A stretch of 64,000 bases of DNA. Origin: Solirubrobacterales bacterium (GTDB lineage: Bacteria > Actinomycetota > Thermoleophilia > Solirubrobacterales > 70-9). The position numbers and the translations under genes were made by a program. The notes under the pieces were generated by a model, which was not told where the DNA came from, did not search any database, and saw nothing but the letters and a program-made list of their open reading frames with translations. Shown piece by piece: positions 1 through 64,000 of the stretch; the first letter of the stretch is position 1, and every line of letters begins with the position of its first letter. The stretch spans positions 52,686 through 116,685 of the forward strand of contig DATANV010000015.1 of NCBI GenBank assembly GCA_036266075.1, in the 5' to 3' direction.

Positions 1-190
1 GATTTCTGCACAAGTTTTCCTGCAGATGCACAAGTTTCCGCCAAGCTGTGCTACAAAATGCATACGCAACGCACGAGTTTCAGATCGCAGTGCATCGATC
101 TGAGGGCTTCAGTCGAAAGGAAGGGGAACAGGTCAATGGGCTTCCGTAACTAAATCTTTCGCGAACGCAAGGCGTTCGCTCCAGTTTGGG

Positions 191-224
191 GAAGGGCGCC
201 TTTGGGGCGCCCTTCGTCATTTTT
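191..224 (+). terminator. Rho-independent terminator-like hairpin with T-tract
   Basis: Perfect 10-bp stem GAAGGGCGCC (191-200) / GGCGCCCTTC (206-215) with a 5-nt loop, followed by GTCATTTTT. It closes the AT-richer leader at 1-190. Confidence 0.6.
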
Positions 225-417
225 GGGCACTATCCGGCTTCCGCCGGACGGGCAAATCTACGCTCTGGGAAGCGCCTCGCAATGCGGCCACCGAGCTTGC
301 CAGGCGTCGGCCACCCGAGTACCTTGGGCCGTCCAAGTTGCGTTAGGCGCAAGTTTCGTGATCGCGGCGCAGGGAATGGACTCTCGTTCATGAACCTGTA
401 GGCCAGGGTCTCGGCGC

Positions 418-1851
418 TTGCGCGCGATGCCTGGACCCAGATGGCCGATGGATGAGAAGCGTCCCACCCGTCCCGTGATTGCAGCCATGGGCCTAGCCCT
501 GGCGGCGACGCTTGCCGCCGCTGCATGGTGGGCGCCGGAATGCGACTGGAATATCCCGCTGTTCGCGGTCCTGCTCGCCTTCTCGGTCTTCAGCGACCTG
601 ACCGCCGTCTCCACCGAGTCGAGGGTCAAGGTCTCCGGCAGCTTCTTGGCGCTGGTGGTGGCAATGGTCTTCCTCGGCGGCACCCCGGCCAGCTTGATCG
701 GGGTCGCGACGATCGTCGTCGGCTGGCTGCGCTGGCACGACGAAGGGCACTACCTGCTCAACAATGTGCTGACCTACGCCTTCTTCCCGCTGGTCGGCGG
801 GATCGCCTTCATGGCGTTGATCGATGCGGCTCACCTGACCCAGGACGACGCCTACTTCTACCTGCTGGTCTTCGGGCTCTTCCAGTTCTCGCTGGCGATC
901 AACTTCGTGCTGGTCGCCGGCTACCGCGCCTACGTCGAGCGCGCAACCTTTGCCAGTCAGCTGAGGGTGCTGCCGCCGGTGCTGCCATCCGAGTTCGCCA
1001 GCGCGATGCTTGCCGTCGCGGTGGCCTTCGTCTACCACGTGATCGGCATCTCCGCGATCGCCCTCTTCGGCGTCGTCTTGATCACCTTCCAGTACCTGCT
1101 CGGCCAACTGCTGCTCTCCCAGCAGCGTGCCCATGAGCTGGAGCGGCGCAGCAAGCAGTTGGCCAGCTTCCAGGTGGGGATGTTGAGCGCGCTGCTGCGC
1201 ACGCTCGACCTGCGGGACCAGATGACCGCCCGCCACAGCGCCGCAGTCGCCCGCTACTCGCGGGCGATTGCCCAGCGGGCTGGCTACTCGCGCCGCGAGG
1301 AGGAGCTGGTCCACATCGCCGCATTGCTGCATGACATCGGCAAGTTCATCCTCCCCGACCGGATCCTGAAGGCCAACGTGCCGCTGACCGACGAAGACTG
1401 GATGCTGATCCGTCGCCACCCACAGCAGGGCGCTCGCGTCGTCTCCTCGCTCGACGGCTACGGGCCAGTGGCCGAGATCATCCTCGCCCACCACGAGCGG
1501 GTCGACGGCAAGGGCTACCCGCGCGGCCTCGAAGGCGACGACATCCCGGAGCTGGCGCGGATCATCTCCGTCGCCGATACCTACGACGTGATGACGGCCC
1601 GCGACTCCTACCGCGCGCCGGTCTCCAGCTACGAGGCGATTCAGGAGCTGCGGCGGGTCGCCGGCAAACAGCTCGACGCCCGCTTCGTCGAGGTCTTCAT
1701 CGAGCTGCTGGAGGGCAAGGACGTCTCCTTCCGCCACGGCGAGGAGGCCGACTTCGAGCGCGAGCTCGCGCTCGAAGCCCGGATTGCCGAGACCGCCAGC
1801 CCCGGCGTCGACGCCGGCCGCTTCCAGGTGCCCGGCGTCAGCGTCGGCTGA
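418..1851 (+). CDS. Membrane-anchored HD-GYP domain protein (c-di-GMP phosphodiesterase family)
   Basis: Multi-TM N-terminus. C-terminal motifs LLHDIGKF and HHERVDGKGYPRG (HD...GYP). The TTG start at 418 is uncertain (ATG alternatives at 427 and 448). Confidence 0.85.
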   Translation: MRAMPGPRWPMDEKRPTRPVIAAMGLALAATLAAAAWWAPECDWNIPLFAVLLAFSVFSDLTAVSTESRVKVSGSFLALVVAMVFLGGTPASLIGVATIVVGWLRWHDEGHYLLNNVLTYAFFPLVGGIAFMALIDAAHLTQDDAYFYLLVFGLFQFSLAINFVLVAGYRAYVERATFASQLRVLPPVLPSEFASAMLAVAVAFVYHVIGISAIALFGVVLITFQYLLGQLLLSQQRAHELERRSKQLASFQVGMLSALLRTLDLRDQMTARHSAAVARYSRAIAQRAGYSRREEELVHIAALLHDIGKFILPDRILKANVPLTDEDWMLIRRHPQQGARVVSSLDGYGPVAEIILAHHERVDGKGYPRGLEGDDIPELARIISVADTYDVMTARDSYRAPVSSYEAIQELRRVAGKQLDARFVEVFIELLEGKDVSFRHGEEADFERELALEARIAETASPGVDAGRFQVPGVSVG

Positions 1852-1927
1852 CCCCCCGCCGACGGGCCTAAAACCGGAGCCGGGGGTGTTTTCGGCCGGT
1901 CGGCGGGGGCGATACGGTTCGGGCCGA

Positions 1928-2962
1928 ATGCGCGCGGTCACCTTCCAGGCACCCGGCGAGGTTCGGATCGAGGAGAAGGCCGATCCTGAGCTGGTCGCTG
2001 CCGACGACGCGCTGGTGCGGGTCGAGGCGAGCGGCATCTGCGGCTCCGACCTGCACATCTTCCACGGCCGGGTCCCGGTCGAGCCGGGTTTTACGATCGG
2101 CCACGAGTTCGTCGGCACCGTGCTCGAGGCGGGCGCCGACGTCGAGCGGGTCGCCGCCGGCGATCGCGTGCTCGGCTGTTTCCACGTCGCCTGCGCGACC
2201 TGTACTGCCTGCCTGCGCGGCGACTACCATCGCTGCGAGCGCGGCCGCACTTTCGGCCACGGCTCGAAGCTCGGCGACCTGCAGGGCGCTCAGGCCGAGC
2301 TGCTCCTCGTGCCGCGCGCGAACCTGACCCTGCGCCGCGTGCCCGAGGGGATGGCCAACGAGGTGGCGCTCTTCGCCGGCGACGTGATGGGCACCGGTTA
2401 CCACGCCGTCGCCCACGCCGGCGTGCGGCCGGGGGACACGGTCGCCGTGCTCGGCCTCGGCCCGGTCGGGCTCTGCGCCGTGCAGGCGGCTCTCGCCGCC
2501 GGCGCGAGCGAGGTATTCGCGGTCGACTCGGTCGAGGACCGGCTGGCGATGGCCAAGCGCTTCGGCGCCGAGCCGCTGCACCTCAGCGAGGACGATCCGA
2601 AGCGCGGGGTGCGGAGTGCGACCGAAGGGCGCGGCGTCGACGTCGTCGTCGACGCGGTCGGCGATCCGGCGCCGCTGGCGATGGCGATCAGTCTGGCGCG
2701 CGATGCCGGCACCGTGTCGGGCATCGGAGCCTACGCCGGCCAGGCGGAAGTGCCGATGGGCCTGGCTTGGCTCAAGGGGTTGACGCTGCGGCTGGGTCTC
2801 GCCAACGTGATCGCCCACGTCGATCGCGTGCTGGGTCTGATCGAGGCTGGCAAGCTCGACCCCTCGCCGCTGGTCACCCATCGCATGAACCTCGACCAGG
2901 CTGCTGAGGCCTACGAGCTCTACGACAACCGCGAAGCGCTGAAGGTCGTGCTCACTCCCTAA
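1928..2962 (+). CDS. Zinc-dependent alcohol dehydrogenase (MDR family)
   Basis: The ATG at 1928 gives MRAVTFQAPGEV. Contains GICGSDLH and a GLGPVG Rossmann motif. The upstream part of the ORF is Pro/Arg-rich junk. Confidence 0.88.
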   Translation: MRAVTFQAPGEVRIEEKADPELVAADDALVRVEASGICGSDLHIFHGRVPVEPGFTIGHEFVGTVLEAGADVERVAAGDRVLGCFHVACATCTACLRGDYHRCERGRTFGHGSKLGDLQGAQAELLLVPRANLTLRRVPEGMANEVALFAGDVMGTGYHAVAHAGVRPGDTVAVLGLGPVGLCAVQAALAAGASEVFAVDSVEDRLAMAKRFGAEPLHLSEDDPKRGVRSATEGRGVDVVVDAVGDPAPLAMAISLARDAGTVSGIGAYAGQAEVPMGLAWLKGLTLRLGLANVIAHVDRVLGLIEAGKLDPSPLVTHRMNLDQAAEAYELYDNREALKVVLTP

Positions 2963-2968
2963 GTCGAT

Positions 2969-2996
2969 GGCGATTTGAGAATCGCCGCGTTTATCT
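2969..2996 (+). terminator. Weak terminator-like hairpin after the dehydrogenase gene
   Basis: GGCGATT-TGAG-AATCGCC stem-loop followed by GCGTTTATCTCT. The U-tract is poor. Confidence 0.35.
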
Positions 2997-3009
2997 CTAC
3001 AGTAGGGCG

Positions 3010-3486
3010 ATGGGAGCGCGGCGCCTGTTCGCTGCGGCAATCGTCGGCCTGGGCCTCCTGGTATTCACCGGGAGCGCTCAGGCCTGCACCTGCGCTTCCC
3101 TGCCGGCGAAGGCCGCGCTGAGGAGCGCGGACGCCGTGATCGTTGCCCGGCTGCTGGAGGTCGTCCCGCGAGACGCCTACCGGAGCGACTTTCGCTACCG
3201 GGTACAGCGTGTCTACAAGTCCGCTGCTGGACTTCGACCCGGTGCTGCGGTTCTCGTGCGCAGCTCGAGTGACGGCTCGGCTTGCGGTCTGCCCGACGCC
3301 GTCGGGCGTCGCTACGGGCTGCTTCTCAGCGCCGAAGACGAAGCTGTGGCGGGAGAGCCCTACGGCGCTGGCTGGCGGGGAGCAAGCTGCGGAGAGTTCT
3401 CCCCCGGGAGGCTTCGGTCGATGGTGCGCGAAGCGTCGGGCAGGGGCGGGCAAAGGATCGGGGCCCTGGCAAGCTGTGCTAGTTGA
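3010..3486 (+). CDS. Secreted TIMP/NTR-like protein (predicted mature N-terminus CTC...)
   Basis: Signal peptide MGARRLFAAAIVGLGLLVFTGSAQA, then CTCASLPAKAALRSADAVIVARLLEV...FRYRVQRVYKS...ACG...YGLLLSA...C. This parallels the human TIMP-1 N-domain [23 protein letters not shown]...YEIKMTKMYKG...VCG...FLIAG (recalled from memory). Confidence 0.6.
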   Translation: MGARRLFAAAIVGLGLLVFTGSAQACTCASLPAKAALRSADAVIVARLLEVVPRDAYRSDFRYRVQRVYKSAAGLRPGAAVLVRSSSDGSACGLPDAVGRRYGLLLSAEDEAVAGEPYGAGWRGASCGEFSPGRLRSMVREASGRGGQRIGALASCAS

Positions 3487-3506
3487 CTAACGCAGTCACA
3501 GGGACT

Positions 3507-3530
3507 ACTGTGCCTACTAGATGGCACAGT
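3507..3530. promoter_or_regulatory. Near-perfect 24-bp palindrome overlapping the GntR-family gene start (candidate auto-operator)
   Basis: ACTGTGCCTACT/AGATGGCACAGT, with 10 of 12 positions symmetric. It spans the ATG at 3521. Confidence 0.45.
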
Positions 3531-4249
3531 ACGTGGCTAGCGAACCGAACCCGTTCGCGACCGACCCAAGCGACGAGCTGCCGGTCGGCCTGCAGCTCAC
3601 CTGGCGTCTGCGGGCGCTGATTTCCAGCGGCCGGCTGGCGACGGGCGAGCGTCTGCCGAGCTTTCGGCAGCTCTCCGAGTGGGCCGGGGTAAATGTCAAC
3701 ACCGTGCGTGCCGTCTACGCGGGCCTCGAGGGCGAGGGATTGGTGGTCAGCCACCAGGGGCAGGGGACCTTCGTCGCCGAGGGAATCGAGGCGGCGCCGC
3801 AGCTCGAGCAGATCGCCACCGAGGCGCTGCGCCGGGCGAGCGAGGCCGGTCTCAGCCCGCGTGACCTGGCGATCGTCGCCTCGGCCTGCGCGAGCATGCC
3901 GGGGGGGCAGAGCGAGCCGCCTGCCGAGCCCGTGCCGGCTCGGCAGGCGGCGGAGGAGGGCGAGACGATCGAGGTCCGCCACGAGCTGCGGCGGCAGATC
4001 GCCCGCCTCGAGGCCGAGCTGTCCTCCTACACCCGCGACCTGCCCAGCGGCATGCCGACCGCGCCGCGCCGCGCGGAGCCGCATGTCGCCGGCGTCGAGG
4101 AGCTCGAGCAGACCCGCGACACCTTGATCGCCCAGCTCTCCGAGGCCCAGCGCGCCGCGGAGCAGCGAGCCCGCGAGAAAGGGCGGGAGCGAGCCCTGCA
4201 GACGAGTCCCCTCGAGCAGGCGATGAGCTGGTGGCGGCGCAAGTCCTAG
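3521..4249 (+). CDS. GntR-family transcriptional regulator
   Basis: N-terminal winged HTH: LPSFRQLSEWAGVNVNTVRAVYAGLEGEGLVVSHQGQGTFV. The C-terminus is coiled-coil-like and not a classical FadR/HutC effector domain. Confidence 0.8.
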   Translation: MAQYVASEPNPFATDPSDELPVGLQLTWRLRALISSGRLATGERLPSFRQLSEWAGVNVNTVRAVYAGLEGEGLVVSHQGQGTFVAEGIEAAPQLEQIATEALRRASEAGLSPRDLAIVASACASMPGGQSEPPAEPVPARQAAEEGETIEVRHELRRQIARLEAELSSYTRDLPSGMPTAPRRAEPHVAGVEELEQTRDTLIAQLSEAQRAAEQRAREKGRERALQTSPLEQAMSWWRRKS

Positions 4250-5037
4250 GGCGCTTCGCCCTCCCGCTGCGATCTGCCTTCGAGCAGACCGGCGAGATGA
4301 CCCTCCTCACCGCGCGGACGATCGTCTCCGCGATCCGGCCGCCGTATCCCTATGGCGAGGAGCTGGTCGACCAGGCGCTCTTCGTCCTCAAGCTCTCATG
4401 GTTTCCGATGTCGATCTCGACCTTCGCCCTCTGCCTCGGTGCGCCGGGCCTGCAGGCGGCGGGGATCCTCAATCTCTTCGGCGGGCTCGACCGGCTCGGT
4501 GGCTTCTTCGTAGTCACTGCGGTTCGCTTCATCGGGCCGGTCGTCACCGCGGTCGTGGTCGGCGGGGTGGCGGGCACCGCGATCACCGCCGACCTCGGCG
4601 CGCGCAAGATCCGCGAGGAGCTCGACGCCCTGCAGGTGCTCGGCGTCGATCCGATCAAGAACCTGGTCGTGCCGCGCTTCCTGGCGTTGATCGTGATCAC
4701 CGGCCTGCTCGACGTCTTCGCGATCGTCTTCGGGCTGACCGCCGGAATCGCCGCCGAGCTGCTCTATCACCAGTCGCTCGGCGGTTTCTTCGCGACCCTC
4801 TTCGCCAACGCCTCGATCACCGACGTTTGGGGCTCGGTGCTGATGTGCTCGCTGTTCGGCGGCATCATCGCCGTCGTCTGCTGCTTCAAGGGGATGACGG
4901 CTTCGGGTGGTGCCGCGGGGGTCGGGCGGGCCGTCAACCAGGCGGTGGTGATCTCGTTCATGGGGGTCTTCGCCTTCCTCTACGTCTTCACCACGGTCCT
5001 GCTCGCGACCAACCCCGAACTGCAGTCGATCCGGTGA
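4231..5037 (+). CDS. MlaE/YrbE-family ABC permease (YrbEA-like)
   Basis: Motif GARKIREELDALQVLGVDPIKNLVVPRF and a multi-TM profile. Overlaps the GntR gene stop. Confidence 0.85.
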   Translation: MAAQVLGRFALPLRSAFEQTGEMTLLTARTIVSAIRPPYPYGEELVDQALFVLKLSWFPMSISTFALCLGAPGLQAAGILNLFGGLDRLGGFFVVTAVRFIGPVVTAVVVGGVAGTAITADLGARKIREELDALQVLGVDPIKNLVVPRFLALIVITGLLDVFAIVFGLTAGIAAELLYHQSLGGFFATLFANASITDVWGSVLMCSLFGGIIAVVCCFKGMTASGGAAGVGRAVNQAVVISFMGVFAFLYVFTTVLLATNPELQSIR

Positions 5038-5831
5038 TCGGCTGGCTCGACGTGCCGCGTGGCTGGCTCGACGCCTTCGGCGAGATCGCTCGCTTCGGCT
5101 CGCGCGTCGCCGGGCTCGTCTATTCGGGCCGCGTCTTCAAGTTCTTCGGCGAGAGCATGCGCCAGGCGGGGATCCTGATCCTCGGCTCGGCGCTGATCAT
5201 CTGGGCCTTCGTCTTCATCCTCGGCCTCAACTGCGGCGTGATCGGCGCCTACTTCGTTCGCGCCCAGGGCGCTCCCGCCCTATCGGGGATCTTCTCCGCC
5301 TATTGCGATCTACGCGAGGGATTGCCCTATGCCTTCGGCTACATCCTCTCGGCCAAGGTCGGGACCGGGATCGTCGCCGAGATCGGGGCAATGCGGATCT
5401 CCGACGAGATCGACGCGCTCGAGGTGATGGGCATCCAGCCGGTGACGTTCCTCGCTGCCACCCGCCTGCTCGCCGCGTGGGTGGCGCTGCCGGTCACCTA
5501 TCTGGTTGCGGTCGGCGTCGCTTATCTGGCGAGCTACCTGGCTGTGGTCGAGCAGGTGGCCGACGTTTCCTCCGGCGGCTACCTGCTGATCTTCTGGATG
5601 TTCCAGGACCCGCTCGACGTGACCTTCAGCCTGATCAAGGCGATGGTGATGGCGACGACCATCGTGATCGTCGGCTGCTACTACGGCTATACCGCGAGCG
5701 GCGGGCCGGTGGGAGTGGGCACCGCGACCGCGCAGTCGATGGTGGTCAACATCATCCTCGTCCACATCATCGGCATGCTCGGCACGCTGGTCTTCTGGGG
5801 GCCGAATCCCCGGGCGCCGATCGGCGGTTAG
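5034..5831 (+). CDS. MlaE/YrbE-family ABC permease (YrbEB-like)
   Basis: The GTG at 5034 overlaps the TGA at 5035-5037 (GTGA). Motif GAMRISDEIDALEVMGIQPVTFLAATRL. Confidence 0.85.
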   Translation: MIGWLDVPRGWLDAFGEIARFGSRVAGLVYSGRVFKFFGESMRQAGILILGSALIIWAFVFILGLNCGVIGAYFVRAQGAPALSGIFSAYCDLREGLPYAFGYILSAKVGTGIVAEIGAMRISDEIDALEVMGIQPVTFLAATRLLAAWVALPVTYLVAVGVAYLASYLAVVEQVADVSSGGYLLIFWMFQDPLDVTFSLIKAMVMATTIVIVGCYYGYTASGGPVGVGTATAQSMVVNIILVHIIGMLGTLVFWGPNPRAPIGG

Positions 5832-6622
5832 GCGGAGACCGTCGTTGCCGCCGACTTGCCCGGCTTGCGGTGGCGGCGGAACATCTCTGCGACCCACTTG
5901 AAGCCTGGTCGCTCGCGCAGCGGCTCGCGGAACGCCTCGAAGCGCGCCGGCATCTCCTGGTCAGGGGGTAGCGGCGCTTCCGGCGGGCCCACGAGCGGGT
6001 AGAAGAGAGAGGCCGCGGTCAGGTCGGCGACGCTGAACCTGTTGCCGACGAGGTACTCGCCGCCGCCGCGCTCCAGCTCCGCGTCGAGTCGGTCGAGGGC
6101 GGCCAGCACCTTGGCGCGCGAGCGCTCCGCCTGCTCGGCGTTGCCGGCGCCGAAGCGCAGGCCGGTATAGGTGCGGGCGTAGCGGGCGGTGGCGCCGCTG
6201 ATGCGGGCCAGCGGCGGGGGCGCGACGCTGGCCATCACGCCGGCGAAGCGATCGACGTCGTTGCTCAGCTCGAACCAGGCGAGCTGGCGGATGTAGGGAC
6301 CGAGCTCCTCGTCGAAGAAGGACTCGAGGTCGAGCGCCCGCCAGCGTTGCTCGCGCTCGGCGGGATAGAGCGGCGGCTCCGGGTAGCGCTCCTCAAGGGC
6401 GGCGACGATCGCGCTGGAGTCGCCGATGTGGCGGCCGTCGAGGGTCAGCACCGGGAAAGTCGTCTGCGCGCCGCCGGTCAGCCAGAGGGCGACCGCCATG
6501 TGGGCGCCGGGGATCGGCGAGCGGCGCTTGTGCTCGATGCCCTTCCAGGCGAGTGCCCAACGCGCCTTCTCGCTGTAGTGCGAGACGTCGATCTGCCAGA
6601 GGGTGGGGAGGGAGTCGCTCAT
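5828..6622 (-). CDS. Glutathione S-transferase family protein
   Basis: Thioredoxin-like N-terminus (LWQIDVSHYSEKARWALAWKGIEH...FPVLTLDG) followed by a helical C-domain. Confidence 0.8.
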   Translation of the reverse strand: MSDSLPTLWQIDVSHYSEKARWALAWKGIEHKRRSPIPGAHMAVALWLTGGAQTTFPVLTLDGRHIGDSSAIVAALEERYPEPPLYPAEREQRWRALDLESFFDEELGPYIRQLAWFELSNDVDRFAGVMASVAPPPLARISGATARYARTYTGLRFGAGNAEQAERSRAKVLAALDRLDAELERGGGEYLVGNRFSVADLTAASLFYPLVGPPEAPLPPDQEMPARFEAFREPLRERPGFKWVAEMFRRHRKPGKSAATTVSA

Positions 6623-6657
6623 GTTCGTCCAGACCCTTCTGTGGGAGCATAGAAGCG

Positions 6658-6936
6658 ATGACCCCGCTGAGCGATTCCGAGGTCGAGGCTCGGCTCGAAG
6701 AGCACCCGGGCTGGTCGCGCGATGGCGACGCGATCCGCAAGCGCTTCAAGCGCGGCGACTTCGTCGGCTCGGTGAACTTCGTCGCCGCGCTCGTCGGGCC
6801 AGCCGAGGAGATGAACCACCACCCCGACGTCTCGATCTCCTGGGACGAGGTGACTGTCTCGCTCTCGACCCACTCCGAGGGCGGTATAACGGCGGCCGAC
6901 TTCGAGTTGGCGGCGAAGATCGACGGGCTCGCCTGA
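6658..6936 (+). CDS. 4a-hydroxytetrahydrobiopterin dehydratase (PCD/DCoH)
   Basis: The ATG at 6658 gives MTPLSDSEVEARLEEHPGW...EEMNHHPDVSISWDEVTVSLSTH. Confidence 0.88.
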   Translation: MTPLSDSEVEARLEEHPGWSRDGDAIRKRFKRGDFVGSVNFVAALVGPAEEMNHHPDVSISWDEVTVSLSTHSEGGITAADFELAAKIDGLA

Positions 6937-6955
6937 CGGCGGCTGGCTTGGCCGC

Positions 6956-7369
6956 GTGGCGGAAGAGCTGGAGATCGACGGTCGCCTCTCGATCCCACTG
7001 AGCGAGATCGAGCTGCGTGCGAGCCGCTCCTCCGGGCCGGGCGGGCAGCACGCGAACGTGACCGCATCGCGGGTCGAAGCGGTATTCGACGTAGTCGCCT
7101 CGACTGCGCTGGACGCGGCGCAGCGAGCACGGTTGAGCGAGCGGGCCGGGCCGGTGGTCACCGCCGTCGCACAGGAGGCGCGCGGGCAGGCGCGTAACCG
7201 CGAGCTGGCCCTGCAGCGACTGGCCGAGAAGATCGCGGCGGGCCTGCGGGTACCGCGCCGCCGCCGCGCGACCCGGCCAACCCCAGCGAGCCGCGCCCGC
7301 CGCCTCGAGCAGAAGCGCCGCACCGCCGAACGCAAGCGCACCCGCCGCCGCCCCGAAGCCGACGTCTGA
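6956..7369 (+). CDS. arfB: Alternative ribosome-rescue factor ArfB (peptidyl-tRNA hydrolase, GGQ)
   Basis: SSGPGGQHANVT GGQ motif plus a basic C-terminal tail. Confidence 0.88.
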   Translation: MAEELEIDGRLSIPLSEIELRASRSSGPGGQHANVTASRVEAVFDVVASTALDAAQRARLSERAGPVVTAVAQEARGQARNRELALQRLAEKIAAGLRVPRRRRATRPTPASRARRLEQKRRTAERKRTRRRPEADV

Positions 7370-7443
7370 TCGACGATCGGACGTGCCGGTGATTGACCGC
7401 CCACAGCGGTGTCTAACTACCGGCACGTGGCAGACTCGCGGCG

Positions 7444-7794
7444 ATGGCGAAGCGCAAGAAGCAACGCCGGCCGCGGCGGAAGGCCGAGACCGTCGACTAC
7501 ACCGACGCCGAGGGCAACGTCCTCACCCTGCGCCAGTCGCTCAGCCGCGGCACGATCGCCAAGATCGAAGTCGGCCCGGCGACCGCGGCGGCCACCCAGG
7601 ACGACGCCTGGCGTCGCCGCGTTGAGCTTCTTTTCGAGCGCCTGGCGGTCGGCTGGGAGGTGGCCGGCCTCCCAATCAGCGACCAGAAGATGCTCCTCGG
7701 TCGCTACCGGATGGCCGATCCCGCCACCCAGCAATGGGTTCGCGAAACGATCGACCAGCACATCGAGCGCTACATCCCCGAGCTGGCGCAGTGA
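7444..7794 (+). CDS. Hypothetical protein with basic N-terminus
   Basis: Protein-like composition (MAKRKKQRRPRRKAETVDYTDAEG...). No recognisable family. Confidence 0.55.
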   Translation: MAKRKKQRRPRRKAETVDYTDAEGNVLTLRQSLSRGTIAKIEVGPATAAATQDDAWRRRVELLFERLAVGWEVAGLPISDQKMLLGRYRMADPATQQWVRETIDQHIERYIPELAQ

Positions 7795-7796
7795 GC

Positions 7797-8987
7797 ATGG
7801 CTGTCGGCTTCGCGCGCCGCCGATGGCGATGGCTCGTGGCAGGCGCGGCGGCGATCGCCGTCCTGATTGGCGTCGGCGGGGCCGCCGCCTGGCATTTCTC
7901 CGACGCGGTGCTGGTGCCGGACCACTCGGGCTGGCCGCCGGAAGACGTGACCGTGGAGGGGCGCGCCCCTGGCCGAATCGTGCTGTCCCGCGACGAAGCA
8001 AGCGAGCGGCCGGGTGTGTACGGGCTCGACTGGAAGGCGGGCCACGCGATCGTCGGTGCGGTGACGAAATTAGAGGAGGACACGGTCACCCGCGAGCTGC
8101 GCGACGTGGGCGGCTATCTCGTGCCGGGAATGAGGGTCGCGATCGACTCCAAGGTCTATCCCGGCGACCCACGACAAGCATTCGGCCTGCGCTTCGCCGA
8201 CGTGCGCATTCCAGACGAGCTTGGTCCGATGCCAGCGTGGCGAATTCCCGGCCGCTCCTCCACCTGGGCGATCCTCGTCCACGGGATCAACGACGATCCG
8301 CGCTGCGGCCTGCGGATCGCCCCAACGCTTCATCGCCTGGGTTTGCCAGCCCTGCTCATCACCTACCGAGAGGACCTCGGCGCGCCGGCCAGCCCCGACG
8401 GCCTCCACCACATGGGCCTGACCGAGTGGCTCGACCTGGAAGCCGCCGCCCGCTATGCGCTCGGCCACGGCGCCCGCCGACTGGTCCTGGTCGGCTACTC
8501 AATGGGCGGCGCGATAGTGGCCCAGTTCATGGAGCGCTCCTCCCTGGCGCCAAAGGTTGCCGCTCTCATCCTGGATGCCCCAGCCCTCGATTGGCAAGAG
8601 GCTCTCTCCTTCAATACCACCCGTCTCGGCTTCCCCTCCATCGCTGCCCTTCCGCTTGAGTGGGCCATAGGCGCCCGCATCGACGTCGACTGGGACAGCC
8701 TCGACGCCCTCCAGCACCCAGAGGACTTCCACCTCCCGATACTCCTCTTCCACGGCACCGAGGACAGGGTCGTCCCGATCTCCACCAGCGACGCATTCGC
8801 CAAGGAGCTGCCCCGCTGGGTCTCCTACTACCGAGTCCCCGCCGCCGGCCACGTCGAGTCCTGGAACGTCGATCCAATTCTGTACGAAAGACGACTCGCT
8901 CGCTTTCTTACGGGCTCTGCTCGAATCTCGTCCACTAAGCTCAATCTCCTTGATGGCGGCGGAGTGGGAGTTAAAGCCAGGGGCTAG
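7797..8987 (+). CDS. Membrane-anchored alpha/beta hydrolase
   Basis: N-terminal TM segment, nucleophile elbow GYSMGG, and a C-terminal HG/H motif region. The last ~25 codons run into lower-GC DNA, so the 3' end may have been remodelled by an insertion. Confidence 0.75.
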   Translation: MAVGFARRRWRWLVAGAAAIAVLIGVGGAAAWHFSDAVLVPDHSGWPPEDVTVEGRAPGRIVLSRDEASERPGVYGLDWKAGHAIVGAVTKLEEDTVTRELRDVGGYLVPGMRVAIDSKVYPGDPRQAFGLRFADVRIPDELGPMPAWRIPGRSSTWAILVHGINDDPRCGLRIAPTLHRLGLPALLITYREDLGAPASPDGLHHMGLTEWLDLEAAARYALGHGARRLVLVGYSMGGAIVAQFMERSSLAPKVAALILDAPALDWQEALSFNTTRLGFPSIAALPLEWAIGARIDVDWDSLDALQHPEDFHLPILLFHGTEDRVVPISTSDAFAKELPRWVSYYRVPAAGHVESWNVDPILYERRLARFLTGSARISSTKLNLLDGGGVGVKARG

Positions 8988-9882
8988 CGTCCGACGAACC
9001 GCTCTTCACCGGGATTTCGGAGGACGCGGGCAGGGGGGAATTGGGCCATCTCGGATGACTCCCAACGTCTTTGTCTTTTCAGATCCAACTGCCGGCCAGC
9101 GACATGGTTATTACGACGGCTGGCTTGGTGATGGTTGCTTCCACTACACCGGGGAAGGCCAGCGTGGCGATCAGGAGCTGAAGTCTGGCAATGCGGCGAT
9201 CCTGAGTCACAAGTCCGAGGGCCGCGCGCTACGGGTGTTTAAAGGGGCATGGGGAACGGTGACCTATCTCGATGAGTTTGAGGTAGATGAGATGGAACCG
9301 TTCTACCGCACTGACGCGCACGAGACGGGAAATGGCCCCCGCCGGGAGGTAATTGTCTTTCGGCTCCGGCCCAAGAACATCGAGCCGGGAGAGCCGCAAT
9401 CCAAACTTGCTGCTGTTCTCACTGGTCCGAAGAGAACCAAGGTCCCAATTGAGCGGCGGCAGACTGAGAAGGCGTATGTAGCTCCGAGCAGTGAGCCATA
9501 TGAGGCTGAAAGGCGTGAGCAGAAGCTTGTACTCGAACTCGAGGAGCACTTGTTACGACTAGACCACGAAGTCTTCCGCCAGCGAATCCTTCCCCCAGGG
9601 GAGGCCCGGCCCCTATTTACGGATCTCTATGACGCAACCATTGGGATGCTCGTCGAGGCTAAGGGTACGGTGGAGCGAAATGCAATTCGGATGGCCATTG
9701 GCCAGCTTGCAGACTACAAACGATTCGTCGGCGACGGCCAACCAAATCATCTCGCCGTCCTCCTACCGTCTGAGCCCCGGAGTGACTTGTGTGAGTTGCT
9801 GATAAGCCAGAAGATTGATCTGATTTATCGCACGGAGGCTGGCTTCGAGGACTCAACGGGAGGGGCACTCGTTGGCAAATGA
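8953..9882 (+). CDS. SRA(YDG)-like domain fused to a PD-(D/E)xK nuclease: candidate type IV methyl-directed restriction endonuclease
   Basis: N-terminus GGIGPS...VFVFSDPTAGQRHGYYDGW...FHYTGEGQRGDQELKSGNAAIL...GRALRVFKG has the SRA/YDG pattern. C-terminus ELEEHL...FTDLYD...MLVEAKG...GQLADYKRF has the E..D..ExK pattern. GC is lower than the flanks. Confidence 0.7.
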   Translation: MAAEWELKPGASVRRTALHRDFGGRGQGGIGPSRMTPNVFVFSDPTAGQRHGYYDGWLGDGCFHYTGEGQRGDQELKSGNAAILSHKSEGRALRVFKGAWGTVTYLDEFEVDEMEPFYRTDAHETGNGPRREVIVFRLRPKNIEPGEPQSKLAAVLTGPKRTKVPIERRQTEKAYVAPSSEPYEAERREQKLVLELEEHLLRLDHEVFRQRILPPGEARPLFTDLYDATIGMLVEAKGTVERNAIRMAIGQLADYKRFVGDGQPNHLAVLLPSEPRSDLCELLISQKIDLIYRTEAGFEDSTGGALVGK

Positions 9883-9911
9883 TGGGCGCGGCTGGGTTCG
9901 AACCAGCGACC
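9880..9911. repeat. 32-bp direct repeat: duplicated 3' end of tRNA-Val (att-like)
   Basis: TGATGGGCGCGGCTGGGTTCGAACCAGCGACC is identical to 10842-10873. Confidence 0.9.
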
Positions 9912-9936
9912 ACGCATCCGCTGCTACCCTTTACCT

Positions 9937-10176
9937 ATGGCAGAGAAGGTAAAGAATCAGACCAGGGTGTCCAGCAAGCATCAGGTGACGATCCCGGCTG
10001 GTGCCTTCCGCACCGCGGGTTTCGAGCCCGGCGACACCCTGAAGGTCGAGGCCGAGGGAGCTGGTCGTGTTGTCCTGACGCGTATCGATGAGCTGATCGA
10101 TCGCTACTCCGGATGCCTGGACACCGGCGGCCATCTGGGCAGGCAGGTGGAAGGACTGCGCGAGGAGTGGCGGTAG
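9937..10176 (+). CDS. vapB: AbrB/SpoVT-family antitoxin (VapB-like)
   Basis: SSKHQVTIPAGAFRTAGFEPGDTLKVEAEGAGRVVL is a swapped-hairpin motif. Overlaps the downstream PIN gene. Confidence 0.8.
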   Translation: MAEKVKNQTRVSSKHQVTIPAGAFRTAGFEPGDTLKVEAEGAGRVVLTRIDELIDRYSGCLDTGGHLGRQVEGLREEWR

Positions 10177-10571
10177 TTCTCGACTCCGATGCGGCCGTGG
10201 GCTTCCTCGATCGCAAGGACACCCTCCACGATGCAGCGGACACGGCGATCCGCGACCTCATCCGCGATCAGCGACTCCTGGTTTCGGTCGTTACCTACGC
10301 CGAGGTTCTAACCGGCGCACGGCTAGGCCACCACGATGTGGACCAGGTCAGGGGGTTCTTTTCCGGGTTGATCTCGGAGGTGCTTTCCGTCGATGTGGCC
10401 GTGGCGGACATGGCGTCCGAGCTTCGCTCTCGGCGCAAGTCCCTGCAAATGCCGGATGCGTTGATCCTTGCGACGGCCGAGATCCACCCGGAGATCGATC
10501 TAATCGTGACCGGGGATATGCAGGTGGCGAAAGTCTCCGGTCTCAGCTGCAAGGTCCACTTGCTGCACTGA
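10167..10571 (+). CDS. vapC: PIN-domain toxin (VapC-like)
   Basis: The GTG at 10167 gives VAVVLDSDAAVGFL...YAEVL...MPDALILATAE...IVTGD. Acidic PIN residues are in the expected order. Confidence 0.8.
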   Translation: MAVVLDSDAAVGFLDRKDTLHDAADTAIRDLIRDQRLLVSVVTYAEVLTGARLGHHDVDQVRGFFSGLISEVLSVDVAVADMASELRSRRKSLQMPDALILATAEIHPEIDLIVTGDMQVAKVSGLSCKVHLLH

Positions 10572-10841
10572 GAAGAGGGTGGCGACTGCGCCGGGAGATC
10601 AACAGATCTCCCCTCCTGTCTACATCTGCAACTGGCGCTCAGAGAACAGGTTGAGATCTAGGATCGCGCGGCGAATTGATCGATAGTCGTCTACGGGAAC
10701 CTCGACCCACTGTCCGAACCGCTGTTGGCACTGACTCCTCCGGTTCGGAGGAGTCGTGAGGTTCCTACGGTTGAGCTGCAGAGCCACGTTCTCGACGGGT
10801 TTAGAACCACCGCCCGGATTTTGGCTCTACACCGGGAAGTC

Positions 10842-10873
10842 TGATGGGCGCGGCTGGGTTCGAACCAGCGACC
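10842..10873. repeat. 32-bp direct repeat (partner of 9880-9911), overlapping the tRNA-Val 3' half
   Basis: Exact match to 9880-9911. Confidence 0.9.
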
Positions 10874-10916
10874 TCTCGCGTGTGAGGCGAGCGCTCTCCC
10901 ACTGAGCTACGCGCCC
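10845..10916 (-). tRNA. tRNA-Val (anticodon CAC)
   Basis: The reverse complement folds as a cloverleaf: GGGCGCG-TA-GCTC-AGTGGGA-GAGC-G-CTCGC-CTCACAC-GCGAG-AGGTC-GCTGG-TTCGAAC-CCAGC-CGCGCCC-A. CCA is not encoded. Confidence 0.92.
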
Positions 10917-11124
10917 GGGAGGAGCGGATATTACGGGCCCGGGTGGGGCGCGGAGGCTGGGGTGGAGGGGTCTGACCCGTAGCCGCTGATGGGCAGTTCC
11001 GGAACGGCTGGGGTTTGCGCAATGGACCGCTGATCTAGAGCGAGTGGGGATATCCGTCCAAGCTGGCGCAGTGCGCGGGTCGAGCGGGGGAAGGTTCGTT
11101 GACCGAGCGCACGAGAGGAGCTTC

Positions 11125-12192
11125 ATGGGAGTGAACGGAACTCGATTGGCCACGACGGTTGTCCTGGTTGTCGGGGGCGCGGCCGTTTTCGTCCCGGGTG
11201 GCATGGCCTGGGCGGCGACCGCGACCTATCCGGCTGGGGGTAGCGGCTTCCAGGAAGACGCGGAAGGATGGAGCGTCGGCGGAGCGTCCTGCACCCCGGC
11301 CGAATTGCTCTGCTCATCTGCAGGCGTCTACGACATGACGGCTGGTAACCCGCCGGGGTCGATCGCCGCCAACACGACGGCGACGGTCAACCTCGTCGCT
11401 CTCTTCAAAGGAGCCGTCTCCTGGGTCTCGCCGCAGTTCACGATTCCCGTCGAGGCGATCACCGGGGCGGAACTGCACCTCGAACGCGCCTTCGATCCCG
11501 GCGGCCTGATCGACGTCGAACCGGTTGCCACCTACGACGTCGTGCTGGAAGACATCACCGCCGGCAGCTCGACCACCGCGCTGAGTGGCGAAGCAGACGA
11601 AGGGGACGAAGCCTTCGCGGGGAACGGCGCTCCCGTTGCGGTTGTGGCCGGCCACAACTACCGGCTGGCGATCGAATCGACGACGGTGCAGAGCACGCTG
11701 TCGCTCACGCCGCTGGGCGGCACCACCAGCCTCCGCTTCGACAACGTCGGGCTGAGCGTACAGTCGTCCGAACCCGCCTCGGGTGGAGGTGGAGGGGGCG
11801 GCGACGGAGGGAACGGCGATGGCACGAGCGCCGCTGCAGGGTCCGCGGGCACGCTGAGCTCAGAGGAGCTGCTGGCGTCCGTACGGCGCGAGGATCAAGC
11901 CTTGGCCGAGCTTCGCGCCCGCCGGGTCTTCGTCCGGGTCGGGTGTCCGCACCGTGCCCGGCGGTCGTGCCGGATCACCGTGCAAGGGGCGATCCGCAAG
12001 CACGTCCGGGTCACCCGGCGCACGACGGTCAAGGTCGCCAGCGGGAAGCGGCGTTTGGTCGGGCTCTGGGTCAAACCGCGCTTCCGCGACAAGGTTGCTG
12101 TCCGCAGACGCCTGCTGATCGTGCAGAAGGTCCGCGTCGGAAGCGTGACCGCTAGATTCGCCCGCAGCCGCGCGCTGGTGCGGCGCGGCTGA
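11125..12192 (+). CDS. Secreted hypothetical protein with basic beta-rich C-terminal module
   Basis: RBS GAGAGGAG lies before the ATG at 11125. Signal peptide ...GGMAWAATA. Contains a Gly-rich linker and an Arg/Lys-rich C-terminal ~95 aa. Confidence 0.7.
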   Translation: MGVNGTRLATTVVLVVGGAAVFVPGGMAWAATATYPAGGSGFQEDAEGWSVGGASCTPAELLCSSAGVYDMTAGNPPGSIAANTTATVNLVALFKGAVSWVSPQFTIPVEAITGAELHLERAFDPGGLIDVEPVATYDVVLEDITAGSSTTALSGEADEGDEAFAGNGAPVAVVAGHNYRLAIESTTVQSTLSLTPLGGTTSLRFDNVGLSVQSSEPASGGGGGGGDGGNGDGTSAAAGSAGTLSSEELLASVRREDQALAELRARRVFVRVGCPHRARRSCRITVQGAIRKHVRVTRRTTVKVASGKRRLVGLWVKPRFRDKVAVRRRLLIVQKVRVGSVTARFARSRALVRRG

Positions 12193-12205
12193 AGCTCACC
12201 GGAGG

Positions 12206-13432
12206 CTAAACCGGGGCTTCGGCCTCGGCGGGGATCGGCCCGTCGCTCGGCGAGTCGGTTTCGCCCGCCGCGATCGCCCGCTCCTGGAAGGCGCGGCCGA
12301 CGAAGGGGAAGACGAGGGTCGAAAGCATCGCCGCGCCGACCAGGCCCGCGGCGGTGGAGCTCTTCATGTGGCCGGTTTCGGTCGCGATCGTCGTGATCGC
12401 GACCACCAGCGGCAGCTCGGTCGACGAGTAGAAGGCCAATGCCGCCCGCTGCCGTGCGCCCAGCACGCTGCGGTAGAGCAGCATCGCTGGAGTCCCACGC
12501 ACCACCAGGAAGAGGACGAAGAACATCGCCAGCTTTGCCAGCGCTGCAGCCGAGCCGAGTGCGCCGAGGTCGAAGTCGATGCCGCTGGTGACGAAGAAGA
12601 ACGGCACGAAGAAGCCGAAGCCAACCGCGGTCAGCTTTGACTCGAAGACCGCCAACTCGTGCCCTTTCAGCGACAGCCTTACGATCATCCCGGCGACGAA
12701 GCCGCCCAGCAGGACGTCGAGGCCGAGCTTGCCGGCGAGCAGCACCAGGCCGAAGACGAGCACTACGGTCACCCGCACCGCCAGCTGGCTGCTCGCCTCG
12801 AAGGTCCGCTCCAGCGCCGGCCAGCCGCGCCAGGCGAGCCGCACCGAGACCAGCGCCACCGCCAGCGCCAGGGCGACGAAGGCGACCAGGATCGCCGCCT
12901 CGTGCAGCGGGTTGGCGGTCGAGAGCACCAGCGTCACCAACAGGATTGGACCGAACTCGCCGATCCCGCCCGCCGCCAGCAGGTAGGTGCCGAAGCGGGT
13001 CTTCAGCTCGCCGCCGTCGCGCAGGATCGGGATCAGCGTGCCGATTGCGGTGGTCGCCATCGCCGAGCCGGTGTAGAGGAAGGAGAGCACGATCCCGGCG
13101 GCTGCCAGAGCACCGCCGATTCCATAAGCGAGCGCTACTGAGAGCCCCCAACCGAGCGCGCCCAACTGCAGCGGTCGCCCCTTGATCCGCTCGAAGTCGA
13201 TCTCGTGGCCGGCGAAGAAGAAGAGCATTCCGAGGCCGAGGTTGGAGAAGAATTCGATGAAGCTGTCGGTCTCGGCGAGGTCGAGGACCTGCGGGCCGAC
13301 GAGGATCCCCAGCAGCAGCTCGACGACGACCACCGGTGGTACGAAGCGGCCCGGCACGGTGGCGACGGTTACGGCCGCGACCGCCGAGGCGAGGACGATG
13401 ACGAAGAAGGAGTCGGTGTCGACCTGGATCAC
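12206..13432 (-). CDS. Cation:proton antiporter (CPA2/Kef-type)
   Basis: A ~12-TM Na+/H+ exchanger-family profile (GILVGPQVL...FFFAGHEIDF). Confidence 0.82.
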   Translation of the reverse strand: MIQVDTDSFFVIVLASAVAAVTVATVPGRFVPPVVVVELLLGILVGPQVLDLAETDSFIEFFSNLGLGMLFFFAGHEIDFERIKGRPLQLGALGWGLSVALAYGIGGALAAAGIVLSFLYTGSAMATTAIGTLIPILRDGGELKTRFGTYLLAAGGIGEFGPILLVTLVLSTANPLHEAAILVAFVALALAVALVSVRLAWRGWPALERTFEASSQLAVRVTVVLVFGLVLLAGKLGLDVLLGGFVAGMIVRLSLKGHELAVFESKLTAVGFGFFVPFFFVTSGIDFDLGALGSAAALAKLAMFFVLFLVVRGTPAMLLYRSVLGARQRAALAFYSSTELPLVVAITTIATETGHMKSSTAAGLVGAAMLSTLVFPFVGRAFQERAIAAGETDSPSDGPIPAEAEAPV

Positions 13433-13483
13433 GCTGGCGATCCTATGCCGGGCACCGGGGCGCGCCCCCCGTGGGGCAGGTAG

Positions 13484-13772
13484 GATCGAGAGCGGACCGT
13501 GCTAGGCGGGGAATCAGCGGTGCCCTGTAACCCGCAATCCGCTCTAGCGGGGCCGAAAGCCGTTCTGAGGGGCTGGCCGTCGGGGTCGGTCCGCCGCAGG
13601 AGGCGTTGACGGCCGGGTCCTGCGCGACGTGGGCACGCGAACCAGGTCAGATCCGGAAGGAAGCAGCCTTAAGCGGAAGCCGCGGGTGCCGCAGGCGAGC
13701 CCGACCCGAGCCAAGCGCGGCGGATACGCCCGGGGACCACGTTTCGAAGGCGGTCGCACGGTCCATTTCATC
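13484..13772 (+). ncRNA. ffs: Signal recognition particle RNA, large Bacillus-type (with Alu domain)
   Basis: Domain IV core CCAGGTCAGATCCGGAAGGAAGCAGCC lies at about 13641-13667. The 5' segment GGACCGTGCTAGGCGGGGAATCAGCGGTGCCCTGTAACCCGCAATCCGCTCTAGCGGGGCCGAA resembles the B. subtilis scRNA Alu domain. The terminal helix is GGACCGTGC (13494) / GCACGGTCC (13756-13764). Confidence 0.8.
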
Positions 13773-13878
13773 CCAGGCCGCCGCCCGAGCCGATTGCGCG
13801 GATGCTGCCCCAGAGGGCCACGACGACGACGATCGGGGCGCCGATCAGCCGGAACCCGCCGTATAGGCCTGTCGGTGC

Positions 13879-14667
13879 TTAGTCGATCAACCGCGCCTGC
13901 ATGCGGTCGATCGCGATTCGCCACAAGACCAGTGCGAAGGCGACCAGGCCGGCGAAGCGGACGAGGTCGACTGGGTCGAAGCCAAAGGCACCCCCGCGCA
14001 CCAGTTCGACCAGCTGGTGCAGGGGGTTGAGCTCAGCGACGATCCGCACCCCCTCGGGCAGTTCGTCGATCGGGAAGAAGGCGCCGGAGACGAGGAAGAG
14101 CGGCGTGACGAAGAGCGCGGTGACGTAGTTGAACTGGTCGATCTTGGCGACGATCGCCGCCATCGCGATGCCGAAGCCGGCGAAGCCGAGTGCGGTGAAG
14201 AAGCAGAAGAGCGGCACCAGCAGCATGCCCGGCGCCGGGTCGAGGCCGAAGCCGATCGTCACCAGCAAGGGGAAGCAGCCATAGACGCTGGCCCGGGCGG
14301 CGATCCAGAGCATCTCGGCGCTGACCAGCTCTTCGACGTCGATCGGCGCGGCGAGCAGCGCGTCGTAGGTGTTCTGGAAGCGGTGCTTGACGAAGGTGCC
14401 GAACATCGCCGGCAGAGCGCTGGAGAAGATCACCGCCGTCGCCACCATGCCGGTGCCGACGAACTCGACGTAGGGCGTGCCGTTGACTTCGTCGACCAGG
14501 GTCGCGGAGAAGCCGAGGCCGAAGGCGAGCAGGTAGACGATCGGTTCCAGCACGCTGGAGAAAGTCGTGCCCTTCCAGTAGGTGCGGAAGTTGGCGACCT
14601 CGCGGCTGATCACCGCGCCGATTGCCGCCGGTTCGAGCCGCCCCAGCCGCTGTCGGCCGGCGCTCAT
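13879..14667 (-). CDS. ABC-2 type transporter permease (DrrB/NodJ-like)
   Basis: ATG at 14667 preceded by GGGAGG. Six-TM ABC-2 profile. The upstream part of the 572-aa ORF is out-of-frame junk over the ATPase gene. Confidence 0.8.
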   Translation of the reverse strand: MSAGRQRLGRLEPAAIGAVISREVANFRTYWKGTTFSSVLEPIVYLLAFGLGFSATLVDEVNGTPYVEFVGTGMVATAVIFSSALPAMFGTFVKHRFQNTYDALLAAPIDVEELVSAEMLWIAARASVYGCFPLLVTIGFGLDPAPGMLLVPLFCFFTALGFAGFGIAMAAIVAKIDQFNYVTALFVTPLFLVSGAFFPIDELPEGVRIVAELNPLHQLVELVRGGAFGFDPVDLVRFAGLVAFALVLWRIAIDRMQARLID

Positions 14668-14690
14668 AGGAGAACCTCCCCCTTGTTCTC

Positions 14691-15581
14691 TCATTCGGCC
14701 TCCTCGCCGGTCAGCAGGACGAAGACGTCCTCGAGCGATGCGGCACGCCGCACCGCGTCTTCGGGGATACTGCCGTCGCCGGCCCGCTCGGAGCCGACGA
14801 TCGCGATCGCCGGACCGGCCGGTCGTACCCGCAGCCCGACCGCCTCGGCGCTGAGCCGCACCTCGGCCAGCCGTTCGGGCGGCGCGTAGACCTCGACCGT
14901 CTCGCGCCCGGCGTGCTCGGCGATCAGCTCGGCCGGCCGGCCGCGGCTGATGATCCTGCCGCCGGCCATCACCGCGACTTCGTCGGCAAGGCGCTCGGCC
15001 TCCTCGATGTAGTGGGTCGACATCAGGATCGTCGTGCCGCGCGAGCGCAGGTCGTCGATCAGCGACCAGAGCTGGGTACGAATCTGCGGGTCGAGGCCGA
15101 CCGTCGGCTCGTCGAGCAGCACCAGCTTCGGCTCGTGGACGAGGCCGCGGGCGAGCAGCAGGCGGCGGCGCATCCCGCCGGAAAGCTCGTCGACCGCGTC
15201 GCGGCGGCGGTCGCGCAGCCGCGCCAGGTCGAGGGCCTTGTCGACCGCGGCGCCGACGTCCGGCACCCGGTAGAGGCGGGCGAAGACGGCGAGGTTGTCT
15301 TCGACGGTGACGTCGACGTCGAGGTTGTCGAGCTGGGGGACGACGCCCATCTCGGCCCGCGCCGCCTTCGAGTCGCCGGGCAGCTCGTGGCCCAGCGCGC
15401 GCAGCTCGCCCTCGTCGGGCAGGGCCTGGCCGGTCAGCAGGCGCATCGTCGTCGACTTGCCAGCTCCGTTGGGCCCGAGCAGGCCGAGGCAGATGCCCTC
15501 CGGCACGTCGAGGTCGAGACCGTCGACAGCCGTGATCGGGCCGAAGCGCTTGACCACGCCACGCAGTTCGATCGCCGCCAT
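14691..15581 (-). CDS. ABC transporter ATP-binding protein (DrrA/NodI-like)
   Basis: Walker A GPNGAGKST, signature LSGGMRRR and Walker B LVLLDEP. Confidence 0.9.
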   Translation of the reverse strand: MAAIELRGVVKRFGPITAVDGLDLDVPEGICLGLLGPNGAGKSTTMRLLTGQALPDEGELRALGHELPGDSKAARAEMGVVPQLDNLDVDVTVEDNLAVFARLYRVPDVGAAVDKALDLARLRDRRRDAVDELSGGMRRRLLLARGLVHEPKLVLLDEPTVGLDPQIRTQLWSLIDDLRSRGTTILMSTHYIEEAERLADEVAVMAGGRIISRGRPAELIAEHAGRETVEVYAPPERLAEVRLSAEAVGLRVRPAGPAIAIVGSERAGDGSIPEDAVRRAASLEDVFVLLTGEEAE

Positions 15582-15640
15582 GTCCCGATGCTTGCACGCC
15601 GCACCTCCCCGCCGCGGGCAGCGGTGCGAGACTGCGCGCC

Positions 15641-16423
15641 GTGCTGGACGAGCGCTGGATCCGGTCGCTTCACGTGGAGGCGCTGCGTGAGCGCGAACTC
15701 CACGCCGAGCGCGATCCTCACGTCCTCTTTCAGGCCTCGACGATAGGCGCCCTGATCGAGGGCGCCTACGAGGGCGACCTCAGCTTTGCCGAGCTGGCCG
15801 AGCACGGCGACCTCGGGCTCGGCACGCTGAACGGACTCGACGGCGAGATGATCGCCGTCGACGGCCGCTTCTTCCGTGCCGACGTCGACGGAGCCGTCAG
15901 CCCGATCCCCCCGCAGTCACGCACGCCCTTTGCCGTCGTGACGCGCTTTGCGCCGCAGGTCGAAGCGGAGCTGGAGGGACCGCTCGACCACGACGAGCTG
16001 CTGACGTCGCTAGACGAGCTGCTCCCTGCGGATGCCGCCTCCTGCGCGATCCGCCTCGATGGCCGCTTCGAGCTGGTCCGCGCGCGCTCGGTGCCGCGCC
16101 AGCACCCGCCCTACCGGCCGCTGACCGAGGTCGTCGCCGAGCAGCACGTCTTCGAGCTGCGGGGCGTCGCCGGCACGATGCTCGGCTTTCGCTTTCCCGG
16201 CTACGTCGAAGGGATCGAGGTCAGCGGCTACCACCTGCACTTCATCGACGAGAGCCGTAAGCGCGGCGGCCACGTTCTCGGCTCGCGCTCGGCGGGCCTG
16301 CGCGCACGCCTCGACCCGTCGAGCGAGCTGCGCGTCGAGCTGCCGCCCGGCGTCGACCTCGCCGATCCCGGCCTTGCCGCCGCCACTCATGCTGCGGTCG
16401 AGCGGGTCGAGCGCGACCGCTGA
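15641..16423 (+). CDS. budA: Alpha-acetolactate decarboxylase
   Basis: STIGALIEGAYEGDLSFAELAEHGDLGLGTLNGLDGEMIAVDGRFF and GYHLHFIDE are typical of the family. Confidence 0.82.
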   Translation: MLDERWIRSLHVEALRERELHAERDPHVLFQASTIGALIEGAYEGDLSFAELAEHGDLGLGTLNGLDGEMIAVDGRFFRADVDGAVSPIPPQSRTPFAVVTRFAPQVEAELEGPLDHDELLTSLDELLPADAASCAIRLDGRFELVRARSVPRQHPPYRPLTEVVAEQHVFELRGVAGTMLGFRFPGYVEGIEVSGYHLHFIDESRKRGGHVLGSRSAGLRARLDPSSELRVELPPGVDLADPGLAAATHAAVERVERDR

Positions 16424-17775
16424 CGACTTGGTCCAGCGCTGATGACCACGGTGACCTTGCCGCCTTCCTTCAGCCCCTTGCCTGCCCTGGGCTTTTGGGC
16501 GATCACCTTGCCCTTCGGCACTTTCCGCGAGTGGCGGCGCTTCACTTTCCGCAGCCCGCAGTTGCGCTTGTCGAGGGCTTTCCTTGCCGCCCTGAGCTTC
16601 TTGCCCTCGAGTTTCGGCACCCGGCAGCCGACCGTCTTCGCTTTGAGGGCGGTCGCCACGATCGGTTCCGCCAGGCCGCTGATCTTCACCGTCGCCCCGC
16701 CGATGCCGGCGGCGATCGTTTCGATCGTCAACGGGCTGCGGAAGTCGTGGAACTGGCGCCCCGGGGCGAGCGGCGCGTCGCCGAAGGTGCCCGTCTCCGG
16801 GTTCGTGTCGAGCAGCCGTGAGGGGCGCACGCCGATTCCCCAGCCGGCCGGGTCGAGATGGATAGCGACGCCGTGCACGGCGGGATCGTCGGCGGGATAG
16901 GTTTCGTCGAAGAAGCCGATTCGCTGGCGGAAATCGAGGTCGAGGAACTCGCCGGCCCCGTTCGGGATCCGCAGCAGGCGGACGCCGCTGCTCTGCTCGA
17001 GCGGGACGATCGTGTAGGTGCCGTTGCGGGCGATCGTCGCTGTGTCTGCCGGTGGGATCGCGCCGAGCTCGAACTTGCGCCAGGCCGACATCTCGACCGG
17101 CGGCGACAGCGGGCGGCCGCTGCCCATAGGGTCGAATGGGTCGCCGTACTCGCTGAATTCTTCTCCGGGCGGCCGCACTTCGGCGCACTCGCCGCTGTAG
17201 GCGACCGGCACGTGGCCGGGGCCGAGGCAGCGGTAGGCCGCCGCGTGGGGCGAGCCGAGGACGTGGCCCAGCTCGTGGGCGATCGTGAAGGGTTCGAGGT
17301 TGTTGACCCAGGCCATTTCGCCGCCGCCGATCCCGGATGAGCTGCAGGGGTTCGCCGGGCCCTCGTGCACGAAGATGTAGATGACCTGGCTGTAGTCGGA
17401 TCTGTTGAAGCCATCCTGCGCCGTCGCTTTGCCGGCAGCTTCGGCGTTCCAGGTGTTGAACGGACAGCCGGAGGACGTCGCGACTTCGTAGGGCCCGAAG
17501 ACCGAACCCCCGTCGCCGCTGAAGTCGACGCTGCCGAAGGTCTGGGTGAGGAAGTAGTTCTCGACCGTGAAGCCCCCGGGCGGGTGCCCCGGGTTGAACA
17601 TCGTTTCGGTCACTTCCTGCTCATAGCTGCTCGGCGGCGGGGGGTCGCCTGCCCTGAAGTAGAAGACGACGCCGGTCGGACCGCCACCCGCGGCGCTCAC
17701 CGGGACCGGCGCCGCCACGAGGCCGCAGAGAAGGCTCGCGAAGAGCGCGAGAACGATCCGTCCCGGGAACCCCAT
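16387..17775 (-). CDS. Secreted metzincin-type zinc metalloprotease with C-terminal PASTA-like domain
   Basis: The ATG at 17775 gives MGFPGRIVLALFASLLCGLVAAPVPVSAA. Zinc site HELGHVLGSPH (HExxHxxGxxH). C-terminus VPKLEGKKLRAARKALDKRNCGLRKV...KGKVIAQKPRAGKGLKEGGKVTVVIS matches the PASTA pattern. Confidence 0.75.
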   Translation of the reverse strand: MGFPGRIVLALFASLLCGLVAAPVPVSAAGGGPTGVVFYFRAGDPPPPSSYEQEVTETMFNPGHPPGGFTVENYFLTQTFGSVDFSGDGGSVFGPYEVATSSGCPFNTWNAEAAGKATAQDGFNRSDYSQVIYIFVHEGPANPCSSSGIGGGEMAWVNNLEPFTIAHELGHVLGSPHAAAYRCLGPGHVPVAYSGECAEVRPPGEEFSEYGDPFDPMGSGRPLSPPVEMSAWRKFELGAIPPADTATIARNGTYTIVPLEQSSGVRLLRIPNGAGEFLDLDFRQRIGFFDETYPADDPAVHGVAIHLDPAGWGIGVRPSRLLDTNPETGTFGDAPLAPGRQFHDFRSPLTIETIAAGIGGATVKISGLAEPIVATALKAKTVGCRVPKLEGKKLRAARKALDKRNCGLRKVKRRHSRKVPKGKVIAQKPRAGKGLKEGGKVTVVISAGPSRQRSRSTRSTAA

Positions 17776-17912
17776 CCAAGAGAACCCTAAGGCCCGCGGC
17801 GGGCAAGGCCTCTCGCCGGAATGCGCCCGGTTCGCGGCAGCTTTTGGGGGTCCATAGCGCACCAAGTCCTGCCACCAAACCCCCTCGAAGTCGATTGGTA
17901 GCGGTCTGGCGC

Positions 17913-19484
17913 TCAGCAGCGGCGGTAGAGGACCCAGGAGTCGTTGCCGGCCACGCGGTCGAAGCCGGGGGGGACGGCGGTGTCGAAGCGGGTGGGGTCG
18001 TTGGGGTCGAGGATGAAGTTGTGGATCACGAACGGGCTTGCCGGGTCGAGGAAGTAGCCCCGCGCTGCCGCACGCTGCTCGGAGGAGCTGACGATGCGGC
18101 TGGGGCGGACGTCGAGGTAGAAGGCGAGCCGGGGGACGGCGCGGTGGTTGGGGGCCGAGATCGGGCTGCAGAGCGGTTCGAAGGCGCCGGAGGTGGCGAG
18201 GTCGCTGAGGTCGCGCTCGATGCTGCCCTGGTTCGAGAGATCGCGGTGGACGGTCGAGTCGAGATCCCACTGGTTGGGCAGCCAGAGGACGAACATCAGG
18301 GCGACGATGCCGGCGAAGGCCTGCCAGCGGCGCCGCCAGGGATGGTCGCGCTCCAGCAGGCGCCAACCGAGCAGGGCGAGCGCCGCGAAGATCGCCAACA
18401 CGGCGGCGGCGAGCATCGTGTAGCGGGCGATGATCGCCAGCCCGGCGCCGCCGAGCAGGGCAAATGCGCCGATCGACAGCGCCGCCGCGGCAAGGCCGAG
18501 GGTCGAGCGGCGGCGCAGGAAGGCGAAGCCGAGTGCGGCGCCGCCGGCCCCGCCGACCATTCCCGGCCACTGCAGCACTTCGCCCAGCGCCCGCGGCCCA
18601 TAGAGCACGAGGTCGATCGGGCCGGTGTGGCGGGCCAGCGTGTCGACCGTTTCGCGCGTGCCGGTGAAGGAGTAGGTGGGGCTGCCGGCGGTGATCCAGT
18701 CGAACAGCGCCCAGAGGAGTGGGGCGGCGAGGGCAAGCGCCACTAGGGCGATGCCGTTGGGGGAGACGAGGGTGCCCCTCGCGCGGACAATCGCCGGCCT
18801 AATGAGGCCGGCGATTTGAGTATCCGCCCGCGCGAGGGGCACCCTCGTCCCCCCTCCGGGACCGTCTCGGCGGGGCGGGCCTGCGGGGTCGGCGGCCCTG
18901 TCTGGGGGGGCGGAAGCTTTGGTGGGGGCGAGCAGCAGATAGCTGAGGTAAGCGAGGGAGAAGAGCCAGGCCTCGGGGCGGAGGAGGCCGGCTAGTGCGA
19001 GCAGGACGAGCACGGGCCAGCCGGCGCGGGGGCGTTTCGTCTCCATGAGGAGCGCCCCGAGGACGAGGGCGATGTAGGGGAGATCGACGTAGGCGCGCAG
19101 GCCGTTGGAGAGGTAGGGGGCCCTGGTGAGGACGATCAACGCGGCGACGGCGCCGATCGGCCGGTCGAACCAGAGTGCTCCCAGCCGGTAGACGAGGTAG
19201 GCGATGAGGCCCAGCGAGGCGTAGGCGATTGCCATCGTCACGCCAACAGCTCCGTCGCCGAGCGGCGTCGTCACCAGACCCAGCAGGTCGGCCAGCGGGT
19301 GCGGAGTAGGGGGCAGCGCCGCGCCGTAATCGGGGCTCATGCCGTGGGCCAGTTCCCGCCCCCAGACGAGTGCGTAGATCGTGTCGTAGTTGGGAAAGCC
19401 GAGCGGAAAGACGAGCAGCAGCGTCGCTGCCACCGCGGCGATCCAGGCGAGTGGCGTCAGCCAGTTGCGCAGCTCCAATGGCAC
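17913..19484 (-). CDS. Polytopic membrane protein, GT-C-like glycosyltransferase candidate
   Basis: More than 10 predicted TM segments. An N-terminal loop with acidic residues (NYDTIYALVWGRE) resembles PMT/ArnT-type enzymes. The family assignment is tentative. Confidence 0.55.
   Translation of the reverse strand: MPLELRNWLTPLAWIAAVAATLLLVFPLGFPNYDTIYALVWGRELAHGMSPDYGAALPPTPHPLADLLGLVTTPLGDGAVGVTMAIAYASLGLIAYLVYRLGALWFDRPIGAVAALIVLTRAPYLSNGLRAYVDLPYIALVLGALLMETKRPRAGWPVLVLLALAGLLRPEAWLFSLAYLSYLLLAPTKASAPPDRAADPAGPPRRDGPGGGTRVPLARADTQIAGLIRPAIVRARGTLVSPNGIALVALALAAPLLWALFDWITAGSPTYSFTGTRETVDTLARHTGPIDLVLYGPRALGEVLQWPGMVGGAGGAALGFAFLRRRSTLGLAAAALSIGAFALLGGAGLAIIARYTMLAAAVLAIFAALALLGWRLLERDHPWRRRWQAFAGIVALMFVLWLPNQWDLDSTVHRDLSNQGSIERDLSDLATSGAFEPLCSPISAPNHRAVPRLAFYLDVRPSRIVSSSEQRAAARGYFLDPASPFVIHNFILDPNDPTRFDTAVPPGFDRVAGNDSWVLYRRC
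18765..18849. repeat. 85-bp nested palindromic element inside the membrane-protein ORF
   Basis: Outer perfect 22-bp arms GACGAGGGTGCCCCTCGCGCGG (18765-18786) / CCGCGCGAGGGGCACCCTCGTC (18828-18849). Inner perfect 12-bp hairpin AATCGCCGGCCT-AATG-AGGCCGGCGATT (18789-18816). Confidence 0.9.
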
Positions 19485-19568
19485 CGGCGCACGGTATCCG
19501 GAGGCAAGGCGCCTTAGTCGCCCTATGGACCGAAAAGGCGCCTACTCGGCGCAGATACACTGGCTGCG

Positions 19569-21257
19569 GTGCCGCCGTCCAGCGACTCGACCTCTCTATA
19601 CCGCCGCCATCGCCCGGGATCCTTCGACGAGGTGGTCGGCCAGCAGCACGTGGTCCGCACGCTGCGCAACGCGGTCGAGCAGGGCAAGGTCCACCACGCT
19701 TACCTTTTCGTCGGCTCGCGCGGGACCGGCAAGACCTCGATGGCAAAGATCCTCGCCCGCTCGCTCAACTGCGAGCGCGGCGGGCCCACCGTCACCCCCT
19801 GCGGCGAGTGCGAGTCCTGCCTGACGATCGCCGCCGGCACCTCGATGGACGTGATCGAGATGGACGCCGCCTCCAATCGCTCGGTCGACGACGTTCGCGA
19901 CCTGCGCGAGCGGGTCGCCTACGCCCCGGCCGGCGGCCACTGGAAGGTCTACATCCTCGACGAGGCGCACATGCTGACCAAAGAGGCGTGGAACGCCTTC
20001 CTCAAGACCCTCGAGGAGCCACCGCCCAACACGGTCTTCGTCCTCGCCACCACCGAGTCGCACAAGGTGATGGCGACGATCGCCGATCGCTGCCAGCGCT
20101 TCGACTTCCAGCGCCCCTCCCTCGAGCAGATCTCCGAGGTCCTGCAGCGCGTCGCCGCCGCGGAGGAGATCGAGATCGAGGACGGTGCGATCTCGCTGAT
20201 CGCCCGCTCCGCATCCGGCAGCTTCCGCGACGCCCTCGGCACCCTCGACCAGCTCGTTTCCTTCGGTGGGGCCGACTCCGGCGAGGCCCGGATCGGCGTC
20301 GACGCCGTGATCGACCTGCTCGGAGCCGCTGACGCCGACCTGCTCTTCGACGCCGTCGACGCGGTCGCCGCCGAAGACCCCAAGACCGTTCTCCTCAAGG
20401 TCGATGAGATGTCCCGCTCCGGCCGCGACCCGACCCAGTTCGCCCGCGACCTCCTCGCCCACCTCCGCCACCTGCTGGTCACGCAGACCGTCGGCGAGGC
20501 TCCCACTAGCTTCGTCATCACCGCCACCGACGCCGGCCGGCTCACCGCCCAAGCAACCGCGCTCGGCGCCGCAACCCTCGTCCGCACCATCGACGAGCTT
20601 TCCGCAGCCCTGACCGCCGTCCGCGAGGGCGACGACGCCCGCATGGCGGTAGAGATCGCCCTGCTGAAAGCAGCCCGCCCCGACCTCGACCCCTCGACCG
20701 AGGGCCTCCTCCGCCGCATCGAGCGACTAGAGCAGGGTTCTGGACAGCCGGCCAAGGCCCCGATCCCCGCCTCAGCTTCCCCCGTAGCGACGGAGCCTGC
20801 TTCGCCCGACCCGGAGGAGCGCGCAGCCCAAGCAGAGCCCCCCTCTCCATCCTCGACAGGCCCCGCGGCCCAAGCGCCTGCGGATCTGGACCTCGAGCAG
20901 GTTGTGCGCGTCTGGCCCGCCGTGCTCGATCAGTTGATGCAATCCGCTCCGGCTCTCGCCGCTTCGTTCGACGGCGCCCGTCCGATTGCGGTCGACGCCG
21001 GCGAGAAGACCGTGACTGTCGGCTTTCCAGCCGACCACACCTTCAACAAGCGCAAGGCCGAGGTGCCCGACAAGCGGGAGCAGCTCGCGGCGGCGCTCGA
21101 GACCGTGCTCGGCCAGAGGCTGGCGCCGGTCTACGAGGTGCTGGACGGCGAGGTCGGGCCTGAGGCAGAGGGCGCGGGCGAGAGCGGGAAGGACGTCGAT
21201 GCCGCATCCTTGGTGGAGCGGATCAAAAGCGAGTTCGACGCTGAGGAGGTCGGTTAG
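19569..21257 (+). CDS. dnaX: DNA polymerase III subunits gamma/tau
   Basis: YRRHRP..F.EVVGQQHVV..L, GSRGTGKTS, and the zinc module CGECESC. Confidence 0.93.
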   Translation: MPPSSDSTSLYRRHRPGSFDEVVGQQHVVRTLRNAVEQGKVHHAYLFVGSRGTGKTSMAKILARSLNCERGGPTVTPCGECESCLTIAAGTSMDVIEMDAASNRSVDDVRDLRERVAYAPAGGHWKVYILDEAHMLTKEAWNAFLKTLEEPPPNTVFVLATTESHKVMATIADRCQRFDFQRPSLEQISEVLQRVAAAEEIEIEDGAISLIARSASGSFRDALGTLDQLVSFGGADSGEARIGVDAVIDLLGAADADLLFDAVDAVAAEDPKTVLLKVDEMSRSGRDPTQFARDLLAHLRHLLVTQTVGEAPTSFVITATDAGRLTAQATALGAATLVRTIDELSAALTAVREGDDARMAVEIALLKAARPDLDPSTEGLLRRIERLEQGSGQPAKAPIPASASPVATEPASPDPEERAAQAEPPSPSSTGPAAQAPADLDLEQVVRVWPAVLDQLMQSAPALAASFDGARPIAVDAGEKTVTVGFPADHTFNKRKAEVPDKREQLAAALETVLGQRLAPVYEVLDGEVGPEAEGAGESGKDVDAASLVERIKSEFDAEEVG

Positions 21258-21587
21258 GTGGCTAGAGGCGGGCCCGGGGGCTTCGACGTGAACGCCCTGA
21301 TGAAACAGGCACAGCAGATGCAGCAACAGATGGAGCAGGCCCAGGAGCAGCTGAAGGACGAAGTCGTAGAGGCAAGCGCCGGTGGCGGCATGGTCAAGGT
21401 GAAGATGGGTGGCGACCTGACCCTGCGCGAGATCGTCATCGACCCCGAGGCGGTTGATCCGGAGGAGGCGGAGATCCTGGCCGACATGGTCCAGGCCGCG
21501 GTCAACGAGGCGCTGCGCGCCGCCCAGGACTTGGCCGGCTCGAAGATGGGCGGGATCACCGGCGGTCTCGGCCTCCCCGGACTCTGA
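21258..21587 (+). CDS. ybaB: Nucleoid-associated protein YbaB/EbfC
   Basis: MKQAQQMQQQMEQAQEQL...GGGMVKV. Sits in the conserved dnaX-ybaB-recR order. Confidence 0.9.
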   Translation: MARGGPGGFDVNALMKQAQQMQQQMEQAQEQLKDEVVEASAGGGMVKVKMGGDLTLREIVIDPEAVDPEEAEILADMVQAAVNEALRAAQDLAGSKMGGITGGLGLPGL

Positions 21588-21652
21588 GCGGTGCGGAGGA
21601 AGCGTGCATATCTGACTCTTCGCGACCGGAGCACCGGCGAAGTCCGGTTGCC

Positions 21653-22255
21653 ATGAGCGGCGAGGGCCCGGCCCCGCTCTCCCGCCTCGTCGCAGAGCTG
21701 TCGCGGCTGCCGGGGATCGGCCAGCGGACCGCGCAGCGACTCGCCTTCCATATCCTGCGGGCACCGGACGAAGAGGCGGATGCGCTGGCGACGGCGATCC
21801 GCGAGGTCAAGGAGAAGGTCGGCCTCTGCGAGCGGTGCTTCAACCTCGCCGAGGGTCCGCTCTGCCGGATCTGCTCGGACCCCAATCGCGACCAGGCGAC
21901 GATCTGCGTGGTCGAGGAGCCGGCTGACGTGATCCCGATCGAGCGCACGCACGAGTACCGCGGCCTTTACCACGTGCTGGGCGGTGCGCTCTCGCCGATC
22001 GACGGGATCGACGCCGGCGACATCAAGGTTGCCGAGCTCTTGCAGCGGGTCGAGGCGGGTGGCGTGCGCGAGGTCGTGCTCGCCACCAACCCGACCACCA
22101 CCGGCGAGGCGACGGCCCTGCACATCGCCGAGCTGCTACGCGGCAAGGCGGCGGTCACGCGCCTCGCCAGCGGGCTGCCGATCGGCGCCGACCTCGAGCA
22201 CGCCGACGAGGTCACCCTGGGTAAGGCGCTGACCGGCCGGCGCGCGCTGGACTGA
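21653..22255 (+). CDS. recR: Recombination protein RecR
   Basis: LPGIGQRTAQRLAFH, zinc finger C..C...C..C, and the Toprim segment ICVVEEPADV. Confidence 0.93.
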   Translation: MSGEGPAPLSRLVAELSRLPGIGQRTAQRLAFHILRAPDEEADALATAIREVKEKVGLCERCFNLAEGPLCRICSDPNRDQATICVVEEPADVIPIERTHEYRGLYHVLGGALSPIDGIDAGDIKVAELLQRVEAGGVREVVLATNPTTTGEATALHIAELLRGKAAVTRLASGLPIGADLEHADEVTLGKALTGRRALD

Positions 22256-22334
22256 TTCGAGCGTGCGGCGACGCTGGGCGGCGTTCCGCGCTGGCCGATG
22301 CCCCGAACTGGACATTTGGACTGGACGTCTCTGG

Positions 22335-22356
22335 ACCCGCAATTTGCGGGTTTTTG
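22335..22356 (+). terminator. Rho-independent terminator after recR
   Basis: ACCCGCAA-TT-TGCGGGT followed by TTTTTG. Confidence 0.7.
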
Positions 22357-22393
22357 ACTCACTGGCGTCCGGTCCCTCCGCGAAGGTCTGAGG

Positions 22394-23113
22394 GTGGCGA
22401 CGGGCGTTCCGATAGATACCGGCGCGGACGGGAGCTCGGCGGGCAAGCTCGCTCGCGAGGTCTCTGCGCTGCAGGCGGCCCTGCTCGGCAGGCTGCATGA
22501 CGAGCTTTCCGACGGCGACGCCGCCTTCGCTGCCGCTGCGCAGAAGCTGGCCGAGGAGTTCGGCGCGGTGACCGCGACCGCGATCGGCACGCTCTGGCCA
22601 ACCGATGCGCCGGTCGCCCCTGCCGATCCCGAGGACGGCCATCCCAGCCTCTACCGCCCGGGCCAGATGCGACGTCGCCTCGACCAGCTGCTGGAGGCGA
22701 GCCGCCGCTACGGCCATCCCTTCGCCCTTGTCGTCTTCGACGTGGACGGGCCGGGGGCGCGCAACGGCGACGGGGACGGGGATCGCGCCACCGCTCTGGC
22801 GGTCGTCGGTGCGGCGCTCTCCGAAAGCGTGCGATTGCTCGACGAGACCTTCCGCCTCGAGGAGGACGCCCTCTGCGTGCTGGCTCCCAATCAGGACACG
22901 GTCGGCGGCGTGCAGATGGCCGAGCGGCTGCTATGCCAGCTCGACGAGCTCGAAGCTGCGGGGGGTCTGCGGATCGGGATCACCGCCGGAGTCGTCGCCT
23001 GCCCGGACCACGGCAGCGACGCTGAGGCGCTGCTGCACAAGGCCGACGAGGCGATGTGGCGCGCCCGTGCCGTGGGCCAGCCGGTCGGGATCGGCGCCTT
23101 GCAAGATCGCTGA
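22394..23113 (+). CDS. GGDEF-domain protein with degenerate active site
   Basis: Has the GGDEF fold (FALVVFDVDG...ITAGVV...LLHKADEAMWRAR), but the signature position reads RLEEDAL instead of GGDEF/GGEEF. Confidence 0.7.
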   Translation: MATGVPIDTGADGSSAGKLAREVSALQAALLGRLHDELSDGDAAFAAAAQKLAEEFGAVTATAIGTLWPTDAPVAPADPEDGHPSLYRPGQMRRRLDQLLEASRRYGHPFALVVFDVDGPGARNGDGDGDRATALAVVGAALSESVRLLDETFRLEEDALCVLAPNQDTVGGVQMAERLLCQLDELEAAGGLRIGITAGVVACPDHGSDAEALLHKADEAMWRARAVGQPVGIGALQDR

Positions 23114-23167
23114 CAGATTCCCGAAATCTGTCCATAACCGGTGTAAACCTCGAATACGGCTGCCAGA

Positions 23168-24016
23168 ATGCTGCGCATGCCGGGGATCCGAACCAACGCC
23201 GCCGCAGAAGTTCTGGGGGTCAGCCCCAACACGCTGCGCAGCTGGGAGCGCCGTTACGGCTTCCCAGTGCCGAAGCGCACGCCCGGCAACCACCGCAACT
23301 ACGAGCTGGTCGAGCTGCAGACGCTGCGCGACGCCCTCGCCGAGACCGGCAACATCTCCTCGGCGATCGAGCTGGCGCGCCAGCGCCAGGCGGCACCGGC
23401 CAGCGGCGGCGGCCTGCTCTTCGCCTTCGAGGCCTTCGACGAGGACGCCGCCGACCGCGTCGTCGAGGAGAGCCTGGCGCTGCGTCCGCTGGAGCGCACG
23501 GTCGAGGAGATGCTGCTGCCGGCGGTCGACCGGCTCGCCGGCGCCCCCGACCGCGAGGCCGAGTTGGAGTTCGCCGCCCGCTGGGCGACCGGGTGGCTGC
23601 ACGGCGCCCGCCGCCTTGCCTCCACCGCCTCGCGCCCGGCCGGCATCCTGCTGCTCGACGCGAGCCGCGGCGCGGCCGCCGAGGAGGTCCACGCGCAGGC
23701 GCTCGACCTCGCTCTGCGCCGTGCCGGCTTCCGAGTCCTGATGCTTTCCGACGGGCTGGGGGAGGAGCGGATGGAGCGCGCGCTGCGCGCCCTCGACCCG
23801 ACCGCGATCGTCCTCTGCGGTCCCGGCGCCGACACCCCGACCGCAGTCCAGCTCGTCCGCAAGATCCGCGAGGCGGGCTTCGACGCGCCGCTCTTCGGCT
23901 TCCGCGCCAGCGGCCTGATCGGCGACGCGATTCCCAGCGCCGGCGAGCGTCCCAGCCAGGTCACCGGAATGCTCAACGCGGACCTCCGCCGCCGCGCCTC
24001 CCAGGCCTTCGCCTAG
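23168..24016 (+). CDS. MerR-family regulator with B12-binding-like C-terminal domain (LitR/CarH-like)
   Basis: N-terminal HTH AAEVLGVSPNTLRSWERRYGFPVPKRTPGNHRNY. C-terminal Rossmann-like segment ILLLDASRGAAAEEVHAQALDLALRRAGFRVLMLS...AIVLCG. Confidence 0.65.
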   Translation: MLRMPGIRTNAAAEVLGVSPNTLRSWERRYGFPVPKRTPGNHRNYELVELQTLRDALAETGNISSAIELARQRQAAPASGGGLLFAFEAFDEDAADRVVEESLALRPLERTVEEMLLPAVDRLAGAPDREAELEFAARWATGWLHGARRLASTASRPAGILLLDASRGAAAEEVHAQALDLALRRAGFRVLMLSDGLGEERMERALRALDPTAIVLCGPGADTPTAVQLVRKIREAGFDAPLFGFRASGLIGDAIPSAGERPSQVTGMLNADLRRRASQAFA

Positions 24017-24066
24017 CCGCCGCCTCTCCCCAAGCCGCCCGTGAGGCCTCGCCCCTTCGCGCCGAC

Positions 24067-24119
24067 GGGACGCGCCGGTAGTTAACCACCATATGGGTAG
24101 TTAACTACCGGCGCGTCCC
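24067..24119. repeat. 53-nt palindrome (20-bp perfect arms) in the MerR / PstS-like intergenic region
   Basis: GGGACGCGCCGGTAGTTAAC (24067-24086) / GTTAACTACCGGCGCGTCCC (24100-24119), with loop CACCATATGGGTA. Confidence 0.9.
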
Positions 24120-24157
24120 GCCCGTGGCGGGTCTCGGATGGCCGCTTTCGCTCCCAC

Positions 24158-24256
24158 GTAACCGTTCTGTCACCAAACGGCAACGATCCGGTGACACCGT
24201 GGATATGGCCATGTAACAGGCTCGTAGAAGTTCCGTGAACCGGCTTGACAGAGCCG
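24158..24256 (+). promoter_or_regulatory. Array of 11-nt phased direct repeats (GTnACn), PHO-box-like, with TTGACA at 24245-24250
   Basis: Consecutive 11-mers: GTAACCGTTCT, GTCACCAAACG, GCAACGATCCG, GTGACACCGTG, GATATGGCCAT, GTAACAGGCTC, GTAGAAGTTCC, GTGAACCGGCT, TGACAGAGCCG. The array ends ~50 nt upstream of the ATG at 24308. Confidence 0.55.
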
Positions 24257-24307
24257 TATTCCGCCTAGAACGCTGCCGCCGCAACCACGGTTCAGTCAAG
24301 AAAGGAA

Positions 24308-26197
24308 ATGACTCGGATGAGCCATATTCACAGTGTGCCTCGAAGAGGTGCGCACGGCGGCATGGCGGGATTGGTCGCCATCGCGGTGGCCGCGCTGGCG
24401 GCGATCGTTATGGCGCCTGCCGCCCAGGCCGAATTCAGCCTCGCCAAATGCGAGGGCACCAACATCACCGGCGAAGGCGCCTCTTTCCAGAAAGAAGCGC
24501 AGGAACTCTTCAACGAACACTTCGGTCCCGACTATTGCTTCGGCACCGGCGGCGAAGGTCTCAGCGTCACCTACAAACCGGAAGGCAGCGGCGCCGGCAT
24601 CAAAGCGGCCCAGCTGCGCGAACGGCCGGCGCGCTTCGGGGCGACCGACGACCCGCCGACCCCGGCGCAGGTCGCGATCATGAACTCGGGCGGTAAAGAA
24701 GAAGCCGGCAAAGTCGTCGCCGACACCGACCCGAATGACGATGCCAAAGTGCACGTCGTGCCGATCGCCGTCGGTGCCGTCGCGCCGTTGGTGAATCTGC
24801 CCGAGGGCTGCAACGTCGAACTGCTCAAAGACGAATACCGCACGGTTTCGAAAGCGGAAATCGAAGCGACGCCGGCCAAGAAAGGCCTGCTGCGGATCCG
24901 CATGCCGAAGACGGTGTTCGAGAAAGTCTGGGGCTTCGAAGCGGGCTTCCAGACCTGGGACACGGCCTTCCCCGAACTGGCGGCCGACAGCGACTGCCAG
25001 AAACCGATCATTCGCGTCGTCCGCTTCGACCAGTCCGGCACGACGTTTGCCTTCAAGAGCTACCTGAACGCGATCAACCCGAGCCGCAACTGGCTCACCA
25101 CCTACGCGACCGGCGCCAACGAAACCAAGGAGTGGCCCGGCGCCGAATACGGCTCGGGGGGGCAGTGCGGCGGAACCGCGGCTCCCGGCAAAGGCGCCGA
25201 TGCCACCGACCACCTGACCAGCGGTTGCGCCAACGGCAACGGCAAACTCGTGCCGGTCCTGCAGGCGACCGACGGCTCTATCGGCTATTCGGACCTGGCG
25301 ACTGCCCGCTCCCTGGGCGTGCTCGTCAACCCGGCCGGCGTCGAAGCGCCGACGACCCCCTACTGGACGCAGGTGCAGAACGGCGAAGGCAACTTCACCG
25401 AGCCGACCTTCTCGGCCACCGGTTATCAGACCGCTGGCGCGCGCGGGTCGAACTGCAAATCGGTGACCTTCACCGGCATTCCGAGCGGTGAACACGCGAC
25501 GTTCGAAGATTGGTCCAAAGCCAGCGGCGTCAACTCGCCGCAGGGCTTCGGGATCTGCACCCTGACCTACGCCCTGCTGTTCGACGACAACGCTGCCGCC
25601 TACGGCGCCAGCGGTGCCGAGGAAGCCAAGGCCCGCACGGCTAAGGACTACTTCGCGAACGTCGTCGGCGTTGGCATGCAGGGTCAGTTGTTCGGCCGCG
25701 ACTACGCCGCGCTGCCCGAATCGATCCGCCAGATCGCCCAAACCGGCGTCAACGAAATCGGCTGGAACAAGGCCAACGAAAAAGGCAACGAACCGGAAGA
25801 AACGCCGAAAGGCGGGGAGGAAAAAACGACCCCGACGCCCCCGCCTCCGGTCGCACCGCCGAGCAACGACATCACCCTCGGCCGCACGACGGTCTCCTCG
25901 AAAACCGGTTCGGCGAGCCTCTCGGTGAACCTGCCGGCTGCCGGCAAGCTAGACGTGCTCGGCACGGCAAGAGTCGGCAAAAAGAAGATCAAAGTGGGTC
26001 ATCTCGTTCTCACCGCCGCTGGCCCGGGCAACTACAAGGTGACGCTGAAGCCGAACGGCGCTGCCAAGCAGGCCCTGAGAAAAGCGGGCAAGCTGGCGGT
26101 GACGCTGACGCTCACCTTCACCCCCGACGGTGGCGCGGCGAGCACCAAGACGCAGAGCGTGATGCTGAAGCTGGCCGTCAAGAAAGGCCACGGATAG
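24308..26197 (+). CDS. Secreted PstS-family (phosphate/anion-binding PBP) protein fused to a basic C-terminal module
   Basis: Signal peptide ...APAAQA. PstS-like motifs EGSGAGIKAAQ...FGATDDPP and FDQSGTTFAFKSYL. Pro/Glu linker, then ...ASLSVNLPAAGKLDVLG...GNYKVTLKPNGAAKQALRKAGKLAVTLTLTFTPDGG. Confidence 0.75.
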   Translation: MTRMSHIHSVPRRGAHGGMAGLVAIAVAALAAIVMAPAAQAEFSLAKCEGTNITGEGASFQKEAQELFNEHFGPDYCFGTGGEGLSVTYKPEGSGAGIKAAQLRERPARFGATDDPPTPAQVAIMNSGGKEEAGKVVADTDPNDDAKVHVVPIAVGAVAPLVNLPEGCNVELLKDEYRTVSKAEIEATPAKKGLLRIRMPKTVFEKVWGFEAGFQTWDTAFPELAADSDCQKPIIRVVRFDQSGTTFAFKSYLNAINPSRNWLTTYATGANETKEWPGAEYGSGGQCGGTAAPGKGADATDHLTSGCANGNGKLVPVLQATDGSIGYSDLATARSLGVLVNPAGVEAPTTPYWTQVQNGEGNFTEPTFSATGYQTAGARGSNCKSVTFTGIPSGEHATFEDWSKASGVNSPQGFGICTLTYALLFDDNAAAYGASGAEEAKARTAKDYFANVVGVGMQGQLFGRDYAALPESIRQIAQTGVNEIGWNKANEKGNEPEETPKGGEEKTTPTPPPPVAPPSNDITLGRTTVSSKTGSASLSVNLPAAGKLDVLGTARVGKKKIKVGHLVLTAAGPGNYKVTLKPNGAAKQALRKAGKLAVTLTLTFTPDGGAASTKTQSVMLKLAVKKGHG

Positions 26198-26198
26198 C

Positions 26199-28220
26199 GT
26201 GAGCAATAGCGCCGGAAGCAGTCGGCGCCCGGCGCTGAAGAAGCCCCAGGTGGACTTCCGCGACGTCGCCCGTAGCATGGGCGGCGTCGCGGCCTCCGCC
26301 GGGCGCTGGCTCGCACGGGACCCGATCAACACGGTCCTGATCGTCGCCTCGATCGGGTTGACGATCCTCTTCTTCACCCTGCTCGGCGACATCCAGCCGA
26401 GCTCCAGCGGCACCCGGGTGCCGCTCAGTCGCGTCGAAAAGCTCGCCAAGGAAAAGCAGATCGAACTGGCGACGCTCCTCGACCAGGACTCGCGGGTCGT
26501 GGTCGACACCAAGGAAGGCCTCGAACTCTACGCCGCCTACCCGAAGTCCGATGCGGAGACCTCCAATCTTCTGAAGCAGCTGACCAGCGGCGGTGCTGTG
26601 GTCGAGATCGACCAGCAGTCCGACAAGCCGTCGAAGCAGATCATGGTCCAGTTCCTGATCCCGATCCTGCTGTTGGTCTGCCTCTTCGTGCTCTTCACCC
26701 GCCTCGGTCAGGACGCGGGAGCGGGCGCCTTCGCGGGCTTCTCGAAATTCACCGGCAAGGGCCGCAAGCGCAAGGCTGGCGCCCCCGGGCGCACGACCTT
26801 CGAAAACGTCGCCGGCGCCGGCGAAGCGGTGGCCGAGCTGCGTGAGATCCGCGACTACCTGGCCGAACCGGGCAAATACGCGAAAGTCGGCGCCCGTGCG
26901 CCGAAGGGCGTGCTGCTGGTCGGCCCCCCTGGCACCGGCAAGACGTTGCTCGCCAAGGCGACCGCCGGCGAGGCCGACGCCGCGTTCTTCTCGCTTTCCG
27001 GCTCGGACTTCGTCGAGTCGCTGGTCGGCGTCGGCGCTGCCCGCGTCCGCGACCTCTTCGCCAAAGCCCGCAAGCAGGCGCCGGCGCTGGTCTTCATCGA
27101 CGAGCTCGACGCCGCCGGGCGAAAGCGCGGCGCCGGCGTCGGCCAGGGCAACGACGAGCGCGAGCAGACGCTGAACGCGCTCCTCGTCGAGATGGACGGC
27201 TTCGGCGGCGACGCCGGCATCGTCGTCCTTGCCGCCACCAATCGCCCGGATGTCCTCGATCCGGCGCTGCTGCGCCCCGGTCGCTTCGATCGCCAGGTGA
27301 CGGTCGACGTGCCCGACGTCCACGGCCGCCTCGACATCCTCGCCTTGCACTGCGGCAACCGGCCGCTGGCGCCGGGTACCTCGCTGGAGGAGATCGCCAA
27401 GCTGACCTCGGGCTTCAGCGGTGCCGAGCTGGCCAACGTGATCAACGAGGCGGCGCTGCTGACGGTGCGCGAAGGGCGGGTCGAGATGGACCAGCCGACG
27501 CTCGAGGAGGCGATCGACCGAGTCGTTGCCGGCCCGGCCCGTAAGAGCCACGTGCTGAGCGCCGAGGAGCGCTGGGTGATCGCGATCCACGAGTCGGCGC
27601 ACGCGGTTGTCACCCGCTCGATCGGCCAGAAGGTCTCGGCCCAGAAGCTCTCGATCGTCGCCCGCGGGCGCCAGCTCGGCACCGCCGCCCACATGCTGAC
27701 CGACCGCGACGCGGTCGTTATGCAAGAGCCCGACTTGCGCCGCCACCTGATCGCGATCGTCTCCGGCTTCGCCGCCGAGCTGCTCGAGTTCGGCGTTGTC
27801 TCCAGCGGTGTCCACGACGACCTGCATGCGGCCACCGGGTTGGCGCGGCAGATGGTCACCTCCTACGGCATGTCGCCGGCACTCGGCCCGGTGACGATTG
27901 GCGAGAAAGCCGGCGAGGTTTTCCTCGGCGCCTCGCTGCAGGAGCTGGGCTCGGTCGGCCCGGCGACGCTGGAGTTGATCGACCGCGAGGTCGAGCGCCT
28001 CGTCAAGGACTCGGTCGCGCAGGCGGAGGACATCCTGCGACGCAACTGGAACGCGGTGTATGAGACCGCCAACGCACTGGTCGAGCAGGAGACGCTTTCG
28101 GGCGTCGCCCTCGACGCCGTCCTCTCGACGGTGCAGCCGACGCTGCTCTCCTTTGCCCGGGAGGAGGACGGCGAGACCGGCGAAGGCGCCGAGAGGGAGG
28201 CGCAGGCCAAGCGTGAGTAG
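26199..28220 (+). CDS. ftsH: ATP-dependent zinc metalloprotease FtsH
   Basis: Two TM segments flank a periplasmic domain. Walker A GPPGTGKT, Walker B FIDELD, SRH region, zinc site HESAHAV. The GTG start is 1 nt after the upstream stop. Confidence 0.92.
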
Positions 28221-29841
28221 ATCGGCGACACTGGCGCTCGCGTCGGTCGCCGCCATCGTTCTTGCGGCATTGGTCGCCCCCGGCATGGCGTCGGGGGCGC
28301 TGATCTGGCGCCTGGAGCAGCCGCCTCCGCCGGCGGGAGTGCCGTTCAAGGTGCCTCTGGGGGCGCCGGGAGACCTCTCCTTCTGGGCTCCCAACAGGGG
28401 CCTGCTCAGCGTCGAAGGCAACAGCACGATCCCGCGCGGCCTCTTCAGCTGGAACGGTCAGAGCTGGCATCAGCTGGCGACCGTCTGCGGCGGGCCGGGA
28501 GACACGGCGCGGATCGCCTGGGCGGGCCCCGACGAGTTCTGGGTCCTCAGCGAACCGAGCCAGCCCCGGGCCGGCTCCGGCCTGGCTCTTTGCCGCTTCA
28601 AGGATGGCCAGGTGGTGGGCTCGTGGAGCACCCGGGTCGACGCCGCCGACCCATTCCGACAGATGCGCTCGGCCGCCTGCAACGGTGCAAACGACTGTTG
28701 GTTCGGCGGGGTCGGCTCCCAGGACGCCCTGGGCGAGCGGGTCGGCGCCTTTCACCTGCACTGGAACGGCAGCACGCTGGAAACCGTCTACGGGCCTCAG
28801 GGCCGGGCGGTCAGCGACATGGAGTTCCAGGCGGGCACGCTCTACGAGAGCACCTATGTCGGCAAGGCGGCCGAAGATCGCGTCGACCCGGTCGACCTCG
28901 CTGATCCGGAGCCGGTGCCGAGCCTTATCCACACCGTCGCCGGTCACAGCTTCGCGAACGATCCCTTCCTGCCGGCGCCCCACCCGGGCGTGCCCGAAGA
29001 CGGCACCGAGCTGCTGGCTCTCGACGGCGACGGCACCGACCTCTGGGCGGTTGGCGGCGGCGCTGCCTCGGGCCCTTCGGCGCCATCCGAAGGGGCGGTC
29101 GAACGCGCGCCCCTGGCCGCTCGCCTGGTCGCTGGCTCGTTCCAGGAGCTGAGCTTGAGCGGCGACGCCACCTTCGGGCCGACCGATCGCTTCGGTGACG
29201 TCGCCGCGATGCCCGGCAGCAGCGACGCGATGGTCACCGTCGTCCCCTACGACGAGCGGCGCAGCACCAACAGCAAGGCGATCGTCGCCAGCGTCGCCGC
29301 CGACGGGACCGTCTCGACGACAACGCTGCCCGCTTCGGGTGCCGGCCGCGGCAGCGCCGCCCGGATCGCCTGCCCGGCGCCGAACGACTGCTGGCTGGCG
29401 ACCTGGGCCGGTTGGCTCTTCCACTACGGCGATGGCACTCCGCAGCCGCTCGACACCGATCCCTTCTTCGAAGGCACGATCGAGTTCCGCCCCAACGAGG
29501 CGGCCGAACAGTTCATCCCCGACGTCCTGCCCGAAGACGACTCCCAGCTCTTCGCGCCGCCGCCGGTCGAACTCGAACAGGCGGCCGAATCGAGAACCCA
29601 CGTCAAGCGCCTGCCGCCGCTGCTGCGCAACGTGCATTCGCGACTGCGGGGCCTGACGTTGATCGTCACCTTCACGGTGACCCGCCGCGCCCGCGTCCAG
29701 CTGCTCGCCAAGCGCCGTGGCAAGACCGTGGCGCGGACGCCTCAGCGCACCTTCGCGCCTGGGCACCGGCGGCTGAGCCTGCATCTGAGTCGCGACCGCT
29801 ACCCGACTAACCTCGCCTTCCGCGTGAAGGCCCTCAAGTGA
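28213..29841 (+). CDS. Secreted protein with propeller-like (Ycf48/BNR-type) repeats and basic C-terminal module
   Basis: The GTG at 28213 overlaps the ftsH stop by 8 nt. Signal peptide [29 protein letters not shown]-terminus ...LTLIVTFTVTRRARVQLLAKRRGKTVA...GHRRLSLHLSRDR. Confidence 0.7.
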   Translation: MSRSATLALASVAAIVLAALVAPGMASGALIWRLEQPPPPAGVPFKVPLGAPGDLSFWAPNRGLLSVEGNSTIPRGLFSWNGQSWHQLATVCGGPGDTARIAWAGPDEFWVLSEPSQPRAGSGLALCRFKDGQVVGSWSTRVDAADPFRQMRSAACNGANDCWFGGVGSQDALGERVGAFHLHWNGSTLETVYGPQGRAVSDMEFQAGTLYESTYVGKAAEDRVDPVDLADPEPVPSLIHTVAGHSFANDPFLPAPHPGVPEDGTELLALDGDGTDLWAVGGGAASGPSAPSEGAVERAPLAARLVAGSFQELSLSGDATFGPTDRFGDVAAMPGSSDAMVTVVPYDERRSTNSKAIVASVAADGTVSTTTLPASGAGRGSAARIACPAPNDCWLATWAGWLFHYGDGTPQPLDTDPFFEGTIEFRPNEAAEQFIPDVLPEDDSQLFAPPPVELEQAAESRTHVKRLPPLLRNVHSRLRGLTLIVTFTVTRRARVQLLAKRRGKTVARTPQRTFAPGHRRLSLHLSRDRYPTNLAFRVKALK

Positions 29842-32800
29842 GCGGACCCGGGCAGGCCGGGCGCCTGATCGGCGCCGGGCTCGCCTTCCTGCTGGCAATC
29901 GCGCTCGCCCTGGCGACGGCCACCCAGGGCAGCGGTGCCGCCGCCCCCGGCGGCGTCGGTCCGCTGCCGCTGCTCGGCGTCGCCGATGCGCAGATGAGGC
30001 TGATGGGCACGGCGTCGGGGGGCGAGGCTTGGGGCTATCGGCAGCTGCCGCTCGCAGTCGGCGGGGTCGAAGCCGGCACGCGCCAAGTCCCCTTCGGCCC
30101 CCCGCAGGACAGCTCCGGCACGTCCCTGCAGCTCGCCTTCTTGCGCTACACGGAGGGCAACGGCTGGCGGGTCTTCGAGACGCCGGTCGACCGCAACGGC
30201 AACCCCTACCGGGGACCCGTCCCCAACCCGCTTTCGGCGCGGATCACGCCAAACGGGGGAGGGGTCCTGCTGGGCCGCGACGCGCACCGGCTGCCGAGCG
30301 ACCAGGTCGTCGTCCTCGATCACGACCCGGGCGGCTCGTGGCGGGCGCTGCCGACGCCGCCGTCCTCGGTGCTGTTGCCGGCCGAAGGCGAACGGCCGGC
30401 CGAGGCGCTCGCCGCCGATCACGGCTCGGGGGCCGTCGCGGCTGCCGCCTTCGACGAAGGCGGCCACACGGGGCTCTTCTTTGCCCCCCAGGAACGCTCG
30501 GTCGCCGATGCGGTGATCCATTTCGACGGCAGCGAATGGACTCGCGAGAAGGTCAAAGTGCCGGCGGGCTCCGAATCCGAATTCCATATCCTGGCGATCG
30601 CAGCCACCGGAGCCGGCAACGCTTGGGCGATCGCCGCGGCGGCCCCGATGCTCAAACGCTCCTTCGTCCTGCTGCAGCGCACCGCCGGCCCGGAAGGTCC
30701 CGAATGGGTCGAGCGCGGGATCGGCGCCGCGCGCTTCGCCGACGCCGACACACCGGAATTCGGGATCGAAGGTCTGGCGCCGATCGGGGGCGCCGCCCAA
30801 CCCCTGACCGTCACCCAGGACGGTGTCTGGATCGACCTCACGGCGAAGTTCGAAGGCGTCTCCAGCGACGCGACGGTCTACTACGACATCGGCGCCGGCG
30901 CGGTGATCGGCTCGTGGTGCGACGCGGACGCCTGCGACGAAGCCTTCGGGGCGAAGCTCTCGCGGCAGAGTGGCTATCGCAGCTTCGCCTGGCCCGGCTC
31001 GGGCTTCGGAACGCGGATCGTCACCAATCCGCTCGAACCTGGCGGCGGCGAAGAAAGCAACCGCGGCACCTACCTGCGGTTCGACGGTGGGGCATTCGCT
31101 CGGGTCCCCGGCGGCGGCGGCAACTTCCACGCGGGCGGGGCCTTCTCGAGCGTCGACAGCGGCTGGCTCGAGGGACCGGTCGAGATCTCCGCCAAGCGCG
31201 CGCCGGAAGCGCTGCGGCCCTGGCCGGTGACCCTGCGGGCGCCGCTCGCCGACGTCACCGGCGCCCCCGGGCAGCCGCCGGGGGCGCTCGGGTCGCAGGC
31301 GCTGGCGGTGGGCGCGAACGGCGCGGTCGCCCGCTACACGCCGGGGCGCGGCTGGCGGCGCGAGTACCTGACCACCGCCAGCGGCTCGGTCAGCAAGGCG
31401 ACGCTGCGCGGCGTCGCCTGGCCCGAACCGAATCACGCCTACGCCGTCGGCGACCTCGGCGCGATGTGGCAGTGGAACGCCGACGACGGCCTCTGGATCG
31501 CCGATCCCGGCGTGCCGATCGGCTTCGAAGGCAACCTGATGGACATCGCCTTCGATCCGGCCGACGCCAGCCGCGGCTACGCCGTCGGCAAGCACGGCGT
31601 CCTGTTGCGCTTCGAAAAGAGCTGGGAACCGCAGGCGCTGCCGCCGGGCTTCGACAGCGCCGATCTGACTTCGATCGCCTTCGCCGGCCGCGAGGCGATC
31701 GTCGCCGCCGGTGGCGATCTGCTGGTCAACGAGGGGGGCGTTTGGCAGGTCGATCCCTCCGCCCAGGCGTTGCTGGACAGCGTCCGCGCCGGCAATCCGA
31801 AGCTGCTTGCCGTCGCCGGCCTGCCCGACGGCGGAGCCGTCGCCGCAGGGCGCGACATCGTCATCGAGCGCGACGGCGGGCCGGGTTCGCCCTGGCGCTT
31901 TTCCAAGCAGCCGATCCTCGGCTCGACTGCGATTGCCGCCGCCGCGGTGCGGACCGACGCCGGCGTACGGGCGATCCTCTCCGTCGTGCCCCAGCTGGCC
32001 TACCCGCCGGCCGACGAACTGCCGCCCGAAGACCCCAACGTGCCGCCGCCGATCCTGCCGCCGTTCGCCCTGCCTGGTGACGGATACGTCCTGCGCGAGA
32101 CCTTCGACGGCTGGCAGGACGAGCAGCGCACCGCCTTCGCCGGCACCGGCTCGGACCGGCCGATCAAGAGCGACCCGACGACCGCCTTCCTGCTCGACTC
32201 GGCCGGCAACGGCTGGGCGGTAGGCGGCTGGAGCGGCGACGGCGACGCCAGCGGGCGCGGCTCCTCGGCCCGCGGTGGCGAAGGCGGCGCCCTGCGGGCC
32301 CGCGTGCGAACTGCGTCGATCGCCCGCTTTGGCGACGGTGCCGCCCCGCCGCCCGTCGAGCGCTCGGCGCCGGTGGCAGTGCCCGCCGGTCCAGCCCGCT
32401 TCGCCGTCGCCGGCAACGCTCAGTGCGAGCAGCCCTGCGCCGACCTGGCGCCCGAGGCTCTCGGGCCCGACCGCACGCTGGCTGTCGCCCTCGCCATGAT
32501 CAACGCGATGCGCGGCGGTGCCGGCCCGCGAGCCCTTCTCTACACCGGGAACCGCGTCGCGACCGGCCTCGACTTCGCCGACGGCGAACGCTACGCGGCC
32601 CTGCTGGGTGGGGTGCCGGGCCTGCCCGTCTTCCCGGCGCTGGGCTCCAGCGACGTCGGCGACGGCACTGGCAGCGACGCCTTCGCAGCTTCCTTTGCCG
32701 GCTTCCCGGCGCCGCTGGGCTCCGGCGCATCGCCACCGGGGATCTCCGTCGCAGGCATCCCCGGCGCCGCGCCAGGCCCTGGCGCCCGCACCCACTACGC

Positions 32801-34277
32801 CTTCGACAGCAGCGGCGACGGCGGCACCGTACGGATCGTCGTGATCGACAACTCGCGCGGCTCGCTGGCCGCCAGCGATCCCTTCCAGAACCCGTCCGAG
32901 GCACAGCTGCCCTGGCTCGAATCGGTGCTCGCCGATGCCCGAGCCAAGGGCATCCCGGTCGTCGTGATGGGCAACCGCAGCCTCAACTCCAGCTTCACGC
33001 CGAAGCTGAACGTGGCCAGCGACGCCGGCACTGTGGCGCGGGCACTGGTCGACGGCGGCGCCTCGGCCTACCTCTTCGATCGCCCGGAAGAGAACCGGGC
33101 GATGAGCATCCCGGCCGGTGGCTCGACGACGATCCCCAGCTGGGGCACGGGCACGCTCGGTTACCGCTCGCCGATCTCCGGCGCCGTCGGCCTCGAAGCC
33201 GCCGACTCGCTGTTCGGCGACAGCGGTTTCCTGTTGCTCGAAGTGAACGCCGCCCAGCGCGACCCCGCCAGCAACCGGGCGCCGGTAGGGGTGCGGCTGG
33301 TCCCGGTGATCCAGGACCTCTCGCTGGAAGCGATCGACGGCACCCTTCTGCACCGCTCGATCCCGGCGCTGTTCAGCGGCCTCGGCCGCCGGCCGCTCGG
33401 CGGCGACCGCTGGGGCGCCGCCGCTGCGGGCTCCTCGATCCCCAGCCCGGCCGGCGGCGACCCCTACACGCTCTTCCCGCCTGAGCCCTGCCTGGTCGCC
33501 GGCTGCGCCAACCGAGTCTCGCCGGAATACAGCTTCACCTCCTCGGATCCCGATATCGCCGACTTCGTCCGCCAGGACCCGAACTCGAACAACCTGCGCA
33601 AGCCCTTCCTCGACGCCAACGGCAAGGTCGCCACCGACAACTCCTCAGGCCTGCTCTGCCCGTTCAACGCCGGCACGACGACGGTCACCGTCAGCGCCGG
33701 CGGGCTCTCCTACTCCGAACAGGTGACTGTCCAGGGCGGCAGCGTGCAGCGCCCCTGCGGCACCCGGCCGCTGCGACCTGACCGCTTCGCGCGCAACGCG
33801 CCGGCTGCCGCGCCGCCGGCGCCCCCGCCGGCTCCCGCCCCCGCCGGCAGCCCGCCGGTCGAGTTCACGCCGCCGTCGCCTCCGCCCGCCTCGCCGGCGC
33901 CCCCGCCTCCGCCTAACCCAGTCCACGTCGTTCCGAACCCGCCCCTGGCGCCCGCCTTCTTGCCGGTCACCGCGGGCCTGATCGCCACCGTGCCGGCGGC
34001 GCTGTTGCCGCCGCCGCCGCCGGTAGTGCGGCCGCTGCCGCCAGGCGGCGCCCCGGCCCGCACCTACCAGGTCGAGGAACGCCGCGAAGAGGAGGCGGCG
34101 ACCGAGGAGTCGCAGGCCTTCTCACGGCACGAGCCCGGCGGCGAGGGCGCCGCCGTGCCGCCCTACCTGCCGGCGCTCGTCCTGCTGCTGGCACTCGGCG
34201 CCGCCTCGGTCCGCGGCGGCGGCGGCCGCCGCCGCGCGGTCGCAACAGCCAACGCTGCCTCTTTCCGTCGTCGCTGA
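29838..34277 (+). CDS. 1479-aa exported multidomain protein: propeller-like repeats, degenerate metallophosphoesterase-like domain, Big_2 Ig-like domain, Pro-rich stalk, C-terminal TM anchor
   Basis: GTGA overlap with the upstream stop. Signal peptide present. The metallophosphoesterase-like region FAVAGNAQ...LLYTGNRV...PALGSSD...HYAFD...VVIDNS...QLPWLE...VVVMGNRS has ligand positions substituted. Big_2-like SFTSSDPDIADF...NAGTTTVTVSAGG. Then PPAPPPAP... and PPYLPALVLLLALGAASVRGGGGRRR. Confidence 0.75.
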   Translation: MSGPGQAGRLIGAGLAFLLAIALALATATQGSGAAAPGGVGPLPLLGVADAQMRLMGTASGGEAWGYRQLPLAVGGVEAGTRQVPFGPPQDSSGTSLQLAFLRYTEGNGWRVFETPVDRNGNPYRGPVPNPLSARITPNGGGVLLGRDAHRLPSDQVVVLDHDPGGSWRALPTPPSSVLLPAEGERPAEALAADHGSGAVAAAAFDEGGHTGLFFAPQERSVADAVIHFDGSEWTREKVKVPAGSESEFHILAIAATGAGNAWAIAAAAPMLKRSFVLLQRTAGPEGPEWVERGIGAARFADADTPEFGIEGLAPIGGAAQPLTVTQDGVWIDLTAKFEGVSSDATVYYDIGAGAVIGSWCDADACDEAFGAKLSRQSGYRSFAWPGSGFGTRIVTNPLEPGGGEESNRGTYLRFDGGAFARVPGGGGNFHAGGAFSSVDSGWLEGPVEISAKRAPEALRPWPVTLRAPLADVTGAPGQPPGALGSQALAVGANGAVARYTPGRGWRREYLTTASGSVSKATLRGVAWPEPNHAYAVGDLGAMWQWNADDGLWIADPGVPIGFEGNLMDIAFDPADASRGYAVGKHGVLLRFEKSWEPQALPPGFDSADLTSIAFAGREAIVAAGGDLLVNEGGVWQVDPSAQALLDSVRAGNPKLLAVAGLPDGGAVAAGRDIVIERDGGPGSPWRFSKQPILGSTAIAAAAVRTDAGVRAILSVVPQLAYPPADELPPEDPNVPPPILPPFALPGDGYVLRETFDGWQDEQRTAFAGTGSDRPIKSDPTTAFLLDSAGNGWAVGGWSGDGDASGRGSSARGGEGGALRARVRTASIARFGDGAAPPPVERSAPVAVPAGPARFAVAGNAQCEQPCADLAPEALGPDRTLAVALAMINAMRGGAGPRALLYTGNRVATGLDFADGERYAALLGGVPGLPVFPALGSSDVGDGTGSDAFAASFAGFPAPLGSGASPPGISVAGIPGAAPGPGARTHYAFDSSGDGGTVRIVVIDNSRGSLAASDPFQNPSEAQLPWLESVLADARAKGIPVVVMGNRSLNSSFTPKLNVASDAGTVARALVDGGASAYLFDRPEENRAMSIPAGGSTTIPSWGTGTLGYRSPISGAVGLEAADSLFGDSGFLLLEVNAAQRDPASNRAPVGVRLVPVIQDLSLEAIDGTLLHRSIPALFSGLGRRPLGGDRWGAAAAGSSIPSPAGGDPYTLFPPEPCLVAGCANRVSPEYSFTSSDPDIADFVRQDPNSNNLRKPFLDANGKVATDNSSGLLCPFNAGTTTVTVSAGGLSYSEQVTVQGGSVQRPCGTRPLRPDRFARNAPAAAPPAPPPAPAPAGSPPVEFTPPSPPPASPAPPPPPNPVHVVPNPPLAPAFLPVTAGLIATVPAALLPPPPPVVRPLPPGGAPARTYQVEERREEEAATEESQAFSRHEPGGEGAAVPPYLPALVLLLALGAASVRGGGGRRRAVATANAASFRRR

Positions 34278-34284
34278 CGACGCG

Positions 34285-34740
34285 GTGAGCAAATCGCCGC
34301 GAAATCTTAGTGAGGGAGGCTTCGCGCTAGATCTGCGCTTGACCGTGCGGGCAAGGAGTACAAGAGACGTCGACATCGAGTGGCGTGCCAACGAGGCCGA
34401 GTTGCTCGATGCACTGCTCGACGCGACGAGTCACGATGCAGGCGACTTCTTCGTTTATCTCATTGAGAGGGTCGGCGCACCCGAGGACCTCCTGGGCGGC
34501 AGTCACCGCTTCCGGGTTTCGGCATCCTTGGCAGGACGTCCCTTCGAGATGTTCCTGCTCGATGTCGGCTTCCGAGCCGATGACGCGCTTGCCACCGAGA
34601 TCCTTCGCACCGAAGATCTCCTCAGCTTTGCGGGAATCGAGCCAGTCGAGGTCGACGCGATCTTGGCTGGTGATGTCCCAGCCGGGAGATGGGATTCCGA
34701 CGGCCGACGCTGGGTGCTCAGCGAATCCGCTCGGGGCTGA
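34285..34740 (+). pseudogene. Truncated AbiEii/AbiGii-family nucleotidyltransferase toxin fragment
   Basis: EGGFALDLRL...RSTRDVDIEW resembles the GGTAL...R.T.DiD motif. It is only 151 aa, lacks the usual N- and C-terminal parts, has lower GC, has no AbiEi partner, and overlaps the convergent gene's 3' end. Confidence 0.5.
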
Positions 34741-35065
34741 AGCGGTAGCCGATGCCGAAGTGGGTGTGGATGTAGCGCCAGTCGGGGGCGACGCTCTCCA
34801 GCTTGCTGCGCACGCGGCGTACGAGGACGTCCACCGAGCGGTCGCGGCGGCGCATCTCGCCGCCCCACATCAGCTCGTAGATCTCGGGCCGCTGGACGAC
34901 GCTGTCTAGACGCTCGGCGAGCAGGAAGAAGAGCTGGAACTCGCGCACGGTGAGGCCAGCGCGGCGCCCCTCGACCAGCACCTGGAGCTCCGTCGGGCGG
35001 ATCTCGACGTTGGCGATCCTCTGCCTGCCCTCGGGCGACGCCTGTGCCGATGGTGGAACGGCCAT
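34718..35065 (-). CDS. Stand-alone OmpR/PhoB-type winged-helix DNA-binding protein (no receiver domain)
   Basis: LTVREFQLFFLLAERLDSVVQRPEIYELMWGGEMRRRDRSVDVLVRRVRSKLE...IHTHFGIGYRF is a Trans_reg_C pattern. Total length is 115 aa. Confidence 0.8.
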   Translation of the reverse strand: MAVPPSAQASPEGRQRIANVEIRPTELQVLVEGRRAGLTVREFQLFFLLAERLDSVVQRPEIYELMWGGEMRRRDRSVDVLVRRVRSKLESVAPDWRYIHTHFGIGYRFSPERIR

Positions 35066-35146
35066 GTCGCCATAGCGTTTCTGACCCGTCTGGCGATGCG
35101 GTGAACCCGGTGTGTCGAAATTGAGAAAATTTGGATAACTGCGGGC

Positions 35147-37165
35147 CTAATGCCGGGCGAAAATCACGGCAACGGAGCCGTGGAGCCGCTTTCCGCCTCC
35201 CGCGAAGCCGACCTTGGCCCGGGCATGGAGTTCCGTGCCGCCGGCGACCTGCGCCCGCGCCTTGCCGTGCAGGCGCAGGACCAGACGCGCTTTGCCTTTG
35301 CGCCGCGGTCGGCTCCCGTCCTGCGCCAGCTTGCGTCCCTTCTTGCGGACGGTGGCCGTGAGGCGCCCGGCACCCGGCACCGAGACGGTCAGCACCACGG
35401 TCCCGTTGGCTGCCGAGCGCGCGCGCACCGACAGGCGGCGGCGGCCGAATTCTTCGATCGAGGCCGCGCCGCCGCGGCGTGCCGACGGCGGTGGGCCTTG
35501 CGCTGGCGGTTCGCTCTCGCGGGTGACGACGAAAGCATCGGGCCGGTCGTTGGCATCGCCGACGAACATGTTGGCTGCGAAGGACGAGAAGGCGATTAGC
35601 CCGGCATCGGAGGACAGCGTCATGTGCGGGTCGACGTCGCCGTTCGCGTCGCCGTCTTCAACCGAGTGGGTGACGCGTTCGACGGTATGTTCTTCGAGGT
35701 CGATCGCGTAGAGGTCGCGGACGTCGGCGATCGAGCGCGGTTCGCCGACGAGCTGCAGGACCGGCAGGGTGAAGGTCGTGCGCACGGTGGCCAGCGCCAG
35801 GTGGCGGCCATCCGCGGTCATCGCCAGTCCCTCGATCGAGGCGGCCAGCGCCGGGCTGGTCGAGGTGCCGTCGCGGGTCAGCTCGGTGGTCGCCGCCTTG
35901 CGGCTGAGGCCGGGCTTCATGCTGGTCAGGTAGAGGTCGAGGCCCGAGCCGGTGGTCACGTCCGGGCGCGGGCCGGAGCCGGTCAGGAAGGCGACGGTAT
36001 TGCCGTCGCCGCTCAGCACCGGCAGCTGCGAGGCGATGCTGGCCGGCAGCGACTCCTGGTCGGTCAGCGGCCCGTAGCAGGGGCCCGTCGAGGTCTGGTT
36101 GAAGCTCGTCGTCATCCCCGGGTTGGCCGCTTCCATCGCCGCACAGGTCGGGTCGTCGGGGTCGGCGATGCCGGTTATGCGCCGCGTCGGCGCCCCCGGT
36201 CCCGCCGCGATGCGGCGCCAGAGGTAGTAGTCCTCGCTCGCCGAGGTCGGCTCGCCGCGCAGGAAGCGCGTCTGAGCGCTTGCGTTGTCGCCGGTCCAGG
36301 CGACCGTCGTGCCGTCGGCGCTGATCGCCCCGCCGAGCGCGCCACCCGCCGGCTGTTGGGTCATCTGGCCCGTTTCGGGGTCGCGGCTGGCGGTGACGAG
36401 CGTCGTCCGCTGGGTCGCCAGGTCGCGGACGAAGAGCTGGCCGGCGGGAACGTCGGTCGTGGCCTCGGCCGGCAGGTCGGTGGGGGCGTCGGTGCGGAAG
36501 ACGACTCGGTTCCCGTCGGCGCTGATCGCCCCGCCTCGCGCGACCTCGGCGCCCGGATTGCTCCCGGGCAGCGAGACCGTTGGAGGCCCGTAGCTCGCCG
36601 GCGCTTCGCTGCCGTCGCGCGCCGAGACGAGGCGGTACGCGCACTGGCCGCCGCCGCTGCAGGCGCCGCCAGGGGGCAGCGGCAGGTTCATGTCGCGCAC
36701 GTAGGCGTCAACGTTTTCGTTGCCGTCGGCCGGGACCAGTTGCTGGGCGGTGGAGAAGGCGACGTAGCGACCGTCGCCGCTGACCGAGGGATTCGCCGCG
36801 CCGCGCCGTAGGAAGGCGTTGGTGCCTTCTTCGAAGAGGTTGCCGTCGGCGACCTTCTGTAACGCTCGAGTCCCCAGGTCGAAGCGGAAGACTCCGCCCG
36901 CGCGGTAACGGCCGGCCGGGTCGGCGTCCTCGTCGGCGAAGAAGTTGCGCGCTCGGGTCTGGAAGACGACGTAGCGCCCGTCGGCTGAGATCGCCGCAAA
37001 GCTCGTCGCGTCATCGCCCTCTTCGAGGCGGTTGTAGTCGGCGGATACCAGGAAGGCGCCGGGAACGGCGTCGAAACCGTTGTCGTAGAAGGCCGCCGCG
37101 GTCGGCGGGGTGAGGGCGCTGAGCAGGACGGCAAGCGCCAGGCCGGCCTTGCGGCGGCGCCTCAC
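35147..37165 (-). CDS. Secreted PD40/TolB-like beta-propeller repeat protein with basic C-terminal module
   Basis: Signal peptide MRRRRKAGLALAVLLSALTPPTAAA. Repeats ISADGRYVVF, VSGDGRYVAF, ISADGNRVVF, ISADGTTVAW, LSGDGNTVAF, MTADGRHLAL. C-terminus VVLTVSVPGAGRLTATV...GKARLVLRLHGKARAQV. The GTGA start overlaps the upstream stop. Confidence 0.75.
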   Translation of the reverse strand: MRRRRKAGLALAVLLSALTPPTAAAFYDNGFDAVPGAFLVSADYNRLEEGDDATSFAAISADGRYVVFQTRARNFFADEDADPAGRYRAGGVFRFDLGTRALQKVADGNLFEEGTNAFLRRGAANPSVSGDGRYVAFSTAQQLVPADGNENVDAYVRDMNLPLPPGGACSGGGQCAYRLVSARDGSEAPASYGPPTVSLPGSNPGAEVARGGAISADGNRVVFRTDAPTDLPAEATTDVPAGQLFVRDLATQRTTLVTASRDPETGQMTQQPAGGALGGAISADGTTVAWTGDNASAQTRFLRGEPTSASEDYYLWRRIAAGPGAPTRRITGIADPDDPTCAAMEAANPGMTTSFNQTSTGPCYGPLTDQESLPASIASQLPVLSGDGNTVAFLTGSGPRPDVTTGSGLDLYLTSMKPGLSRKAATTELTRDGTSTSPALAASIEGLAMTADGRHLALATVRTTFTLPVLQLVGEPRSIADVRDLYAIDLEEHTVERVTHSVEDGDANGDVDPHMTLSSDAGLIAFSSFAANMFVGDANDRPDAFVVTRESEPPAQGPPPSARRGGAASIEEFGRRRLSVRARSAANGTVVLTVSVPGAGRLTATVRKKGRKLAQDGSRPRRKGKARLVLRLHGKARAQVAGGTELHARAKVGFAGGGKRLHGSVAVIFARH

Positions 37166-39159
37166 CCGACCCGCACCTTGCGCCTCAGCGTTGCCGTGTT
37201 GCCGGCCCGGTCTTTCGCCTTGACGACGATCGTGTAGAGGCCGGGCTTGGCGTAGGAGTGGTGGCGCGCGACCGCGTTGGGCCCTTTGGCCTTGCCCCGC
37301 CCGCGCCGCCGCGACGCGGCGGCGCGGTGTGGCGCAGACCCCGAGGCACTGGCACCGCGGTCGCCGAAGGAGATCTTCACTCCACCCCGCTTGAAGCCCG
37401 AGCTTGCGCGGCGGGCGCCGTCGAGGACCCGGATAGCGACCCGGCTGCCGCGGCGACGCAGCCGCACCCGCGGCGCCCGGCGGTCGATCAGCAAGGCCTG
37501 CTCACGGCTACCGGTTTCCTGCCTCGCGTCGTCGATCGCGAAGACCTGCAGGCGGTGCCGCCCTTCGCCGGCCTTGCCGCTGGAGAAGACGGTGTGCAGC
37601 TTCCTGGTCGGCTTGCTCACCGGCTGGTCATCGATGCTGACCGAGTACCTCAGCCCGCCGATCGCGTTGGCCGCCGCTTCCCAGGAGACTCGCAGCTCCT
37701 TCTTGCGCTGCCAGCCTTCCGGCGCTTCGACCAGCATCGGCTCGGGTGGTGCGTCGATCGTCGCCGCGGCGATCTGCGCCGCGGCACCGCTTCCTTGCTG
37801 CCAGGCGACGATCGCGTCGCCGAGGCCCGAGCCGGCCAGGGCAAGTCCGCCGACCGTGCCGCCGACCGGGGTGCTGAGCGGGGCCGATTCGCTGCGACCG
37901 TCGGCCGCGACTTCGCGCGCCGCGACGGCGCCGCTGCCACCGCGCTGCTCCTGCCAGGCGATCGCCGCGGCACCGCTCTCGGCGACGTCGAGCTGCGGTT
38001 CGCCGGCGATCGCGCTGCCGCCGTCGTCGATTCGCGCCGTCGGCCCGATCGCGGCGTTGTCGCCGCTCGTCCAGAGCGTGGCGGCGCCGCCGGCAAAAGC
38101 AGTGCCGAAGCCTCCTTCGGGGTCGACGGCGACGCTTGGAACGCCGAGGCCGCCCCGTTCGCCACCGTCGGCGAGACGCGGGCCGAGGAAGGCGGCGGCC
38201 CCTTCCGCGAAGGCGTCGGGGATCTCGTTGACGAATGCCCGCGGACCGCCGATCTTTCCCGCCTGCCCGGGGAGCTGGCGCAGCGCCACCGCCGCCTGGC
38301 CGAAGCCGGCGACGTCGAGCGAGAAGGCGTCGGCGGCGCCGCGCAAGGGGACTCCTTCCCAGCTGGATGGGCTGACCAGCAGCGGCACGCCGAAGGTCCC
38401 GCCGAAGACCCGCCGGGCCCAGACCCGGTTGACGAATTCATCGTCGGGCTCGCGCCAGGCGACGAGCGCGTTGCCGTTGACGTCGACCCCGATCTTCGGC
38501 CCGGCGGCGGCGGTCGGCACCGGCATCGGGATCGCCGGGTTGCGGTCGAGGGAATTGCCGAGGACCGACCAGAGGCGGTCTTTGTAGCGGGCGACGCGCA
38601 CGTCGATGCCCAGGTAGCCGGGGGGGTTCGCCGTGCTGTTGTCGGTGATCACCAGATAGGTCAGATACGCCTGGCCGCCGGCGTTCATCGCCAGGTCGGG
38701 GAAGCTGGCGGTCGCTTCACCGACGTTGAGGTCGACCGGAACCGGCGCCTCGAACCCGGTTGCGCCGGGGTCGAGCGTCGCCGAGAACATGCGGTCGTTG
38801 CCGGCGCCGAACTCCTGCACCCAGGTGAGGAGCAGGCGACCGCCGTCGCCGGCCGCTATCCGCGCCCAGCTCGAGTCGAATTTCTGGCCAATGTCGACCC
38901 GCTGCGGTGCGCTCCAGCCGGCGCCGAAGCGGGCGACGAAGACGTGGTTGCGGCCGCCTTCCTTGCGCAGGTAGACGAGGCCGCCGGTCCCGTCTTCTGC
39001 CATCGCCGCGTCTTCGATCGCCACCACGTCACCGCTTGGCCCGTCCACCATGTGGACCGGGGAGATCGCCGCCGCGGCACGCGATGGGGCGACGAGGCAC
39101 GCCACCACTAGCAAAGCCGTCAGGAGCGGCGGCAAGCGCAGCGGTACGCGGTCGCGCAT
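37162..39159 (-). CDS. Secreted repeat protein with C-terminal PKD-like Ig domain
   Basis: The ATG at 39159 gives MRDRVPLRLPPLLTALLVVACLVAPSRAAAA. Recurrent ...A(L/I)VAW(R/Q)E... strands. C-terminus HHSYAKPGLYTIVVKAKDRAGN (PKD signature). Confidence 0.7.
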   Translation of the reverse strand: MRDRVPLRLPPLLTALLVVACLVAPSRAAAAISPVHMVDGPSGDVVAIEDAAMAEDGTGGLVYLRKEGGRNHVFVARFGAGWSAPQRVDIGQKFDSSWARIAAGDGGRLLLTWVQEFGAGNDRMFSATLDPGATGFEAPVPVDLNVGEATASFPDLAMNAGGQAYLTYLVITDNSTANPPGYLGIDVRVARYKDRLWSVLGNSLDRNPAIPMPVPTAAAGPKIGVDVNGNALVAWREPDDEFVNRVWARRVFGGTFGVPLLVSPSSWEGVPLRGAADAFSLDVAGFGQAAVALRQLPGQAGKIGGPRAFVNEIPDAFAEGAAAFLGPRLADGGERGGLGVPSVAVDPEGGFGTAFAGGAATLWTSGDNAAIGPTARIDDGGSAIAGEPQLDVAESGAAAIAWQEQRGGSGAVAAREVAADGRSESAPLSTPVGGTVGGLALAGSGLGDAIVAWQQGSGAAAQIAAATIDAPPEPMLVEAPEGWQRKKELRVSWEAAANAIGGLRYSVSIDDQPVSKPTRKLHTVFSSGKAGEGRHRLQVFAIDDARQETGSREQALLIDRRAPRVRLRRRGSRVAIRVLDGARRASSGFKRGGVKISFGDRGASASGSAPHRAAASRRRGRGKAKGPNAVARHHSYAKPGLYTIVVKAKDRAGNTATLRRKVRVG

Positions 39160-39249
39160 TGGCAGAAGCTTGCTCGCCGCCGGCGCGAAAGATGTGACCA
39201 AGGAGATACCAAGTGGTTACGCGCGCGGCCACGCCTGCCGTGCGGCTGC

Positions 39250-39293
39250 GTTACCAGTTCTTATCCGGACAGTCACGTCGCGTTCACCTCCCT
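39250..39293 (+). promoter_or_regulatory. Four 11-nt phased PHO-box-like direct repeats in the divergent region between pstS and the 39159<-37162 operon
   Basis: GTTACCAGTTC, TTATCCGGACA, GTCACGTCGCG, TTCACCTCCCT. The last unit contains the exact GTTCACC core (39282-39288). The array ends 70 nt upstream of the pstS ATG. Confidence 0.6.
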
Positions 39294-39362
39294 GCCGCTG
39301 GCCGACTCGACACTTGCTTCGCTGCCCACTGTCCCGAACCCGTCACCAGGAGTGACCATCAG

Positions 39363-40175
39363 ATGAACTTCCCACGCCCGCTGGCCGTCTTCGCGGCCCT
39401 GGCTCTCGGCGCTTCGCTGCTGGCTCCAGCCGGAGCCACCGCCAAGCCGACCATCACGATGAGCGGCTCGACCTCGGTCGCGCCGCTCGCTTCGCTGCTT
39501 GCCAAGAGGTACCTGCAGGTCTGCGGCCACTGCGTCAACTTCAAGCTGCTGCAGGGGGGCTCCGACATCGGCGTCGCCGACGCCGCCGCCGGCCGGGTGA
39601 CGATCGGCAACTCCTCGCGCGATCCGAAACCGAGCGATCCGGGCGGGCTCGTCTTCACCAAAATCGCCCGCGACGCGGTCTGCATCGTCACCAACAACGC
39701 CAACCCAGTCCCGACCATCGACCAGGCGGGAGTGCAGGCGATCTTCGGCGGCGGCATCCGCACCTGGAGCAGCGTTCCGGGGGCGACCCAGCGCGGCACG
39801 ATCGACATCTCCGTCCGCACCCCCGGCTCAGGTACCCAGGACGCCTTCCAGCGCATCTTCATGGGCACGACCAAGGTGTTCGGCGGCGCCAGCCAGAAAA
39901 CGTCGAACGGACTGGTCCAGCAGGTGGTCAAATCGGACCCTGCGGCTGTCGGCTACGTCTCGCTCTTCTTCACCCAGGGCGTGCACGCGATCCCCTACCA
40001 GGGCGTCCCCTGCACGTTGCGCAACGCCAAGTCCGGCCAGTACGGCGGCTCGCGCAACTTCTACATGGTTACCCGCGGCGCACCGAAGGGCGCAGCCAAG
40101 GCGTGGATCAGCTGGATCACGCACAACAGCGCCGCGGCATCGGTGATCGGCACGAACTGGGTACCGCTTCACTAG
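39363..40175 (+). CDS. pstS: Phosphate ABC transporter substrate-binding protein PstS
   Basis: AGGAG lies before the ATG at 39363. Signal peptide present. Motifs ITMSGSTSVAPL, GGSDIGV, RTPGSGTQDAF. Confidence 0.9.
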   Translation: MNFPRPLAVFAALALGASLLAPAGATAKPTITMSGSTSVAPLASLLAKRYLQVCGHCVNFKLLQGGSDIGVADAAAGRVTIGNSSRDPKPSDPGGLVFTKIARDAVCIVTNNANPVPTIDQAGVQAIFGGGIRTWSSVPGATQRGTIDISVRTPGSGTQDAFQRIFMGTTKVFGGASQKTSNGLVQQVVKSDPAAVGYVSLFFTQGVHAIPYQGVPCTLRNAKSGQYGGSRNFYMVTRGAPKGAAKAWISWITHNSAAASVIGTNWVPLH

Positions 40176-41173
40176 TGAGCGCGGGCGGCGCGGACGCGGG
40201 GCAGGCGGACCGCACGGACAGGCGCGCCGAGCTGATGCTCGGCGCGCTCTCCGCGGTGGTTTTGCTGCTGATCGCGTTCATGATCGTCTTCGTCTTCTCG
40301 AAGGCCTGGCCGTCCTTCTCGCACAACGGTCTCGCCTGGTTCGGCCCCGGCGGCAACGTCGACGAACAGCTGACTGCGATCTTCAACTCGCCGTCGAACC
40401 CCAGCCAGTACGTCTACGCCCTGCACGCCTGGCCGCTGCTCTACGCAACGGCGCTGATCACCGGCGCTGCCGTCTTCCTGGCGACGGCGATCTCGCTGCT
40501 CTCGGCGATGTTCATCGTCGAGTTCGCACCGGCCTGGCTGGCCGGGATCCTGCAGCCGGTCATCCGCCTGTTGGCCGCGGTCCCGTCGGTGATCTACGGC
40601 CTGATCGGCCTGCTGGTGCTGGTGCCCTTCGTCGGCAACCAGGTGATCTCCGGCGCCGAAAAGGAATCGGTGCAGTTCGTGATCCAGCTCGACGGCACCA
40701 GCGTGTTGGTCGGGGTGCTCGTCCTCACCGTGATGATCACGCCGATCATGGTCGCGATCGTCAGCGACGCGCTGCGCTCGGTTCCGCGCGGCTGGACCGA
40801 GGGCGCCGCGGCGCTCGGCGTCAACCGCTGGCGGGCATTGCGCACGGTTGGGCTGCGGGCCGCCCGCCCCGCGATCGTCGCCGCCGCGGTGCTCGCCACG
40901 GCGCGGGCGCTGGGTGAGGCGATCATGCTTTCGATGGTCTCGGGCTCGGTCGGCTTCGCGCCGAACCCGCTTGATGGCGTCACCTTCTTCTTCGAGCCGG
41001 CGCGCACCTTGGCGGCGACGATCGTCGACCACGCCGACGAGCTCTCGGTGACGCCCTCCGGCCAGACGATCTACGCCTTCGCGGCGATCCTGCTGATCTC
41101 CAGCGCCTTCCTTTCCTTCGCCGGCTGGGCGGCGCGGCGCTCGATGCGCAAATACACGCTGCAGGCGCACTAG
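40175..41173 (+). CDS. pstC: Phosphate ABC transporter permease PstC
   Basis: The GTG overlaps the pstS stop by 1 nt. Six-TM permease with an EAA-type loop (EGAAALGVNRWRAL). Confidence 0.88.
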   Translation: MSAGGADAGQADRTDRRAELMLGALSAVVLLLIAFMIVFVFSKAWPSFSHNGLAWFGPGGNVDEQLTAIFNSPSNPSQYVYALHAWPLLYATALITGAAVFLATAISLLSAMFIVEFAPAWLAGILQPVIRLLAAVPSVIYGLIGLLVLVPFVGNQVISGAEKESVQFVIQLDGTSVLVGVLVLTVMITPIMVAIVSDALRSVPRGWTEGAAALGVNRWRALRTVGLRAARPAIVAAAVLATARALGEAIMLSMVSGSVGFAPNPLDGVTFFFEPARTLAATIVDHADELSVTPSGQTIYAFAAILLISSAFLSFAGWAARRSMRKYTLQAH

Positions 41174-41175
41174 CC

Positions 41176-42144
41176 ATGAGCGCCTACGCCGAAAGGATCC
41201 GCCTCACCGGGCTCCTCGATCGCCTGCGAGGCAACGACTCATGGAGCATCGGCGACCGCGTCGGCCTGGCGCTCGCCTGGGCGGCGGGGATCCTGCTCTG
41301 CCTGATCGCCGCCGCGATTGTCCTCTACATGCTCTTCCGCGGCCTGCAGTACCTCAGCCTCGAAGACCTCTTCAGCCACCCTGAGGCCGGCCTCGGTGGG
41401 GGCAGCAGCGGCGGTTTCCTCGACGCGGTCGAGGGGACGCTGCTGGTCGCCGCCCTCGGCACCGTGCTGGCGGCGCCGCTCGGTGTCTCGATCGCCGTCT
41501 GGCTGAGCGAGTACGGCCGTCCGGGCTGGCTGGCGCGGGCCGTCGAGTCGGGGGTCGAGATCGTCGCCGGCACGCCCAGCATCGTCCTCGCGATCTTCGG
41601 CCTGTTGGTCTTCCAGCAGAGCTTCTTCGGCCTCTTCTCGCCGGTCGGCGAAGGGGCGACGCCGCTGGGTCGCTCCTTCGTGATTGCCGGGGCGATGATG
41701 TCGCTGATCGCGCTGCCGCTGGTCGTCGGCGCCACCCGCGAGGCGCTGCAGGCGATCCCGCGGCACCTGCGCGAGGCCTCCTACGCACTCGGCAAGGACC
41801 GGGCCTCGACCATCCGCCGCGTGCTGCTGCCGGCCTCGCGGCGCGGCATCGGCACCGGGATCACGCTCGGCATGGGGCGGATCGTCGGCGATACGGCGAT
41901 CGTCTTCATCCTGCTCGGGGCGACGCTGCGCTTCGAACCGAACGGCGGCGTGCCGGTCTGGGACGTGCTGACCGGCAACGGCAGCACGCTGACCACCTTC
42001 GTCTACAACAACTCGCCGGCGGGCGAAGGCGGCGCCCCGGAGAAGGCCTACGCCGCGGCCTTCGTGCTGCTGCTGATCGTCCTGGTGCTGAACTTCATCG
42101 TCGACCTGATCACCCGTGGTAGGGGGGCCTCGTGGACTCGATGA
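41176..42144 (+). CDS. pstA: Phosphate ABC transporter permease PstA
   Basis: EAA loop REASYALGKDRASTIRRVLLP. Position in the pst operon. Confidence 0.88.
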   Translation: MSAYAERIRLTGLLDRLRGNDSWSIGDRVGLALAWAAGILLCLIAAAIVLYMLFRGLQYLSLEDLFSHPEAGLGGGSSGGFLDAVEGTLLVAALGTVLAAPLGVSIAVWLSEYGRPGWLARAVESGVEIVAGTPSIVLAIFGLLVFQQSFFGLFSPVGEGATPLGRSFVIAGAMMSLIALPLVVGATREALQAIPRHLREASYALGKDRASTIRRVLLPASRRGIGTGITLGMGRIVGDTAIVFILLGATLRFEPNGGVPVWDVLTGNGSTLTTFVYNNSPAGEGGAPEKAYAAAFVLLLIVLVLNFIVDLITRGRGASWTR

Positions 42145-43037
42145 GCGTGCCGCCGCCGGTGCGGCGGATTCGCGTCGAGGAGGCGCCGACCGTCGTCCCG
42201 CCGCCCGCCGGGGGAAACGGCCATGGGCCGGCCGGGCAGCCGGCGCCGCAACTGCGCCGCATGGCCCGCGCCGAGACGGTGCCCGTCGAGCGCATGCGGA
42301 CCGAGGAGCTGAGCATCGCCTACGGCAGCAAGCTGGCCGTCGACCGGGTCTCGTTGAGCGTCCGCCAAGGTGAGGTGCTGGCCCTGATCGGGCCCTCGGG
42401 TTGCGGCAAGACGACGCTGCTGCGTTCGCTCAACCGCCTCGTCGACTTGACCCCCGGAGCGGTGCGCGGTGGCCGCATCCTGCTCGACGGCGAGGACGTC
42501 GACCTCTACGACGCGACCTTTCTGCGGCGTCGCGTCGGGATGCTCTTCCAGCAGCCGAACCCCTTCCCGATGAGCATCTTCGACAACGTCGCCTACGGCC
42601 TGCGCGAGCGCGGCTCGAAGAAGCCGGCAAAGCGCGAGCTGGAGCCGGCGGTGAGTGAGGCTCTGCACCGCGCCGGCCTCTTCGAGGAGGTCAAGGACAA
42701 CCTCGACCACCCGGCGCTGGCGCTCTCGGGTGGCCAGCAGCAGCGCCTCTGCATCGCCCGCTCGCTGGCCGTGCGCCCGGAGGTACTACTGCTCGACGAG
42801 CCCTGCTCGGCGCTCGACCCGATCTCGACCCAGACGATCGAGGAGACGATCGTCGCGCTGCGCAGCGAGATCGCGATCGTGATCGTCACCCACAACCTGC
42901 AGCAGGCCCAGCGGGTCGCCGACCACGTCGCCTTCATGTACCTGGGCGAGATGGTCGAGTACGGCGAGGCGGCGCAGGTCTTCAGCTCGCCGGTCGTCGA
43001 GCGCACCCGCGAGTACGTCAGCGGGGGCTTCGGATGA
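42141..43037 (+). CDS. pstB: Phosphate ABC transporter ATP-binding protein PstB
   Basis: ATGA overlap with pstA. GPSGCGKTT, LSGGQQQRLCIAR, LLLDEPCSALDP. An alternative GTG start lies at 42132. Confidence 0.92.
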   Translation: MSVPPPVRRIRVEEAPTVVPPPAGGNGHGPAGQPAPQLRRMARAETVPVERMRTEELSIAYGSKLAVDRVSLSVRQGEVLALIGPSGCGKTTLLRSLNRLVDLTPGAVRGGRILLDGEDVDLYDATFLRRRVGMLFQQPNPFPMSIFDNVAYGLRERGSKKPAKRELEPAVSEALHRAGLFEEVKDNLDHPALALSGGQQQRLCIARSLAVRPEVLLLDEPCSALDPISTQTIEETIVALRSEIAIVIVTHNLQQAQRVADHVAFMYLGEMVEYGEAAQVFSSPVVERTREYVSGGFG

Positions 43038-43786
43038 CCGCCCAGCTGCTCGCCGCCGCCGGCCTCGCCGCGCTGGCGCTCGGCCTCAGCGCCTGTCAGT
43101 CGACCCAGGACAAGAGCGCCGAGCTCGAAAAGGAGGGCGCCGGCACCCTGATCGCCGAAAAGGGCCTCGAGATCAAGAAGCGGAACCCCGACGTCGAAGT
43201 CGTCTTCAAGGCCCTGCTCGGCAACGCCGAAGGCAACGCGGTCGTCGTCGCAGTGCACAACGACTCCGACGCCGACCTGGTCGACGTGCCGATCCTGATC
43301 GACGTGCGCGATGCCAAGGGCAAGACCGTCTACAGCAACGACATCCCCGGCATCGAGCCGGCGCTTGCCTCGATCTCCTTCATCCCCGCCAACGGCAACG
43401 CCGAATGGGTAGACGACCAGGTCTTCACCACTGGCAAGCCGAAGTCGGTCGACGTGAAGGTCGGCGCCGGCGGCTCGACCTTCCGCGGCGAGATGCCTGC
43501 CATCGAGGTCTCGCAGCCGCACCTGGAAGGCGATCCGGTGTCGGGGATCTCGGCCACCGGCACGGTCGTCAACCGCACCGGCAGCGATCAGGGGCGGCTG
43601 CTGCTCTACGTGGTCGCCCGGCGCGGCGACGAGGTCGTCGCCGCCGGTCGTGGCGCGATCGAACACCTGAAGCCCGAGACTAAAGCGCTGAAATACACCG
43701 TCTTCTTCATCGGCGACCCGAGCGGAGCCGAGCTAAAGCTGACCGAGCTGCCGACGCTCTCCGGGTCGGAGGGGGGCCCGGGATGA
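43034..43786 (+). CDS. Lipoprotein of unknown function (two beta-sandwich-like halves)
   Basis: ATGA overlap with the pstB stop. Lipobox LGLSAC. Confidence 0.7.
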   Translation: MTAQLLAAAGLAALALGLSACQSTQDKSAELEKEGAGTLIAEKGLEIKKRNPDVEVVFKALLGNAEGNAVVVAVHNDSDADLVDVPILIDVRDAKGKTVYSNDIPGIEPALASISFIPANGNAEWVDDQVFTTGKPKSVDVKVGAGGSTFRGEMPAIEVSQPHLEGDPVSGISATGTVVNRTGSDQGRLLLYVVARRGDEVVAAGRGAIEHLKPETKALKYTVFFIGDPSGAELKLTELPTLSGSEGGPG

Positions 43787-44532
43787 CGGAGACTCCGATC
43801 TCGGCGACGCCAGGCCAGACGCAATCTCGGCCCGCTCTGGAGCTGCCTGCCGACCGTGGCCAGCACGGCGAGCCCTGCCAGGAGTGCGGCGCGCCGCTCG
43901 CCGCCGACCAGCGCTACTGCCTCAACTGCGGCCGGCGCCGGGGCGGGGCCCGCGTCGACTATCGCCACTACATGGCGACGGCGGCCGACGCAGGCGAAGC
44001 CGAAGAGCAGGCCTCCCCTCGCTCGGGCCCACTCCCCCCTCAGACAACATCGCCGTCGCAGCCAGCGGCCGACGGGGACGAACCGCAGCGCGACTACGCG
44101 CCACTCGCCGCGGTCGGCGGGATCGCGGTGCTGGGCTTGATGCTGCTTGTCGGCGTCCTGATCGGCAGGGGGGGCGACAGCTCCACCCCGGCGCCGGCGC
44201 CGATTGTCGTTCACGGGAGCGGTGAAGGGGCGGAAGCGTCCACCGCCAAAGAGGGCGGAGCGGGCGCCGGAAAGTCGCCTGCAACGGTGGCCCCGGAGCC
44301 CGGTGGCAAGCAGAAGGGCGGCAGCCTGGCCGGGAGCGGCTCGGCGAAGAGCGAGGAACCGGTCGAAGCCAGCGACGAAGCGCTCGAATCGCTGCACTCC
44401 CAGAGTGGCGCCAGCTACGAGGAACAGAGCAAGAAGCTGCCCAACGAAATCGCCACGCCAGGCAAGCCGCCGCCGATCGACAAGACCACGGCTCCCGGCG
44501 GGGGCGAAGGCGGAGGGGAAGTGATCAAGTGA
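43783..44532 (+). CDS. Zinc-ribbon membrane protein (N-terminal CxxC..CxxC, one TM, low-complexity exterior)
   Basis: ATGA overlap. CQECGAPLAADQRYCLNCG. TM segment LAAVGGIAVLGLMLLVGVLIG. Confidence 0.7.
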   Translation: MTETPISATPGQTQSRPALELPADRGQHGEPCQECGAPLAADQRYCLNCGRRRGGARVDYRHYMATAADAGEAEEQASPRSGPLPPQTTSPSQPAADGDEPQRDYAPLAAVGGIAVLGLMLLVGVLIGRGGDSSTPAPAPIVVHGSGEGAEASTAKEGGAGAGKSPATVAPEPGGKQKGGSLAGSGSAKSEEPVEASDEALESLHSQSGASYEEQSKKLPNEIATPGKPPPIDKTTAPGGGEGGGEVIK

Positions 44533-44858
44533 GCAGCGACCTCGAGAGGCGCCGCGACCGGCTCGCGCGCGAGCTGGTCGACCTGCAGTGGGATCTTGGC
44601 GGCATCGCCTACGAGATGGCGATCCGCGATCACTTCCGGCTCGACGTGCTGACCCGCCGGGCGGCGAAGCTGCAGCAGGTCGAGGCCGAGCTGAGCGAGG
44701 TCGAGCGGATGCTGAGGCTCGACCAGGCCGGCGCCGCCGGCGCCTGCGGCAACTGCGGCGCGCTCTACGCCCAGGGTGCGGCCTTCTGCTGGCAGTGCGG
44801 CAAGGACCTGATGCCGAGTGCCGCTGCTGCCCTGGGTGCGACGGCGGTCGGCCCGTGA
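44529..44858 (+). CDS. Coiled-coil protein with C-terminal zinc ribbon
   Basis: GTGA overlap. Contains CGNCGALYAQGAAFCWQCG. Confidence 0.65.
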   Translation: MSSDLERRRDRLARELVDLQWDLGGIAYEMAIRDHFRLDVLTRRAAKLQQVEAELSEVERMLRLDQAGAAGACGNCGALYAQGAAFCWQCGKDLMPSAAAALGATAVGP

Positions 44859-46039
44859 AGCGGCTGCTGCGCCGGGGACCGGCGGCCGACCGACTGATCC
44901 GCTGGGCGGCGCTGCCGATCACCAACCGCCGTTGGGCGGCGCCGCTCTCCGCCGTCGCACTCGGCTTCGGGCTCTTCATCGGCGTCGCCATCGGGCCGGG
45001 TGCCTCCGGCACCTTCGCCGGCGCCAGGCAGGTGATCGAAATCCCCGATCTCGGCGGCGAGGGTGAAGCGGAAGCCGGCGAAACGCGCGCGGGCGGCCCG
45101 TCTCCCGCTGGTGGCTCGGCGCTCGGCGCCACCGGCGGCGAAGCCGCGCCCTTCCCGGAAGCCGCACCCCTCGCGGAAGAACCGCTACCGACTTTGACCC
45201 CAGTGGAGGGGGGTCAAAGTCGGTCGGGCGCGCCGGCATCCGCCGACGAAGGCGATGCACCCGCCGAGCCAGAGTCCCAGGATGGCGAGTCGGAAGAGCC
45301 GCTGCTCGGCGGCACGGTCGTCCACGTCAACCCCGCCGCCGGCAGCTACACGGTCGCCGAAGAAGGCGGCGTGATGAGCGCCGTCCACGCCGGCAAGCGG
45401 CCGGCGCTGGGGACACAGGTGGAAGTGCCGATCCGCACGCTCGCGAACGGCACTCTGGTCGAGGCTGGCAAGCGCAAGGCGACCGGCGACGCCGACACGG
45501 TCAGCCTCGCGGGGATCGTCACCTTTGTCGACCCCAACCCTGCCGCACCGGCCTACGCGCTGTCGAATCGTGGCACCTCGCCCTTGATCCGCGTCCATCC
45601 CGACCCGAACGGCGTCCCGGTAGCGTTGCCGGCACTCGGCGCCTACGCGACGGTCAGCGCCGAAATCGAAAAGCCGCAGCCGGGTGCCTCCGTCGGCGGG
45701 CTCTGGCAGAGCAGCCTCAGCACCGGCGGCGCGCCCTTTACCCACGCCGACCTGGCGGGGATCGTCGCCGCGATCCACCCCGAAACCGCCCAGCTGGCGA
45801 TCTCCGCCGACGACGTCCGCGCCGACGGCCAGGACCTGCTGCTCGCCGTGCCGCCGACGATCGACGTCTCGAGGGTCGCGGTCGGCGAATCGGTCCTGGC
45901 AGGTGCCGACATCGGTCCCGGCGGCTCGCTCGTCCTGACTGGCTTGGCCAGCGACGAGCACGCCAAGGGCGCCGACGACGAAGCCCCAATCCAGGGCGAT
46001 CTGGTTCCCGCCAAAGTCAACGAAGGAGCGTCCCGATGA
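44855..46039 (+). CDS. Membrane-anchored exported protein of unknown function
   Basis: GTGA overlap. N-terminal TM segment WAAPLSAVALGFGLFIGVAIG. Acidic linker followed by a beta-rich domain. Confidence 0.65.
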   Translation: MKRLLRRGPAADRLIRWAALPITNRRWAAPLSAVALGFGLFIGVAIGPGASGTFAGARQVIEIPDLGGEGEAEAGETRAGGPSPAGGSALGATGGEAAPFPEAAPLAEEPLPTLTPVEGGQSRSGAPASADEGDAPAEPESQDGESEEPLLGGTVVHVNPAAGSYTVAEEGGVMSAVHAGKRPALGTQVEVPIRTLANGTLVEAGKRKATGDADTVSLAGIVTFVDPNPAAPAYALSNRGTSPLIRVHPDPNGVPVALPALGAYATVSAEIEKPQPGASVGGLWQSSLSTGGAPFTHADLAGIVAAIHPETAQLAISADDVRADGQDLLLAVPPTIDVSRVAVGESVLAGADIGPGGSLVLTGLASDEHAKGADDEAPIQGDLVPAKVNEGASR

Positions 46040-46830
46040 GCTCGATGCCGATCTTCACCTCGACGCGGCGCCCGGACCCGGTTCCGCGGCTGCTCTCCGC
46101 CGCCGCGCTGCTCGTCTCGCTGCTGGCGCTGGTCTTCTCGATGGGCGGCGCCGCGCCGGCCAAGAAGGGCGGGGGAGGGGGTGCGCTGGTGCGCCTCGAC
46201 AAGCACGGCAAGATCCCGGCGCGTTACCTGCCGGCAGTCAAGTTCGCGAAGCAGTCCAAGCGGCTCGGCAACGCGACCAAGAAGGACCTGACGGTCAACT
46301 GCCCGATCCCCGATGCGGTCGACCTCGGCACCTGGTGCTTGGAATCCGGCCTCAACCCGGTCCCACCCAAAGACACCGGCAAGAACGACTTCGTCTACGC
46401 GGCGCAGAAATGCGTCCGCGAAGGCGGCTGGCTGCCGACCGCGGCGCAGCTGATCGGCGCCGCGCCGAAGGTCAAGCTGCAGAGCAAGATCGACGACAGC
46501 CCGCTGACCTCCGGCGTCGACGAATTCGCCACCCCGAAAAACGGGATCAAGGACGCCCGCGAGATGAGCGGCGACCTGACGACGACCACCGCCGGCGGTC
46601 GCGCCGCCGGCTCGGAGGGGGTCACGGTCGGCTCCAAAGGGAACGGCAACCTCGGCGAGCCCGACCCGGTGCCGATGCCTGCCGACCCACTGCCCGACAC
46701 GCTCAACTACATCACCGTCTACGACAACTACAACCACGGCGGCTTTGCCGGCGGCGCCCCGGTGGGCGCGCCGGAGAAGTTCCGCTGCGCCTACGCCAAG
46801 GGCTCTCAGGGAACCAAGTTCGGCGACTGA
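46036..46830 (+). CDS. Membrane-anchored protein with DUF1566/Lcl-C-terminal-like domain
   Basis: ATGA overlap. TM segment LLSAAALLVSLLALVFSMGG. YAAQKCVREGGWLPTAAQLIGA and a terminal FRCAY resemble the DUF1566 pattern (tentative). Confidence 0.6.
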   Translation: MSSMPIFTSTRRPDPVPRLLSAAALLVSLLALVFSMGGAAPAKKGGGGGALVRLDKHGKIPARYLPAVKFAKQSKRLGNATKKDLTVNCPIPDAVDLGTWCLESGLNPVPPKDTGKNDFVYAAQKCVREGGWLPTAAQLIGAAPKVKLQSKIDDSPLTSGVDEFATPKNGIKDAREMSGDLTTTTAGGRAAGSEGVTVGSKGNGNLGEPDPVPMPADPLPDTLNYITVYDNYNHGGFAGGAPVGAPEKFRCAYAKGSQGTKFGD

Positions 46831-48938
46831 GACTCGCTGATCCCGAAGCGCTCGTGCAGGCGTCGCAGCGGTGCCGGCGCCCACCAGTTCCACTTGCCGA
46901 GCAGCTCCATCAAGGAGGGGACCAGCAGCGCCCGGATGATGCTGGCATCGATCAGGACCGCCAGCGCGGTGCCTATCCCGTTCTGCTTGACGAAGATGAT
47001 TTTCGAAGTGGCGAAGGCGCCGATCGCGACGGCGAACATCAGCGCCGCCGCGGTGACGATCCGCCCGGTCCGCTCCAGGCCGATCGCCACCGACTCGGAG
47101 TCCGAGGCGCCGTTGTCGCGCGCCTCTTTGATCCGCGAGAGCAGGAAGACGGCGTAGTCGGTGGAGAGACCGAAGGCGACGGCGAAGAGCAGGATCGGCA
47201 TCGTCTGCTCGAGCGCTCCCTGACTGGTGTAGTCGAAGACGCTTTCCAGTCGTCCTTCCTGGAAGATCAGCACCAGCAACCCGAAGACGGCGCTGAGGTT
47301 GAGGAAGTTCATGATCAGCGACTTGATCGGCAGGACGACCGAGCCGGTCATCAGGAAGAGGATCACGAGCGTCGCCAAGACGATGATCGCGGCGGCGATC
47401 GGCAGGTGGCGGGCGAGACTGCTCTGGAAGTCGACGAAGTCCGCGGTGGCGCCGCCCACCCGCAGTCTGGCGCCGGGCACCGCGATCTCGCGGAGCGCTT
47501 CGACCGTCGACTGGCTGGCCTCGGAGCGGAAGCTGTCCGCGGAGATCGTCTCGATCAAACCGAGTCGCGGGGCGATGCGCTGCGGAGGCAGCGCCGCGGC
47601 GACGCCCTCCACCTTCGACACCTGCGCCCGCGTCTTTGCCAGTGCCGCCGGCCCGCCGCCTTCGACGGTGACCCAGATCGGCGTGTCGCGGTAGGGCGGG
47701 AATTCCTCCTGCATCGCGTCGTAGACCTGGCGCGCGCTCGCCTCCTCGGGCAGGATCTGCGGGTCGGCCGAGGTGAACTTGATGCCGAAGAAAGGGATCC
47801 CGAGGACGATCAAAAAGAGCGCGCTCAGCGTCGCCACCGGCGCCGGGCGACGCATCACGAAGCGCGACAGCCGGTACCAGAAGCCCTGCGCGTCGGGTCG
47901 CGTCTCAGCTTCCGCTCGGCGGCGCAGCGCCTTCGGCGCCAGCGAGTCGACGCGGGTACCGAGCAGGGTCAGGACGGCCGGCAGGACGGTCAGCGAGACC
48001 GCAGCCGCCAGCAGCGTCACCAGCGAGCCGCCGAAGCCCATTGAGTAGAGGAAGCGTTGCGGGAAGACGATCAGCGAGGCGAGCGCCGCCGCCACCGTCA
48101 GCGAAGAGAAGAAGACCGTTCGCCCGGCAGTCGCCATCACGCGCCGCATTGCCGCCAGGCCGGGGCCGTCCTTGGCGATCTCCTCGCGGTAGCGGGAGAC
48201 GATGAAGAGGCTGTAATCGATCGCCAGGCCGAGGCCGAGGCCGGTGGTCAGGTTGAGGGCGAAGATCGAGATCGAGCCCACCTCGCTCAGCCCGCGCAGC
48301 ACCAGGAAGGTGCCGATGATCGCCAGCACCCCGATCATCACCGGCAGCAGCGCCGCGACGAGGCTGCGGAAGAAGAGGAAGGAGAAGAAGAAGAGCAGCG
48401 GGACGGCGAGCATCTCGGCCAGTTTCAGGTCTTCCTCGACCTGCTTGTTGACCTGCTCCAGAGAAACCGCGCCGCCGCCGACAATGACGCCGGGCCTGCC
48501 GCTCATCTGCTCGACGACGCTGTCGCCAGCTTCCTGCCACTGCTTGTCGCCGGTCGGCTTCAGGCCGATCGCTAAGTAGGTCGAGTGGCCGTCCCTGGAG
48601 ACGAAGGCCCGCGAGCGCGTCTGGTAGTAGCCGCTGACGTTGGCCACCTCGGGGTTGCTGCGGATCTGCCGCGCGATCGATTCGACCCGCGCTCGGGTGG
48701 CGGGCGAGGAGACCGGTGCGTTGCGGACGATCGCAATCGCCCCGGGGCCGCGAAAGCCGGCGTCGAGCAGCGCCTCGCGGGCTTTGACGCTCTCGGTCGC
48801 CGGGTCGTCGGCGCCGTAGGGGTCGAGGCGCGAGGCGACCGAGCCGCCGAGCGCCCCGGCCAGGACGAAGAAGAGGATCGCGAAGAGGCCGATACGGCGA
48901 GGGTTGCGATCGGTGAAACGGGCGAGCGCGTCGAACAT
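46806..48938 (-). CDS. MMPL-family (RND superfamily) transporter
   Basis: Strong SD GGAGGAAGGGAG before the ATG at 48938. Two 6-TM bundles with large loops, typical MMPL layout. Confidence 0.85.
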   Translation of the reverse strand: MFDALARFTDRNPRRIGLFAILFFVLAGALGGSVASRLDPYGADDPATESVKAREALLDAGFRGPGAIAIVRNAPVSSPATRARVESIARQIRSNPEVANVSGYYQTRSRAFVSRDGHSTYLAIGLKPTGDKQWQEAGDSVVEQMSGRPGVIVGGGAVSLEQVNKQVEEDLKLAEMLAVPLLFFFSFLFFRSLVAALLPVMIGVLAIIGTFLVLRGLSEVGSISIFALNLTTGLGLGLAIDYSLFIVSRYREEIAKDGPGLAAMRRVMATAGRTVFFSSLTVAAALASLIVFPQRFLYSMGFGGSLVTLLAAAVSLTVLPAVLTLLGTRVDSLAPKALRRRAEAETRPDAQGFWYRLSRFVMRRPAPVATLSALFLIVLGIPFFGIKFTSADPQILPEEASARQVYDAMQEEFPPYRDTPIWVTVEGGGPAALAKTRAQVSKVEGVAAALPPQRIAPRLGLIETISADSFRSEASQSTVEALREIAVPGARLRVGGATADFVDFQSSLARHLPIAAAIIVLATLVILFLMTGSVVLPIKSLIMNFLNLSAVFGLLVLIFQEGRLESVFDYTSQGALEQTMPILLFAVAFGLSTDYAVFLLSRIKEARDNGASDSESVAIGLERTGRIVTAAALMFAVAIGAFATSKIIFVKQNGIGTALAVLIDASIIRALLVPSLMELLGKWNWWAPAPLRRLHERFGISESQSPNLVP

Positions 48939-49082
48939 CAGAGTCTCCCTTCCTCCACCGTTCAGGTGGCTCAACGCCCCGCCACGTATACCGCCACTGT
49001 ATGTAGCGCAGTGTGACCTGGCTCACGCCCTCCGTGGGGCTCCTCGCGACTGGCCCTGCCGGACTATCCTCAACCGTTCTCT

Positions 49083-50378
49083 ATGAATGAGGCGAAGTCC
49101 GACATCGTGGTGATGAAGTTCGGCGGCACCTCCGTCGCCGGCGCCGAGGAGATCAAGCGCGCGGCGCGGCGGATCGTCGCCGCCCGCGAGGCCGGCAGCC
49201 GGGTCGTCGCCGTGCTCTCCGCCCGCGGCAAGACGACCGACGAGCTGGTCGCCCAGGCGATGGAGATCTCCGATCGCCCGGTGGCCCGCGAGATGGACAT
49301 GCTGCTCTCGACGGGCGAGCGCATCTCCTGCGCGCTCTGCGCGATGGCGATCCACGACATGGGGCACGACGCGATCTCGCTGACCGGCTCGCAGGCGGGG
49401 ATCGTCACCGACTCCTCGCACACGCGGGCGAAGATCATCGACGTGCGCGCCGACCGCATCCGCGAGACCCTCGCCGAGCGGATCGTGCTCGTCGCCGGCT
49501 TCCAGGGGGTCTCGACCGACAGCCGCGACGTGACCACGCTCGGCCGCGGCGGCTCCGACACGACCGCCGTCGCCCTCGCCGCCGCGCTCGACGCAGCAGT
49601 CTGCGAGATCTACACCGACGTCGCCGGCGTCTACAGCGCCGACCCGCGGATCGTGCCGGAGGCGCGCAAGCTGCCGGTCGCCTCCTACGAGGAGATGCTC
49701 GAGATGTCGGCCTCCGGTGCCCGCGTATTGCAGCTGCGCTCGGTCGAGTACGCCCGCAACCACGGCGTCCGCATCCACTGCCGCAGCAGCTTCGAGGACG
49801 GCCCCGGTACCCTCGTGGTCAGCGAAGAGGAGAGCGAGCAGCAGACCGTGGAGCAACCTTTCGTAACCGCAGTGACCCACTCCGACGGGGAGGCTCGGGT
49901 CACGTTGACCGGCGTCAGCGACGAGCCGGGCGTGGCCGGGCGGATCTTCACCGCGCTGGCCGACGCCGGCATCAACGTCGACGTGATCATCCAGAACGAG
50001 CCGGTCGGCGACGACGCGCTGGCCGACCTCTCCTTCACCGTCGACCGCTCCGATCTGGCAGCCGCCACCGACACGGTCGGCGGCCTCGGCGTCAGCCAGG
50101 GGGTCCGCACCGACGAGCGTATCGGCAAGGTCTCGATCGTCGGCGCCGGCATGCGCTCGCATCCCGGTGTCGCCGCCAAGGTCTTCGCCGTGCTCGGCGG
50201 CGAGGGGATCAACATCGAGATGATCTCCACCTCGCCGATCAAGATCTCCTGCGTCATCTCCGCGGATCGCGTCCCCGACGCGGTTCGCGCCCTGCACGAG
50301 GCCTTCGATCTCGGCGCCGAGTCGGTGCGGCCCGAGAATCCGATGGGCACTGAGCAGCGTCCCACGGTCAGCGGCTGA
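49083..50378 (+). CDS. ask: Aspartate kinase
   Basis: [10 protein letters not shown], and C-terminal tandem ACT domains. Confidence 0.93.
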
Positions 50379-50398
50379 GCGGCCGTCATACTCGGCCG

Positions 50399-51424
50399 AT
50401 GGCGGGCGACGGATACAGAGTCGGGGTTCTGGGGGCGACCGGGCTGGTCGGCACGACGATCCTCGAGCTGCTCGACCGCCGCGAATTCCCGGCCGCCGAG
50501 GTGGTGCCCTTCGCCTCGGAGCGCTCCGTTGGCAAGGAGCTGGAGTGGAACGGCTCGCGACTTGCCTGTCGGGCCCTGAGTGAGGACGCGATCCAGGGGC
50601 TTGACCTCGTCCTCTCCTCGGCTGGCGGCACGGTCAGCGCCGAGTGGACGCCGAAGCTGGTCGCTGCCGGCGCGGTCGTCGTCGACAACACCAGCTACTG
50701 GCGGATGCACGACGACGTGCCGCTGGTTGTCGCCGAGGTCAATCCCGACGCCCTCGAGGGGCACAGGGGCATCGTCGCCAACCCCAACTGCTCGACCATG
50801 CAGATGGTCGTCGCGCTGAAACCGCTCTACGACGAGGCCGGCATCGAGCGGCTGGTGATCTCCACCTACCAGGCGGTCTCCGGCACCGGCAAGGCGGCGA
50901 TCGACGAGCTGCTGGCCGAGTCGCGGGCGGCGCTCGACGGCGGTAGCCCAGCCGCCTCGGTCTATCCCCACCAGATCGCCTTCAACGCGCTGCCACAGGC
51001 CGGCAGCTTCGCCGCGGGGGACGACCACACTGACGAGGAGCGCAAGCTGATCAACGAGACCCGCAAGATCCTCGGCGACGAGGAGATCCGGGTCAGCGCG
51101 ACCTGCGTGCGGGTGCCGGTCCTTACCGGCCACTCGGAGGCGGTCAACGTCGAGACCCGCAAGCCACTCTCGCCCGAGCGGGCCCGCGAGATGCTCGCCG
51201 CGGCGCCGGGGGTGACCGTGCTCGACGACCCCGCGGCTGCGAGCTACCCGATGGCGATCGAGGCGGCCGGCAGCGACGAGGTCTTCGTCGGCCGCATCCG
51301 CCGCGACCCCGGCAACGAGCGCGCGCTCGACCTCTGGGTCGTCTCCGACAACCTGCGCAAGGGCGCGGCGACCAACACCGTCCAGCTCGCCGAGCTGCTG
51401 GTCGAGCGCGGCCTGCTGGGTTGA
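50399..51424 (+). CDS. asd: Aspartate-semialdehyde dehydrogenase
   Basis: VGVLGATGLVG, active-site NPNCST, and ask-asd synteny. Confidence 0.93.
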   Translation: MAGDGYRVGVLGATGLVGTTILELLDRREFPAAEVVPFASERSVGKELEWNGSRLACRALSEDAIQGLDLVLSSAGGTVSAEWTPKLVAAGAVVVDNTSYWRMHDDVPLVVAEVNPDALEGHRGIVANPNCSTMQMVVALKPLYDEAGIERLVISTYQAVSGTGKAAIDELLAESRAALDGGSPAASVYPHQIAFNALPQAGSFAAGDDHTDEERKLINETRKILGDEEIRVSATCVRVPVLTGHSEAVNVETRKPLSPERAREMLAAAPGVTVLDDPAAASYPMAIEAAGSDEVFVGRIRRDPGNERALDLWVVSDNLRKGAATNTVQLAELLVERGLLG

Positions 51425-51466
51425 ACGACCCGACGCAGGCGCCGCCCGACCCCATATAAGGGCAGC

Positions 51467-52666
51467 ATGGATATCGGCTTCGGCGACGCGGTCCTGCTCT
51501 TCGGCGGCGTGCTGGCCCTGGTCGCCGCGCTCTCGGGGCTGATGCGGGGAACCGTGCTCTCAGCCTCGGTGCTGTCCGTAGGGCTCGGGATCGGCCTCGC
51601 CGCGGCCGGTGTGGTCGACGTCGAGGCCGGCGACGAATCGATCGTCGAGCTGATCGAGCTGGCGCTGATCCTCACCCTCTTCGCCGACGGGATGTTCGTC
51701 GAGCGCGAGCTGCTGCTGCGTCACTGGAGCCCCGTCGCCCGCTCGCTGGTGATCTCGCTGCCGATCACGATGGGGCTCCTTGGCCTGGCGGCCAAAGTGC
51801 TCTTCCCGAGCCTCAGCTGGGCCGAGGCCTTCTTGGTGGGTGCCGTGCTATCGCCCACCGATCCGGTGGTCACCTCGGCGGTGGTCACCTCGCGTCTCGT
51901 CCCACCGGCGGTCCGCCACACGCTCAACCTCGAGTCCGGCCTCAACGACGGCCTGGCCCTTCCCTTCGTCCTCTTCTTCCTGGTCTTCGCCTCGCCGACC
52001 GGCGACGCCCAGACCGAAGCTGCGAAGCTCGCCGGCGAGGCGCTGGTCGGCGGCGCCATCGGCCTCGCCCTCGGCGGCCTCGGCGGCCGCTTGCACCACC
52101 GCCTTCCCGGCGGTGGCATCACGCCGCGCTACGAGGGGATCTACGCGGTCGGCTTCGCCCTTGCCGCCTTCGGTCTCGCCGACGTCACCTTCGGCAACGG
52201 CCTGATCGCCGCCTTCCTCTGCGGGATCGCGATGGGTGCCACCGAGCGCGAAGTCCCACAGGGATTCATCGAGTTCGCCGAGAACGCCGGCACGATCCTC
52301 CAGGTCGTCACCTTCTTCGTCTTCGGCGGCCTCATCGTCGCAACTGGTTTCGAGCACAGCATCCCGCCGCTGGTGATCTTCGTCGTCTTCGCCCTCGTCG
52401 TCGCCAGGCCGGCCGCGGTCCTGCTGTCGTTCATGCGTACCGGCATCCCGCGCGACGAGAAGCTGTTCATGGCCTGGTTCGGGCCGAAGGGGGTGGCCTC
52501 GATGCTGTTCGCCCTCTTCGTGCTCAAGTCAAACGTCGGCGAACGCGAGCTGGTCTTCGACGTCGCCGCGATCGTCGTGATCGTCTCGATCGTCGCCCAC
52601 GGCCTGACCGACACGCTCGGCACCCGCTGGCTGGCGCGGCGCACCGATCTCGGGTCACACCACTGA
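51467..52666 (+). CDS. Cation/H+ antiporter (Na+/H+ exchanger family, CPA1-like)
   Basis: Polytopic profile with LSPTDPV and ESGLNDG motifs. Confidence 0.82.
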   Translation: MDIGFGDAVLLFGGVLALVAALSGLMRGTVLSASVLSVGLGIGLAAAGVVDVEAGDESIVELIELALILTLFADGMFVERELLLRHWSPVARSLVISLPITMGLLGLAAKVLFPSLSWAEAFLVGAVLSPTDPVVTSAVVTSRLVPPAVRHTLNLESGLNDGLALPFVLFFLVFASPTGDAQTEAAKLAGEALVGGAIGLALGGLGGRLHHRLPGGGITPRYEGIYAVGFALAAFGLADVTFGNGLIAAFLCGIAMGATEREVPQGFIEFAENAGTILQVVTFFVFGGLIVATGFEHSIPPLVIFVVFALVVARPAAVLLSFMRTGIPRDEKLFMAWFGPKGVASMLFALFVLKSNVGERELVFDVAAIVVIVSIVAHGLTDTLGTRWLARRTDLGSHH

Positions 52667-52668
52667 GG

Positions 52669-54051
52669 TCAGGCGGGCGGCGTCGCGCGCTGCGACCCGA
52701 GCAGCGGCCAGGCGAGCGCCGCGCCGAACAGTGCGACCAGGGCAGCGACCAACAGCACCGCGTCGAGGCCGGCGACGATCGCCTCCCTGCCGCTCGGGCC
52801 GCCGGCCAGGTGGTGCGCGAAGATCGCGCCCAGGCCGGCGACGCCCGTAGCGATCCCGAGCTGGCGGAAGGTGTTGTTGATACCCGAGGCGAGGCCGCTG
52901 CGCTCGACCGGCAGGACGCTGACCATCGCCGCCGCCAGGGCGGGGCTGATCGTCCCCACCGCCAGGCCACCGACCAGCAGGCCGGGGAGCAGGGCGGTCC
53001 AATCGGAGCTGCCGTTGGCGGTGCGCATCAACAGCAGCGAGAGGCCGATTAGCACGAGCCCGGCGGTCAGCGGGATGCGCAGCGGCAGGCGGCCGGTGAG
53101 GCGCCCCGAGATCGGCGCGACGACGACCAGGACCAGGGTCAGGGGCAGGATGCGCAGGCCGGCGCCGGTCGCCGAGAGGCCGAGGCCGACCTGCAGGTAG
53201 ATCGCCAGGAAGAGAAGCAACGGGTAGAGGGCGACCGATTGCGCGAAGGCAACCAGCGCGGTGCCGCTGAAGGCCGGGATCCGGAACAAGTGCAGGGGCA
53301 GCATCGGCGCCCGCGAGCGCATCTCGATCGCGATGAAGACGAGCGCCAGCACCGCGCCGCCGGCCAGCGCAGCGACTATCGGGGCGCTGCCCCAGCCATC
53401 CTCGTTGCCGCGAATCAGGCCATAGGTCAGGAGAAAGCAGGCCGCGCCGAAGCTCGCCATGCCGGCGAGGTCGAGCGGCGGCGCTGAGCTGTCCTGCGAC
53501 TCGGGCAGCCTGCGGGCGGTCTGCCAGACGAGCAGCGCGGCGACGGGCAGGTTGACGAAGAAGATCCAGCGCCAGGAGAGCGTGTCGGTCAGCAGGCCGC
53601 CGACCAACGGGCCGATGGCCAGGGAGGCGCCGGTGATCCCGCCCCAGACGCCGAGGGCGAAGCCGCGCTCGGCTCCCCGGAACTCGTCGGCGAGGATCGC
53701 CAGCGAGGAGGCGAACATCGCCGCCGCGCCGACTCCCTGGGCGGCGCGCGAGAGATCGAGGACGAGCGCGGAGGGAGCGACGCCGCAGAGCGCCGAGAAG
53801 GTGGCGAAGGCGACGAGCCCGCCGGCGAAGATTCGCCGGCGACCGACGCGGTCGGCGAGCGATCCCCAGCCGAGTAGCGTCGCCGCCAGGGCCAGCGCGT
53901 AGGCATCGATCACCCACTGCAGCTCACCGAAGCTGGCGCCGAGGTCGGTACGGATCGCCGGCAGGGCTACGTTGACGACGGTTACGTCGAGCAGCAGGAT
54001 CGCCGTCGCCGCCGAGACGACGATCAGCGTCGTCCAGCGGGCCCGGCTCAC
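52669..54051 (-). CDS. MFS transporter, DHA2 (EmrB/QacA, 14-TMS) type
   Basis: LLDVTVVNVALP and GSLADRVGRRR motifs. Length is consistent with 14 TMS. Confidence 0.85.
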   Translation of the reverse strand: MSRARWTTLIVVSAATAILLLDVTVVNVALPAIRTDLGASFGELQWVIDAYALALAATLLGWGSLADRVGRRRIFAGGLVAFATFSALCGVAPSALVLDLSRAAQGVGAAAMFASSLAILADEFRGAERGFALGVWGGITGASLAIGPLVGGLLTDTLSWRWIFFVNLPVAALLVWQTARRLPESQDSSAPPLDLAGMASFGAACFLLTYGLIRGNEDGWGSAPIVAALAGGAVLALVFIAIEMRSRAPMLPLHLFRIPAFSGTALVAFAQSVALYPLLLFLAIYLQVGLGLSATGAGLRILPLTLVLVVVAPISGRLTGRLPLRIPLTAGLVLIGLSLLLMRTANGSSDWTALLPGLLVGGLAVGTISPALAAAMVSVLPVERSGLASGINNTFRQLGIATGVAGLGAIFAHHLAGGPSGREAIVAGLDAVLLVAALVALFGAALAWPLLGSQRATPPA

Positions 54052-54079
54052 CGCTGCCGTCCGCCCCTCTCGGTTTCGC

Positions 54080-54979
54080 TCAGGCCGGGGCGCCGGCGAC
54101 GAGTCGCTCCTCGACCCAGCCGGTCGAGGCGATGTGCTTGCTCATCCCGAGCTGCTTCGGTTCGGCGCCGAGCGCCAGGCCAACCAGCTGCGGCAGGTGC
54201 AGAACCGCGAGGCCCAGCTCGCGATTGACCGCCTTCGCCGCCTCGGGCTGCTGCATGTCGAGGTTCAGGTGGCAGAGCGGGCAGGGGGTGACCAGGCAGT
54301 CGGCCCCGGCGTCGAGGGCGTCGCCGACGTGGGTGCCGGCCTGGCGCAGCGAGGTCTCGCGGTTCATCGTGATCACCGGGAAGCCGCAGCACTTGCGGGC
54401 GCCGTCGTACTCGACGACCTCGCCGCCGAGAACCTCGATCAGCTTCTCCAGGTAGAGGTCGCGCTCCGGGAACTCCTCGTAGCCGAGCCGCTCCTTGGGG
54501 CGCACGATGTAGCAGCCGTAGAAGGGACCGACGCGCAGGCCGGAGAGCGGCCGCACGACCTTTTCGGCCAGCTGGTCGAGCCCGTAGTCCTCGACCAGCA
54601 GCCAGAGGAAGTTTTTGTTGGTGAAGCCGTCCTTGCCCTTCTCGTAGGCGAGGCCCTGGCCGCTCAGCACCTCATTGATGTGGGCGCGGTAGGCCGAGTC
54701 GGCGTCGAGCCGCTGCTGGCACTCCGACTGCGCCCCCTGGCAGGTCGAGCAGATGTTCATCATCGCCAGGCCGGTCTGCTGGGCGAGGGCGAAGGTGCGG
54801 GCGTTGAGCGTATCGGCGAGCTCCTGGTTGTGCTCGGCGATGATCCCGGCGCCGCAGCAGTTGGCGCGGTCGAGTTCGACCAGCTCGATCCCGAGCTTCT
54901 CGGCCACGATCGCCATCGAGCCGTGCAGCTCCGTGGTGAAGCCGCGCGAGACGCAGCCGGGCCAGTAGGCGAGCTTCAT
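54080..54979 (-). CDS. CCG-domain (HdrB-like) subunit of non-classical succinate dehydrogenase (SdhE/SdhC type E)
   Basis: Two Cys-rich CCG motifs (NCCGAG and KCCGFP, each followed by CxxC). ATGA overlap with the sdhB stop. Confidence 0.8.
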
Positions 54980-56121
54980 GACTCCTCGCTTTCCGCGGCG
55001 GCTGCTGCCTCCGCCACCATCGTCTCGTCGCTGGGCTCGTCGGGCTCCGGTTCGACGTCCTCCTCGCCCCGGATGTAGATGTTGAATTCCTCGCGGTGCT
55101 CCTCGGTGTGCTTGTAGATCGCCTTGACCTCGTCCTGGGCGGTGCCGGGCAGCTTCGGGTGGATGCCGGGGATCAGCTTGGAGAGCGACCGTGCCTTGCC
55201 GGTTTTGATCGCCCGCAGCACGGTCGGCAGCGAGACGATCAGCTCTTTGATCCCCTGGGGTTTGAGCTTGCCTTTGAGGCCGGGGGCGTAGGACTCCTGG
55301 ATCAGCAGCGACTCGTCGTTGGTGCCGAATTTCTCGATGATCTTGGTCATCGCGGTCACATGGTTGTGGCCGTTGTTGGGGTCGTCGACTCCCTCCTCGC
55401 CGGCTTTGCGGCGCAGGCGCATGATCTGGTCCATCGGCGCGACCCCCTTCGGGCAGGCGTCGATGCAGCTGAAGCAGTGGGTGCAGTCGTAGATCCCGTG
55501 CGGATCCTCGGCCAGGTCGTGCAGGCGCTCCTTGGTCTCCGCGTCGCGCGGGTCGCCGACGAAGCGGTAGGCCTTGGCCAGCGCGGCGGGGCCGATGAAG
55601 TCGGGGTCGGCCTCCATCGAGAGGCAGGAGGAGACGCAGGCGCCGCACTGGATGCAGGCCATCGACTGGGTGATGTCGATCATCGACTCGGGCTCGACCA
55701 CGTACTCGCGCTCGGGCGCCTCGCCGTGCGGCAGCAGCCATGGGGTGACGCGGCGGATCTTGGTCCAGTGCGTCGACTCCATGTCGGTGATCAGGTCCTT
55801 GATCACGGGCATGTTGCCCATCGGCTCGACGACGATCGGCTCGCCGCCGCCGTTGCGCCGGTTGGCCGCCTCGTGCGCCTCGCCGATCTGCGTCTTGCAG
55901 GCCAGCGTCGAGGAGCCGTTGACCTTCATCCCGCAGGAGCCGCAGATCGCCGCCCGGCAGGAGCAGCGCACCGCGAGCGAGCCGTCGTCGCGGTCCTTGG
56001 CCTGCAGGATCCCGTCGAGCACTGACAGCGAGGGGTCGAGGTCGACCTTGAACTCCTCCCAGTACGGTCCCTCGCCGCTCTCGGGCTGGTAGCGGCGGAC
56101 TTTCAAGGTGTAGGAGGCCAT
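54976..56121 (-). CDS. sdhB: Succinate dehydrogenase/fumarate reductase iron-sulfur subunit with ~130-aa C-terminal extension
   Basis: Clusters [23 protein letters not shown] and [12 protein letters not shown]. Acidic C-terminal tail. Confidence 0.88.
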
Positions 56122-56125
56122 CGTC

Positions 56126-57838
56126 CTAGTACTTCCTCTCTTCGGGTTCCCACTGGGTGATCGTCACCTCTGAGTATGAGATCTCCGGCCCGTCGGCACC
56201 CAGCTGCAGGTCGATGTGTTTCAGCCACTCCTCGTCGTTGCGCTCGGGGAAGTCGGTCCTGTACTGGGCGCCACGGCTCTCCTTGCGCTCCAGCGCGGCG
56301 AGGCAGGTGCACTCGGCGTTGTCGAGCATGTAGCCCAGCTCGATCGCGCCCAGCAGGTCCTGGTTGAAGATGCTGCCCTTGTCGTCGACGTAGGCCGAGG
56401 CGGCCTCCTCTTTCAGGCGGCGGACGATCTCCAGCGCTTCCTGGATGCCGGCCTCGTCGCGGAAGACGGCGACCTTGGCGTCCATCGTCTCGCCAAGCTC
56501 GAGCTTGATCTCTGAGACGCGGCGGCCCGAGCCCTTCTCGCGGGCTGCGATCGCGTCGATGCCAGCCTGCTCCTCCTCGAGCATCGCACCGCTGGGGCGG
56601 GCGCCCTCGATCCGCTTGGCGCGGGCCGCGGCGTCGATGCCCGAACGGCGGCCGAAGATCAGCGTGTCGAGCAGCGAGTTGGCGCCCAGCCGGTTGCCGC
56701 CGTGGACCGAGACGCAGGCGACCTCGCCGGCGGCGTAGAGGCCGGGGATCTCGGTGCGGCCGTCGACGTCGGTCTTGACGCCACCCATCGTGTAGTGGTT
56801 GCCGGGCTTGATGCGGATCGGTTCCTTGGTGATGTCGACGCCGGCGAAGTCGCGGCCGACGAGGACGATCTCGCGCAGCGCCTCGTGGATTCGCTTCTTC
56901 GGCACCACCGTGATGTCGAGTGCGACGGTGCCGTCGGGGAAGCCGCGGCCCTCGTTGATCTCGGTCTGCTCGGCGCGGGAGACGACGTCGCGCGAGGCGA
57001 GTTCCATCTTGTTTGGCGCGTAGCGCTCCATGAAGCGTTCGCCCTTGGCATTCAGCAGGTGCGCGCCCTCGCCGCGTGCCCCCTCGGTGATCAGGAAGCC
57101 CTTGCCGGCGAGCGTCGTCGGGTGATACTGGATCATCTCCATGTCCATCAGCTTTGCCCCGGCGCGGTAGGCCATCGCGATCCCGTCGCCGGTGCAGATC
57201 AAGGCGTTGGTCGTCGGCTTCCAGGCCTGGCCGTTGCCGCCGCTGGCGAGGATCACCGCCTTGGCGCTGAAGAGCTGCATCGAGCCGTCGGCGATGTTGC
57301 GGGTGACGACCCCGCAGCACTCGCCCTGCTCGTCGAGCGCCAGCGCCGTGCAGAACCACTCCTCGTAGCGGGCGATCTGCTCGCCGTGCTTCATCAGCTG
57401 CTCGTAGAGGACATGCATGATCGCCTGGCCGGTGATGTCGGCGACGTAATAGGTGCGGGCGGCCGAGGCTCCGCCGAAGGCGCGGGTGCCGAGCTTGCCT
57501 TCCTCGTTGCGGTGGAAGGTGACGCCGAGGTGCTCGAGGTGGAGGATCTCCTCCGGTGCCTCGCGGCACATGATCTCGATCGCGTCCTGGTCGCCGAGGT
57601 AATCGGAGCCCTTGACCGTGTCGAAGGCGTGCGACTCCCAGGAGTCGCCCGGGTTCAGCGCCGCATTGATCCCGCCTTGGGCCGCGTTGGAATGCGAGCG
57701 CACGGGGTGGACCTTGCTGAGGATCCCGACCGATACGCCATGCTCGGCGGCCGCCAGAGCCGCCCTCTGGCCGGCTAGGCCGGCGCCGATCACCAGTACG
57801 TCATGCGTGGGCACGGGCGCGCACTCTATAGAGCCCAA
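56126..57838 (-). CDS. sdhA: Succinate dehydrogenase flavoprotein subunit
   Basis: [22 protein letters not shown] (FAD-linking His), and the catalytic region. The start could instead be the GTG at 57814. Confidence 0.92.
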
Positions 57839-57861
57839 ATCCGACTTCGCGGTCGGATTTT
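57837..57861. terminator. Hairpin AAATCCGAC-TTCGCG-GTCGGATTT between islet and sdhA (bidirectional terminator-like)
   Basis: 9-bp stem with A/T-rich flanks. Lies downstream of the 57896 stop on the minus strand. Confidence 0.4.
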
Positions 57862-57895
57862 CGACCGGGTTACCGGCCGGTCGAGGCCGCTTCCC

Positions 57896-58192
57896 TCAGA
57901 GCTGGGAAAAGGCGACGTACAGCGAGCCAACCGCGAGGAGCAGCAGGGCCAGAGCCCGCATGAACGCGGTCAGCACGGCAAGCGCCGCGAGCAGCAGCTC
58001 GGCGAGACCCCTCTCGTCGCGGAGGGTGAACAGGAGCTGCACCACCCGATCTCGTGGGCCTACGACCAACATCCGGCAGAGGCGCCGCGCGTTGCGGTCG
58101 AAGGCTTGGCCGGTCGTCAGATAGATCAGCCGGGGGAAGACCCATCTGTCGCGCAGGTCTCGCAGGAACAGTGTTCGCAGGATCACGACCAT
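57896..58192 (-). CDS. Small tail-anchored membrane protein (98 aa), unknown function
   Basis: The ATG at 58192 overlaps the upstream gene's stop by 10 nt. C-terminal TM LAELLLAALAVLTAFMRALALLLLAVGSLYVAF. Lower GC. Confidence 0.5.
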   Translation of the reverse strand: MVVILRTLFLRDLRDRWVFPRLIYLTTGQAFDRNARRLCRMLVVGPRDRVVQLLFTLRDERGLAELLLAALAVLTAFMRALALLLLAVGSLYVAFSQL

Positions 58193-58755
58193 CGGACCGT
58201 TACGCGCCCGTGGGCTTCTGCCGCTCGGAAGCGGTTCTGGCAGATGACGATCGGCTGCGCGAGCTTGATCCGTGCGGCTTGCGCCTCGACTACCGAGCTC
58301 ATCGGGAGTTCGACCACGTCGACGCCGAGGCTTTCCAGTTCTCTCAGCCGTCGGAGCTGGATCGGCACGTCTGCATGCTCGCCACTCAGCTTCCAGCGTT
58401 TGAAGTCGCGCAACAGACGGGGCTGGCCGCCGAAGAAAGCCGGGTCGGAGCGACCATCGGCTATGCGGATCCTGCCGTGAGCGATGGCGGTGCGGGTTCG
58501 ATCTCTCTCGAGGCGAAACGACTCGCTCAATTGACCCAGCTCGCTCGCACACGCCCGCGCCTCCAGCACCTGCGCGAGGGTTGCCTCGAACTCTGTTCGC
58601 GCGTACGTCGCCAAGCAGTAAGCGTCCACCGTCGGCAGCGCGCTGCAGAGGTCCTCGGCTGGACTGTCGTTGACGAGGACGACGGCGATTCGATTGCAAT
58701 CCCGGGCATGTGCGGATGAGGCTCCGGCCTGAACGACCTGCCATCGGTCCCGCAA
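58183..58755 (-). CDS. Hypothetical 190-aa protein, unknown family
   Basis: The only frame here with protein-like composition; the other frames are Arg-rich. Has a C-terminal RAAEAH (Rx4H-like) motif. No confident family assignment. Confidence 0.5.
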   Translation of the reverse strand: MRDRWQVVQAGASSAHARDCNRIAVVLVNDSPAEDLCSALPTVDAYCLATYARTEFEATLAQVLEARACASELGQLSESFRLERDRTRTAIAHGRIRIADGRSDPAFFGGQPRLLRDFKRWKLSGEHADVPIQLRRLRELESLGVDVVELPMSSVVEAQAARIKLAQPIVICQNRFRAAEAHGRVTVRWS

Positions 58756-58981
58756 TCCAATCTCCTCTCCCTAGCCTGATCCTTTTGGTACGTATCTGTT
58801 AGCCGACTGGTCCCTCCCGAGACTCGGGAAGCTATCAGCGCTTTGTCGGCCTGTCAATAAACCTCTAATGACCGTCCAATGGTGGAATTGTGCCTGCCTA
58901 TCGACGTTCTTGTGTTAGAGTTCCGAACTACGTGGTATTTCATATGACGATCATGAAGCAGCTATCGAAGCAACATTTGCT

Positions 58982-59482
58982 ATGAACCACGACGAGGCGC
59001 GCGCAGCTCTGCTGACCGTCGGTCAGCCGCCCGTGGTCGTCTTGCGCGCGCTTCGCTCCGAGCTCAACCTGAGCGACTTCGTCCTCAGCGGGGTCGTCGG
59101 CCGGAGCGCCCAGACCGTGCGCCGCTGGCGTCGCACGGAGGACAGCGTCGACGTGCCCGACATGGCCGCGAACGCGATCGACGACTTACGGACGATCGTC
59201 GCCATGCTCCTGCGAGCGGGCTTCGACGGCCCGATGGTCAAGAGCTTCCTGCTGTCGCGCAACACGGGGCTTGGGCAGGACCGGCCGCTGGATGGGCTGC
59301 GGGCGGGTGTCGGCGCGTTCCGGCGAGTCGAGTACGTCGCCGAATGCTTTGCCATCGGGATCGCTTCCGAGCCGGGCCCGGCTCTCTCCGTGGATGACCG
59401 CGAGGAGCGCGAGCCCGTCACCGCCGCTCGTTCGCAGGTTGCCCCGGACTCGGCTCACCAGCCGGTGGCCGTCCGGCGCTGA
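58982..59482 (+). CDS. Xre-like HTH plus DUF2384 (MbcA/ParS-type antitoxin) domain protein
   Basis: HTH LSGVVGRSAQTVRRWRR. C-terminus FLLSRNTGLGQDRPLDGLRAG...RVEYVAECFAIG matches the DUF2384 pattern (from memory). Confidence 0.65.
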   Translation: MNHDEARAALLTVGQPPVVVLRALRSELNLSDFVLSGVVGRSAQTVRRWRRTEDSVDVPDMAANAIDDLRTIVAMLLRAGFDGPMVKSFLLSRNTGLGQDRPLDGLRAGVGAFRRVEYVAECFAIGIASEPGPALSVDDREEREPVTAARSQVAPDSAHQPVAVRR

Positions 59483-59498
59483 GCCGGGGACGGTCCGG

Positions 59499-60674
59499 CT
59501 ACAACCAGCGTTGGTCGAGCCGCCTGATCGCGGCTTCGGCGAGGCAGATGCCGTCGGCGACCGTGTCGAAGTCGACGTTCTCGGCGAGGTCGTGCCACCA
59601 GTGGTAGTTGGCCGGCTGCTTGAGGTCGGTGCAGCTGGCGATCACGGCCGTCTGGTAGCCGGCCGCCAGCGACTCGAGGCCGTCGGTGCCGTTGCGCAGG
59701 CGCAGGTTGGGATAGAGCCATATGCCCAGCTCCTCCGCCAGGCCGTCGAGCAGAGCTAGCGCCTGCGGCGAGTACTCGCGCATCTTCAGAAAACCCTCGC
59801 CACGCAGGACCAGCAGGTGCGGCGAGCCGATCGACTCCAGGCAGAGAAAGACCGTGCTCTCGCGCGGCAGCCGCGGGAAGTGGCGCTCGCCGAAGGCCTT
59901 GATGCCCTCGCTGAAGGACTCCTCCGAGCCGACCGAGAGGAGGACGACGCGCAGGTCCTCGGGCGGCTCGGCGAGCAGCCGTTCGGCCAGGGCGAGCAGG
60001 GCGACGACGGCGGTGCCGTTGTCGTTGGCGCCGGGGACGACGTCGCGCAGGCCGATCTCGGTCATCGCCGCCGCCGAGCCGGCGCCGAGCAGCACCCCGA
60101 GCCTGGCAAGCACGCGCCGGCCGGTCAGCGCGCCCAGCGCCGCCAGGACCGGCCCGCCGAGCACCGGCGCCATCAGCGGCGGGCTGGTGTCGCTGCGCTC
60201 GATCAACCCCAGCCGGTCGCCGATCTCGGGCAGCCGCGGGTGGAAGACGAGGCCCGAGTGGGCGGCGTCGTGGTGCGCGATGAGGACGACGGTGCGCTCG
60301 GCGTCTGCCGCACCCAGCTCGCAGACAACGTTGTAGGTGGTGCGTCGTGGCAGGGCGCGGCGCAGCAGGCGCTTGCCGGGTGGGAAGTCGGTTGCCATGG
60401 CAGCTGCGGCTGCGGCGGCGATCGCGCCGCCAAGCAGCCGCCGCCCGCGCAAGGCCAGCGTTCCGCCCAGTGCCCCCAGGGCAGCGCCGATGCCGAGCGG
60501 CCACCAGTACGTGCCGTGGGCTGGCTCGGCCTCGATCCGTGCCTCGGCGCCCAGCTCGGCAAAGCGCTCGAGGAGCCACTCGGCCGCGCGCCGCTCTCCC
60601 TCTGAGGCGGAGGGGCGGTCGATCTGCTCGAGCTGCTCGAGCCGGCGGCGCAGAAGACCTTTGTCTACATGCAT
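59499..60674 (-). CDS. M28-family zinc aminopeptidase
   Basis: VVLIAHHDAAH, NDNGTAVVALLALAE and SVGSEESFSEG metal-ligand blocks. Confidence 0.82.
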   Translation of the reverse strand: MHVDKGLLRRRLEQLEQIDRPSASEGERRAAEWLLERFAELGAEARIEAEPAHGTYWWPLGIGAALGALGGTLALRGRRLLGGAIAAAAAAAMATDFPPGKRLLRRALPRRTTYNVVCELGAADAERTVVLIAHHDAAHSGLVFHPRLPEIGDRLGLIERSDTSPPLMAPVLGGPVLAALGALTGRRVLARLGVLLGAGSAAAMTEIGLRDVVPGANDNGTAVVALLALAERLLAEPPEDLRVVLLSVGSEESFSEGIKAFGERHFPRLPRESTVFLCLESIGSPHLLVLRGEGFLKMREYSPQALALLDGLAEELGIWLYPNLRLRNGTDGLESLAAGYQTAVIASCTDLKQPANYHWWHDLAENVDFDTVADGICLAEAAIRRLDQRWL

Positions 60675-60708
60675 CCGCCCGACCCTATCTGCCGCTTACC
60701 ATTCGCTC

Positions 60709-61872
60709 ATGCTCGGCGGCAAGGCGATCACCCTCTTCCACGTCGGCCGGATCCGGATCGAGGTCGACTGGTCGTGGTTCTTCGTGCTCTTCCTCTTCAT
60801 CGTCTGGCAATCTCAGTACTACGGCGACGTGCTGGGGGAAGCCGGCTCCTCCTCGACGCCCTTCCTGCTGGCGGTCCTTGCCGCGTTCGGTTTCTTCGGC
60901 TCGATCGTGCTGCACGAGTTGGGACACGCCTGGGTGGCGCTGCGCAATGGGATCGGCATCTCCAGCATCCGCCTCTGGATCTTCGGCGGGATGGCGCGGA
61001 TGGATCGTGAGTCAGATACGCCCAGGGCCGAGTTCGACGTGGCCGTCGCCGGGCCGTTGGTCACCCTGGCGATCGTCGTCGCTCTGCTCGCGGCCGAGTT
61101 TGTCGCCGCCGGCGCACAGGGCCTCGCGGACTCGATCCCGCTGGGCAAGGTGCCGGACACCAGCGGTGTCCTGGCGATGCTCGGCTGGCTGGCCTTTTTC
61201 AACTTCCTGATCCTGATCTTCAACCTGCTGCCCGCTTTCCCGATGGATGGCGGGCGCATCGTGCGGGCGATCGCCTGGTGGCGGACCGGAGACCGCGGTT
61301 CTGCGACCCGCTTCGCCGCCGGCCTTGGCCGCGTCTTCGGCTACCTCTTCGTCGCCGGCGGTCTCCTGCTGATTGCGCTGGGCGAAATCTTCGGCGGCAT
61401 CTGGCTGGCGCTGATCGGCACCGTGATTAACGGCTCGGCCCGCGCTGCCTCCGCGCAGACGGCGATCACCGGCCGCCTCGAGGGCATGCGCGTCGCCGAC
61501 ATCATGGACCGCGAACCCGTCGCGATCTCCAGCGACCTGAGCGTCGAGCGGGCACTCGACGAGTACTTCCTGCGCTACCGCTGGCCCTGGTTCCCGGTTG
61601 TCGACGCCGCCCATCGCTTCATCGGCCTGGTCGCTCGCGACAAAGCCGACGAGATCCCGGAGACCTCCCGTGCCACGTCCCTCGTCTCCGACGTGGTCGA
61701 GCTGGACGACGGCACCTTCCAGGTCCGCGACGACGCGCCACTCGACACCGTTCTCGCCAATCGCGCTCTGCGCCGAGTCGGCGCCGTGATGGCGGTCGAC
61801 GCCGAAGGCCGCCTCTGCGGGGTGATCACCGCCGAGCAGGTCGGCCGGGCGCTCAGGGATGCCGCCTCCTAG
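60709..61872 (+). CDS. Site-2 protease family (M50) metalloprotease with CBS pair
   Basis: The ATG at 60709. HELGHA, NLLPAFPMDGGR, and C-terminal tandem CBS-like segments. Confidence 0.85.
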   Translation: MLGGKAITLFHVGRIRIEVDWSWFFVLFLFIVWQSQYYGDVLGEAGSSSTPFLLAVLAAFGFFGSIVLHELGHAWVALRNGIGISSIRLWIFGGMARMDRESDTPRAEFDVAVAGPLVTLAIVVALLAAEFVAAGAQGLADSIPLGKVPDTSGVLAMLGWLAFFNFLILIFNLLPAFPMDGGRIVRAIAWWRTGDRGSATRFAAGLGRVFGYLFVAGGLLLIALGEIFGGIWLALIGTVINGSARAASAQTAITGRLEGMRVADIMDREPVAISSDLSVERALDEYFLRYRWPWFPVVDAAHRFIGLVARDKADEIPETSRATSLVSDVVELDDGTFQVRDDAPLDTVLANRALRRVGAVMAVDAEGRLCGVITAEQVGRALRDAAS

Positions 61873-62654
61873 TGGCGGTGCGGCGTGCTCACTCTGACAA
61901 AGCGCTTCGACGAGCGGCCCAGCCGATACGGATATCCGTTCTGCGCCGGCACGACGATCCAGAAGACGAACTTCCTCGGCCTGGCGACGGGGCTGAAGGC
62001 ATAGCCGATCCGGAAATGGCCGAAGACGTCGGTCCTGGCCCTTTTGACCAGCTGCCTGCGTGGCGCCCCCGGCATGGTGCCCCGCAGGATCACCACCCGC
62101 TTGGCCGGTTGCGGGCCCGGGATGTGACCGGAGAGGTAGATGCGGCGGTGAGGACGGGCGTGGTGAGAGCTCAGGTGGAGCGTCGCATGCGCCCTGACCC
62201 CGAGGTCGAGGAAGGTCGCTACCGCTACCGGATCGCCGCCATACAGCACTCTGATCGACCGCGACGAACCGCTCGGGAGCTTGAAGGACCAGCTGCCGTC
62301 CGCGCGCGTGGTCGTCATGCCGGAGAAGGCGTAGGGCCAGTGAGCGATCCGCGGCCGTTCTTCGATGCAGACCGGTTCGCCCGGAAGCCCGAAGCCGCGC
62401 GGGTCGACGAGCTGCCCGTGGATCAGGCTGCGGCGGCCGTAGTTCAGCGTGCGGCTGGGCGTTTCGACGCCGGCGAAGGCGGCGGTGACGCGGGCGTCCT
62501 CGTTGAGCGGCATCACCGGGCAGACGACCGGCGAAGCGACAACCGCCGGGCTGGCGGCCGAGCCGGTGCCGGCCGCCGCGGCGGCGAGGGCGACCAGGAC
62601 GGTAACGGTCAGGACTATCTGGAAGAGCTGAGCTTTTAGCGAAGTTTTATGCAA
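61869..62654 (-). CDS. Secreted hypothetical protein (carboxypeptidase-regulatory/Ig-like beta domain)
   Basis: The TTG at 62654 gives LHKTSLKAQLFQIVLTVTVLVALAAAAAG. Beta-rich body (DGSWSFKLPSGSSRSIRVLYGG). The start is uncertain. Confidence 0.55.
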   Translation of the reverse strand: MHKTSLKAQLFQIVLTVTVLVALAAAAAGTGSAASPAVVASPVVCPVMPLNEDARVTAAFAGVETPSRTLNYGRRSLIHGQLVDPRGFGLPGEPVCIEERPRIAHWPYAFSGMTTTRADGSWSFKLPSGSSRSIRVLYGGDPVAVATFLDLGVRAHATLHLSSHHARPHRRIYLSGHIPGPQPAKRVVILRGTMPGAPRRQLVKRARTDVFGHFRIGYAFSPVARPRKFVFWIVVPAQNGYPYRLGRSSKRFVRVSTPHRH

Positions 62655-62707
62655 AAGCGCCGCGAGAATAGCCGATTCTGCACAGGATTTGCAAGGTCGC
62701 CCTCCCC

Positions 62708-64000
<1,293 letters not shown>

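Follow-up and report, generated by a model that had tools for sequence, protein, structure and literature searches.

A sequence and fold relative of the animal TIMP inhibitory domain in a soil actinobacterium, a candidate extracellular zinc-metalloprotease inhibitor

Does a short gene in the 64,000-nucleotide stretch of Solirubrobacterales DNA analysed here (the window) encode a bacterial counterpart of the animal TIMPs, and could its product act on the metzincin encoded in the same window? A sequence-only reading of this DNA had proposed both, describing a prokaryotic NTR/TIMP-type secreted protein and pairing it with that protease. The features on which the answer depends are collected in Table 1.

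Table 1. Features of the TIMP-like locus and of the metzincin gene in the window
Feature	Position	Strand	Description or basis
TIMP/NTR-like precursor gene	3010..3486	+	ATG start, 158 aa, TGA stop; ORF list and sequence
Signal peptide, residues 1-25, MGARRLFAAAIVGLGLLVFTGSAQA	3010..3084	+	Predicted signal peptidase I site, A-Q-A/C
Mature protein, 133 aa	3085..3483	+	Predicted single NTR (TIMP N-domain-like) module; AlphaFold2 and Foldseek
Cys1-Thr2-Cys3-Ala4-Ser5, counterpart of the TIMP reactive N-terminal segment (TIMP-1 CTCVP)	3085..3099	+	Aligned to TIMP residues 1-5
G-S-A-C-G-L-P, mature 64-70, counterpart of the TIMP C-D connector (S-V-C70-G) flanking Cys1	3274..3294	+	Aligned to TIMP-1 Cys70
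Cys67 codon	3283-3285	+	Within G-S-A-C-G-L-P
Cys102 mature (residue 127), counterpart of TIMP Cys99, putative partner of Cys3	3388..3390	+	Aligned to TIMP-1 Cys99
C-terminal Cys-Ala-Ser, Cys131 mature (residue 156), fifth, unpaired cysteine	3475..3483	+	Aligned to TIMP-1 Cys124
Promoter-like site	2975..3003	+	TTGAGA, 17 nt, TACAGT; ends 6 nt before ATG
Terminator-like hairpin of upstream ADH gene	2968-2987
Secreted M11/adamalysin-like metzincin, C-terminal PASTA domain	16387..17775	-	HELGHVLGSPH motif

The TIMP-like gene is present in a single copy in the source genome, that of a soil actinobacterium of the order Solirubrobacterales. The N-terminus of its precursor, read from the translation, is MGARRLFAAAIVGLGLLVFTGSAQA/CTCASLPAKAALRSADAVIVARLLEV..., where the slash marks the predicted cleavage, and shows the layout of a signal peptide, with two Arg residues followed by a hydrophobic core and A-x-A. 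The AQA of the predicted cleavage site and the Cys-Thr-Cys behind it, both named by the sequence-only reading, were confirmed in the 158-aa translation, the start being as quoted there, and its further matching blocks (FRYRVQRVYKS, S-A-C-G-L and YGLLLSA) were all found, the later Cys that it mentioned being residue 127. The mature chain ends where the TIMP N-domain ends and lacks the C-terminal domain, which in full-length vertebrate TIMPs carries three further disulfides. In this the mature protein resembles single-domain invertebrate TIMPs and the N-TIMP in isolation.

Searches with the single sequence remained below threshold. The query alone scored 11.3 bits against Pfam TIMP (E = 0.29; residues 24-99 on profile positions 1-86), under the curated cut-off of 23.1 bits, had no match in NCBIfam and gave chance matches only against the PDB by phmmer, and the Pfam TIMP model had no match in the whole source genome. 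Homology detection therefore required family profiles, for which homologues were available as 192 sequences in 90% clusters and 267 representatives at 50% identity. When a profile of 30 relatives was run against 177,635 PDB sequences, it matched TIMP-1, -2 and -3 only (E = 8.5e-5), and with a profile of 101 diverse relatives the E value fell to 8.9e-7, all 15 matches being TIMPs. On the TIMP side the alignment starts with Cys1, corresponding to the first residue past the predicted cleavage site. Moreover, Pfam TIMP (PF00965) was the sole family recurrently matched by the relatives themselves, in 15 of the 30 and 23 of the 101 at E <= 0.01 (best E = 4e-7), and some relatives have already been labelled TIMP by annotation pipelines. 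About 15% of the Actinomycetota genomes sampled carry the family, and the gene is one more member of a widespread prokaryotic TIMP-like family rather than a new kind. A mobile origin was rejected, tblastn against phage and plasmid collections having yielded no match.

An AlphaFold2 model of the mature protein (pLDDT 78.7, pTM 0.71) showed a five-strand barrel plus helices, with lower confidence for the first ten residues (pLDDT 68). The top 50 matches listed by Foldseek against the PDB were all NTR modules, with TM scores of 0.42-0.63, and were headed, at TM 0.5-0.63, by C3 C345C, agrin NtA, PCOLCE NTR, TIMP-1 and TIMP-2. The modelled protein thus has the NTR fold of the TIMP family, an OB-like five-strand barrel plus helices, and the fold search that the sequence-only reading had suggested did not end in a lack of similarity. 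Taken at profile and fold level, and not from the single sequence, TIMP homology is established: the protein is genuinely related, in sequence and in fold, to the animal TIMP inhibitory domain, and is very probably a single-domain N-TIMP homologue, in agreement with the NTR/TIMP-type assignment made earlier.

NTR modules do not all inhibit proteases; those of agrin, complement C3-C5, PCOLCE and netrins are binding modules, mostly non-inhibitory. The protein might likewise be a TIMP homologue that binds cell wall, polysaccharide or a partner protein as a secreted module, a role compatible with the rank of C3 C345C, agrin NtA and PCOLCE NTR, which stand as high as the TIMPs in Foldseek. It is also compatible with the architecture of the long-form relatives (about 450 aa), in which the module is joined to a beta-propeller-like region or a membrane anchor and to nothing protease-related, and with the failure to find a conserved protease partner (see below). 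A Rosetta-stone fusion to a protease was rejected, as the long forms were found to have neither an HExxH motif nor a Pfam domain. Against a mere binding module, the sequence profile matches TIMPs and no other NTR proteins, and the module always starts at the predicted mature N-terminus, with an invariant Cys1 followed by Ser/Thr2. The distribution of conservation bears on the same question. The best-conserved part of the family is the TIMP reactive ridge (CSCAP, AACGLP), a constraint that binding alone would not require. The inhibitory edge of TIMPs in their complexes with MMPs consists of residues 1-5 and 66-70, with Ser or Thr as residue 2 in each of TIMP-1 to -4. In the bacterial family, Cys1 and Cys3 show 100% conservation, 94% of members have Ser or Thr at position 2, and Ala is in the majority at position 4; in the connector, A66 (98%), C67 (100%), G68 (92%), L69 (98%) and P70 (98%) stand out among close relatives from a mean of 63%. 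On balance, we regard a non-inhibitory binding role as unlikely.

A TIMP-type mechanism would depend on the state of Cys1. Cleavage-site statistics were collected for the 131 family representatives having both a signal peptide and C-x-C, in which A-x-A/C-[S/T]-C, placed directly after the signal peptide, proved near-invariant. Position -3 is Ala in 126 of them and position -1 in 129; as mature residue 2, 113 have Ser and 10 have Thr, and position -2 is variable, with R, K, E, H and W among its residues. Such an unconstrained position -2 agrees with cleavage by signal peptidase I but not with processing as a lipoprotein. The precursor is predicted to be cut by signal peptidase I after Ala-Gln-Ala, and this rule-based cleavage, in which the signal peptide is followed by A-Q-A/C-T-C, would be expected to leave a free alpha-amine on Cys1. 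If Cys26 of the precursor were instead diacylglycerol-modified and cut by signal peptidase II, as the sequence-only reading had warned, the alpha-amine would be blocked or held at the membrane, and TIMP-type chelation would be impossible. The S-A-Q-A-C tail does match a permissive PROSITE-type lipobox pattern, which is also met by 61 of the 131 relatives but failed by the other 70, while a strict L-x-x-C lipobox was found in 1 of the 131. Another TIMP-like protein, Tim of Listeria, is a lipoprotein (PMC8235301). However, Leu, Val or Ile replaces the usual Ala at -3 in just 1 of the 131, residues disallowed in a lipobox (H, R, E, K, W or P) occupy -2 in 27, and the position of a disulfide partner for Cys1 is conserved. 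The family statistics of the -3 and -2 positions led us to reject the lipoprotein reading, which we judge very improbable.

The remaining cysteines were compared with the TIMP framework. The family pattern is 1, 3, ~67 and ~93-102, Cys102 being 99-100% conserved, and Cys1, Cys3, Cys67 and Cys102 align with the positions of the TIMP disulfides Cys1-Cys70 and Cys3-Cys99, from which we infer by homology the disulfides Cys1-Cys67 and Cys3-Cys102. The position of TIMP Cys13 is occupied here by Arg or Leu and only the Cys124 equivalent is kept, so that the third disulfide of the N-domain (Cys13-Cys124) cannot form and this equivalent is left unpaired. Exactly five cysteines are present in 102 of 104 close relatives, and in 98 of the 104 the last is followed by exactly two residues before the C-terminus; with an odd number, at least one thiol must be free. 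These two regularities, the odd count and the fixed last Cys, could be accommodated by a protein that merely shares the scaffold of TIMPs and in which a reduced Cys-x-Cys and the C-terminal Cys form a redox switch or a site for copper or zinc. Such a thiol or metal protein appears improbable, as four of its five cysteines align with the two TIMP disulfides, the invariant columns include no conserved His or Met to complete a metal site, and no metal-handling genes occur as constant neighbours. For a TIMP-type protein, the conserved C-terminal thiol, absent from animal TIMPs, might, for example, link two chains covalently or add a second contact to zinc.

The secreted metzincin that the sequence-only reading had put forward as a plausible target is a genuine one, encoded on the minus strand, which was unstated there. 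Its family has an invariant H-E-x-x-H-x-x-G-x-x-H with an invariant Met 40 residues downstream, its relatives carry PF05548 gametolysin, and its PASTA domain was detected with E = 5e-13. The protease model (pLDDT 92.9) matched metzincins only in Foldseek (ADAMTS, adamalysin and fragilysin). The proposed pairing did not hold up, with both phyletic pattern and synteny against it. The TIMP-like gene was found in 20 and the protease family in 13 of the 201 genomes of the order sample, the source genome being their only overlap; among 46 species genomes with a TIMP-like orthologue, 34 have no homologue of the protease and 3 have its orthologue. The two genes lie 13 kb apart on opposite strands, and in one relative the syntenic site has no copy of the protease gene. 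On these grounds the protease was rejected as a cognate partner. The search was also widened to any linked metalloprotease, with the same result: at 5 distant homologues and 14 further loci across the phylum no constant protease neighbour was found, and the neighbourhoods of distant relatives are heterogeneous and mostly protease-free, the exceptions among these loci being an M36 fungalysin gene at a distance of 2.8 kb and a weak M10-like gene at about 3 kb. Of 15 genomes with the TIMP-like gene, only 4 showed plausible HExxHxxGxxH proteins. The source genome also encodes one paralogue of the metzincin, on contig 38, and the two are possible local targets.

Upstream of the gene, the consensus scan returned a single promoter-like site where 0.1 were expected, and the non-coding block GATTTGnGAATCG..GCGTTTATCTCTACAGT is kept in three relatives. 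The closeness of the promoter-like site to the ATG suggests that the predicted transcript is leaderless or near-leaderless. Since this site is conserved, the gene is single-copy and no protease gene is linked to it, we read the product as a putative stand-alone extracellular inhibitor.

As the most probable reading, albeit with some reserve, we propose that the protein is a soluble exported N-TIMP homologue acting as a TIMP-style inhibitor of extracellular zinc metalloproteases. After export and cleavage, the mature chain would start with Cys1-Thr2-Cys3, and the two predicted disulfides would hold the single NTR module as a rigid wedge. This wedge (Cys1-Ser5 plus Ser65-Ala66-Cys67-Gly68) would enter the active-site cleft of the protease, where Cys1 would chelate the catalytic zinc through its free alpha-amino and carbonyl groups, with the residue-2 side chain (Thr in this protein and Ser in most relatives) directed into the S1' pocket. 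Such an inhibitor could act on accessory metzincins of the bacterium itself, where it has any, or, with greater probability, on metalloproteases that other soil organisms release; its targets may be foreign proteases. Counting against the inhibitor reading are the sub-threshold single sequence, the lack of a third disulfide, the odd cysteine and the lack of co-occurrence with a protease. We would put forward only tentatively the broader proposition that prokaryotic single-domain N-TIMPs are real inhibitors acting through a free, disulfide-stapled Cys1, with this clade as a stand-alone shield against foreign metzincins and the conserved C-terminal thiol as an extra feature.

Published accounts place the origin of the TIMP family in eumetazoans (PMC10755359), and the texts of two further papers on TIMP evolution mention no prokaryotic homologue (PMC9409782 and PMC4860685). 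In the searchable literature, the Listeria lipoprotein Tim was the only bacterial 'TIMP-like' protein found, and its authors report finding no earlier record (PMC8235301). What the present protein adds is N-TIMP homology at sequence level and a retained reactive tip. Should the prokaryotic members of its family prove to be inhibitors, the TIMP mechanism would not be a eumetazoan invention, contrary to current reviews, and the question of the origin of the TIMP/NTR module would reopen. Inhibition of metzincins by these proteins would also mean that soil bacteria control extracellular proteases at a level so far unstudied, and would provide small, two-disulfide, bacterially expressible N-TIMP scaffolds.

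We compared the protein with known systems, beginning with the N-domain of animal TIMPs (TIMP-1 to -4; PF00965; MEROPS I35; nematode single-domain TIMPs). With these it shares profile-level homology, the NTR fold, secretion with a mature start of the type Cys-Ser/Thr-Cys-Ala/Val-Pro, the S/A-x-C-G connector, the conserved Asp16 and a K-x-Y-K-G-like strand; it differs in its prokaryotic host, its one domain and its lack of Cys13, and for the bacterial protein inhibition is a prediction. The other NTR modules (C3/C4/C5 C345C, agrin NtA, PCOLCE NTR and the netrin C-terminal domain) have the same fold and supply top Foldseek matches, but they are internal or C-terminal, have no free Cys1 and are unmatched by the family sequence profile. 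Serralysin inhibitors (Pseudomonas APRin, Serratia SmaPI and Erwinia Inh; MEROPS I38) are bacterial, extracytoplasmic and block a metzincin by insertion of an N-terminal segment whose N-terminal residue coordinates the catalytic zinc. The mechanistic idea is the same as that proposed here, although theirs is an unrelated eight-strand beta-barrel with an N-terminal Ser instead of a disulfide-stapled Cys, and their genes adjoin the protease gene, whereas the TIMP-like gene is unlinked. Tim of Listeria monocytogenes (LMRG_00714) is TIMP-like in fold and comes from a bacterium that secretes a metzincin, Mtz, as well; it resembles TIMPs in predicted structure and not in sequence (PMC8235301). It is a lipoprotein with the lipobox LTAC, its gene adjoins that of Mtz, and it is cleaved by Mtz rather than shown to inhibit it (PMC8235301). 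The protein described here, in contrast, has sequence homology to TIMPs, a predicted signal peptidase I site that would expose Cys1 and no linked protease. If it shields its producer from foreign proteases, its role would resemble that of ecotin against serine proteases.

The product of the TIMP-like gene begins with MGARRLFAAAIVGLGLLVFTGSAQA, made up of two Arg residues, a hydrophobic core and A-Q-A, after which it reads on as CTCASLPAKAALRSADAVIVARLLEV; every block quoted in an earlier sequence-only reading was found in it. The gene is single-copy (genome of 2.49 Mb, 94.5% complete), preceded by a zinc-type alcohol dehydrogenase (ADH) gene and followed by genes for a GntR regulator and two MlaE/YrbE permeases. 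The order HD-domain protein/ADH/TIMP-like gene/GntR/MlaE/MlaE is kept across more than 20 kb in relatives, which reflects orthology and tells little about function. The GntR-permease arrangement (window 3521-5831) is kept in all orthologous loci; no Mce/MlaD or ATPase genes follow the permease pair in the window, the next gene being a convergent GST. A non-coding block, GATTTGnGAATCG..GCGTTTATCTCTACAGT (window 2968-3009), holds a -35/-10 pair and is conserved in three relatives. This conservation and the closeness of the promoter-like site to the ATG hint that the gene has a promoter of its own and a transcript with little or no leader.

Coordinates of the features, in the window unless a contig is named
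Feature	Position	Strand	Details
TIMP-like gene	3010..3486	+	ATG start, 158 codons, TGA stop (ORF list)
Terminator-like hairpin of the upstream ADH gene	2968-2987		overlapped by the conserved non-coding block
Promoter-like site	2975-3003		TTGAGA, 17 nt, TACAGT; -10 ends 6 nt 5' of the TIMP-like ATG
Secreted protease	16387-17775	-	HELGHVLGSPH and C-terminal PASTA domain (sequence and domain search)
Second metzincin, same family	C38:53459-57574	+	HELGHTLGLEH, GDPFDVMG; 1372-codon open frame; outside the window; only other HExxHxxGxx[HD] ORF in the genome

Alone, the protein gave a sub-threshold match to Pfam TIMP (E = 0.29, 11.3 bits versus a cut-off of 23.1; residues 24-99 on profile positions 1-86). 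A profile of 30 relatives, run against all 177,635 distinct PDB sequences, produced 15 matches, all of them TIMP-1, -2 or -3 (best E = 8.5e-5), and the alignment began with profile position 26, where the mature protein starts, on TIMP residue 1. A profile of 101 diverse members again found only TIMPs (E = 8.9e-7). Scanned one by one, 15 of the 30 and 23 of the 101 relatives matched Pfam TIMP at E <= 0.01 (best E = 4e-7), with no other recurrent Pfam family. AlphaFold2, given the mature sequence and an alignment of 120 relatives, yielded five strands with flanking helices (pLDDT 78.7, pTM 0.71), and the top 50 Foldseek matches listed from the PDB were NTR modules only (complement C3/C4/C5 C345C, agrin NtA, PCOLCE NTR, TIMP-1 and TIMP-2; E 1e-4 to 8e-3, TM 0.42-0.63). 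Both results bear out the NTR/TIMP-type identity first proposed from sequence.

Processing was analyzed in the 131 representatives that carry both a signal peptide and C-x-C. Position -3 was Ala in 126 and position -1 in 129, with position -2 free (A, Q, S, L, H, R, F, V, G, E, M, T, Y, K, W). The family cleavage region thus reads as a signal peptidase I A-x-A site and not as a lipobox, so that the mature protein should begin with Cys carrying a free alpha-amine, in agreement with the cleavage after AQA predicted earlier. Lipid modification of this Cys had been named as one of the findings that would undo the proposal; L-x-x-C fitted only one representative and 70 failed even a permissive PROSITE-type lipobox tail, which, together with the Ala at -3, makes a lipoprotein highly improbable.

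When a TIMP binds an MMP, the wedge inserted into the active-site cleft is made up of residues 1-5 and 66-70, with the zinc chelated by the amine and carbonyl of Cys1 and residue 2 (Ser or Thr) directed toward S1'. Extending the N-terminus by a single residue abolishes inhibition. Against a mean top-residue frequency of 63% in the close family, Cys1, Cys3, Cys67 and Trp97 are conserved at 100%, Cys102 at 99%, Ser2, Ala66, Leu69 and Pro70 at 98%, Gly68 at 92% and Ala4 at 76%. At residue 2 our protein has Thr, like TIMP-1 and TIMP-3. The bacterial family conserves exactly the TIMP inhibitory elements (wedge residues, Cys1 and residue 2), and in every case its module begins where the mature chain is predicted to start. 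These two observations are our main argument for inhibition rather than a mere shared scaffold, and render a non-inhibitory NTR binding module unlikely. The protein is probably a secreted single-domain N-TIMP homologue that would inhibit zinc metalloproteases outside the cell by the same mechanism as TIMPs.

The mature protein has Cys at 1, 3, 67, 102 and 131, and the family at 1, 3, about 67, about 93 and near the C-terminus. HMM alignments placed Cys67 on TIMP-1 Cys70 and Cys102 on TIMP-1 Cys99; in TIMPs, Cys1 is bonded to Cys70 and Cys3 to Cys99. Unlike TIMPs, the protein has no C-terminal domain. Moreover, TIMP Cys13 aligns to Arg or Leu, so that the third N-domain disulfide cannot form, whereas the equivalent of TIMP Cys124 is strictly kept in the close family; one conserved thiol thus appears to lack an intramolecular partner. 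Exactly five Cys are present in 102 of 104 close relatives, and in 98 of the 104 exactly two residues follow the last one, typically as C-A-S. This thiol could form a disulfide across a dimer, provide an additional ligand or act as a redox switch, and a thiol or metal protein as such seems quite improbable. A nine-residue acidic loop insert, EDEAVAGEP (mature 84-92; window 3334-3360, listed with the region at window 3259-3285), is also present; residues at these positions occur in only about 15% of close relatives.

A word-indexed search returned 192 relatives, each at most 60% identical to the query, and exhaustive phmmer over 1.84 billion cluster representatives returned 267 at E <= 1e-3. 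All close relatives come from uncultured Solirubrobacterales (Actinomycetota, Thermoleophilia) with genomes of 2-3 Mb. The 101-member profile detected the family in 20 of the 201 genomes sampled from the order and in 62 of the 401 sampled from the phylum (47 of 249 genera; up to four copies per genome), both lower bounds, as only a subset of filtered first-look candidates was scored. In some relatives the TIMP-like module is fused to a beta-propeller-like region, at times with a C-terminal membrane helix, and never to a protease. Such long forms in other Actinomycetota (loci L086-L092 and L096; 450-560 aa) run from the N-terminal module through a conserved ARPLPxPDGxGP linker into the propeller-like region, which has no Pfam match.

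The secreted protease proposed as target was confirmed as a metzincin. Its Pfam matches are weak and Reprolysin-type, and relatives at 30-39% identity carry PF05548 (gametolysin M11); throughout the family the H-E-x-x-H-x-x-G-x-x-H motif is invariant, as is a Met 40 residues downstream. Its confident model (pLDDT 92.9) gave significant Foldseek matches to ADAMTS, snake-venom adamalysins, fragilysin, ADAM10 and an archaemetzincin, and weaker ones to MMPs. It is unusual for the catalytic domain of a protease to be combined with PASTA, a peptidoglycan-binding domain. In the source genome the extended motif occurs only here and in one paralogue on another contig.

Its pairing with the TIMP-like protein did not hold. 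Among 46 species genomes with a TIMP-like orthologue, 34 had no homologue of the protease, nine only a distant, much longer paralogue, and three an orthologue, 14-33 kb away and in one case split in two pieces. Of the 201 genomes sampled from the order, 20 had the TIMP-like gene and 13 the protease family, and only the source genome had both (chance expectation in the other 200, about 1.1). One relative lacks the protease gene at the syntenic site: there the membrane-protein gene of the flank, 73% identical, sits directly against the ABC-transporter genes. Phyletic pattern and empty site rule out this M11/adamalysin-like protease as a conserved partner, and its gene is an accessory one.

The genes around distant family members differ from one locus to another (thiolase/3HCDH, PRPP synthetase, haem genes). 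Within 3 kb of 14 further TIMP-like loci, the only protease genes were a single weak M10-like one and a single M36 fungalysin one. The latter (L100:12-5504, + strand), in an Actinomycetota genome, codes for 1830 aa including the M36 domain (E = 2.5e-69) and lies 2.8 kb upstream of a long-form gene; M36 is, to our knowledge, not a metzincin family. A HExxHxxGxxH DNA-pattern search found plausible metzincins in only four of 15 TIMP-like-positive genomes, a test weakened by MAG incompleteness and variant motifs. ORFs of 180-260 codons at L060, L076, L077 and L082 (TIMP-like-positive Solirubrobacterales genomes G199, G129 and G141) combine a full metzincin motif with a Met-turn-like segment (HEYGHWLGLEH..SPMYP, HELGHVLGLGH..ALMNS, HEWGHLLGRGH..DLMAE), and could be alternative endogenous targets. 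The putative inhibitor would be encoded as a stand-alone gene; its targets may include the source genome's two accessory metzincins, and, given the phyletic pattern, are more likely foreign proteases in soil.

The origin of TIMPs has been placed in eumetazoans (PMC10755359), and studies of their evolution do not mention prokaryotes (PMC10755359, PMC9409782, PMC4860685). Annotation pipelines already give relatives a TIMP tag, some under the JGI label 'Tissue inhibitor of metalloproteinase'; what this protein adds of its own is the apparently unpaired C-terminal Cys and the clear non-linkage to the obvious local metzincin. Listeria Tim, the sole bacterial TIMP-like protein in the searchable literature, is a lipoprotein and resembles TIMPs in predicted structure only; its authors found no earlier record (PMC8235301).

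Follow-up and report, generated by a model that had tools for sequence, protein, structure and literature searches.

The window analysed here, a 64-kb stretch of DNA (64,000 nt) from a member of the Solirubrobacterales, contains a conserved island of about 22 kb that comprises the p679-p672 pair, a gene for a PstS-like protein, ftsH, two genes for giant proteins, a gene for a bare winged-helix regulator and pstSCAB. The genes are laid out as follows.

23168-24016: gene for a CarH/LitR-like MerR-family protein, conserved immediately upstream of the cluster
24317-26197, plus strand: 626-aa PstS-like substrate-binding protein that carries a signal peptide and is extended at its C terminus (Pfam PBP_like_2)
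26199-28220, plus strand: FtsH, starting at GTG 26199 or ATG 26278 (TIGR01241, 635 bits; cut-off 600)
28221-34277, plus strand: two large conserved proteins of unassigned function, about 540-590 aa and 1479 aa
34718-35065, minus strand: 115-aa OmpR/PhoB-type winged-helix protein (Pfam Trans_reg_C, PF00486, 7e-19)
35147-39159, minus strand: p672 (35147-37165) and p679 (37162-39159), two proteins of about 670 aa with a weak PD40 match only
39363-43037, plus strand: pstS (39363-40175), pstC, pstA and pstB, assigned by Pfam, NCBIfam and the gene order in loci L095-L097

The PstS-like protein retains the phosphate-binding motifs of PstS, as seen when a profile of 30 homologues was aligned to solved PstS structures; this profile was required, a phmmer search of the PDB with the protein having returned no match, and the protein scores under the NCBIfam PstS cut-off. 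Its start is more likely the ATG at 24317 than the ATG at 24308 chosen in an earlier note on this DNA, given the Met-Ser conserved in 30 homologues. The gap to ftsH is at most 80 nt. Over the best tblastn segments, FtsH is 73-97% identical to its counterparts, and synteny is kept wherever a locus extends far enough to cover ftsH; an exact-protein look-up of FtsH read from GTG 26199 found no record, and the annotated start probably differs. The reading frame of the first large protein (28060-29841) overlaps the end of ftsH, hence its uncertain start, and the 1479-aa protein shows a weak BNR/Ycf48-like match. That FtsH and the large proteins lie downstream of the array, as the earlier note had it, reflects a gene order conserved in relatives, in most of which p679-p672 lies directly upstream of the eight-unit array (synteny table). 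Near the array, dnaX and recR are also found, and conserved genes of unassigned function follow pstB. Complete MAG chromosomes with this cluster include OY970074.1, OY970339.1, OY969915.1 and OY969721.1. The island thus ties a probably essential protease and uncharacterised surface proteins to phosphate transport.

The eight-unit array and the adjoining predicted promoter

The array and the elements between it and the PstS-like gene are the following.

24158-24245, plus strand: eight contiguous 11-nt units, 88 bp
Units 1-4 (starts 24158, 24169, 24180, 24191): GTAACCGTTCT / GTCACCAAACG / GCAACGATCCG / GTGACACCGTG
Units 5-8 (starts 24202, 24213, 24224, 24235): GATATGGCCAT / GTAACAGGCTC / GTAGAAGTTCC / GTGAACCGGCT
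24245-24250, plus strand: TTGACA, predicted −35 hexamer, sharing its first T with the end of unit 8
24269-24274, plus strand: AACGCT, predicted −10 hexamer, 18 nt past TTGACA, with A at position 2 and T at position 6
24275-24316, plus strand: conserved leader, GGTTCAGTC(A/G)A plus the Shine-Dalgarno sequence GAAAGGA (24300-24306), delimited by alignment

The division of this DNA into 11-mers from 24158 onwards, first made in the earlier note, was borne out: there are exactly eight contiguous units with the consensus G-[T/A]-n-A-[C/A]-n4-[T/C]-[G/T], and their phasing is kept in orthologues. Although GTNAC occurs 132 times in the window, the four that fall within 24100-24310 (24158, 24169, 24191 and 24213) all share the same 11-nt phase, and no second place in the 64 kb has four copies within 99 nt. 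Four in-phase copies were reached in none of 300 first-order Markov random sequences of 64 kb, and three in-phase copies in five of them. Using a unit-scoring matrix that was trained on orthologues, with the window left out, we obtained scores of 3.0 to 10.5 for the eight units, all of them reaching roughly the 99th percentile of the background or more, compared to −9.4 and −12.8 for the flanking eleven-mers.

The same periodicity is evident among relatives. In 75 orthologous upstream regions, the distances between GTNAC pairs are concentrated at 11 (59 pairs), 22 (46), 33 (28), 44 (39) and 55 nt (15), any other distance being represented by at most two pairs, and the coding-sequence controls are flat. 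Across 68 anchored orthologous loci, the array is kept unit by unit, with sharp edges on both sides; conservation sets in abruptly at unit 1 and continues in a fixed register through to the −10 region, and in L007, a relative, the array is shorter by precisely one 11-nt unit. This anatomy, with direct units every 11 nt and pair distances that are multiples of 11, agrees with the earlier assignment to the tandem direct-repeat operators of the OmpR/PhoB family, the generic form of which has at least two contiguous direct repeats at 10-11 bp. Judged by its sequence, the segment 24158-24245 is a strongly conserved predicted docking site for a PhoB/OmpR-type regulator in Solirubrobacterales. The 'spacer' bases are also strongly conserved in a unit-specific manner (e.g. 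GACGATCTG in unit 3 and GTAGAAGTCCT in unit 7), which exceeds the need of one repeated specificity and may reflect a second factor or a requirement for DNA shape.

The region could be explained without any bound protein, as a structured RNA leader or as a pattern produced by chance or base composition, and the units are indeed only weakly alike, Tandem Repeats Finder reported nothing for 23900-24400, and a long inverted repeat (24066-24120) lies just upstream. However, the blank report is not counted against the array because the units, which agree at just about 5 of 11 positions, are too divergent for this program. The inverted repeat is not conserved, relatives carrying other hairpins in its place, and was rejected as a component of the array; we regard it as a feature of its own, probably a terminator for the gene that precedes it. 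When 30 orthologues were folded together with RNAalifold, neither a consensus structure (−0.12 kcal/mol) nor any covarying pair emerged, on which ground the RNA-leader idea was discarded, and Rfam at gathering thresholds recognised no family here, its matches in the window being just SRP RNA and tRNA located elsewhere. Given also that an order-wide, strict 11-nt register cannot come from chance, this explanation is effectively refuted by the orthologue phasing, the RNAalifold result and the random-sequence test, and we assign it a negligible probability. The idea of DnaA boxes or iterons was likewise dropped, the units being unlike TTATCCACA-type boxes and the arrays being located at promoters of the pst cluster.

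The TTGACA that the earlier note had placed at the end of the array is identical in all 30 orthologues aligned, with maximal information content. The AACGCT hexamer matches TATAAT at two positions; a scan for the sigma-70 consensus calls no promoter, and what is found is an nAnnnT hexamer 18 nt past a conserved TTGACA that abuts the array, with the A-A...T columns conserved at a fixed distance. We infer from this arrangement that TTGACA and AACGCT are the −35 and −10 elements of a predicted promoter, whose transcription start would be expected near 24281; that of pstS would be expected near 39321.

Arrays at other predicted promoters of the cluster

When the 64 kb was scanned on both strands with the orthologue-trained matrix, only the eight-unit array and two further arrays were picked out, scoring 24-30 compared to a 99.99th percentile of 14. 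The scan extended over approximately 1.3 Mb around this one cluster, and in the roughly 1 Mb of related loci nearly all high scores fall at promoters of the same cluster. The additional elements are listed below.

35101-35144, plus strand: array A, four units, GTGAACCCGGT GTGTCGAAATT GAGAAAATTTG GATAACTGCGG, matrix score 24.3
39188-39220, minus strand: p679-proximal element, GTAACCACTTG GTATCTCCTTG GTCACATCTTT, 11-nt phased, of ambiguous polarity
39244-39287, minus strand: array B, four units, GTGAACGCGAC GTGACTGTCCG GATAAGAACTG GTAACGCAGCC, matrix score 30.0
39309-39314, plus strand: GACACT, predicted −10 hexamer of pstS, 21 nt past GTTCAC

Array A occupies the intergenic DNA upstream of the gene for the 115-aa protein, where it is followed, toward that gene, by 21 nt after its GTTCAC end, AACGCT (35074-35079, minus strand), 8 nt and the ATG. 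Orthologues of array A were found in L056, L081, L082, L093 and L095-L097, and the spacing to the ATG is identical in all four loci that were read. Array B has the highest score in the window and, on the coding strand of pstS, ends in GTTCAC (39282-39287), with no −35 hexamer between this end and GACACT; a GAGACT or GACACT at 21 nt is present in eight of nine pstS loci. In all nine the array is kept upstream of pstS with the same polarity (score of about 30 vs about 1 on the other strand), and it is conserved whether or not p679 is the neighbour of pstS. The p679-proximal element is orthologous to GTAACCACTTGGTAGC....TAGTTACATCTCTGACAC, which is located upstream of p679 in about 40 loci.

The array that the earlier note had reported at pstS is therefore real and conserved, down to the GTTCACC at 39282-39288, but its units run on the minus strand, from 39287 down to 39244. 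This difference in orientation matters for the interpretation. At pstS, the array presents TTCAC toward the gene and its last unit is in the place of the −35 element, whereas the array at 24158 presents GTGAA toward its gene and lies upstream of a consensus −35; because polarity and layout differ in this manner, low-phosphate induction is not simply transferable from pstS to the PstS-like operon. Nor is GTTCACC, the core of Streptomyces PHO boxes, the core of the unit: within the pstS array GTTCAC(C) is confined to the last unit, GTGAAC or GTTCAC is carried by just one or two of the eight units at 24158, and an eight-unit array contains 0.79 copies of GTTCAC on average, exclusively on the opposite strand. 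The same motif at pstS, at the gene for the 115-aa protein and, as a related element, at p679-p672 joins four transcription units, including the PstS-like operon, into one predicted regulon. The membership of pstS and the PstS-like operon in a single regulon, as the earlier note envisaged it, is supported by the conserved motif common to both, with three corrections: the polarity is opposite, the motif is not specific to PHO, and the binder may be the 115-aa protein.

Residues 5-217 of the protein encoded at 23168-24016 can be aligned with structures of Thermus CarH/LitR (E 6e-14), and CarH tetramers occupy sets of three or four 11-bp direct repeats that lie in tandem on one DNA face and overlap the −35 (PMC9304148); an oligomer of the protein encoded here could bind the array and place the operon under light or B12 control. 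The likeness to CarH/LitR operators (nnnnTnnACAn) extends to tandem 11-bp repeats on one face, promoter overlap and the CarH-like gene next door, but the T-n2-ACA signature itself is absent as a repeat, occurring about once per array at a single position and not phased, and a CarH-type operator was rejected on this ground. Furthermore, eight units exceed the capacity of a tetramer, the motif recurs at pstS and at the gene for the 115-aa protein, some 10-15 kb away from the CarH-like gene, and also in pstS loci that have no such gene close by, Pfam finds no B12-binding domain in the protein, and its NCBIfam CarH score is far under the cut-off. We therefore consider control by this protein very improbable.

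Candidate binding proteins

The candidate binder encoded within the cluster is the 115-aa protein, which the earlier note had aptly singled out for binding assays. Its C-terminal winged-helix effector domain is recognised by PF00486 at 68 bits (cut-off 26.2) and matches 48 effector domains in the PDB, including those of VicR, WalR, SaeR, PhoB and MtrA. This domain fills residues 14-110, and no receiver domain with a phospho-acceptor aspartate was found in the protein. Nearly all homologues listed are 105-127 aa long (one has 96 and one 149) and 74-97% identical. The gene is always located within this cluster and has its own array; in each of the contexts retrieved it either diverges from pstS or immediately follows p672. 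We put the chance that this protein is the main occupant of the arrays a little short of even. How phosphate would be sensed in the absence of a receiver is not obvious, and a classical PhoR-PhoP pair elsewhere in the genome may be the true occupant or a co-occupant. The 115-aa protein may act alone, or together or in competition with a PhoP-type response regulator.

Such a two-component regulator could also suffice. Under this alternative, the eight-unit array would be a complex PHO operator whose sole occupant is a phosphorylated response regulator of the PhoP/RegX3 type, the gene for which lies elsewhere; the PstS-like/FtsH operon would be induced together with pstSCAB under phosphate limitation, and the 115-aa protein would be a plain member of the regulon. 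A sensor-coupled regulator accounts for phosphate sensing; pstS is a universal target of PhoB/PhoP and carries a conserved four-unit array, the last unit of which equals the Streptomyces PHO-box core and is in the −35 place (PMC2275107, PMC6988585), and the PstS-like protein has the phosphate-binding motifs. However, no receiver-containing regulator, PhoP included, was seen among the window ORFs scanned, whereas the cluster itself has, beside the arrays, a gene for a dedicated OmpR-type protein. GTGAAC/GTTCAC is also scarce among the eight units, and their polarity and the adjacent consensus −35 are unlike the layout of a PhoB-activated promoter. Control by PhoP alone appears possible but doubtful.

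The motif does not by itself identify PHO, contrary to what the earlier note implied: GTnAC-n6-GTnAC is the published consensus of AfsQ1 and of Streptomyces venezuelae GlnR (PMC6988585, PMC10704036) and fits these regulators equally. The core is common to several actinobacterial OmpR-family regulators, and similarity cannot name the binder. A GlnR-, AfsQ1- or MtrA-like protein that reports nitrogen or cell-envelope status would be in accord with units 1 and 2, which match as GTAAC-n6-GTCAC exactly, as AfsQ1 sites do, although this is a match of sequence only, and with the GAGAA and GATAA units, which resemble the GlnR b-site GaAAc (PMC6988585, PMC10704036, PMC10235972). In Streptomyces, GlnR boxes are also bound by MtrA, which has an effect on phosphate genes (PMC10704036), and a regulon concerned with the envelope could well include FtsH and large surface proteins. 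Nevertheless, all arrays found are in a pstS-centred cluster, none adjoins a nitrogen-assimilation gene in the sequence scanned, the a-b alternation of GlnR boxes is not regular here, and in S. coelicolor neither pstS nor phoRP is bound by GlnR (PMC10704036). Four GlnR protomers are arranged head to tail around the −35 (PMC10235972); the sites of GlnR and AfsQ1 (gTnAc-n6-GaAAc; GTnAC-n6-GTnAC) have the same five-base cores and six-base spacers as the array, which differs from them in having twice the units and a context of phosphate transport rather than nitrogen assimilation or antibiotic clusters. A regulator of this kind is, in our estimate, improbable.

Proposed regulation and comparison with known systems

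Our preferred reading is that 24158-24245 is an OmpR/PhoB-family operator of one phosphate-transporter-centred regulon, with the 115-aa protein as the preferred binder; we give it a probability of roughly 0.55. According to this reading, the 88 bp would present eight contiguous half-sites, one per helical turn on a single face of the DNA, to a winged-helix domain of the OmpR/PhoB family, flush against the −35 of the promoter that is predicted to drive the PstS-like gene, ftsH and the two large genes. Protomers would bind head to tail, the best units being occupied first and the others filled in turn by cooperative extension. For pstS and the gene for the 115-aa protein, the promoter-proximal GTTCAC, 21 nt before the −10, would stand in for the missing −35, and the protein bound there would recruit RNA polymerase in the manner of PhoB. 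At 24158, units that point the opposite way beside a −35 of consensus sequence suggest that the filled array tunes an intrinsically competent promoter, either by hindering polymerase or its upstream contacts or by helping through the alpha subunit; the sequence does not tell the sign.

That the 115-aa protein, rather than a two-component PhoP, is the master regulator is a tentative extension of this reading. If true, the protein would polymerise on four- and eight-unit arrays, activate, from arrays that take the place of a −35, both pstSCAB and its own gene, which would be leaderless, and, through the inverted eight-unit array, set the level of FtsH and of about 4,000 codons of uncharacterised surface proteins. 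The circuit would be of the Pho type and yet independent of phosphorylation, its input being the amount of the regulator or a partner, e.g. a product of the genes after pstB. A receiver-less binder would be an unusual way of running a Pho-type regulon. Thermoleophilia, the Solirubrobacterales among them, are actinobacteria that abound in soil but have seen hardly any experimental genetics, and the arrays provide their first well-supported cis-regulatory code, with exact predicted sites at four promoters.

Regulators without a phosphorylatable receiver that carry an OmpR-type winged helix, as the 115-aa protein does, include the AfsR/SARP proteins, which recognise direct repeats with a spacing of 11 or 22 bp beside the −10, AfsR overlapping the PhoP sites at pstS and competing with PhoP there (PMC10936776), and RoeA of Yersinia entomophaga, a 15-kDa PhoB-like protein (PMC10101115). 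Unlike the SARPs and AfsR, the predicted 115-aa binder is a bare DNA-binding domain, without a BTAD or any extra domain.

The closest parallels are PHO boxes. In Streptomyces, the PHO-box core is GTTCACC (PMC2275107, PMC6988585), and PhoP binds 11-nt direct repeat units, of which at least two are needed and up to five or six occur, with cooperative extension (PMC2275107). The arrays described here are similarly composed of tandem 11-nt units, with poor units between good ones, implying cooperative extension, and are situated upstream of a core Pho gene, pstS, in nine loci, the array in the window ending in GTTCAC(C). They differ from Streptomyces PHO boxes in that eight contiguous units are present at 24158 compared to two to six reported, the consensus is G[T/A]nA[C/A] and not GTTCACC, and the eight-unit array is inverted with respect to that of pstS and precedes a consensus −35. 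Liu, Eder and Hulett reportedly located, in 1998, PhoP repeats on the non-coding strand of the repressed tag promoters. In the pho box of E. coli, PhoB recognises two 7-bp TGTCA-type repeats 11 bp apart, which replace the −35. The arrays at pstS and at the gene for the 115-aa protein resemble this box in reading (G)TCAC on the coding strand and in having the proximal unit in the −35 region, but contain four units instead of two, and the eight-unit array replaces no −35. With four-unit arrays in place of the −35 and, next to a −35 of consensus sequence, an eight-unit array of inverted polarity, this one predicted regulon constitutes a clean natural test of the way in which polarity and copy number determine the output of OmpR/PhoB-type regulators.

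The phased array upstream of the PstS-like gene

From position 24158, in a window with a G+C content of 69%, the DNA parses into consecutive 11-mers exactly as the earlier note had read them, and the TTGACA it reported at 24245-24250 was correctly placed. The observation as a whole is confirmed, with much more force than its author could have known. The array and its upstream neighbourhood are as follows:

10845-10916, minus strand: tRNA gene
13497-13761, plus strand: bacterial large SRP RNA
19569-22255: dnaX, ybaB, recR
23168-24016, plus strand: MerR-family gene, homologue of CarH/LitR (B12-dependent photoreceptor repressors)
24066-24120: almost perfect inverted repeat, arms of 25 nt around a 5-nt loop, CGGGACGCGCCGGTAGTTAACCACC / GGTAGTTAACTACCGGCGCGTCCCG
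24158-24245, plus strand: eight-unit array, in the 300-bp gap between the MerR-family and PstS-like genes

The window contains 132 GTNAC pentamers, four of which (at 24158, 24169, 24191 and 24213) share one 11-nt phase. Nowhere else in the window do four fall within 99 nt, and four in phase at period 11 arose in 0 of 300 random first-order Markov sequences of window length. Tandem Repeats Finder reported no repeat at the array because the units have only about five positions in common, and neither an Rfam family nor a conserved RNA structure was found there. Under a unit matrix whose training set excluded the window, all eight units score 3.0-10.5 and the neighbouring eleven-mers −9.4 and −12.8; therefore, the array extends exactly from 24158 to 24245.

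The PstS-like protein has at least 381 homologues, with the closest database protein coming from a Solirubrobacterales MAG; alignment of 30 homologues points to ATG 24317 as its start, in place of the previously chosen ATG at 24308. A scan covering one genome per species yielded 78 loci from Solirubrobacterales and other Thermoleophilia, with proteins 38-67% identical to that of the window. GTNAC spacing was counted in the 330 nt upstream of 75 orthologous genes; in coding sequence, of which five times as much was taken, the distribution is flat.

GTNAC pairs by distance in the 75 upstream regions
11 nt apart: 59 pairs
22 nt apart: 46 pairs
33 nt apart: 28 pairs
44 nt apart: 39 pairs
55 nt apart: 15 pairs
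any other distance: 2 or fewer

Alignment of 68 loci, anchored on units 7-8, revealed no conservation upstream, an abrupt onset at unit 1 and eight units in fixed register, with the consensus GTGAACnnnnn GTCACCnnCTG GTGACGATCTG GtGAcgnnntt GATAACGnnnT GTAACGnnnnC GTAGAAGTCCT GTGAAnCGGCT, then TTGACAGAGCCATAT. Further 3', conserved A-A...T columns lie 18 nt past the hexamer, followed by a leader, also conserved, that contains GAAAGGA and ATGAGC. One related locus, L007, lacks exactly one 11-nt unit, the outcome predicted by a phasing constraint.

Related arrays and gene context

Both strands of the window were scanned with the orthologue matrix, summing over four phased units (99.99th percentile, 14). 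There were no further sites beyond those listed here, the next-best match being the reverse strand of the eight-unit array:

24158-24245, plus strand: eight-unit array, score 27.0
35101-35144, plus strand: array A, four units upstream of the gene for a 115-aa winged-helix protein (34718-35065, minus strand), score 24.3
39287-39244, minus strand: array B, four units upstream of canonical pstS, score 30.0

Array B is the second array that the earlier note saw near pstS; it is real and conserved, with a polarity opposite to that at 24158. In a metagenome scan with canonical PstS and three locus look-ups, it is kept upstream of pstS with or without other cluster genes adjoining. Its sequence along the coding strand of pstS is GT(A/T)ACCAGTTC TT(A/C)TCCAnnCn GTCACGTCGCG TTCAC, and the polarity is clear-cut: the matrix gives a mean score of about 30 opposite the pstS strand and about 1 on it (9/9 loci). 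GAGACT or GACACT lies exactly 21 nt past GTTCAC in 8/9 loci, all of which lack a −35 hexamer in between. Array A has the same polarity toward the 115-aa gene, where GTTCAC is followed by 21 nt, an nAnnnT hexamer, 8 nt and the ATG in 4/4 loci read; this distance of 35 nt from GTTCAC to the ATG, with the hexamer ending 8 nt short of it, is fixed in four genomes (window 35066-35100) and suggests a leaderless mRNA. The first four units at 24158 resemble the four-unit module found in both array A and array B (GTGAAC / GTsAC..CTG / GaGAmGAtcTG / GtkAC). In two relatives with divergent pstS and 115-aa genes, arrays B and A stand back to back with opposite polarity (L096 7885-7965, L097 7881-7976), so that 4 + 4 units, the same total as at 24158, take up most of the 187 nt between the two genes.

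Upstream of the gene for p679, about 40 loci carry a related phased element (GTAACCACTTGGTAGC....TAGTTACATCTCTGACAC; window copy 39188-39220); p679 and p672 are unknown proteins of roughly 670 aa (37162-39159 and 35147-37165, minus strand). The element lies at about 1720-1850 in loci L015-L078; in L001 and L016, which lack p679 at that place, it still precedes the eight-unit array by ~60-100 nt. The inverted repeat at 24066-24120, just past the MerR-like gene, carries the AT-rich GGTAGTTAAC twice. It was rejected as part of the array, being unconserved, and relatives carry other hairpins there. Its core, TTAACCAC...GGTAG...TAGTTAAC, resembles the p679-upstream element of other genomes; the repeat may therefore represent a remnant of such an element or a terminator. 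An extra three-unit array (GTGACGCCGAG GTGAACGCGAT GTAAAC) stands on the minus strand between the PstS-like gene and ftsH in three related genomes (L007 8007-8050, L014 8005-8048, L017 2283-2326); its polarity is that of the array at pstS, a hint that ftsH may have a regulated promoter of its own in these.

Across the order, the ancestral arrangement is recR, GGDEF gene, MerR-like gene, the p679-type element, p679, p672, eight-unit array, PstS-like gene, ftsH and two unknowns (roughly 540-590 aa, then roughly 1480 aa), beyond which lie a small gene, the 115-aa gene and a divergent pstSCAB with four conserved unknown genes. In the clade of the window, the p679-p672 pair has been relocated and now lies between arrays A and B, so that pstS is divergent from p679. 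The PstS-like protein (626-629 aa) scores below PstS cut-offs, but a profile of its family matches solved PstS structures along GASF, GSGaGI, FGgsDdP, RfDkSGTTF and GSIGY, the motifs that make up the phosphate site in PstS. The ftsH gene follows within 80 nt, and its product exceeds the NCBIfam equivalog cut-off (635 vs 600) and is 73-97% identical across loci (tblastn best segments). The four genes after pstB (43034-46039, plus strand; about 250, 249, 109 and 370-480 aa, two with zinc-ribbon matches) form the same string behind pstB in L096 and L097. Since PhoU is absent, the four could act as partners in Pst signalling in this lineage.

Candidate binders

The 115-aa protein consists solely of a complete OmpR/PhoB effector domain (Pfam match, 7e-19), with residues 14-110 aligning to the DNA-binding domains of VicR, WalR, SaeR, PhoB and MtrA. 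Array A lies directly upstream of its ATG, so no hidden receiver domain is possible. Nearly all of the best 120 homologues have 105-127 aa (one 96, one 149) and are 74-97% identical, a conservation far above that of the PstS-like protein; several share chromosomes with the PstS-like/pstS loci compared. A short ORF overlapping the 3' end of the gene (34285-34740, plus strand; weak AbiEii type IV toxin match) is probably a fragment or spurious.

Because of its gene linkage, its own array and its very high conservation, the 115-aa protein is our first choice as main occupant of the arrays, at a probability of about 0.45. Long gap-free arrays would suit a protein polymerising only via contacts between DNA-binding domains. 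Of all the leads, this receiver-less regulator is the most interesting. Second, more tentatively, comes a PhoP-type response regulator, whose involvement would be compatible with a role of the 115-aa protein; the window ORFs scanned yielded no regulator with a receiver domain. The spacing GTnAC-n6-GTnAC is also the consensus of AfsQ1 and of Streptomyces venezuelae GlnR (PMC6988585, PMC10704036), so that the motif alone cannot name the regulon. Binding by a GlnR-, AfsQ1- or MtrA-like regulator is nevertheless improbable: the gene context points to phosphate, and S. coelicolor GlnR does not bind at pstS or phoRP (PMC10704036). Even less probable is the MerR-family protein encoded upstream, conserved beside the GGDEF gene and recR and, in most loci, ahead of the entire cluster. 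It matches CarH/LitR structures (3WHP and 5C8D, E 6e-14, residues 5-217; no B12-binding domain seen by Pfam), and CarH tetramers occupy tandem repeats of 11 bp, three or four in number (PMC9304148). Yet the CarH signature T-n2-ACA occurs only about once per array, and the arrays recur far from this gene.

Comparison with known operators

The interpretation given in the earlier note holds in part. The claim that the array belongs to one regulon with pstS is borne out by the shared motif conserved upstream of pstS, and a PHO box induced by low phosphate is a plausible reading of the sequence. However, the polarity at 24158 is reversed relative to the pstS array, so induction is not to be assumed. 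At repressed tag promoters, the PhoP repeats lie on the other strand, and in Salmonella reversed PhoP boxes farther upstream are still able to activate. Bacillus subtilis PhoP both represses and activates (tagAB vs tuaA; PMC6232261). A filled array of eight protomers would tune an intrinsically competent promoter, and we slightly favour repression or damping over activation.

The anatomy of the arrays fits the OmpR/PhoB-type class of direct-repeat operators. Streptomyces PhoP binds 11-nt direct repeat units, at minimum two, and extends cooperatively over up to five or six, poor ones included (PMC2275107); four GlnR protomers sit head to tail around −35, contacting RNA polymerase (PMC10235972). 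Receiver-less OmpR-type domains act on repeats spaced 11 bp apart, with sites at pstS that overlap those of PhoP (PMC10936776), and a receiver-less PhoB-like activator of 15 kDa is known (PMC10101115). The pstS and 115-aa genes share the classic activating layout, in which the units read (G)TCAC toward the gene and the proximal unit would replace the −35 element. In contrast, the array at 24158 has reversed polarity, twice the number of units and a putative promoter with a consensus −35. It extends a known class of operator into an unstudied lineage.

Follow-up and report, generated by a model that had tools for sequence, protein, structure and literature searches.

To understand why a gene for the membrane protease FtsH is embedded among genes for exported proteins, we analyzed a 64,000-nt window of DNA from a Solirubrobacterales MAG (all coordinates are window positions). 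ORF calling places four plus-strand genes at 24308-26197, 26199-28220, 28213-29841 and 29838-34277, which encode a PstS paralogue (629 aa), FtsH (673 aa), a secreted protein termed ORF3 (542 aa) and a membrane-anchored multidomain protein termed Giant (1479 aa). As read from the sequence, the TAG stop of the PstS paralogue (26195-26197) is followed after one base by the ftsH GTG at 26199. The GTG of ORF3 at 28213 lies within the end of ftsH, whose TAG stop occupies 28218-28220, giving an 8-nt overlap, and the GTG of Giant at 29838 overlaps the TGA of ORF3 (29839-29841) by 4 nt. An earlier note on this DNA had described four tightly packed plus-strand genes, and its ORF coordinates and junction codons match the sequence. 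The NCBI gene calls of the source MAG contain an identical 673-aa FtsH (P0001) and 542-aa ORF3 (P0121). No convincing terminator or sigma-70-like promoter was found between the four genes in the window sequence. In about half of the relatives, a stable covarying hairpin occupies the gap between the PstS paralogue and ftsH, so that this junction is no coupling point. All tight junctions claimed earlier are present in the window, but this one is limited to the window and some relatives.

The ftsH product is a membrane AAA+ zinc protease with the Pfam domains AAA, AAA_lid_3 and Peptidase_M41, and it passes the equivalog cut-off of TIGR01241 (635 bits versus 600 bits). Hydropathy identifies two hydrophobic segments (residues 45-63 and 148-166), GPPGTGKT and HESAH are both present, and the Walker, SRH and HExxH motifs are intact, in full agreement with the earlier description of an intact FtsH. 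Its pore loop reads SLVG and not MFVG or LFVG, with Leu replacing Phe. The sequence FVESLVGVG is invariant across 75 FtsH orthologues. At this position, FtsH chain 7tdo_A, which is the best match in the PDB, reads FVELFVGVG.

The PstS paralogue consists of a signal peptide, a phosphate-binding-protein fold with large insertions, a Pro-rich linker and a basic β-rich tail. It matches PBP_like_2 (E 8.6e-12) and reaches 70 bits with TIGR00975, under the 205-bit cut-off. Every phosphate-binding motif is kept, with invariant PstS motif columns at S59/F60, S94, D114, R239 and S243-G244-T245. The tails of the PstS paralogue and ORF3 are both very basic (pI 11.1 and 12.0) and β-rich, and had been taken for one shared module. 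Profile-profile comparison detects no homology between them (hhalign probability 0.4%); instead, the homologue of the PstS-like tail is the tail of a further cluster member, the PD40 protein (hhalign probability 95%, E 1.7e-8). The other half of that claim, a Pro-rich stretch and a transmembrane (TM) segment at the end of Giant, is borne out.

ORF3 is a secreted β-propeller followed by a basic C-terminal β-sandwich, as judged from AF2 and Foldseek. Its model shows an all-β propeller at moderate confidence only, as holds for our structure models (mean pLDDT 58), and Foldseek matches it to a prolyl-oligopeptidase propeller (E 6e-7). ORF3 matches no Pfam or NCBIfam family, its relatives are all annotated 'hypothetical', and only 481 proteins match at E<=1e-3 when 1.84 billion representatives are searched exhaustively. 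Based on AF2, Foldseek and hydropathy, Giant is built from a signal peptide, two tandem β-propellers (about 53-360 and 470-720 in the AF2 model), an alpha/beta domain, a Cys-rich Ig-like region and a Pro-rich stalk, followed by a conserved acidic juxtamembrane segment, a C-terminal TM helix (1438-1456) and a basic tail. Foldseek retrieves the tandem-propeller proteins GH74 (2.6e-11), the BT4663 sensor and PorZ. A weak Ycf48/PSII_BNR signal is found in 12 of 16 Giant orthologues; Ycf48 provides Giant's only sequence-level PDB and Pfam matches, which span ~70-80 residues and score 26.3 bits against a gathering score of 27 bits. One divergent lineage encodes ORF3 and Giant as a single protein, fused in frame and lacking a second signal peptide (P0414, 2055 aa; P0418, 2062 aa), and the P0418 fusion lies within a cluster adjoining ftsH. 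Among close relatives, identity amounts to 71-82% for ORF3 and 68-81% for Giant, a conservation that appears unusually high for surface proteins. The signal peptides noted earlier on all three partners of FtsH correspond to N-terminal hydrophobic, signal-like segments as identified by hydropathy only. The exported partner families are undescribed.

The cluster is bigger than first described. Downstream of Giant, the minus strand encodes an orphan OmpR/PhoB-type winged-helix DNA-binding protein of 115 aa without a receiver domain (34718-35065; Trans_reg_C, E 7e-19). In NCBIfam, it matches response regulators over their C-terminal part only, and its gene lies close to the cluster in 56 of the 62 loci. 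It is followed on the same strand by the PD40 protein (35147-37165, 672 aa), a secreted TolB/tricorn-type propeller with a PD40 repeat match and a basic tail of the PstS-paralogue type; in most relatives, its gene lies immediately 5' of the PstS paralogue on the same strand as ftsH. The next minus-strand gene, u679 (37162-39201), encodes a secreted repeat protein of 679 aa with a C-terminal PKD domain and a basic stretch, as revealed by a profile search (E 3.9e-7 against the PKD domains of collagenase ColH). The u679/PD40 overlap is 4 nt in the window and 1 or 4 nt in 34 of 47 loci (median 4 nt). Divergent from u679, the plus strand carries the true pstS-pstC-pstA-pstB operon (39363-43037; PBP_like_2, TIGR02136 at 135 bits, BPD_transp_1 and ABC_tran), which adjoins the cluster in 44 of the 62 loci. 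Finally, X (46036-46830, plus strand) encodes a 264-aa protein with an N-terminal anchor and a Cys-containing ectodomain that matches no known family in domain or profile searches. Judging from overlaps in relatives, where its start overlaps by 4 nt the end of Giant (27 loci) or of ftsH (15 loci), X is a cluster member that is displaced in the window genome.

The conservation of this neighbourhood was inspected in 62 species-level Solirubrobacterales loci, each spanning 19 kb or more, and this check, set beforehand, was strongly positive: ORF3 and Giant lie within 10 kb of ftsH in 57 loci. All four propeller genes are present in 50 loci, and only three have none. The ftsH/ORF3 overlap measures 1, 4 or 8 nt in 39 of 49 loci (mostly 8 nt, also the median) and the ORF3/Giant overlap 1 or 4 nt in 46 of 57 (median 4 nt); the 8-nt and 4-nt overlaps of the window recur in about 40 species. 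The linkage is kept through at least four arrangements. Most relatives show the order u679-PD40-PstSlike-ftsH-ORF3-Giant-X; the window has u679-PD40 inverted and downstream of Giant, the Solirubrobacteraceae have ftsH-X-u679-PD40-ORF3-Giant without the PstS paralogue, and in L081 ftsH and the cluster point in opposite directions. Directly 3' of ftsH, 42 loci have ORF3 on the same strand, 18 have X and two have no same-strand gene; hence the partner changes and an exported-protein gene is usually kept.

The ftsH cluster with its stop/start overlaps, conserved across this order of soil actinobacteria, suggests cooperation of the protease with an assembly of cell-surface proteins, and the conserved neighbourhood makes a functional association of FtsH with the exported proteins a reasonable inference. 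We therefore propose, tentatively and with a probability of roughly 40%, that the ftsH locus takes this form in Solirubrobacterales, where an orthologous, catalytically complete FtsH with an unusual Leu pore loop is co-transcribed and translationally coupled with lineage-specific exported proteins and would service a surface complex. A doubtful but substantial alternative is operon hitch-hiking, in which the lineage's only, housekeeping ftsH happens to be transcribed together with an unrelated surface-protein operon specific to the lineage, and the coupling concerns expression only. FtsH itself fits this well: besides passing the equivalog cut-off, its orthologues from 80 species share 65-90% identity, it is as conserved as recR and ybaB of the same loci (80-90% identity), and each of the best 80 species-level loci has one copy. 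In keeping with hitch-hiking, the three loci without nearby propeller genes (L054, L055 and L076) retain ftsH at its usual position with X behind it, and the ftsH of L081 is transcribed divergently from the cluster; co-transcription is therefore not universal. The flanks, which include SRP RNA, are also syntenic, with dnaX-ybaB-recR upstream and pst and sdh-like genes downstream, and part of the linkage could thus be inherited order in a slowly rearranging lineage. However, the linkage outlasts several internal rearrangements, and in 60 of the 62 loci ftsH is still followed by a gene for an exported protein, even as the gene overlapping its stop switches from ORF3 to X. Moreover, order-wide overlaps of 4-8 nt between essential housekeeping genes and unrelated accessory genes are rare.

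It appears rather unlikely that the cluster encodes a phosphate-responsive surface complex, in which the PstS paralogue, propellers that bind ligands and a degenerate phosphatase-like domain of Giant would serve Pho-regulated phosphate capture or sensing together with pstSCAB, with FtsH being incidental or a turnover regulator only. The invariant phosphate-binding motifs, the adjacent or divergent pstSCAB and the orphan OmpR/PhoB-type protein are in line with this idea, as are PHO-box-like direct repeats upstream of pstS (39271-39287) and, in the AF2 model, a β-α-β order at Giant 850-1175 that is reminiscent of metallophosphoesterases. Yet the Solirubrobacteraceae arrangement lacks the PstS paralogue, and searches with 10 Giant orthologues detect no phosphatase family even at E<=10. 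The window as a whole shows no enrichment of PHO-box-like repeats, and the conservation of ORF3 and Giant far exceeds that of typical nutrient-scavenging surface proteins. The PstS paralogue is preceded by a conserved promoter/operator element (24223-24255, plus strand; CGTAGAAGTTCCGTGAACCGGCTTGACAGAGCC, with TTGACA at 24245-24250); the 8-mers CTTGACAG and GTAGAAGT recur upstream of this gene in 35 and 34, respectively, of the 42 orthologous loci. The motif GT[AT]GAA-N5-GT[GA]AA has 45 matches in about 1.7 Mb, of which 39 lie upstream of the PstS paralogue; as far as these sequences tell, the element is specific to this gene. It resembles the actinobacterial PHO-box repeat only weakly (one match with three mismatches, on the opposite strand). 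For the earlier suggestion of phosphate regulation, the case from the PstS motifs, the adjoining pstSCAB and this element is circumstantial only.

The earlier proposal of a dedicated FtsH paralogue, with a canonical ftsH elsewhere (e.g. near tilS-hpt) and the Leu-pore-loop copy specialized for this envelope assembly alone, could draw on the invariant SLVG in place of the usual aromatic FVG, the TIGR01241 score barely over its cut-off and the atypical gene context, but is very improbable given the housekeeping-level conservation, the single copy per locus, the persistence of ftsH where propeller genes are missing, the lack of a second ftsH in the window and the fact that no genome is represented twice among the best 80 loci. 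This FtsH behaves in a way that fits the orthologous main FtsH of the lineage.

Returning to an FtsH-serviced surface complex, we infer possible protein-protein contacts and the role of FtsH from the observed gene order, overlaps, conservation, folds, gene fusion and phosphate-binding motifs. The exported proteins would form a single cell-surface assembly, in which Giant, anchored by its C-terminal TM helix, would be lifted through the wall on its Pro-rich stalk and bound by ORF3. The PstS paralogue, PD40 and u679 might be kept at the surface via their very basic C-terminal modules, which may bind anionic wall polymers or the acidic juxtamembrane segment of Giant. FtsH, translated from the shared message, would act on the anchored Giant and X as an assembly or quality-control/turnover protease, with the extracytoplasmic partners as its clients or modulators, resembling the role of FtsH at other membrane complexes. 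The globular part of Giant, on its roughly 100-residue stalk, is probably far from the 85-residue ectodomain of FtsH, which counts against contact between them. The PstS paralogue probably binds phosphate and connects the assembly to the neighbouring pst system.

Like the earlier note, we found no described system that combines ftsH with exported propeller proteins in the literature searched. In Firmicutes and most Actinobacteria, ftsH resides in the housekeeping context tilS-hpt-ftsH(-folE/folP). The window protein is likewise complete, having both TM segments, the AAA and M41 domains and intact motifs, but its gene lies amid pstSCAB and exported propeller proteins, its pore loop has Leu and not Phe, and no tilS, hpt or fol gene is among the 38 window ORFs scanned against Pfam. 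In the E. coli FtsH-HflK/HflC complex, an FtsH hexamer associates with anchored, mostly non-cytoplasmic proteins that tune the access of membrane substrates. X, with its N-terminal anchor and ectodomain, and Giant, with its C-terminal anchor, would be topologically comparable as proposed partners. Unlike HflK/HflC, no cluster protein has an SPFH/Band 7 domain, and the partners are β-propellers and a phosphate-binding-protein paralogue; hflKC is not known to be translationally coupled to ftsH. In cyanobacteria and chloroplasts, Ycf48/HCF136 is a lumenal seven-bladed propeller that acts in the assembly and repair of photosystem II, a complex that is also turned over by FtsH. Giant shares with it an extracytoplasmic propeller and the short sub-threshold match described above, but is a 1479-aa multidomain anchored protein; no photosystem genes were seen in the window or related loci, and Ycf48 is not known to be encoded next to ftsH. 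The best fold matches of the N-terminal 720 residues of Giant are GH74 xyloglucanases, the Bacteroides hybrid two-component sensor BT4663 and the T9SS protein PorZ, all extracytoplasmic ligand-binding double propellers. Identity to these is about 10%, and the TM-scores of Giant to tandem propellers are low because its model is multidomain and of moderate confidence. Giant has neither GH74 nor sensor-kinase domains and differs from all three in the extra domains, stalk and TM anchor that follow its propellers.

The ftsH gene of the window (26199-28220, plus strand) belongs to a real and strongly conserved gene cluster, whose partner families are undescribed and whose function is unproven. Its four open reading frames and three junctions could be read from the sequence exactly as the earlier note had claimed. 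The gene of a PstS paralogue (PstS-like, 24308-26197) ends in TAG at 26195-26197, which is followed after one base by the GTG of ftsH at 26199. ORF3, encoding a 542-aa secreted β-propeller protein (28213-29841), starts with the GTG at 28213 and overlaps the ftsH stop codon by 8 nt, and Giant, encoding a 1479-aa anchored protein (29838-34277), starts with the GTG at 29838 and overlaps the TGA of ORF3 by 4 nt. Shine-Dalgarno-like purine runs lie 5' of each start (AAGAAAGG, GGGAGG and GAAGG). An exact look-up of the window FtsH returned no record, although a homology search retrieved a protein with 100% identity, P0001, annotated in a Solirubrobacterales MAG, which places the organism in Thermoleophilia, Actinomycetota. 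The starts of FtsH and ORF3 are identical in the NCBI gene calls for this MAG, and the N-terminus of ORF3 is conserved in orthologue alignments. The window has a G+C content of ~70%. A promoter scan between the four genes yielded no match to the sigma-70 consensus, and Rfam gave no match within or around the cluster. The 5' side of the cluster is occupied by the bacterial large SRP RNA (13497-13761, plus strand, 160 bits), located upstream of dnaX, ybaB and recR, and by genes for a GGDEF protein and a MerR/CarH-like regulator; a tRNA gene is found at 10845-10916 on the minus strand. On the 3' side of Giant, the minus strand encodes an orphan OmpR-type DNA-binding protein (TransregC, 34718-35065), the putative secreted propeller PD40 (672 aa, 35147-37165) and the secreted repeat protein u679 (679 aa, 37162-39201). 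Past u679, the plus strand carries the true pstS-pstC-pstA-pstB operon (pstSCAB, 39363-43037).

The earlier note had proposed checking whether this neighborhood is conserved. In a genome scan, we collected 80 species-level loci around FtsH orthologues (65-90% identity), complete chromosomes included, and placed the window proteins in them by tblastn, with counts taken on the 62 loci of at least 19 kb. ORF3 and Giant were located no more than 10 kb from ftsH in 57 of these 62 loci, PD40 in 53, u679 in 52 and X, a 264-aa anchored protein (window 46036-46830, plus strand), in 48. All four propeller genes (i.e., ORF3, Giant, u679 and PD40) were within this distance in 50 of the 62 loci and none of them in three (L054, L055 and L076), which keep X directly after ftsH. 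The soil and environmental metagenome collections that we searched are rich in Solirubrobacterales genomes, most of which are uncultured MAGs.

We counted at least four arrangements. Arrangement A, that of the window, reads PstSlike-ftsH-ORF3-Giant, inverted TransregC-PD40-u679 and then pstSCAB...X. Most relatives show arrangement B, u679-PD40-PstSlike-ftsH-ORF3-Giant-X followed by TransregC on the other strand and pstS; arrangement C has the same order, but with pstS divergent upstream. In arrangement D, found in Solirubrobacteraceae with an FtsH of ~67% identity, pstS is divergent from ftsH-X-u679-PD40-ORF3-Giant. On L081, a more distant metagenomic contig, ftsH is divergent from PstSlike-PKD-u679-PD40-ORF3::Giant-X. 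L083 is too short and contributes nothing to this comparison, and L082, considered as a new lineage, turned out to have the common arrangement on a contig full of errors. The position that gene X holds in relatives is taken in the window by 440 nt of lower G+C (62%) between Giant and the OmpR-type gene (34278-34717), with an open minus-strand frame of ~128 codons and no similarity to the related loci; this segment may have arisen by a replacement or insertion specific to the window. In the window, X instead closes a run of four overlapping genes of unknown function after pstB (43034-46830), preceded by the lipoprotein-like a250, b249 with a zinc ribbon and a transmembrane (TM) segment, and the TM protein c483. 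Gene a250 comes after pstB in most Solirubrobacteraceae loci as well.

Tight junctions recur throughout these loci. The ftsH and ORF3 genes overlap by 1, 4 or 8 nt in 39 of 49 loci (median 8 nt), ORF3 and Giant by 1 or 4 nt in 46 of 57 (median 4 nt), and u679 and PD40 by 1 or 4 nt in 34 of 47 (median 4 nt). Overlaps of 4 nt also join Giant to X in 27 loci and ftsH to X in 15. ftsH is immediately followed by ORF3 in 42 loci and by X in 18, with no following gene in the remaining 2. Furthermore, in P0414 and P0418, ORF3 and Giant are genuinely fused in frame into one protein of ~2060 aa that has no second signal peptide; the fusion occurs in a divergent lineage, at L081:10001-16189, inside the same cluster and with ftsH ~9 kb away on the opposite strand. 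By Rosetta-stone reasoning, these fusions are evidence for a joint action of ORF3 and Giant. A further candidate, P0302 from L021, was rejected, as it shows an apparent frameshift near the end of ORF3 and retains the signal peptide of Giant, probably reflecting an assembly error. Taken together, the gene set is conserved, co-oriented and translationally coupled, while the role of FtsH for it is not revealed by this evidence. We favor a model, at a probability of about 0.4, in which the exported proteins would belong to a single surface assembly, with Giant and X as its anchors, and the co-expressed FtsH would service this complex for assembly, quality control or turnover.

The signal peptides that had been assigned to the three partners of FtsH were seen as N-terminal signal-like hydrophobic segments in all of them. 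ORF3 has no family match in Pfam or NCBIfam, and its family is small (481 matches at E<=1e-3 among 1.84 billion representatives). Its AlphaFold2 (AF2) model shows an all-β propeller at residues 64-406 (mean pLDDT of the model 58) and a confidently predicted C-terminal β-sandwich at residues 481-540, and Foldseek matched it to generic seven-bladed propellers, namely prolyl oligopeptidase, GH74 and sortilin. Residues 1-1200 of Giant were modelled as two propellers followed by an α/β domain, with tandem-propeller ectodomains (GH74, the BT4663 sensor and PorZ) as best fold matches. Single-sequence PDB searches with ORF3 and with Giant gave nothing useful. At the sequence level, the only matches of Giant are partial and sub-threshold ones to Ycf48 (PF14870, PSII_BNR), reaching 26.3 bits against a gathering score of 27 over profile positions 230-302 of 303; similar partial matches were obtained for 12 of 16 orthologues. 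The C-terminus of Giant bears out the predicted Pro-rich stalk and TM anchor: a Pro-rich stretch is followed by a conserved acidic segment (residues 1408-1432), after which come a TM helix and finally a basic tail. Residues ~850-1175 resemble a calcineurin-like metallophosphoesterase in a by-eye motif pattern and in the β-α-β order of the AF2 model only, and the expected metal ligands (DxH, GDxxDR, GNH[ED] and GH) are replaced. We do not claim this activity for Giant because the window protein and nine orthologues gave no Pfam match even at E<=10. X consists of an N-terminal anchor and a Cys-containing ectodomain and matches no family in Pfam, NCBIfam or PDB profiles; a by-eye resemblance to a DUF1566/FGE-like lectin fold was unsupported.

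PD40 contains one PD40 repeat (E 1e-6), its L081 orthologue shows a faint Tricorn_N match, and u679 ends in a PKD domain. The tails of PstS-like, PD40, ORF3 and u679 have a pI of 11-12, whereas their bodies are acidic (pI 4.5-5.0). The proposal that PstS-like and ORF3 end in the same tail module did not hold, as hhalign detected no homology (probability 0.4%); it is the tail of PD40 that is homologous to that of PstS-like (probability 95%, E 1.7e-8).

FtsH itself was found intact, as previously described. It scores 635.3 bits against TIGR01241, above the equivalog cut-off of 600, and comprises AAA, lid and M41 domains, with two TM segments (residues 45-63 and 148-166) flanking a small ectodomain (residues 64-148) and a weak FtsH_ext match at residues 45-133. 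Walker A, Walker B, SRH and the HE[SA][AS]H zinc site are all present and conserved in 75 orthologues. One deviation had escaped the earlier note: the pore-1 loop (residues 271-279) reads FVESLVGVG and has Leu for the usual Phe, so that the aromatic Phe-Val-Gly loop is lacking, in all 75 Solirubrobacterales orthologues examined. At this position, FtsH chain 7tdo_A, the closest match in the PDB, reads FVELFVGVG.

FtsH is the sole essential membrane AAA+ protease in many bacteria, and the main rival to our model is that the housekeeping ftsH of this lineage merely shares one operon with a surface-protein cluster, which we consider somewhat unlikely. The best 120 matches listed by the protein searches were all orthologues; among the matches listed, no chromosome contributed a second FtsH at more than 82% identity, a result uninformative for distant paralogues. 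Were FtsH incidental, the cluster would still be a conserved surface assembly of the lineage, with a phosphate-binding component beside pstSCAB. A more far-reaching version of the surface-assembly model, which we judge unlikely, would have the FtsH of Solirubrobacterales serve, in the cytoplasmic membrane, as the engine of a trans-envelope assembly not described so far. The FtsH hexamer would be the docking site for X and for the C-terminal anchor of Giant, ORF3 would cap Giant, as suggested by the natural fusion, and the basic-tailed propellers and the phosphate-binding paralogue would hang on this Giant/X/ORF3 scaffold, the Leu pore loop being a possible adaptation to a dedicated client set. 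If true, this would be a new class of FtsH adaptor/partner system, built from families without known relatives.

The PstS paralogue is a PBP_like_2 protein of 629 aa that reaches 70 bits against TIGR00975, below the equivalog cut-off of 205; this divergent paralogue carries insertions and an additional tail. It carries the phosphate-ligand motifs GxSF, GSGxG, FGxxD and RxDxSGT, and its invariant columns (S59/F60, S94, D114, R239 and S243-T245) align to the PstS structures 8ods and 7xg7. The intact phosphate site, the pstSCAB operon next to the cluster and the orphan DNA-binding protein of PhoB type would fit a phosphate-centred cluster, but arrangement D lacks the paralogue and no phosphatase was detectable, making this reading decidedly unlikely. 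It is the other binding protein (39363-40175), not the paralogue, that pstC, pstA and pstB come after. PHO-box-like repeats, whose actinobacterial type we take to be an 11-bp-spaced GTTCAC direct repeat, were below expectation in the window (22 vs 32 expected from shuffling). The best and only noteworthy matches (39271-39287 and 39352-39368, two mismatches each) are just upstream of pstS, in a region shared divergently with u679. That this ftsH is a dedicated paralogue, as the earlier note had read it, has just two points in its favor, the Leu in the pore loop and an equivalog score close to the cut-off, and is highly improbable.

The PstS-like/ftsH junction, tight in the window, contains a spacer of mostly 100-125 nt with a GC-rich hairpin in 23 relatives (L003, L008, L009, L013 and 19 further loci; e.g. 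L003:9855-9979), the hairpin being absent from the window. Its stem of 13-15 bp (GCGGCGCCCGGGCTC-loop-GAGCCCGGGCGCCGC, -40 to -50 kcal/mol) shows compensatory changes in 7 of 15 pairs across 19 species, and no U-tract follows it. We infer that this hairpin, more likely an attenuator or an mRNA-stabilising structure than a full terminator, would set the ratio of PstS paralogue to FtsH. The PD40/PstS-like spacer of ~140 nt holds a strongly conserved TTGACA-containing element specific to the PstS paralogue gene. Directly upstream of the cluster, the MerR-family regulator (23168-24016), kept there in arrangements A and B, matches CarH, a light- and B12-dependent repressor, over its first 216 residues with 70 bits, well below the cut-off. 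Just downstream of this gene, a 25-nt near-perfect inverted repeat (24066-24120; 96% complementary, 5-nt loop) contains GTTAAC twice and could be a terminator or an operator.

This order-wide, translationally coupled set of undescribed exported propellers around ftsH provides a concrete candidate, open to testing, for a new FtsH partner system, and it places at least four unannotated families (ORF3, Giant, X and the propeller part of u679) in a common genomic context. Our literature searches found no description of the Solirubrobacterales ftsH-propeller cluster. In other Gram-positives, ftsH is usually found in a tilS-hpt-ftsH arrangement; the context in the window is unlike it, with none of those genes among the 38 window ORFs scanned. 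The sub-threshold Ycf48 match, the sole sequence hint for Giant, recalls the association of FtsH with Ycf48, and no photosystem genes were seen in the window or the related loci. At the fold level, Giant resembles tandem-propeller ectodomains. To our knowledge, extracytoplasmic partners of FtsH are few, namely HflKC and prohibitin-like proteins. FtsH-HflKC is the closest functional analogy to the cluster; HflK and HflC have an SPFH/Band 7 domain, and no cluster protein matches Band 7.
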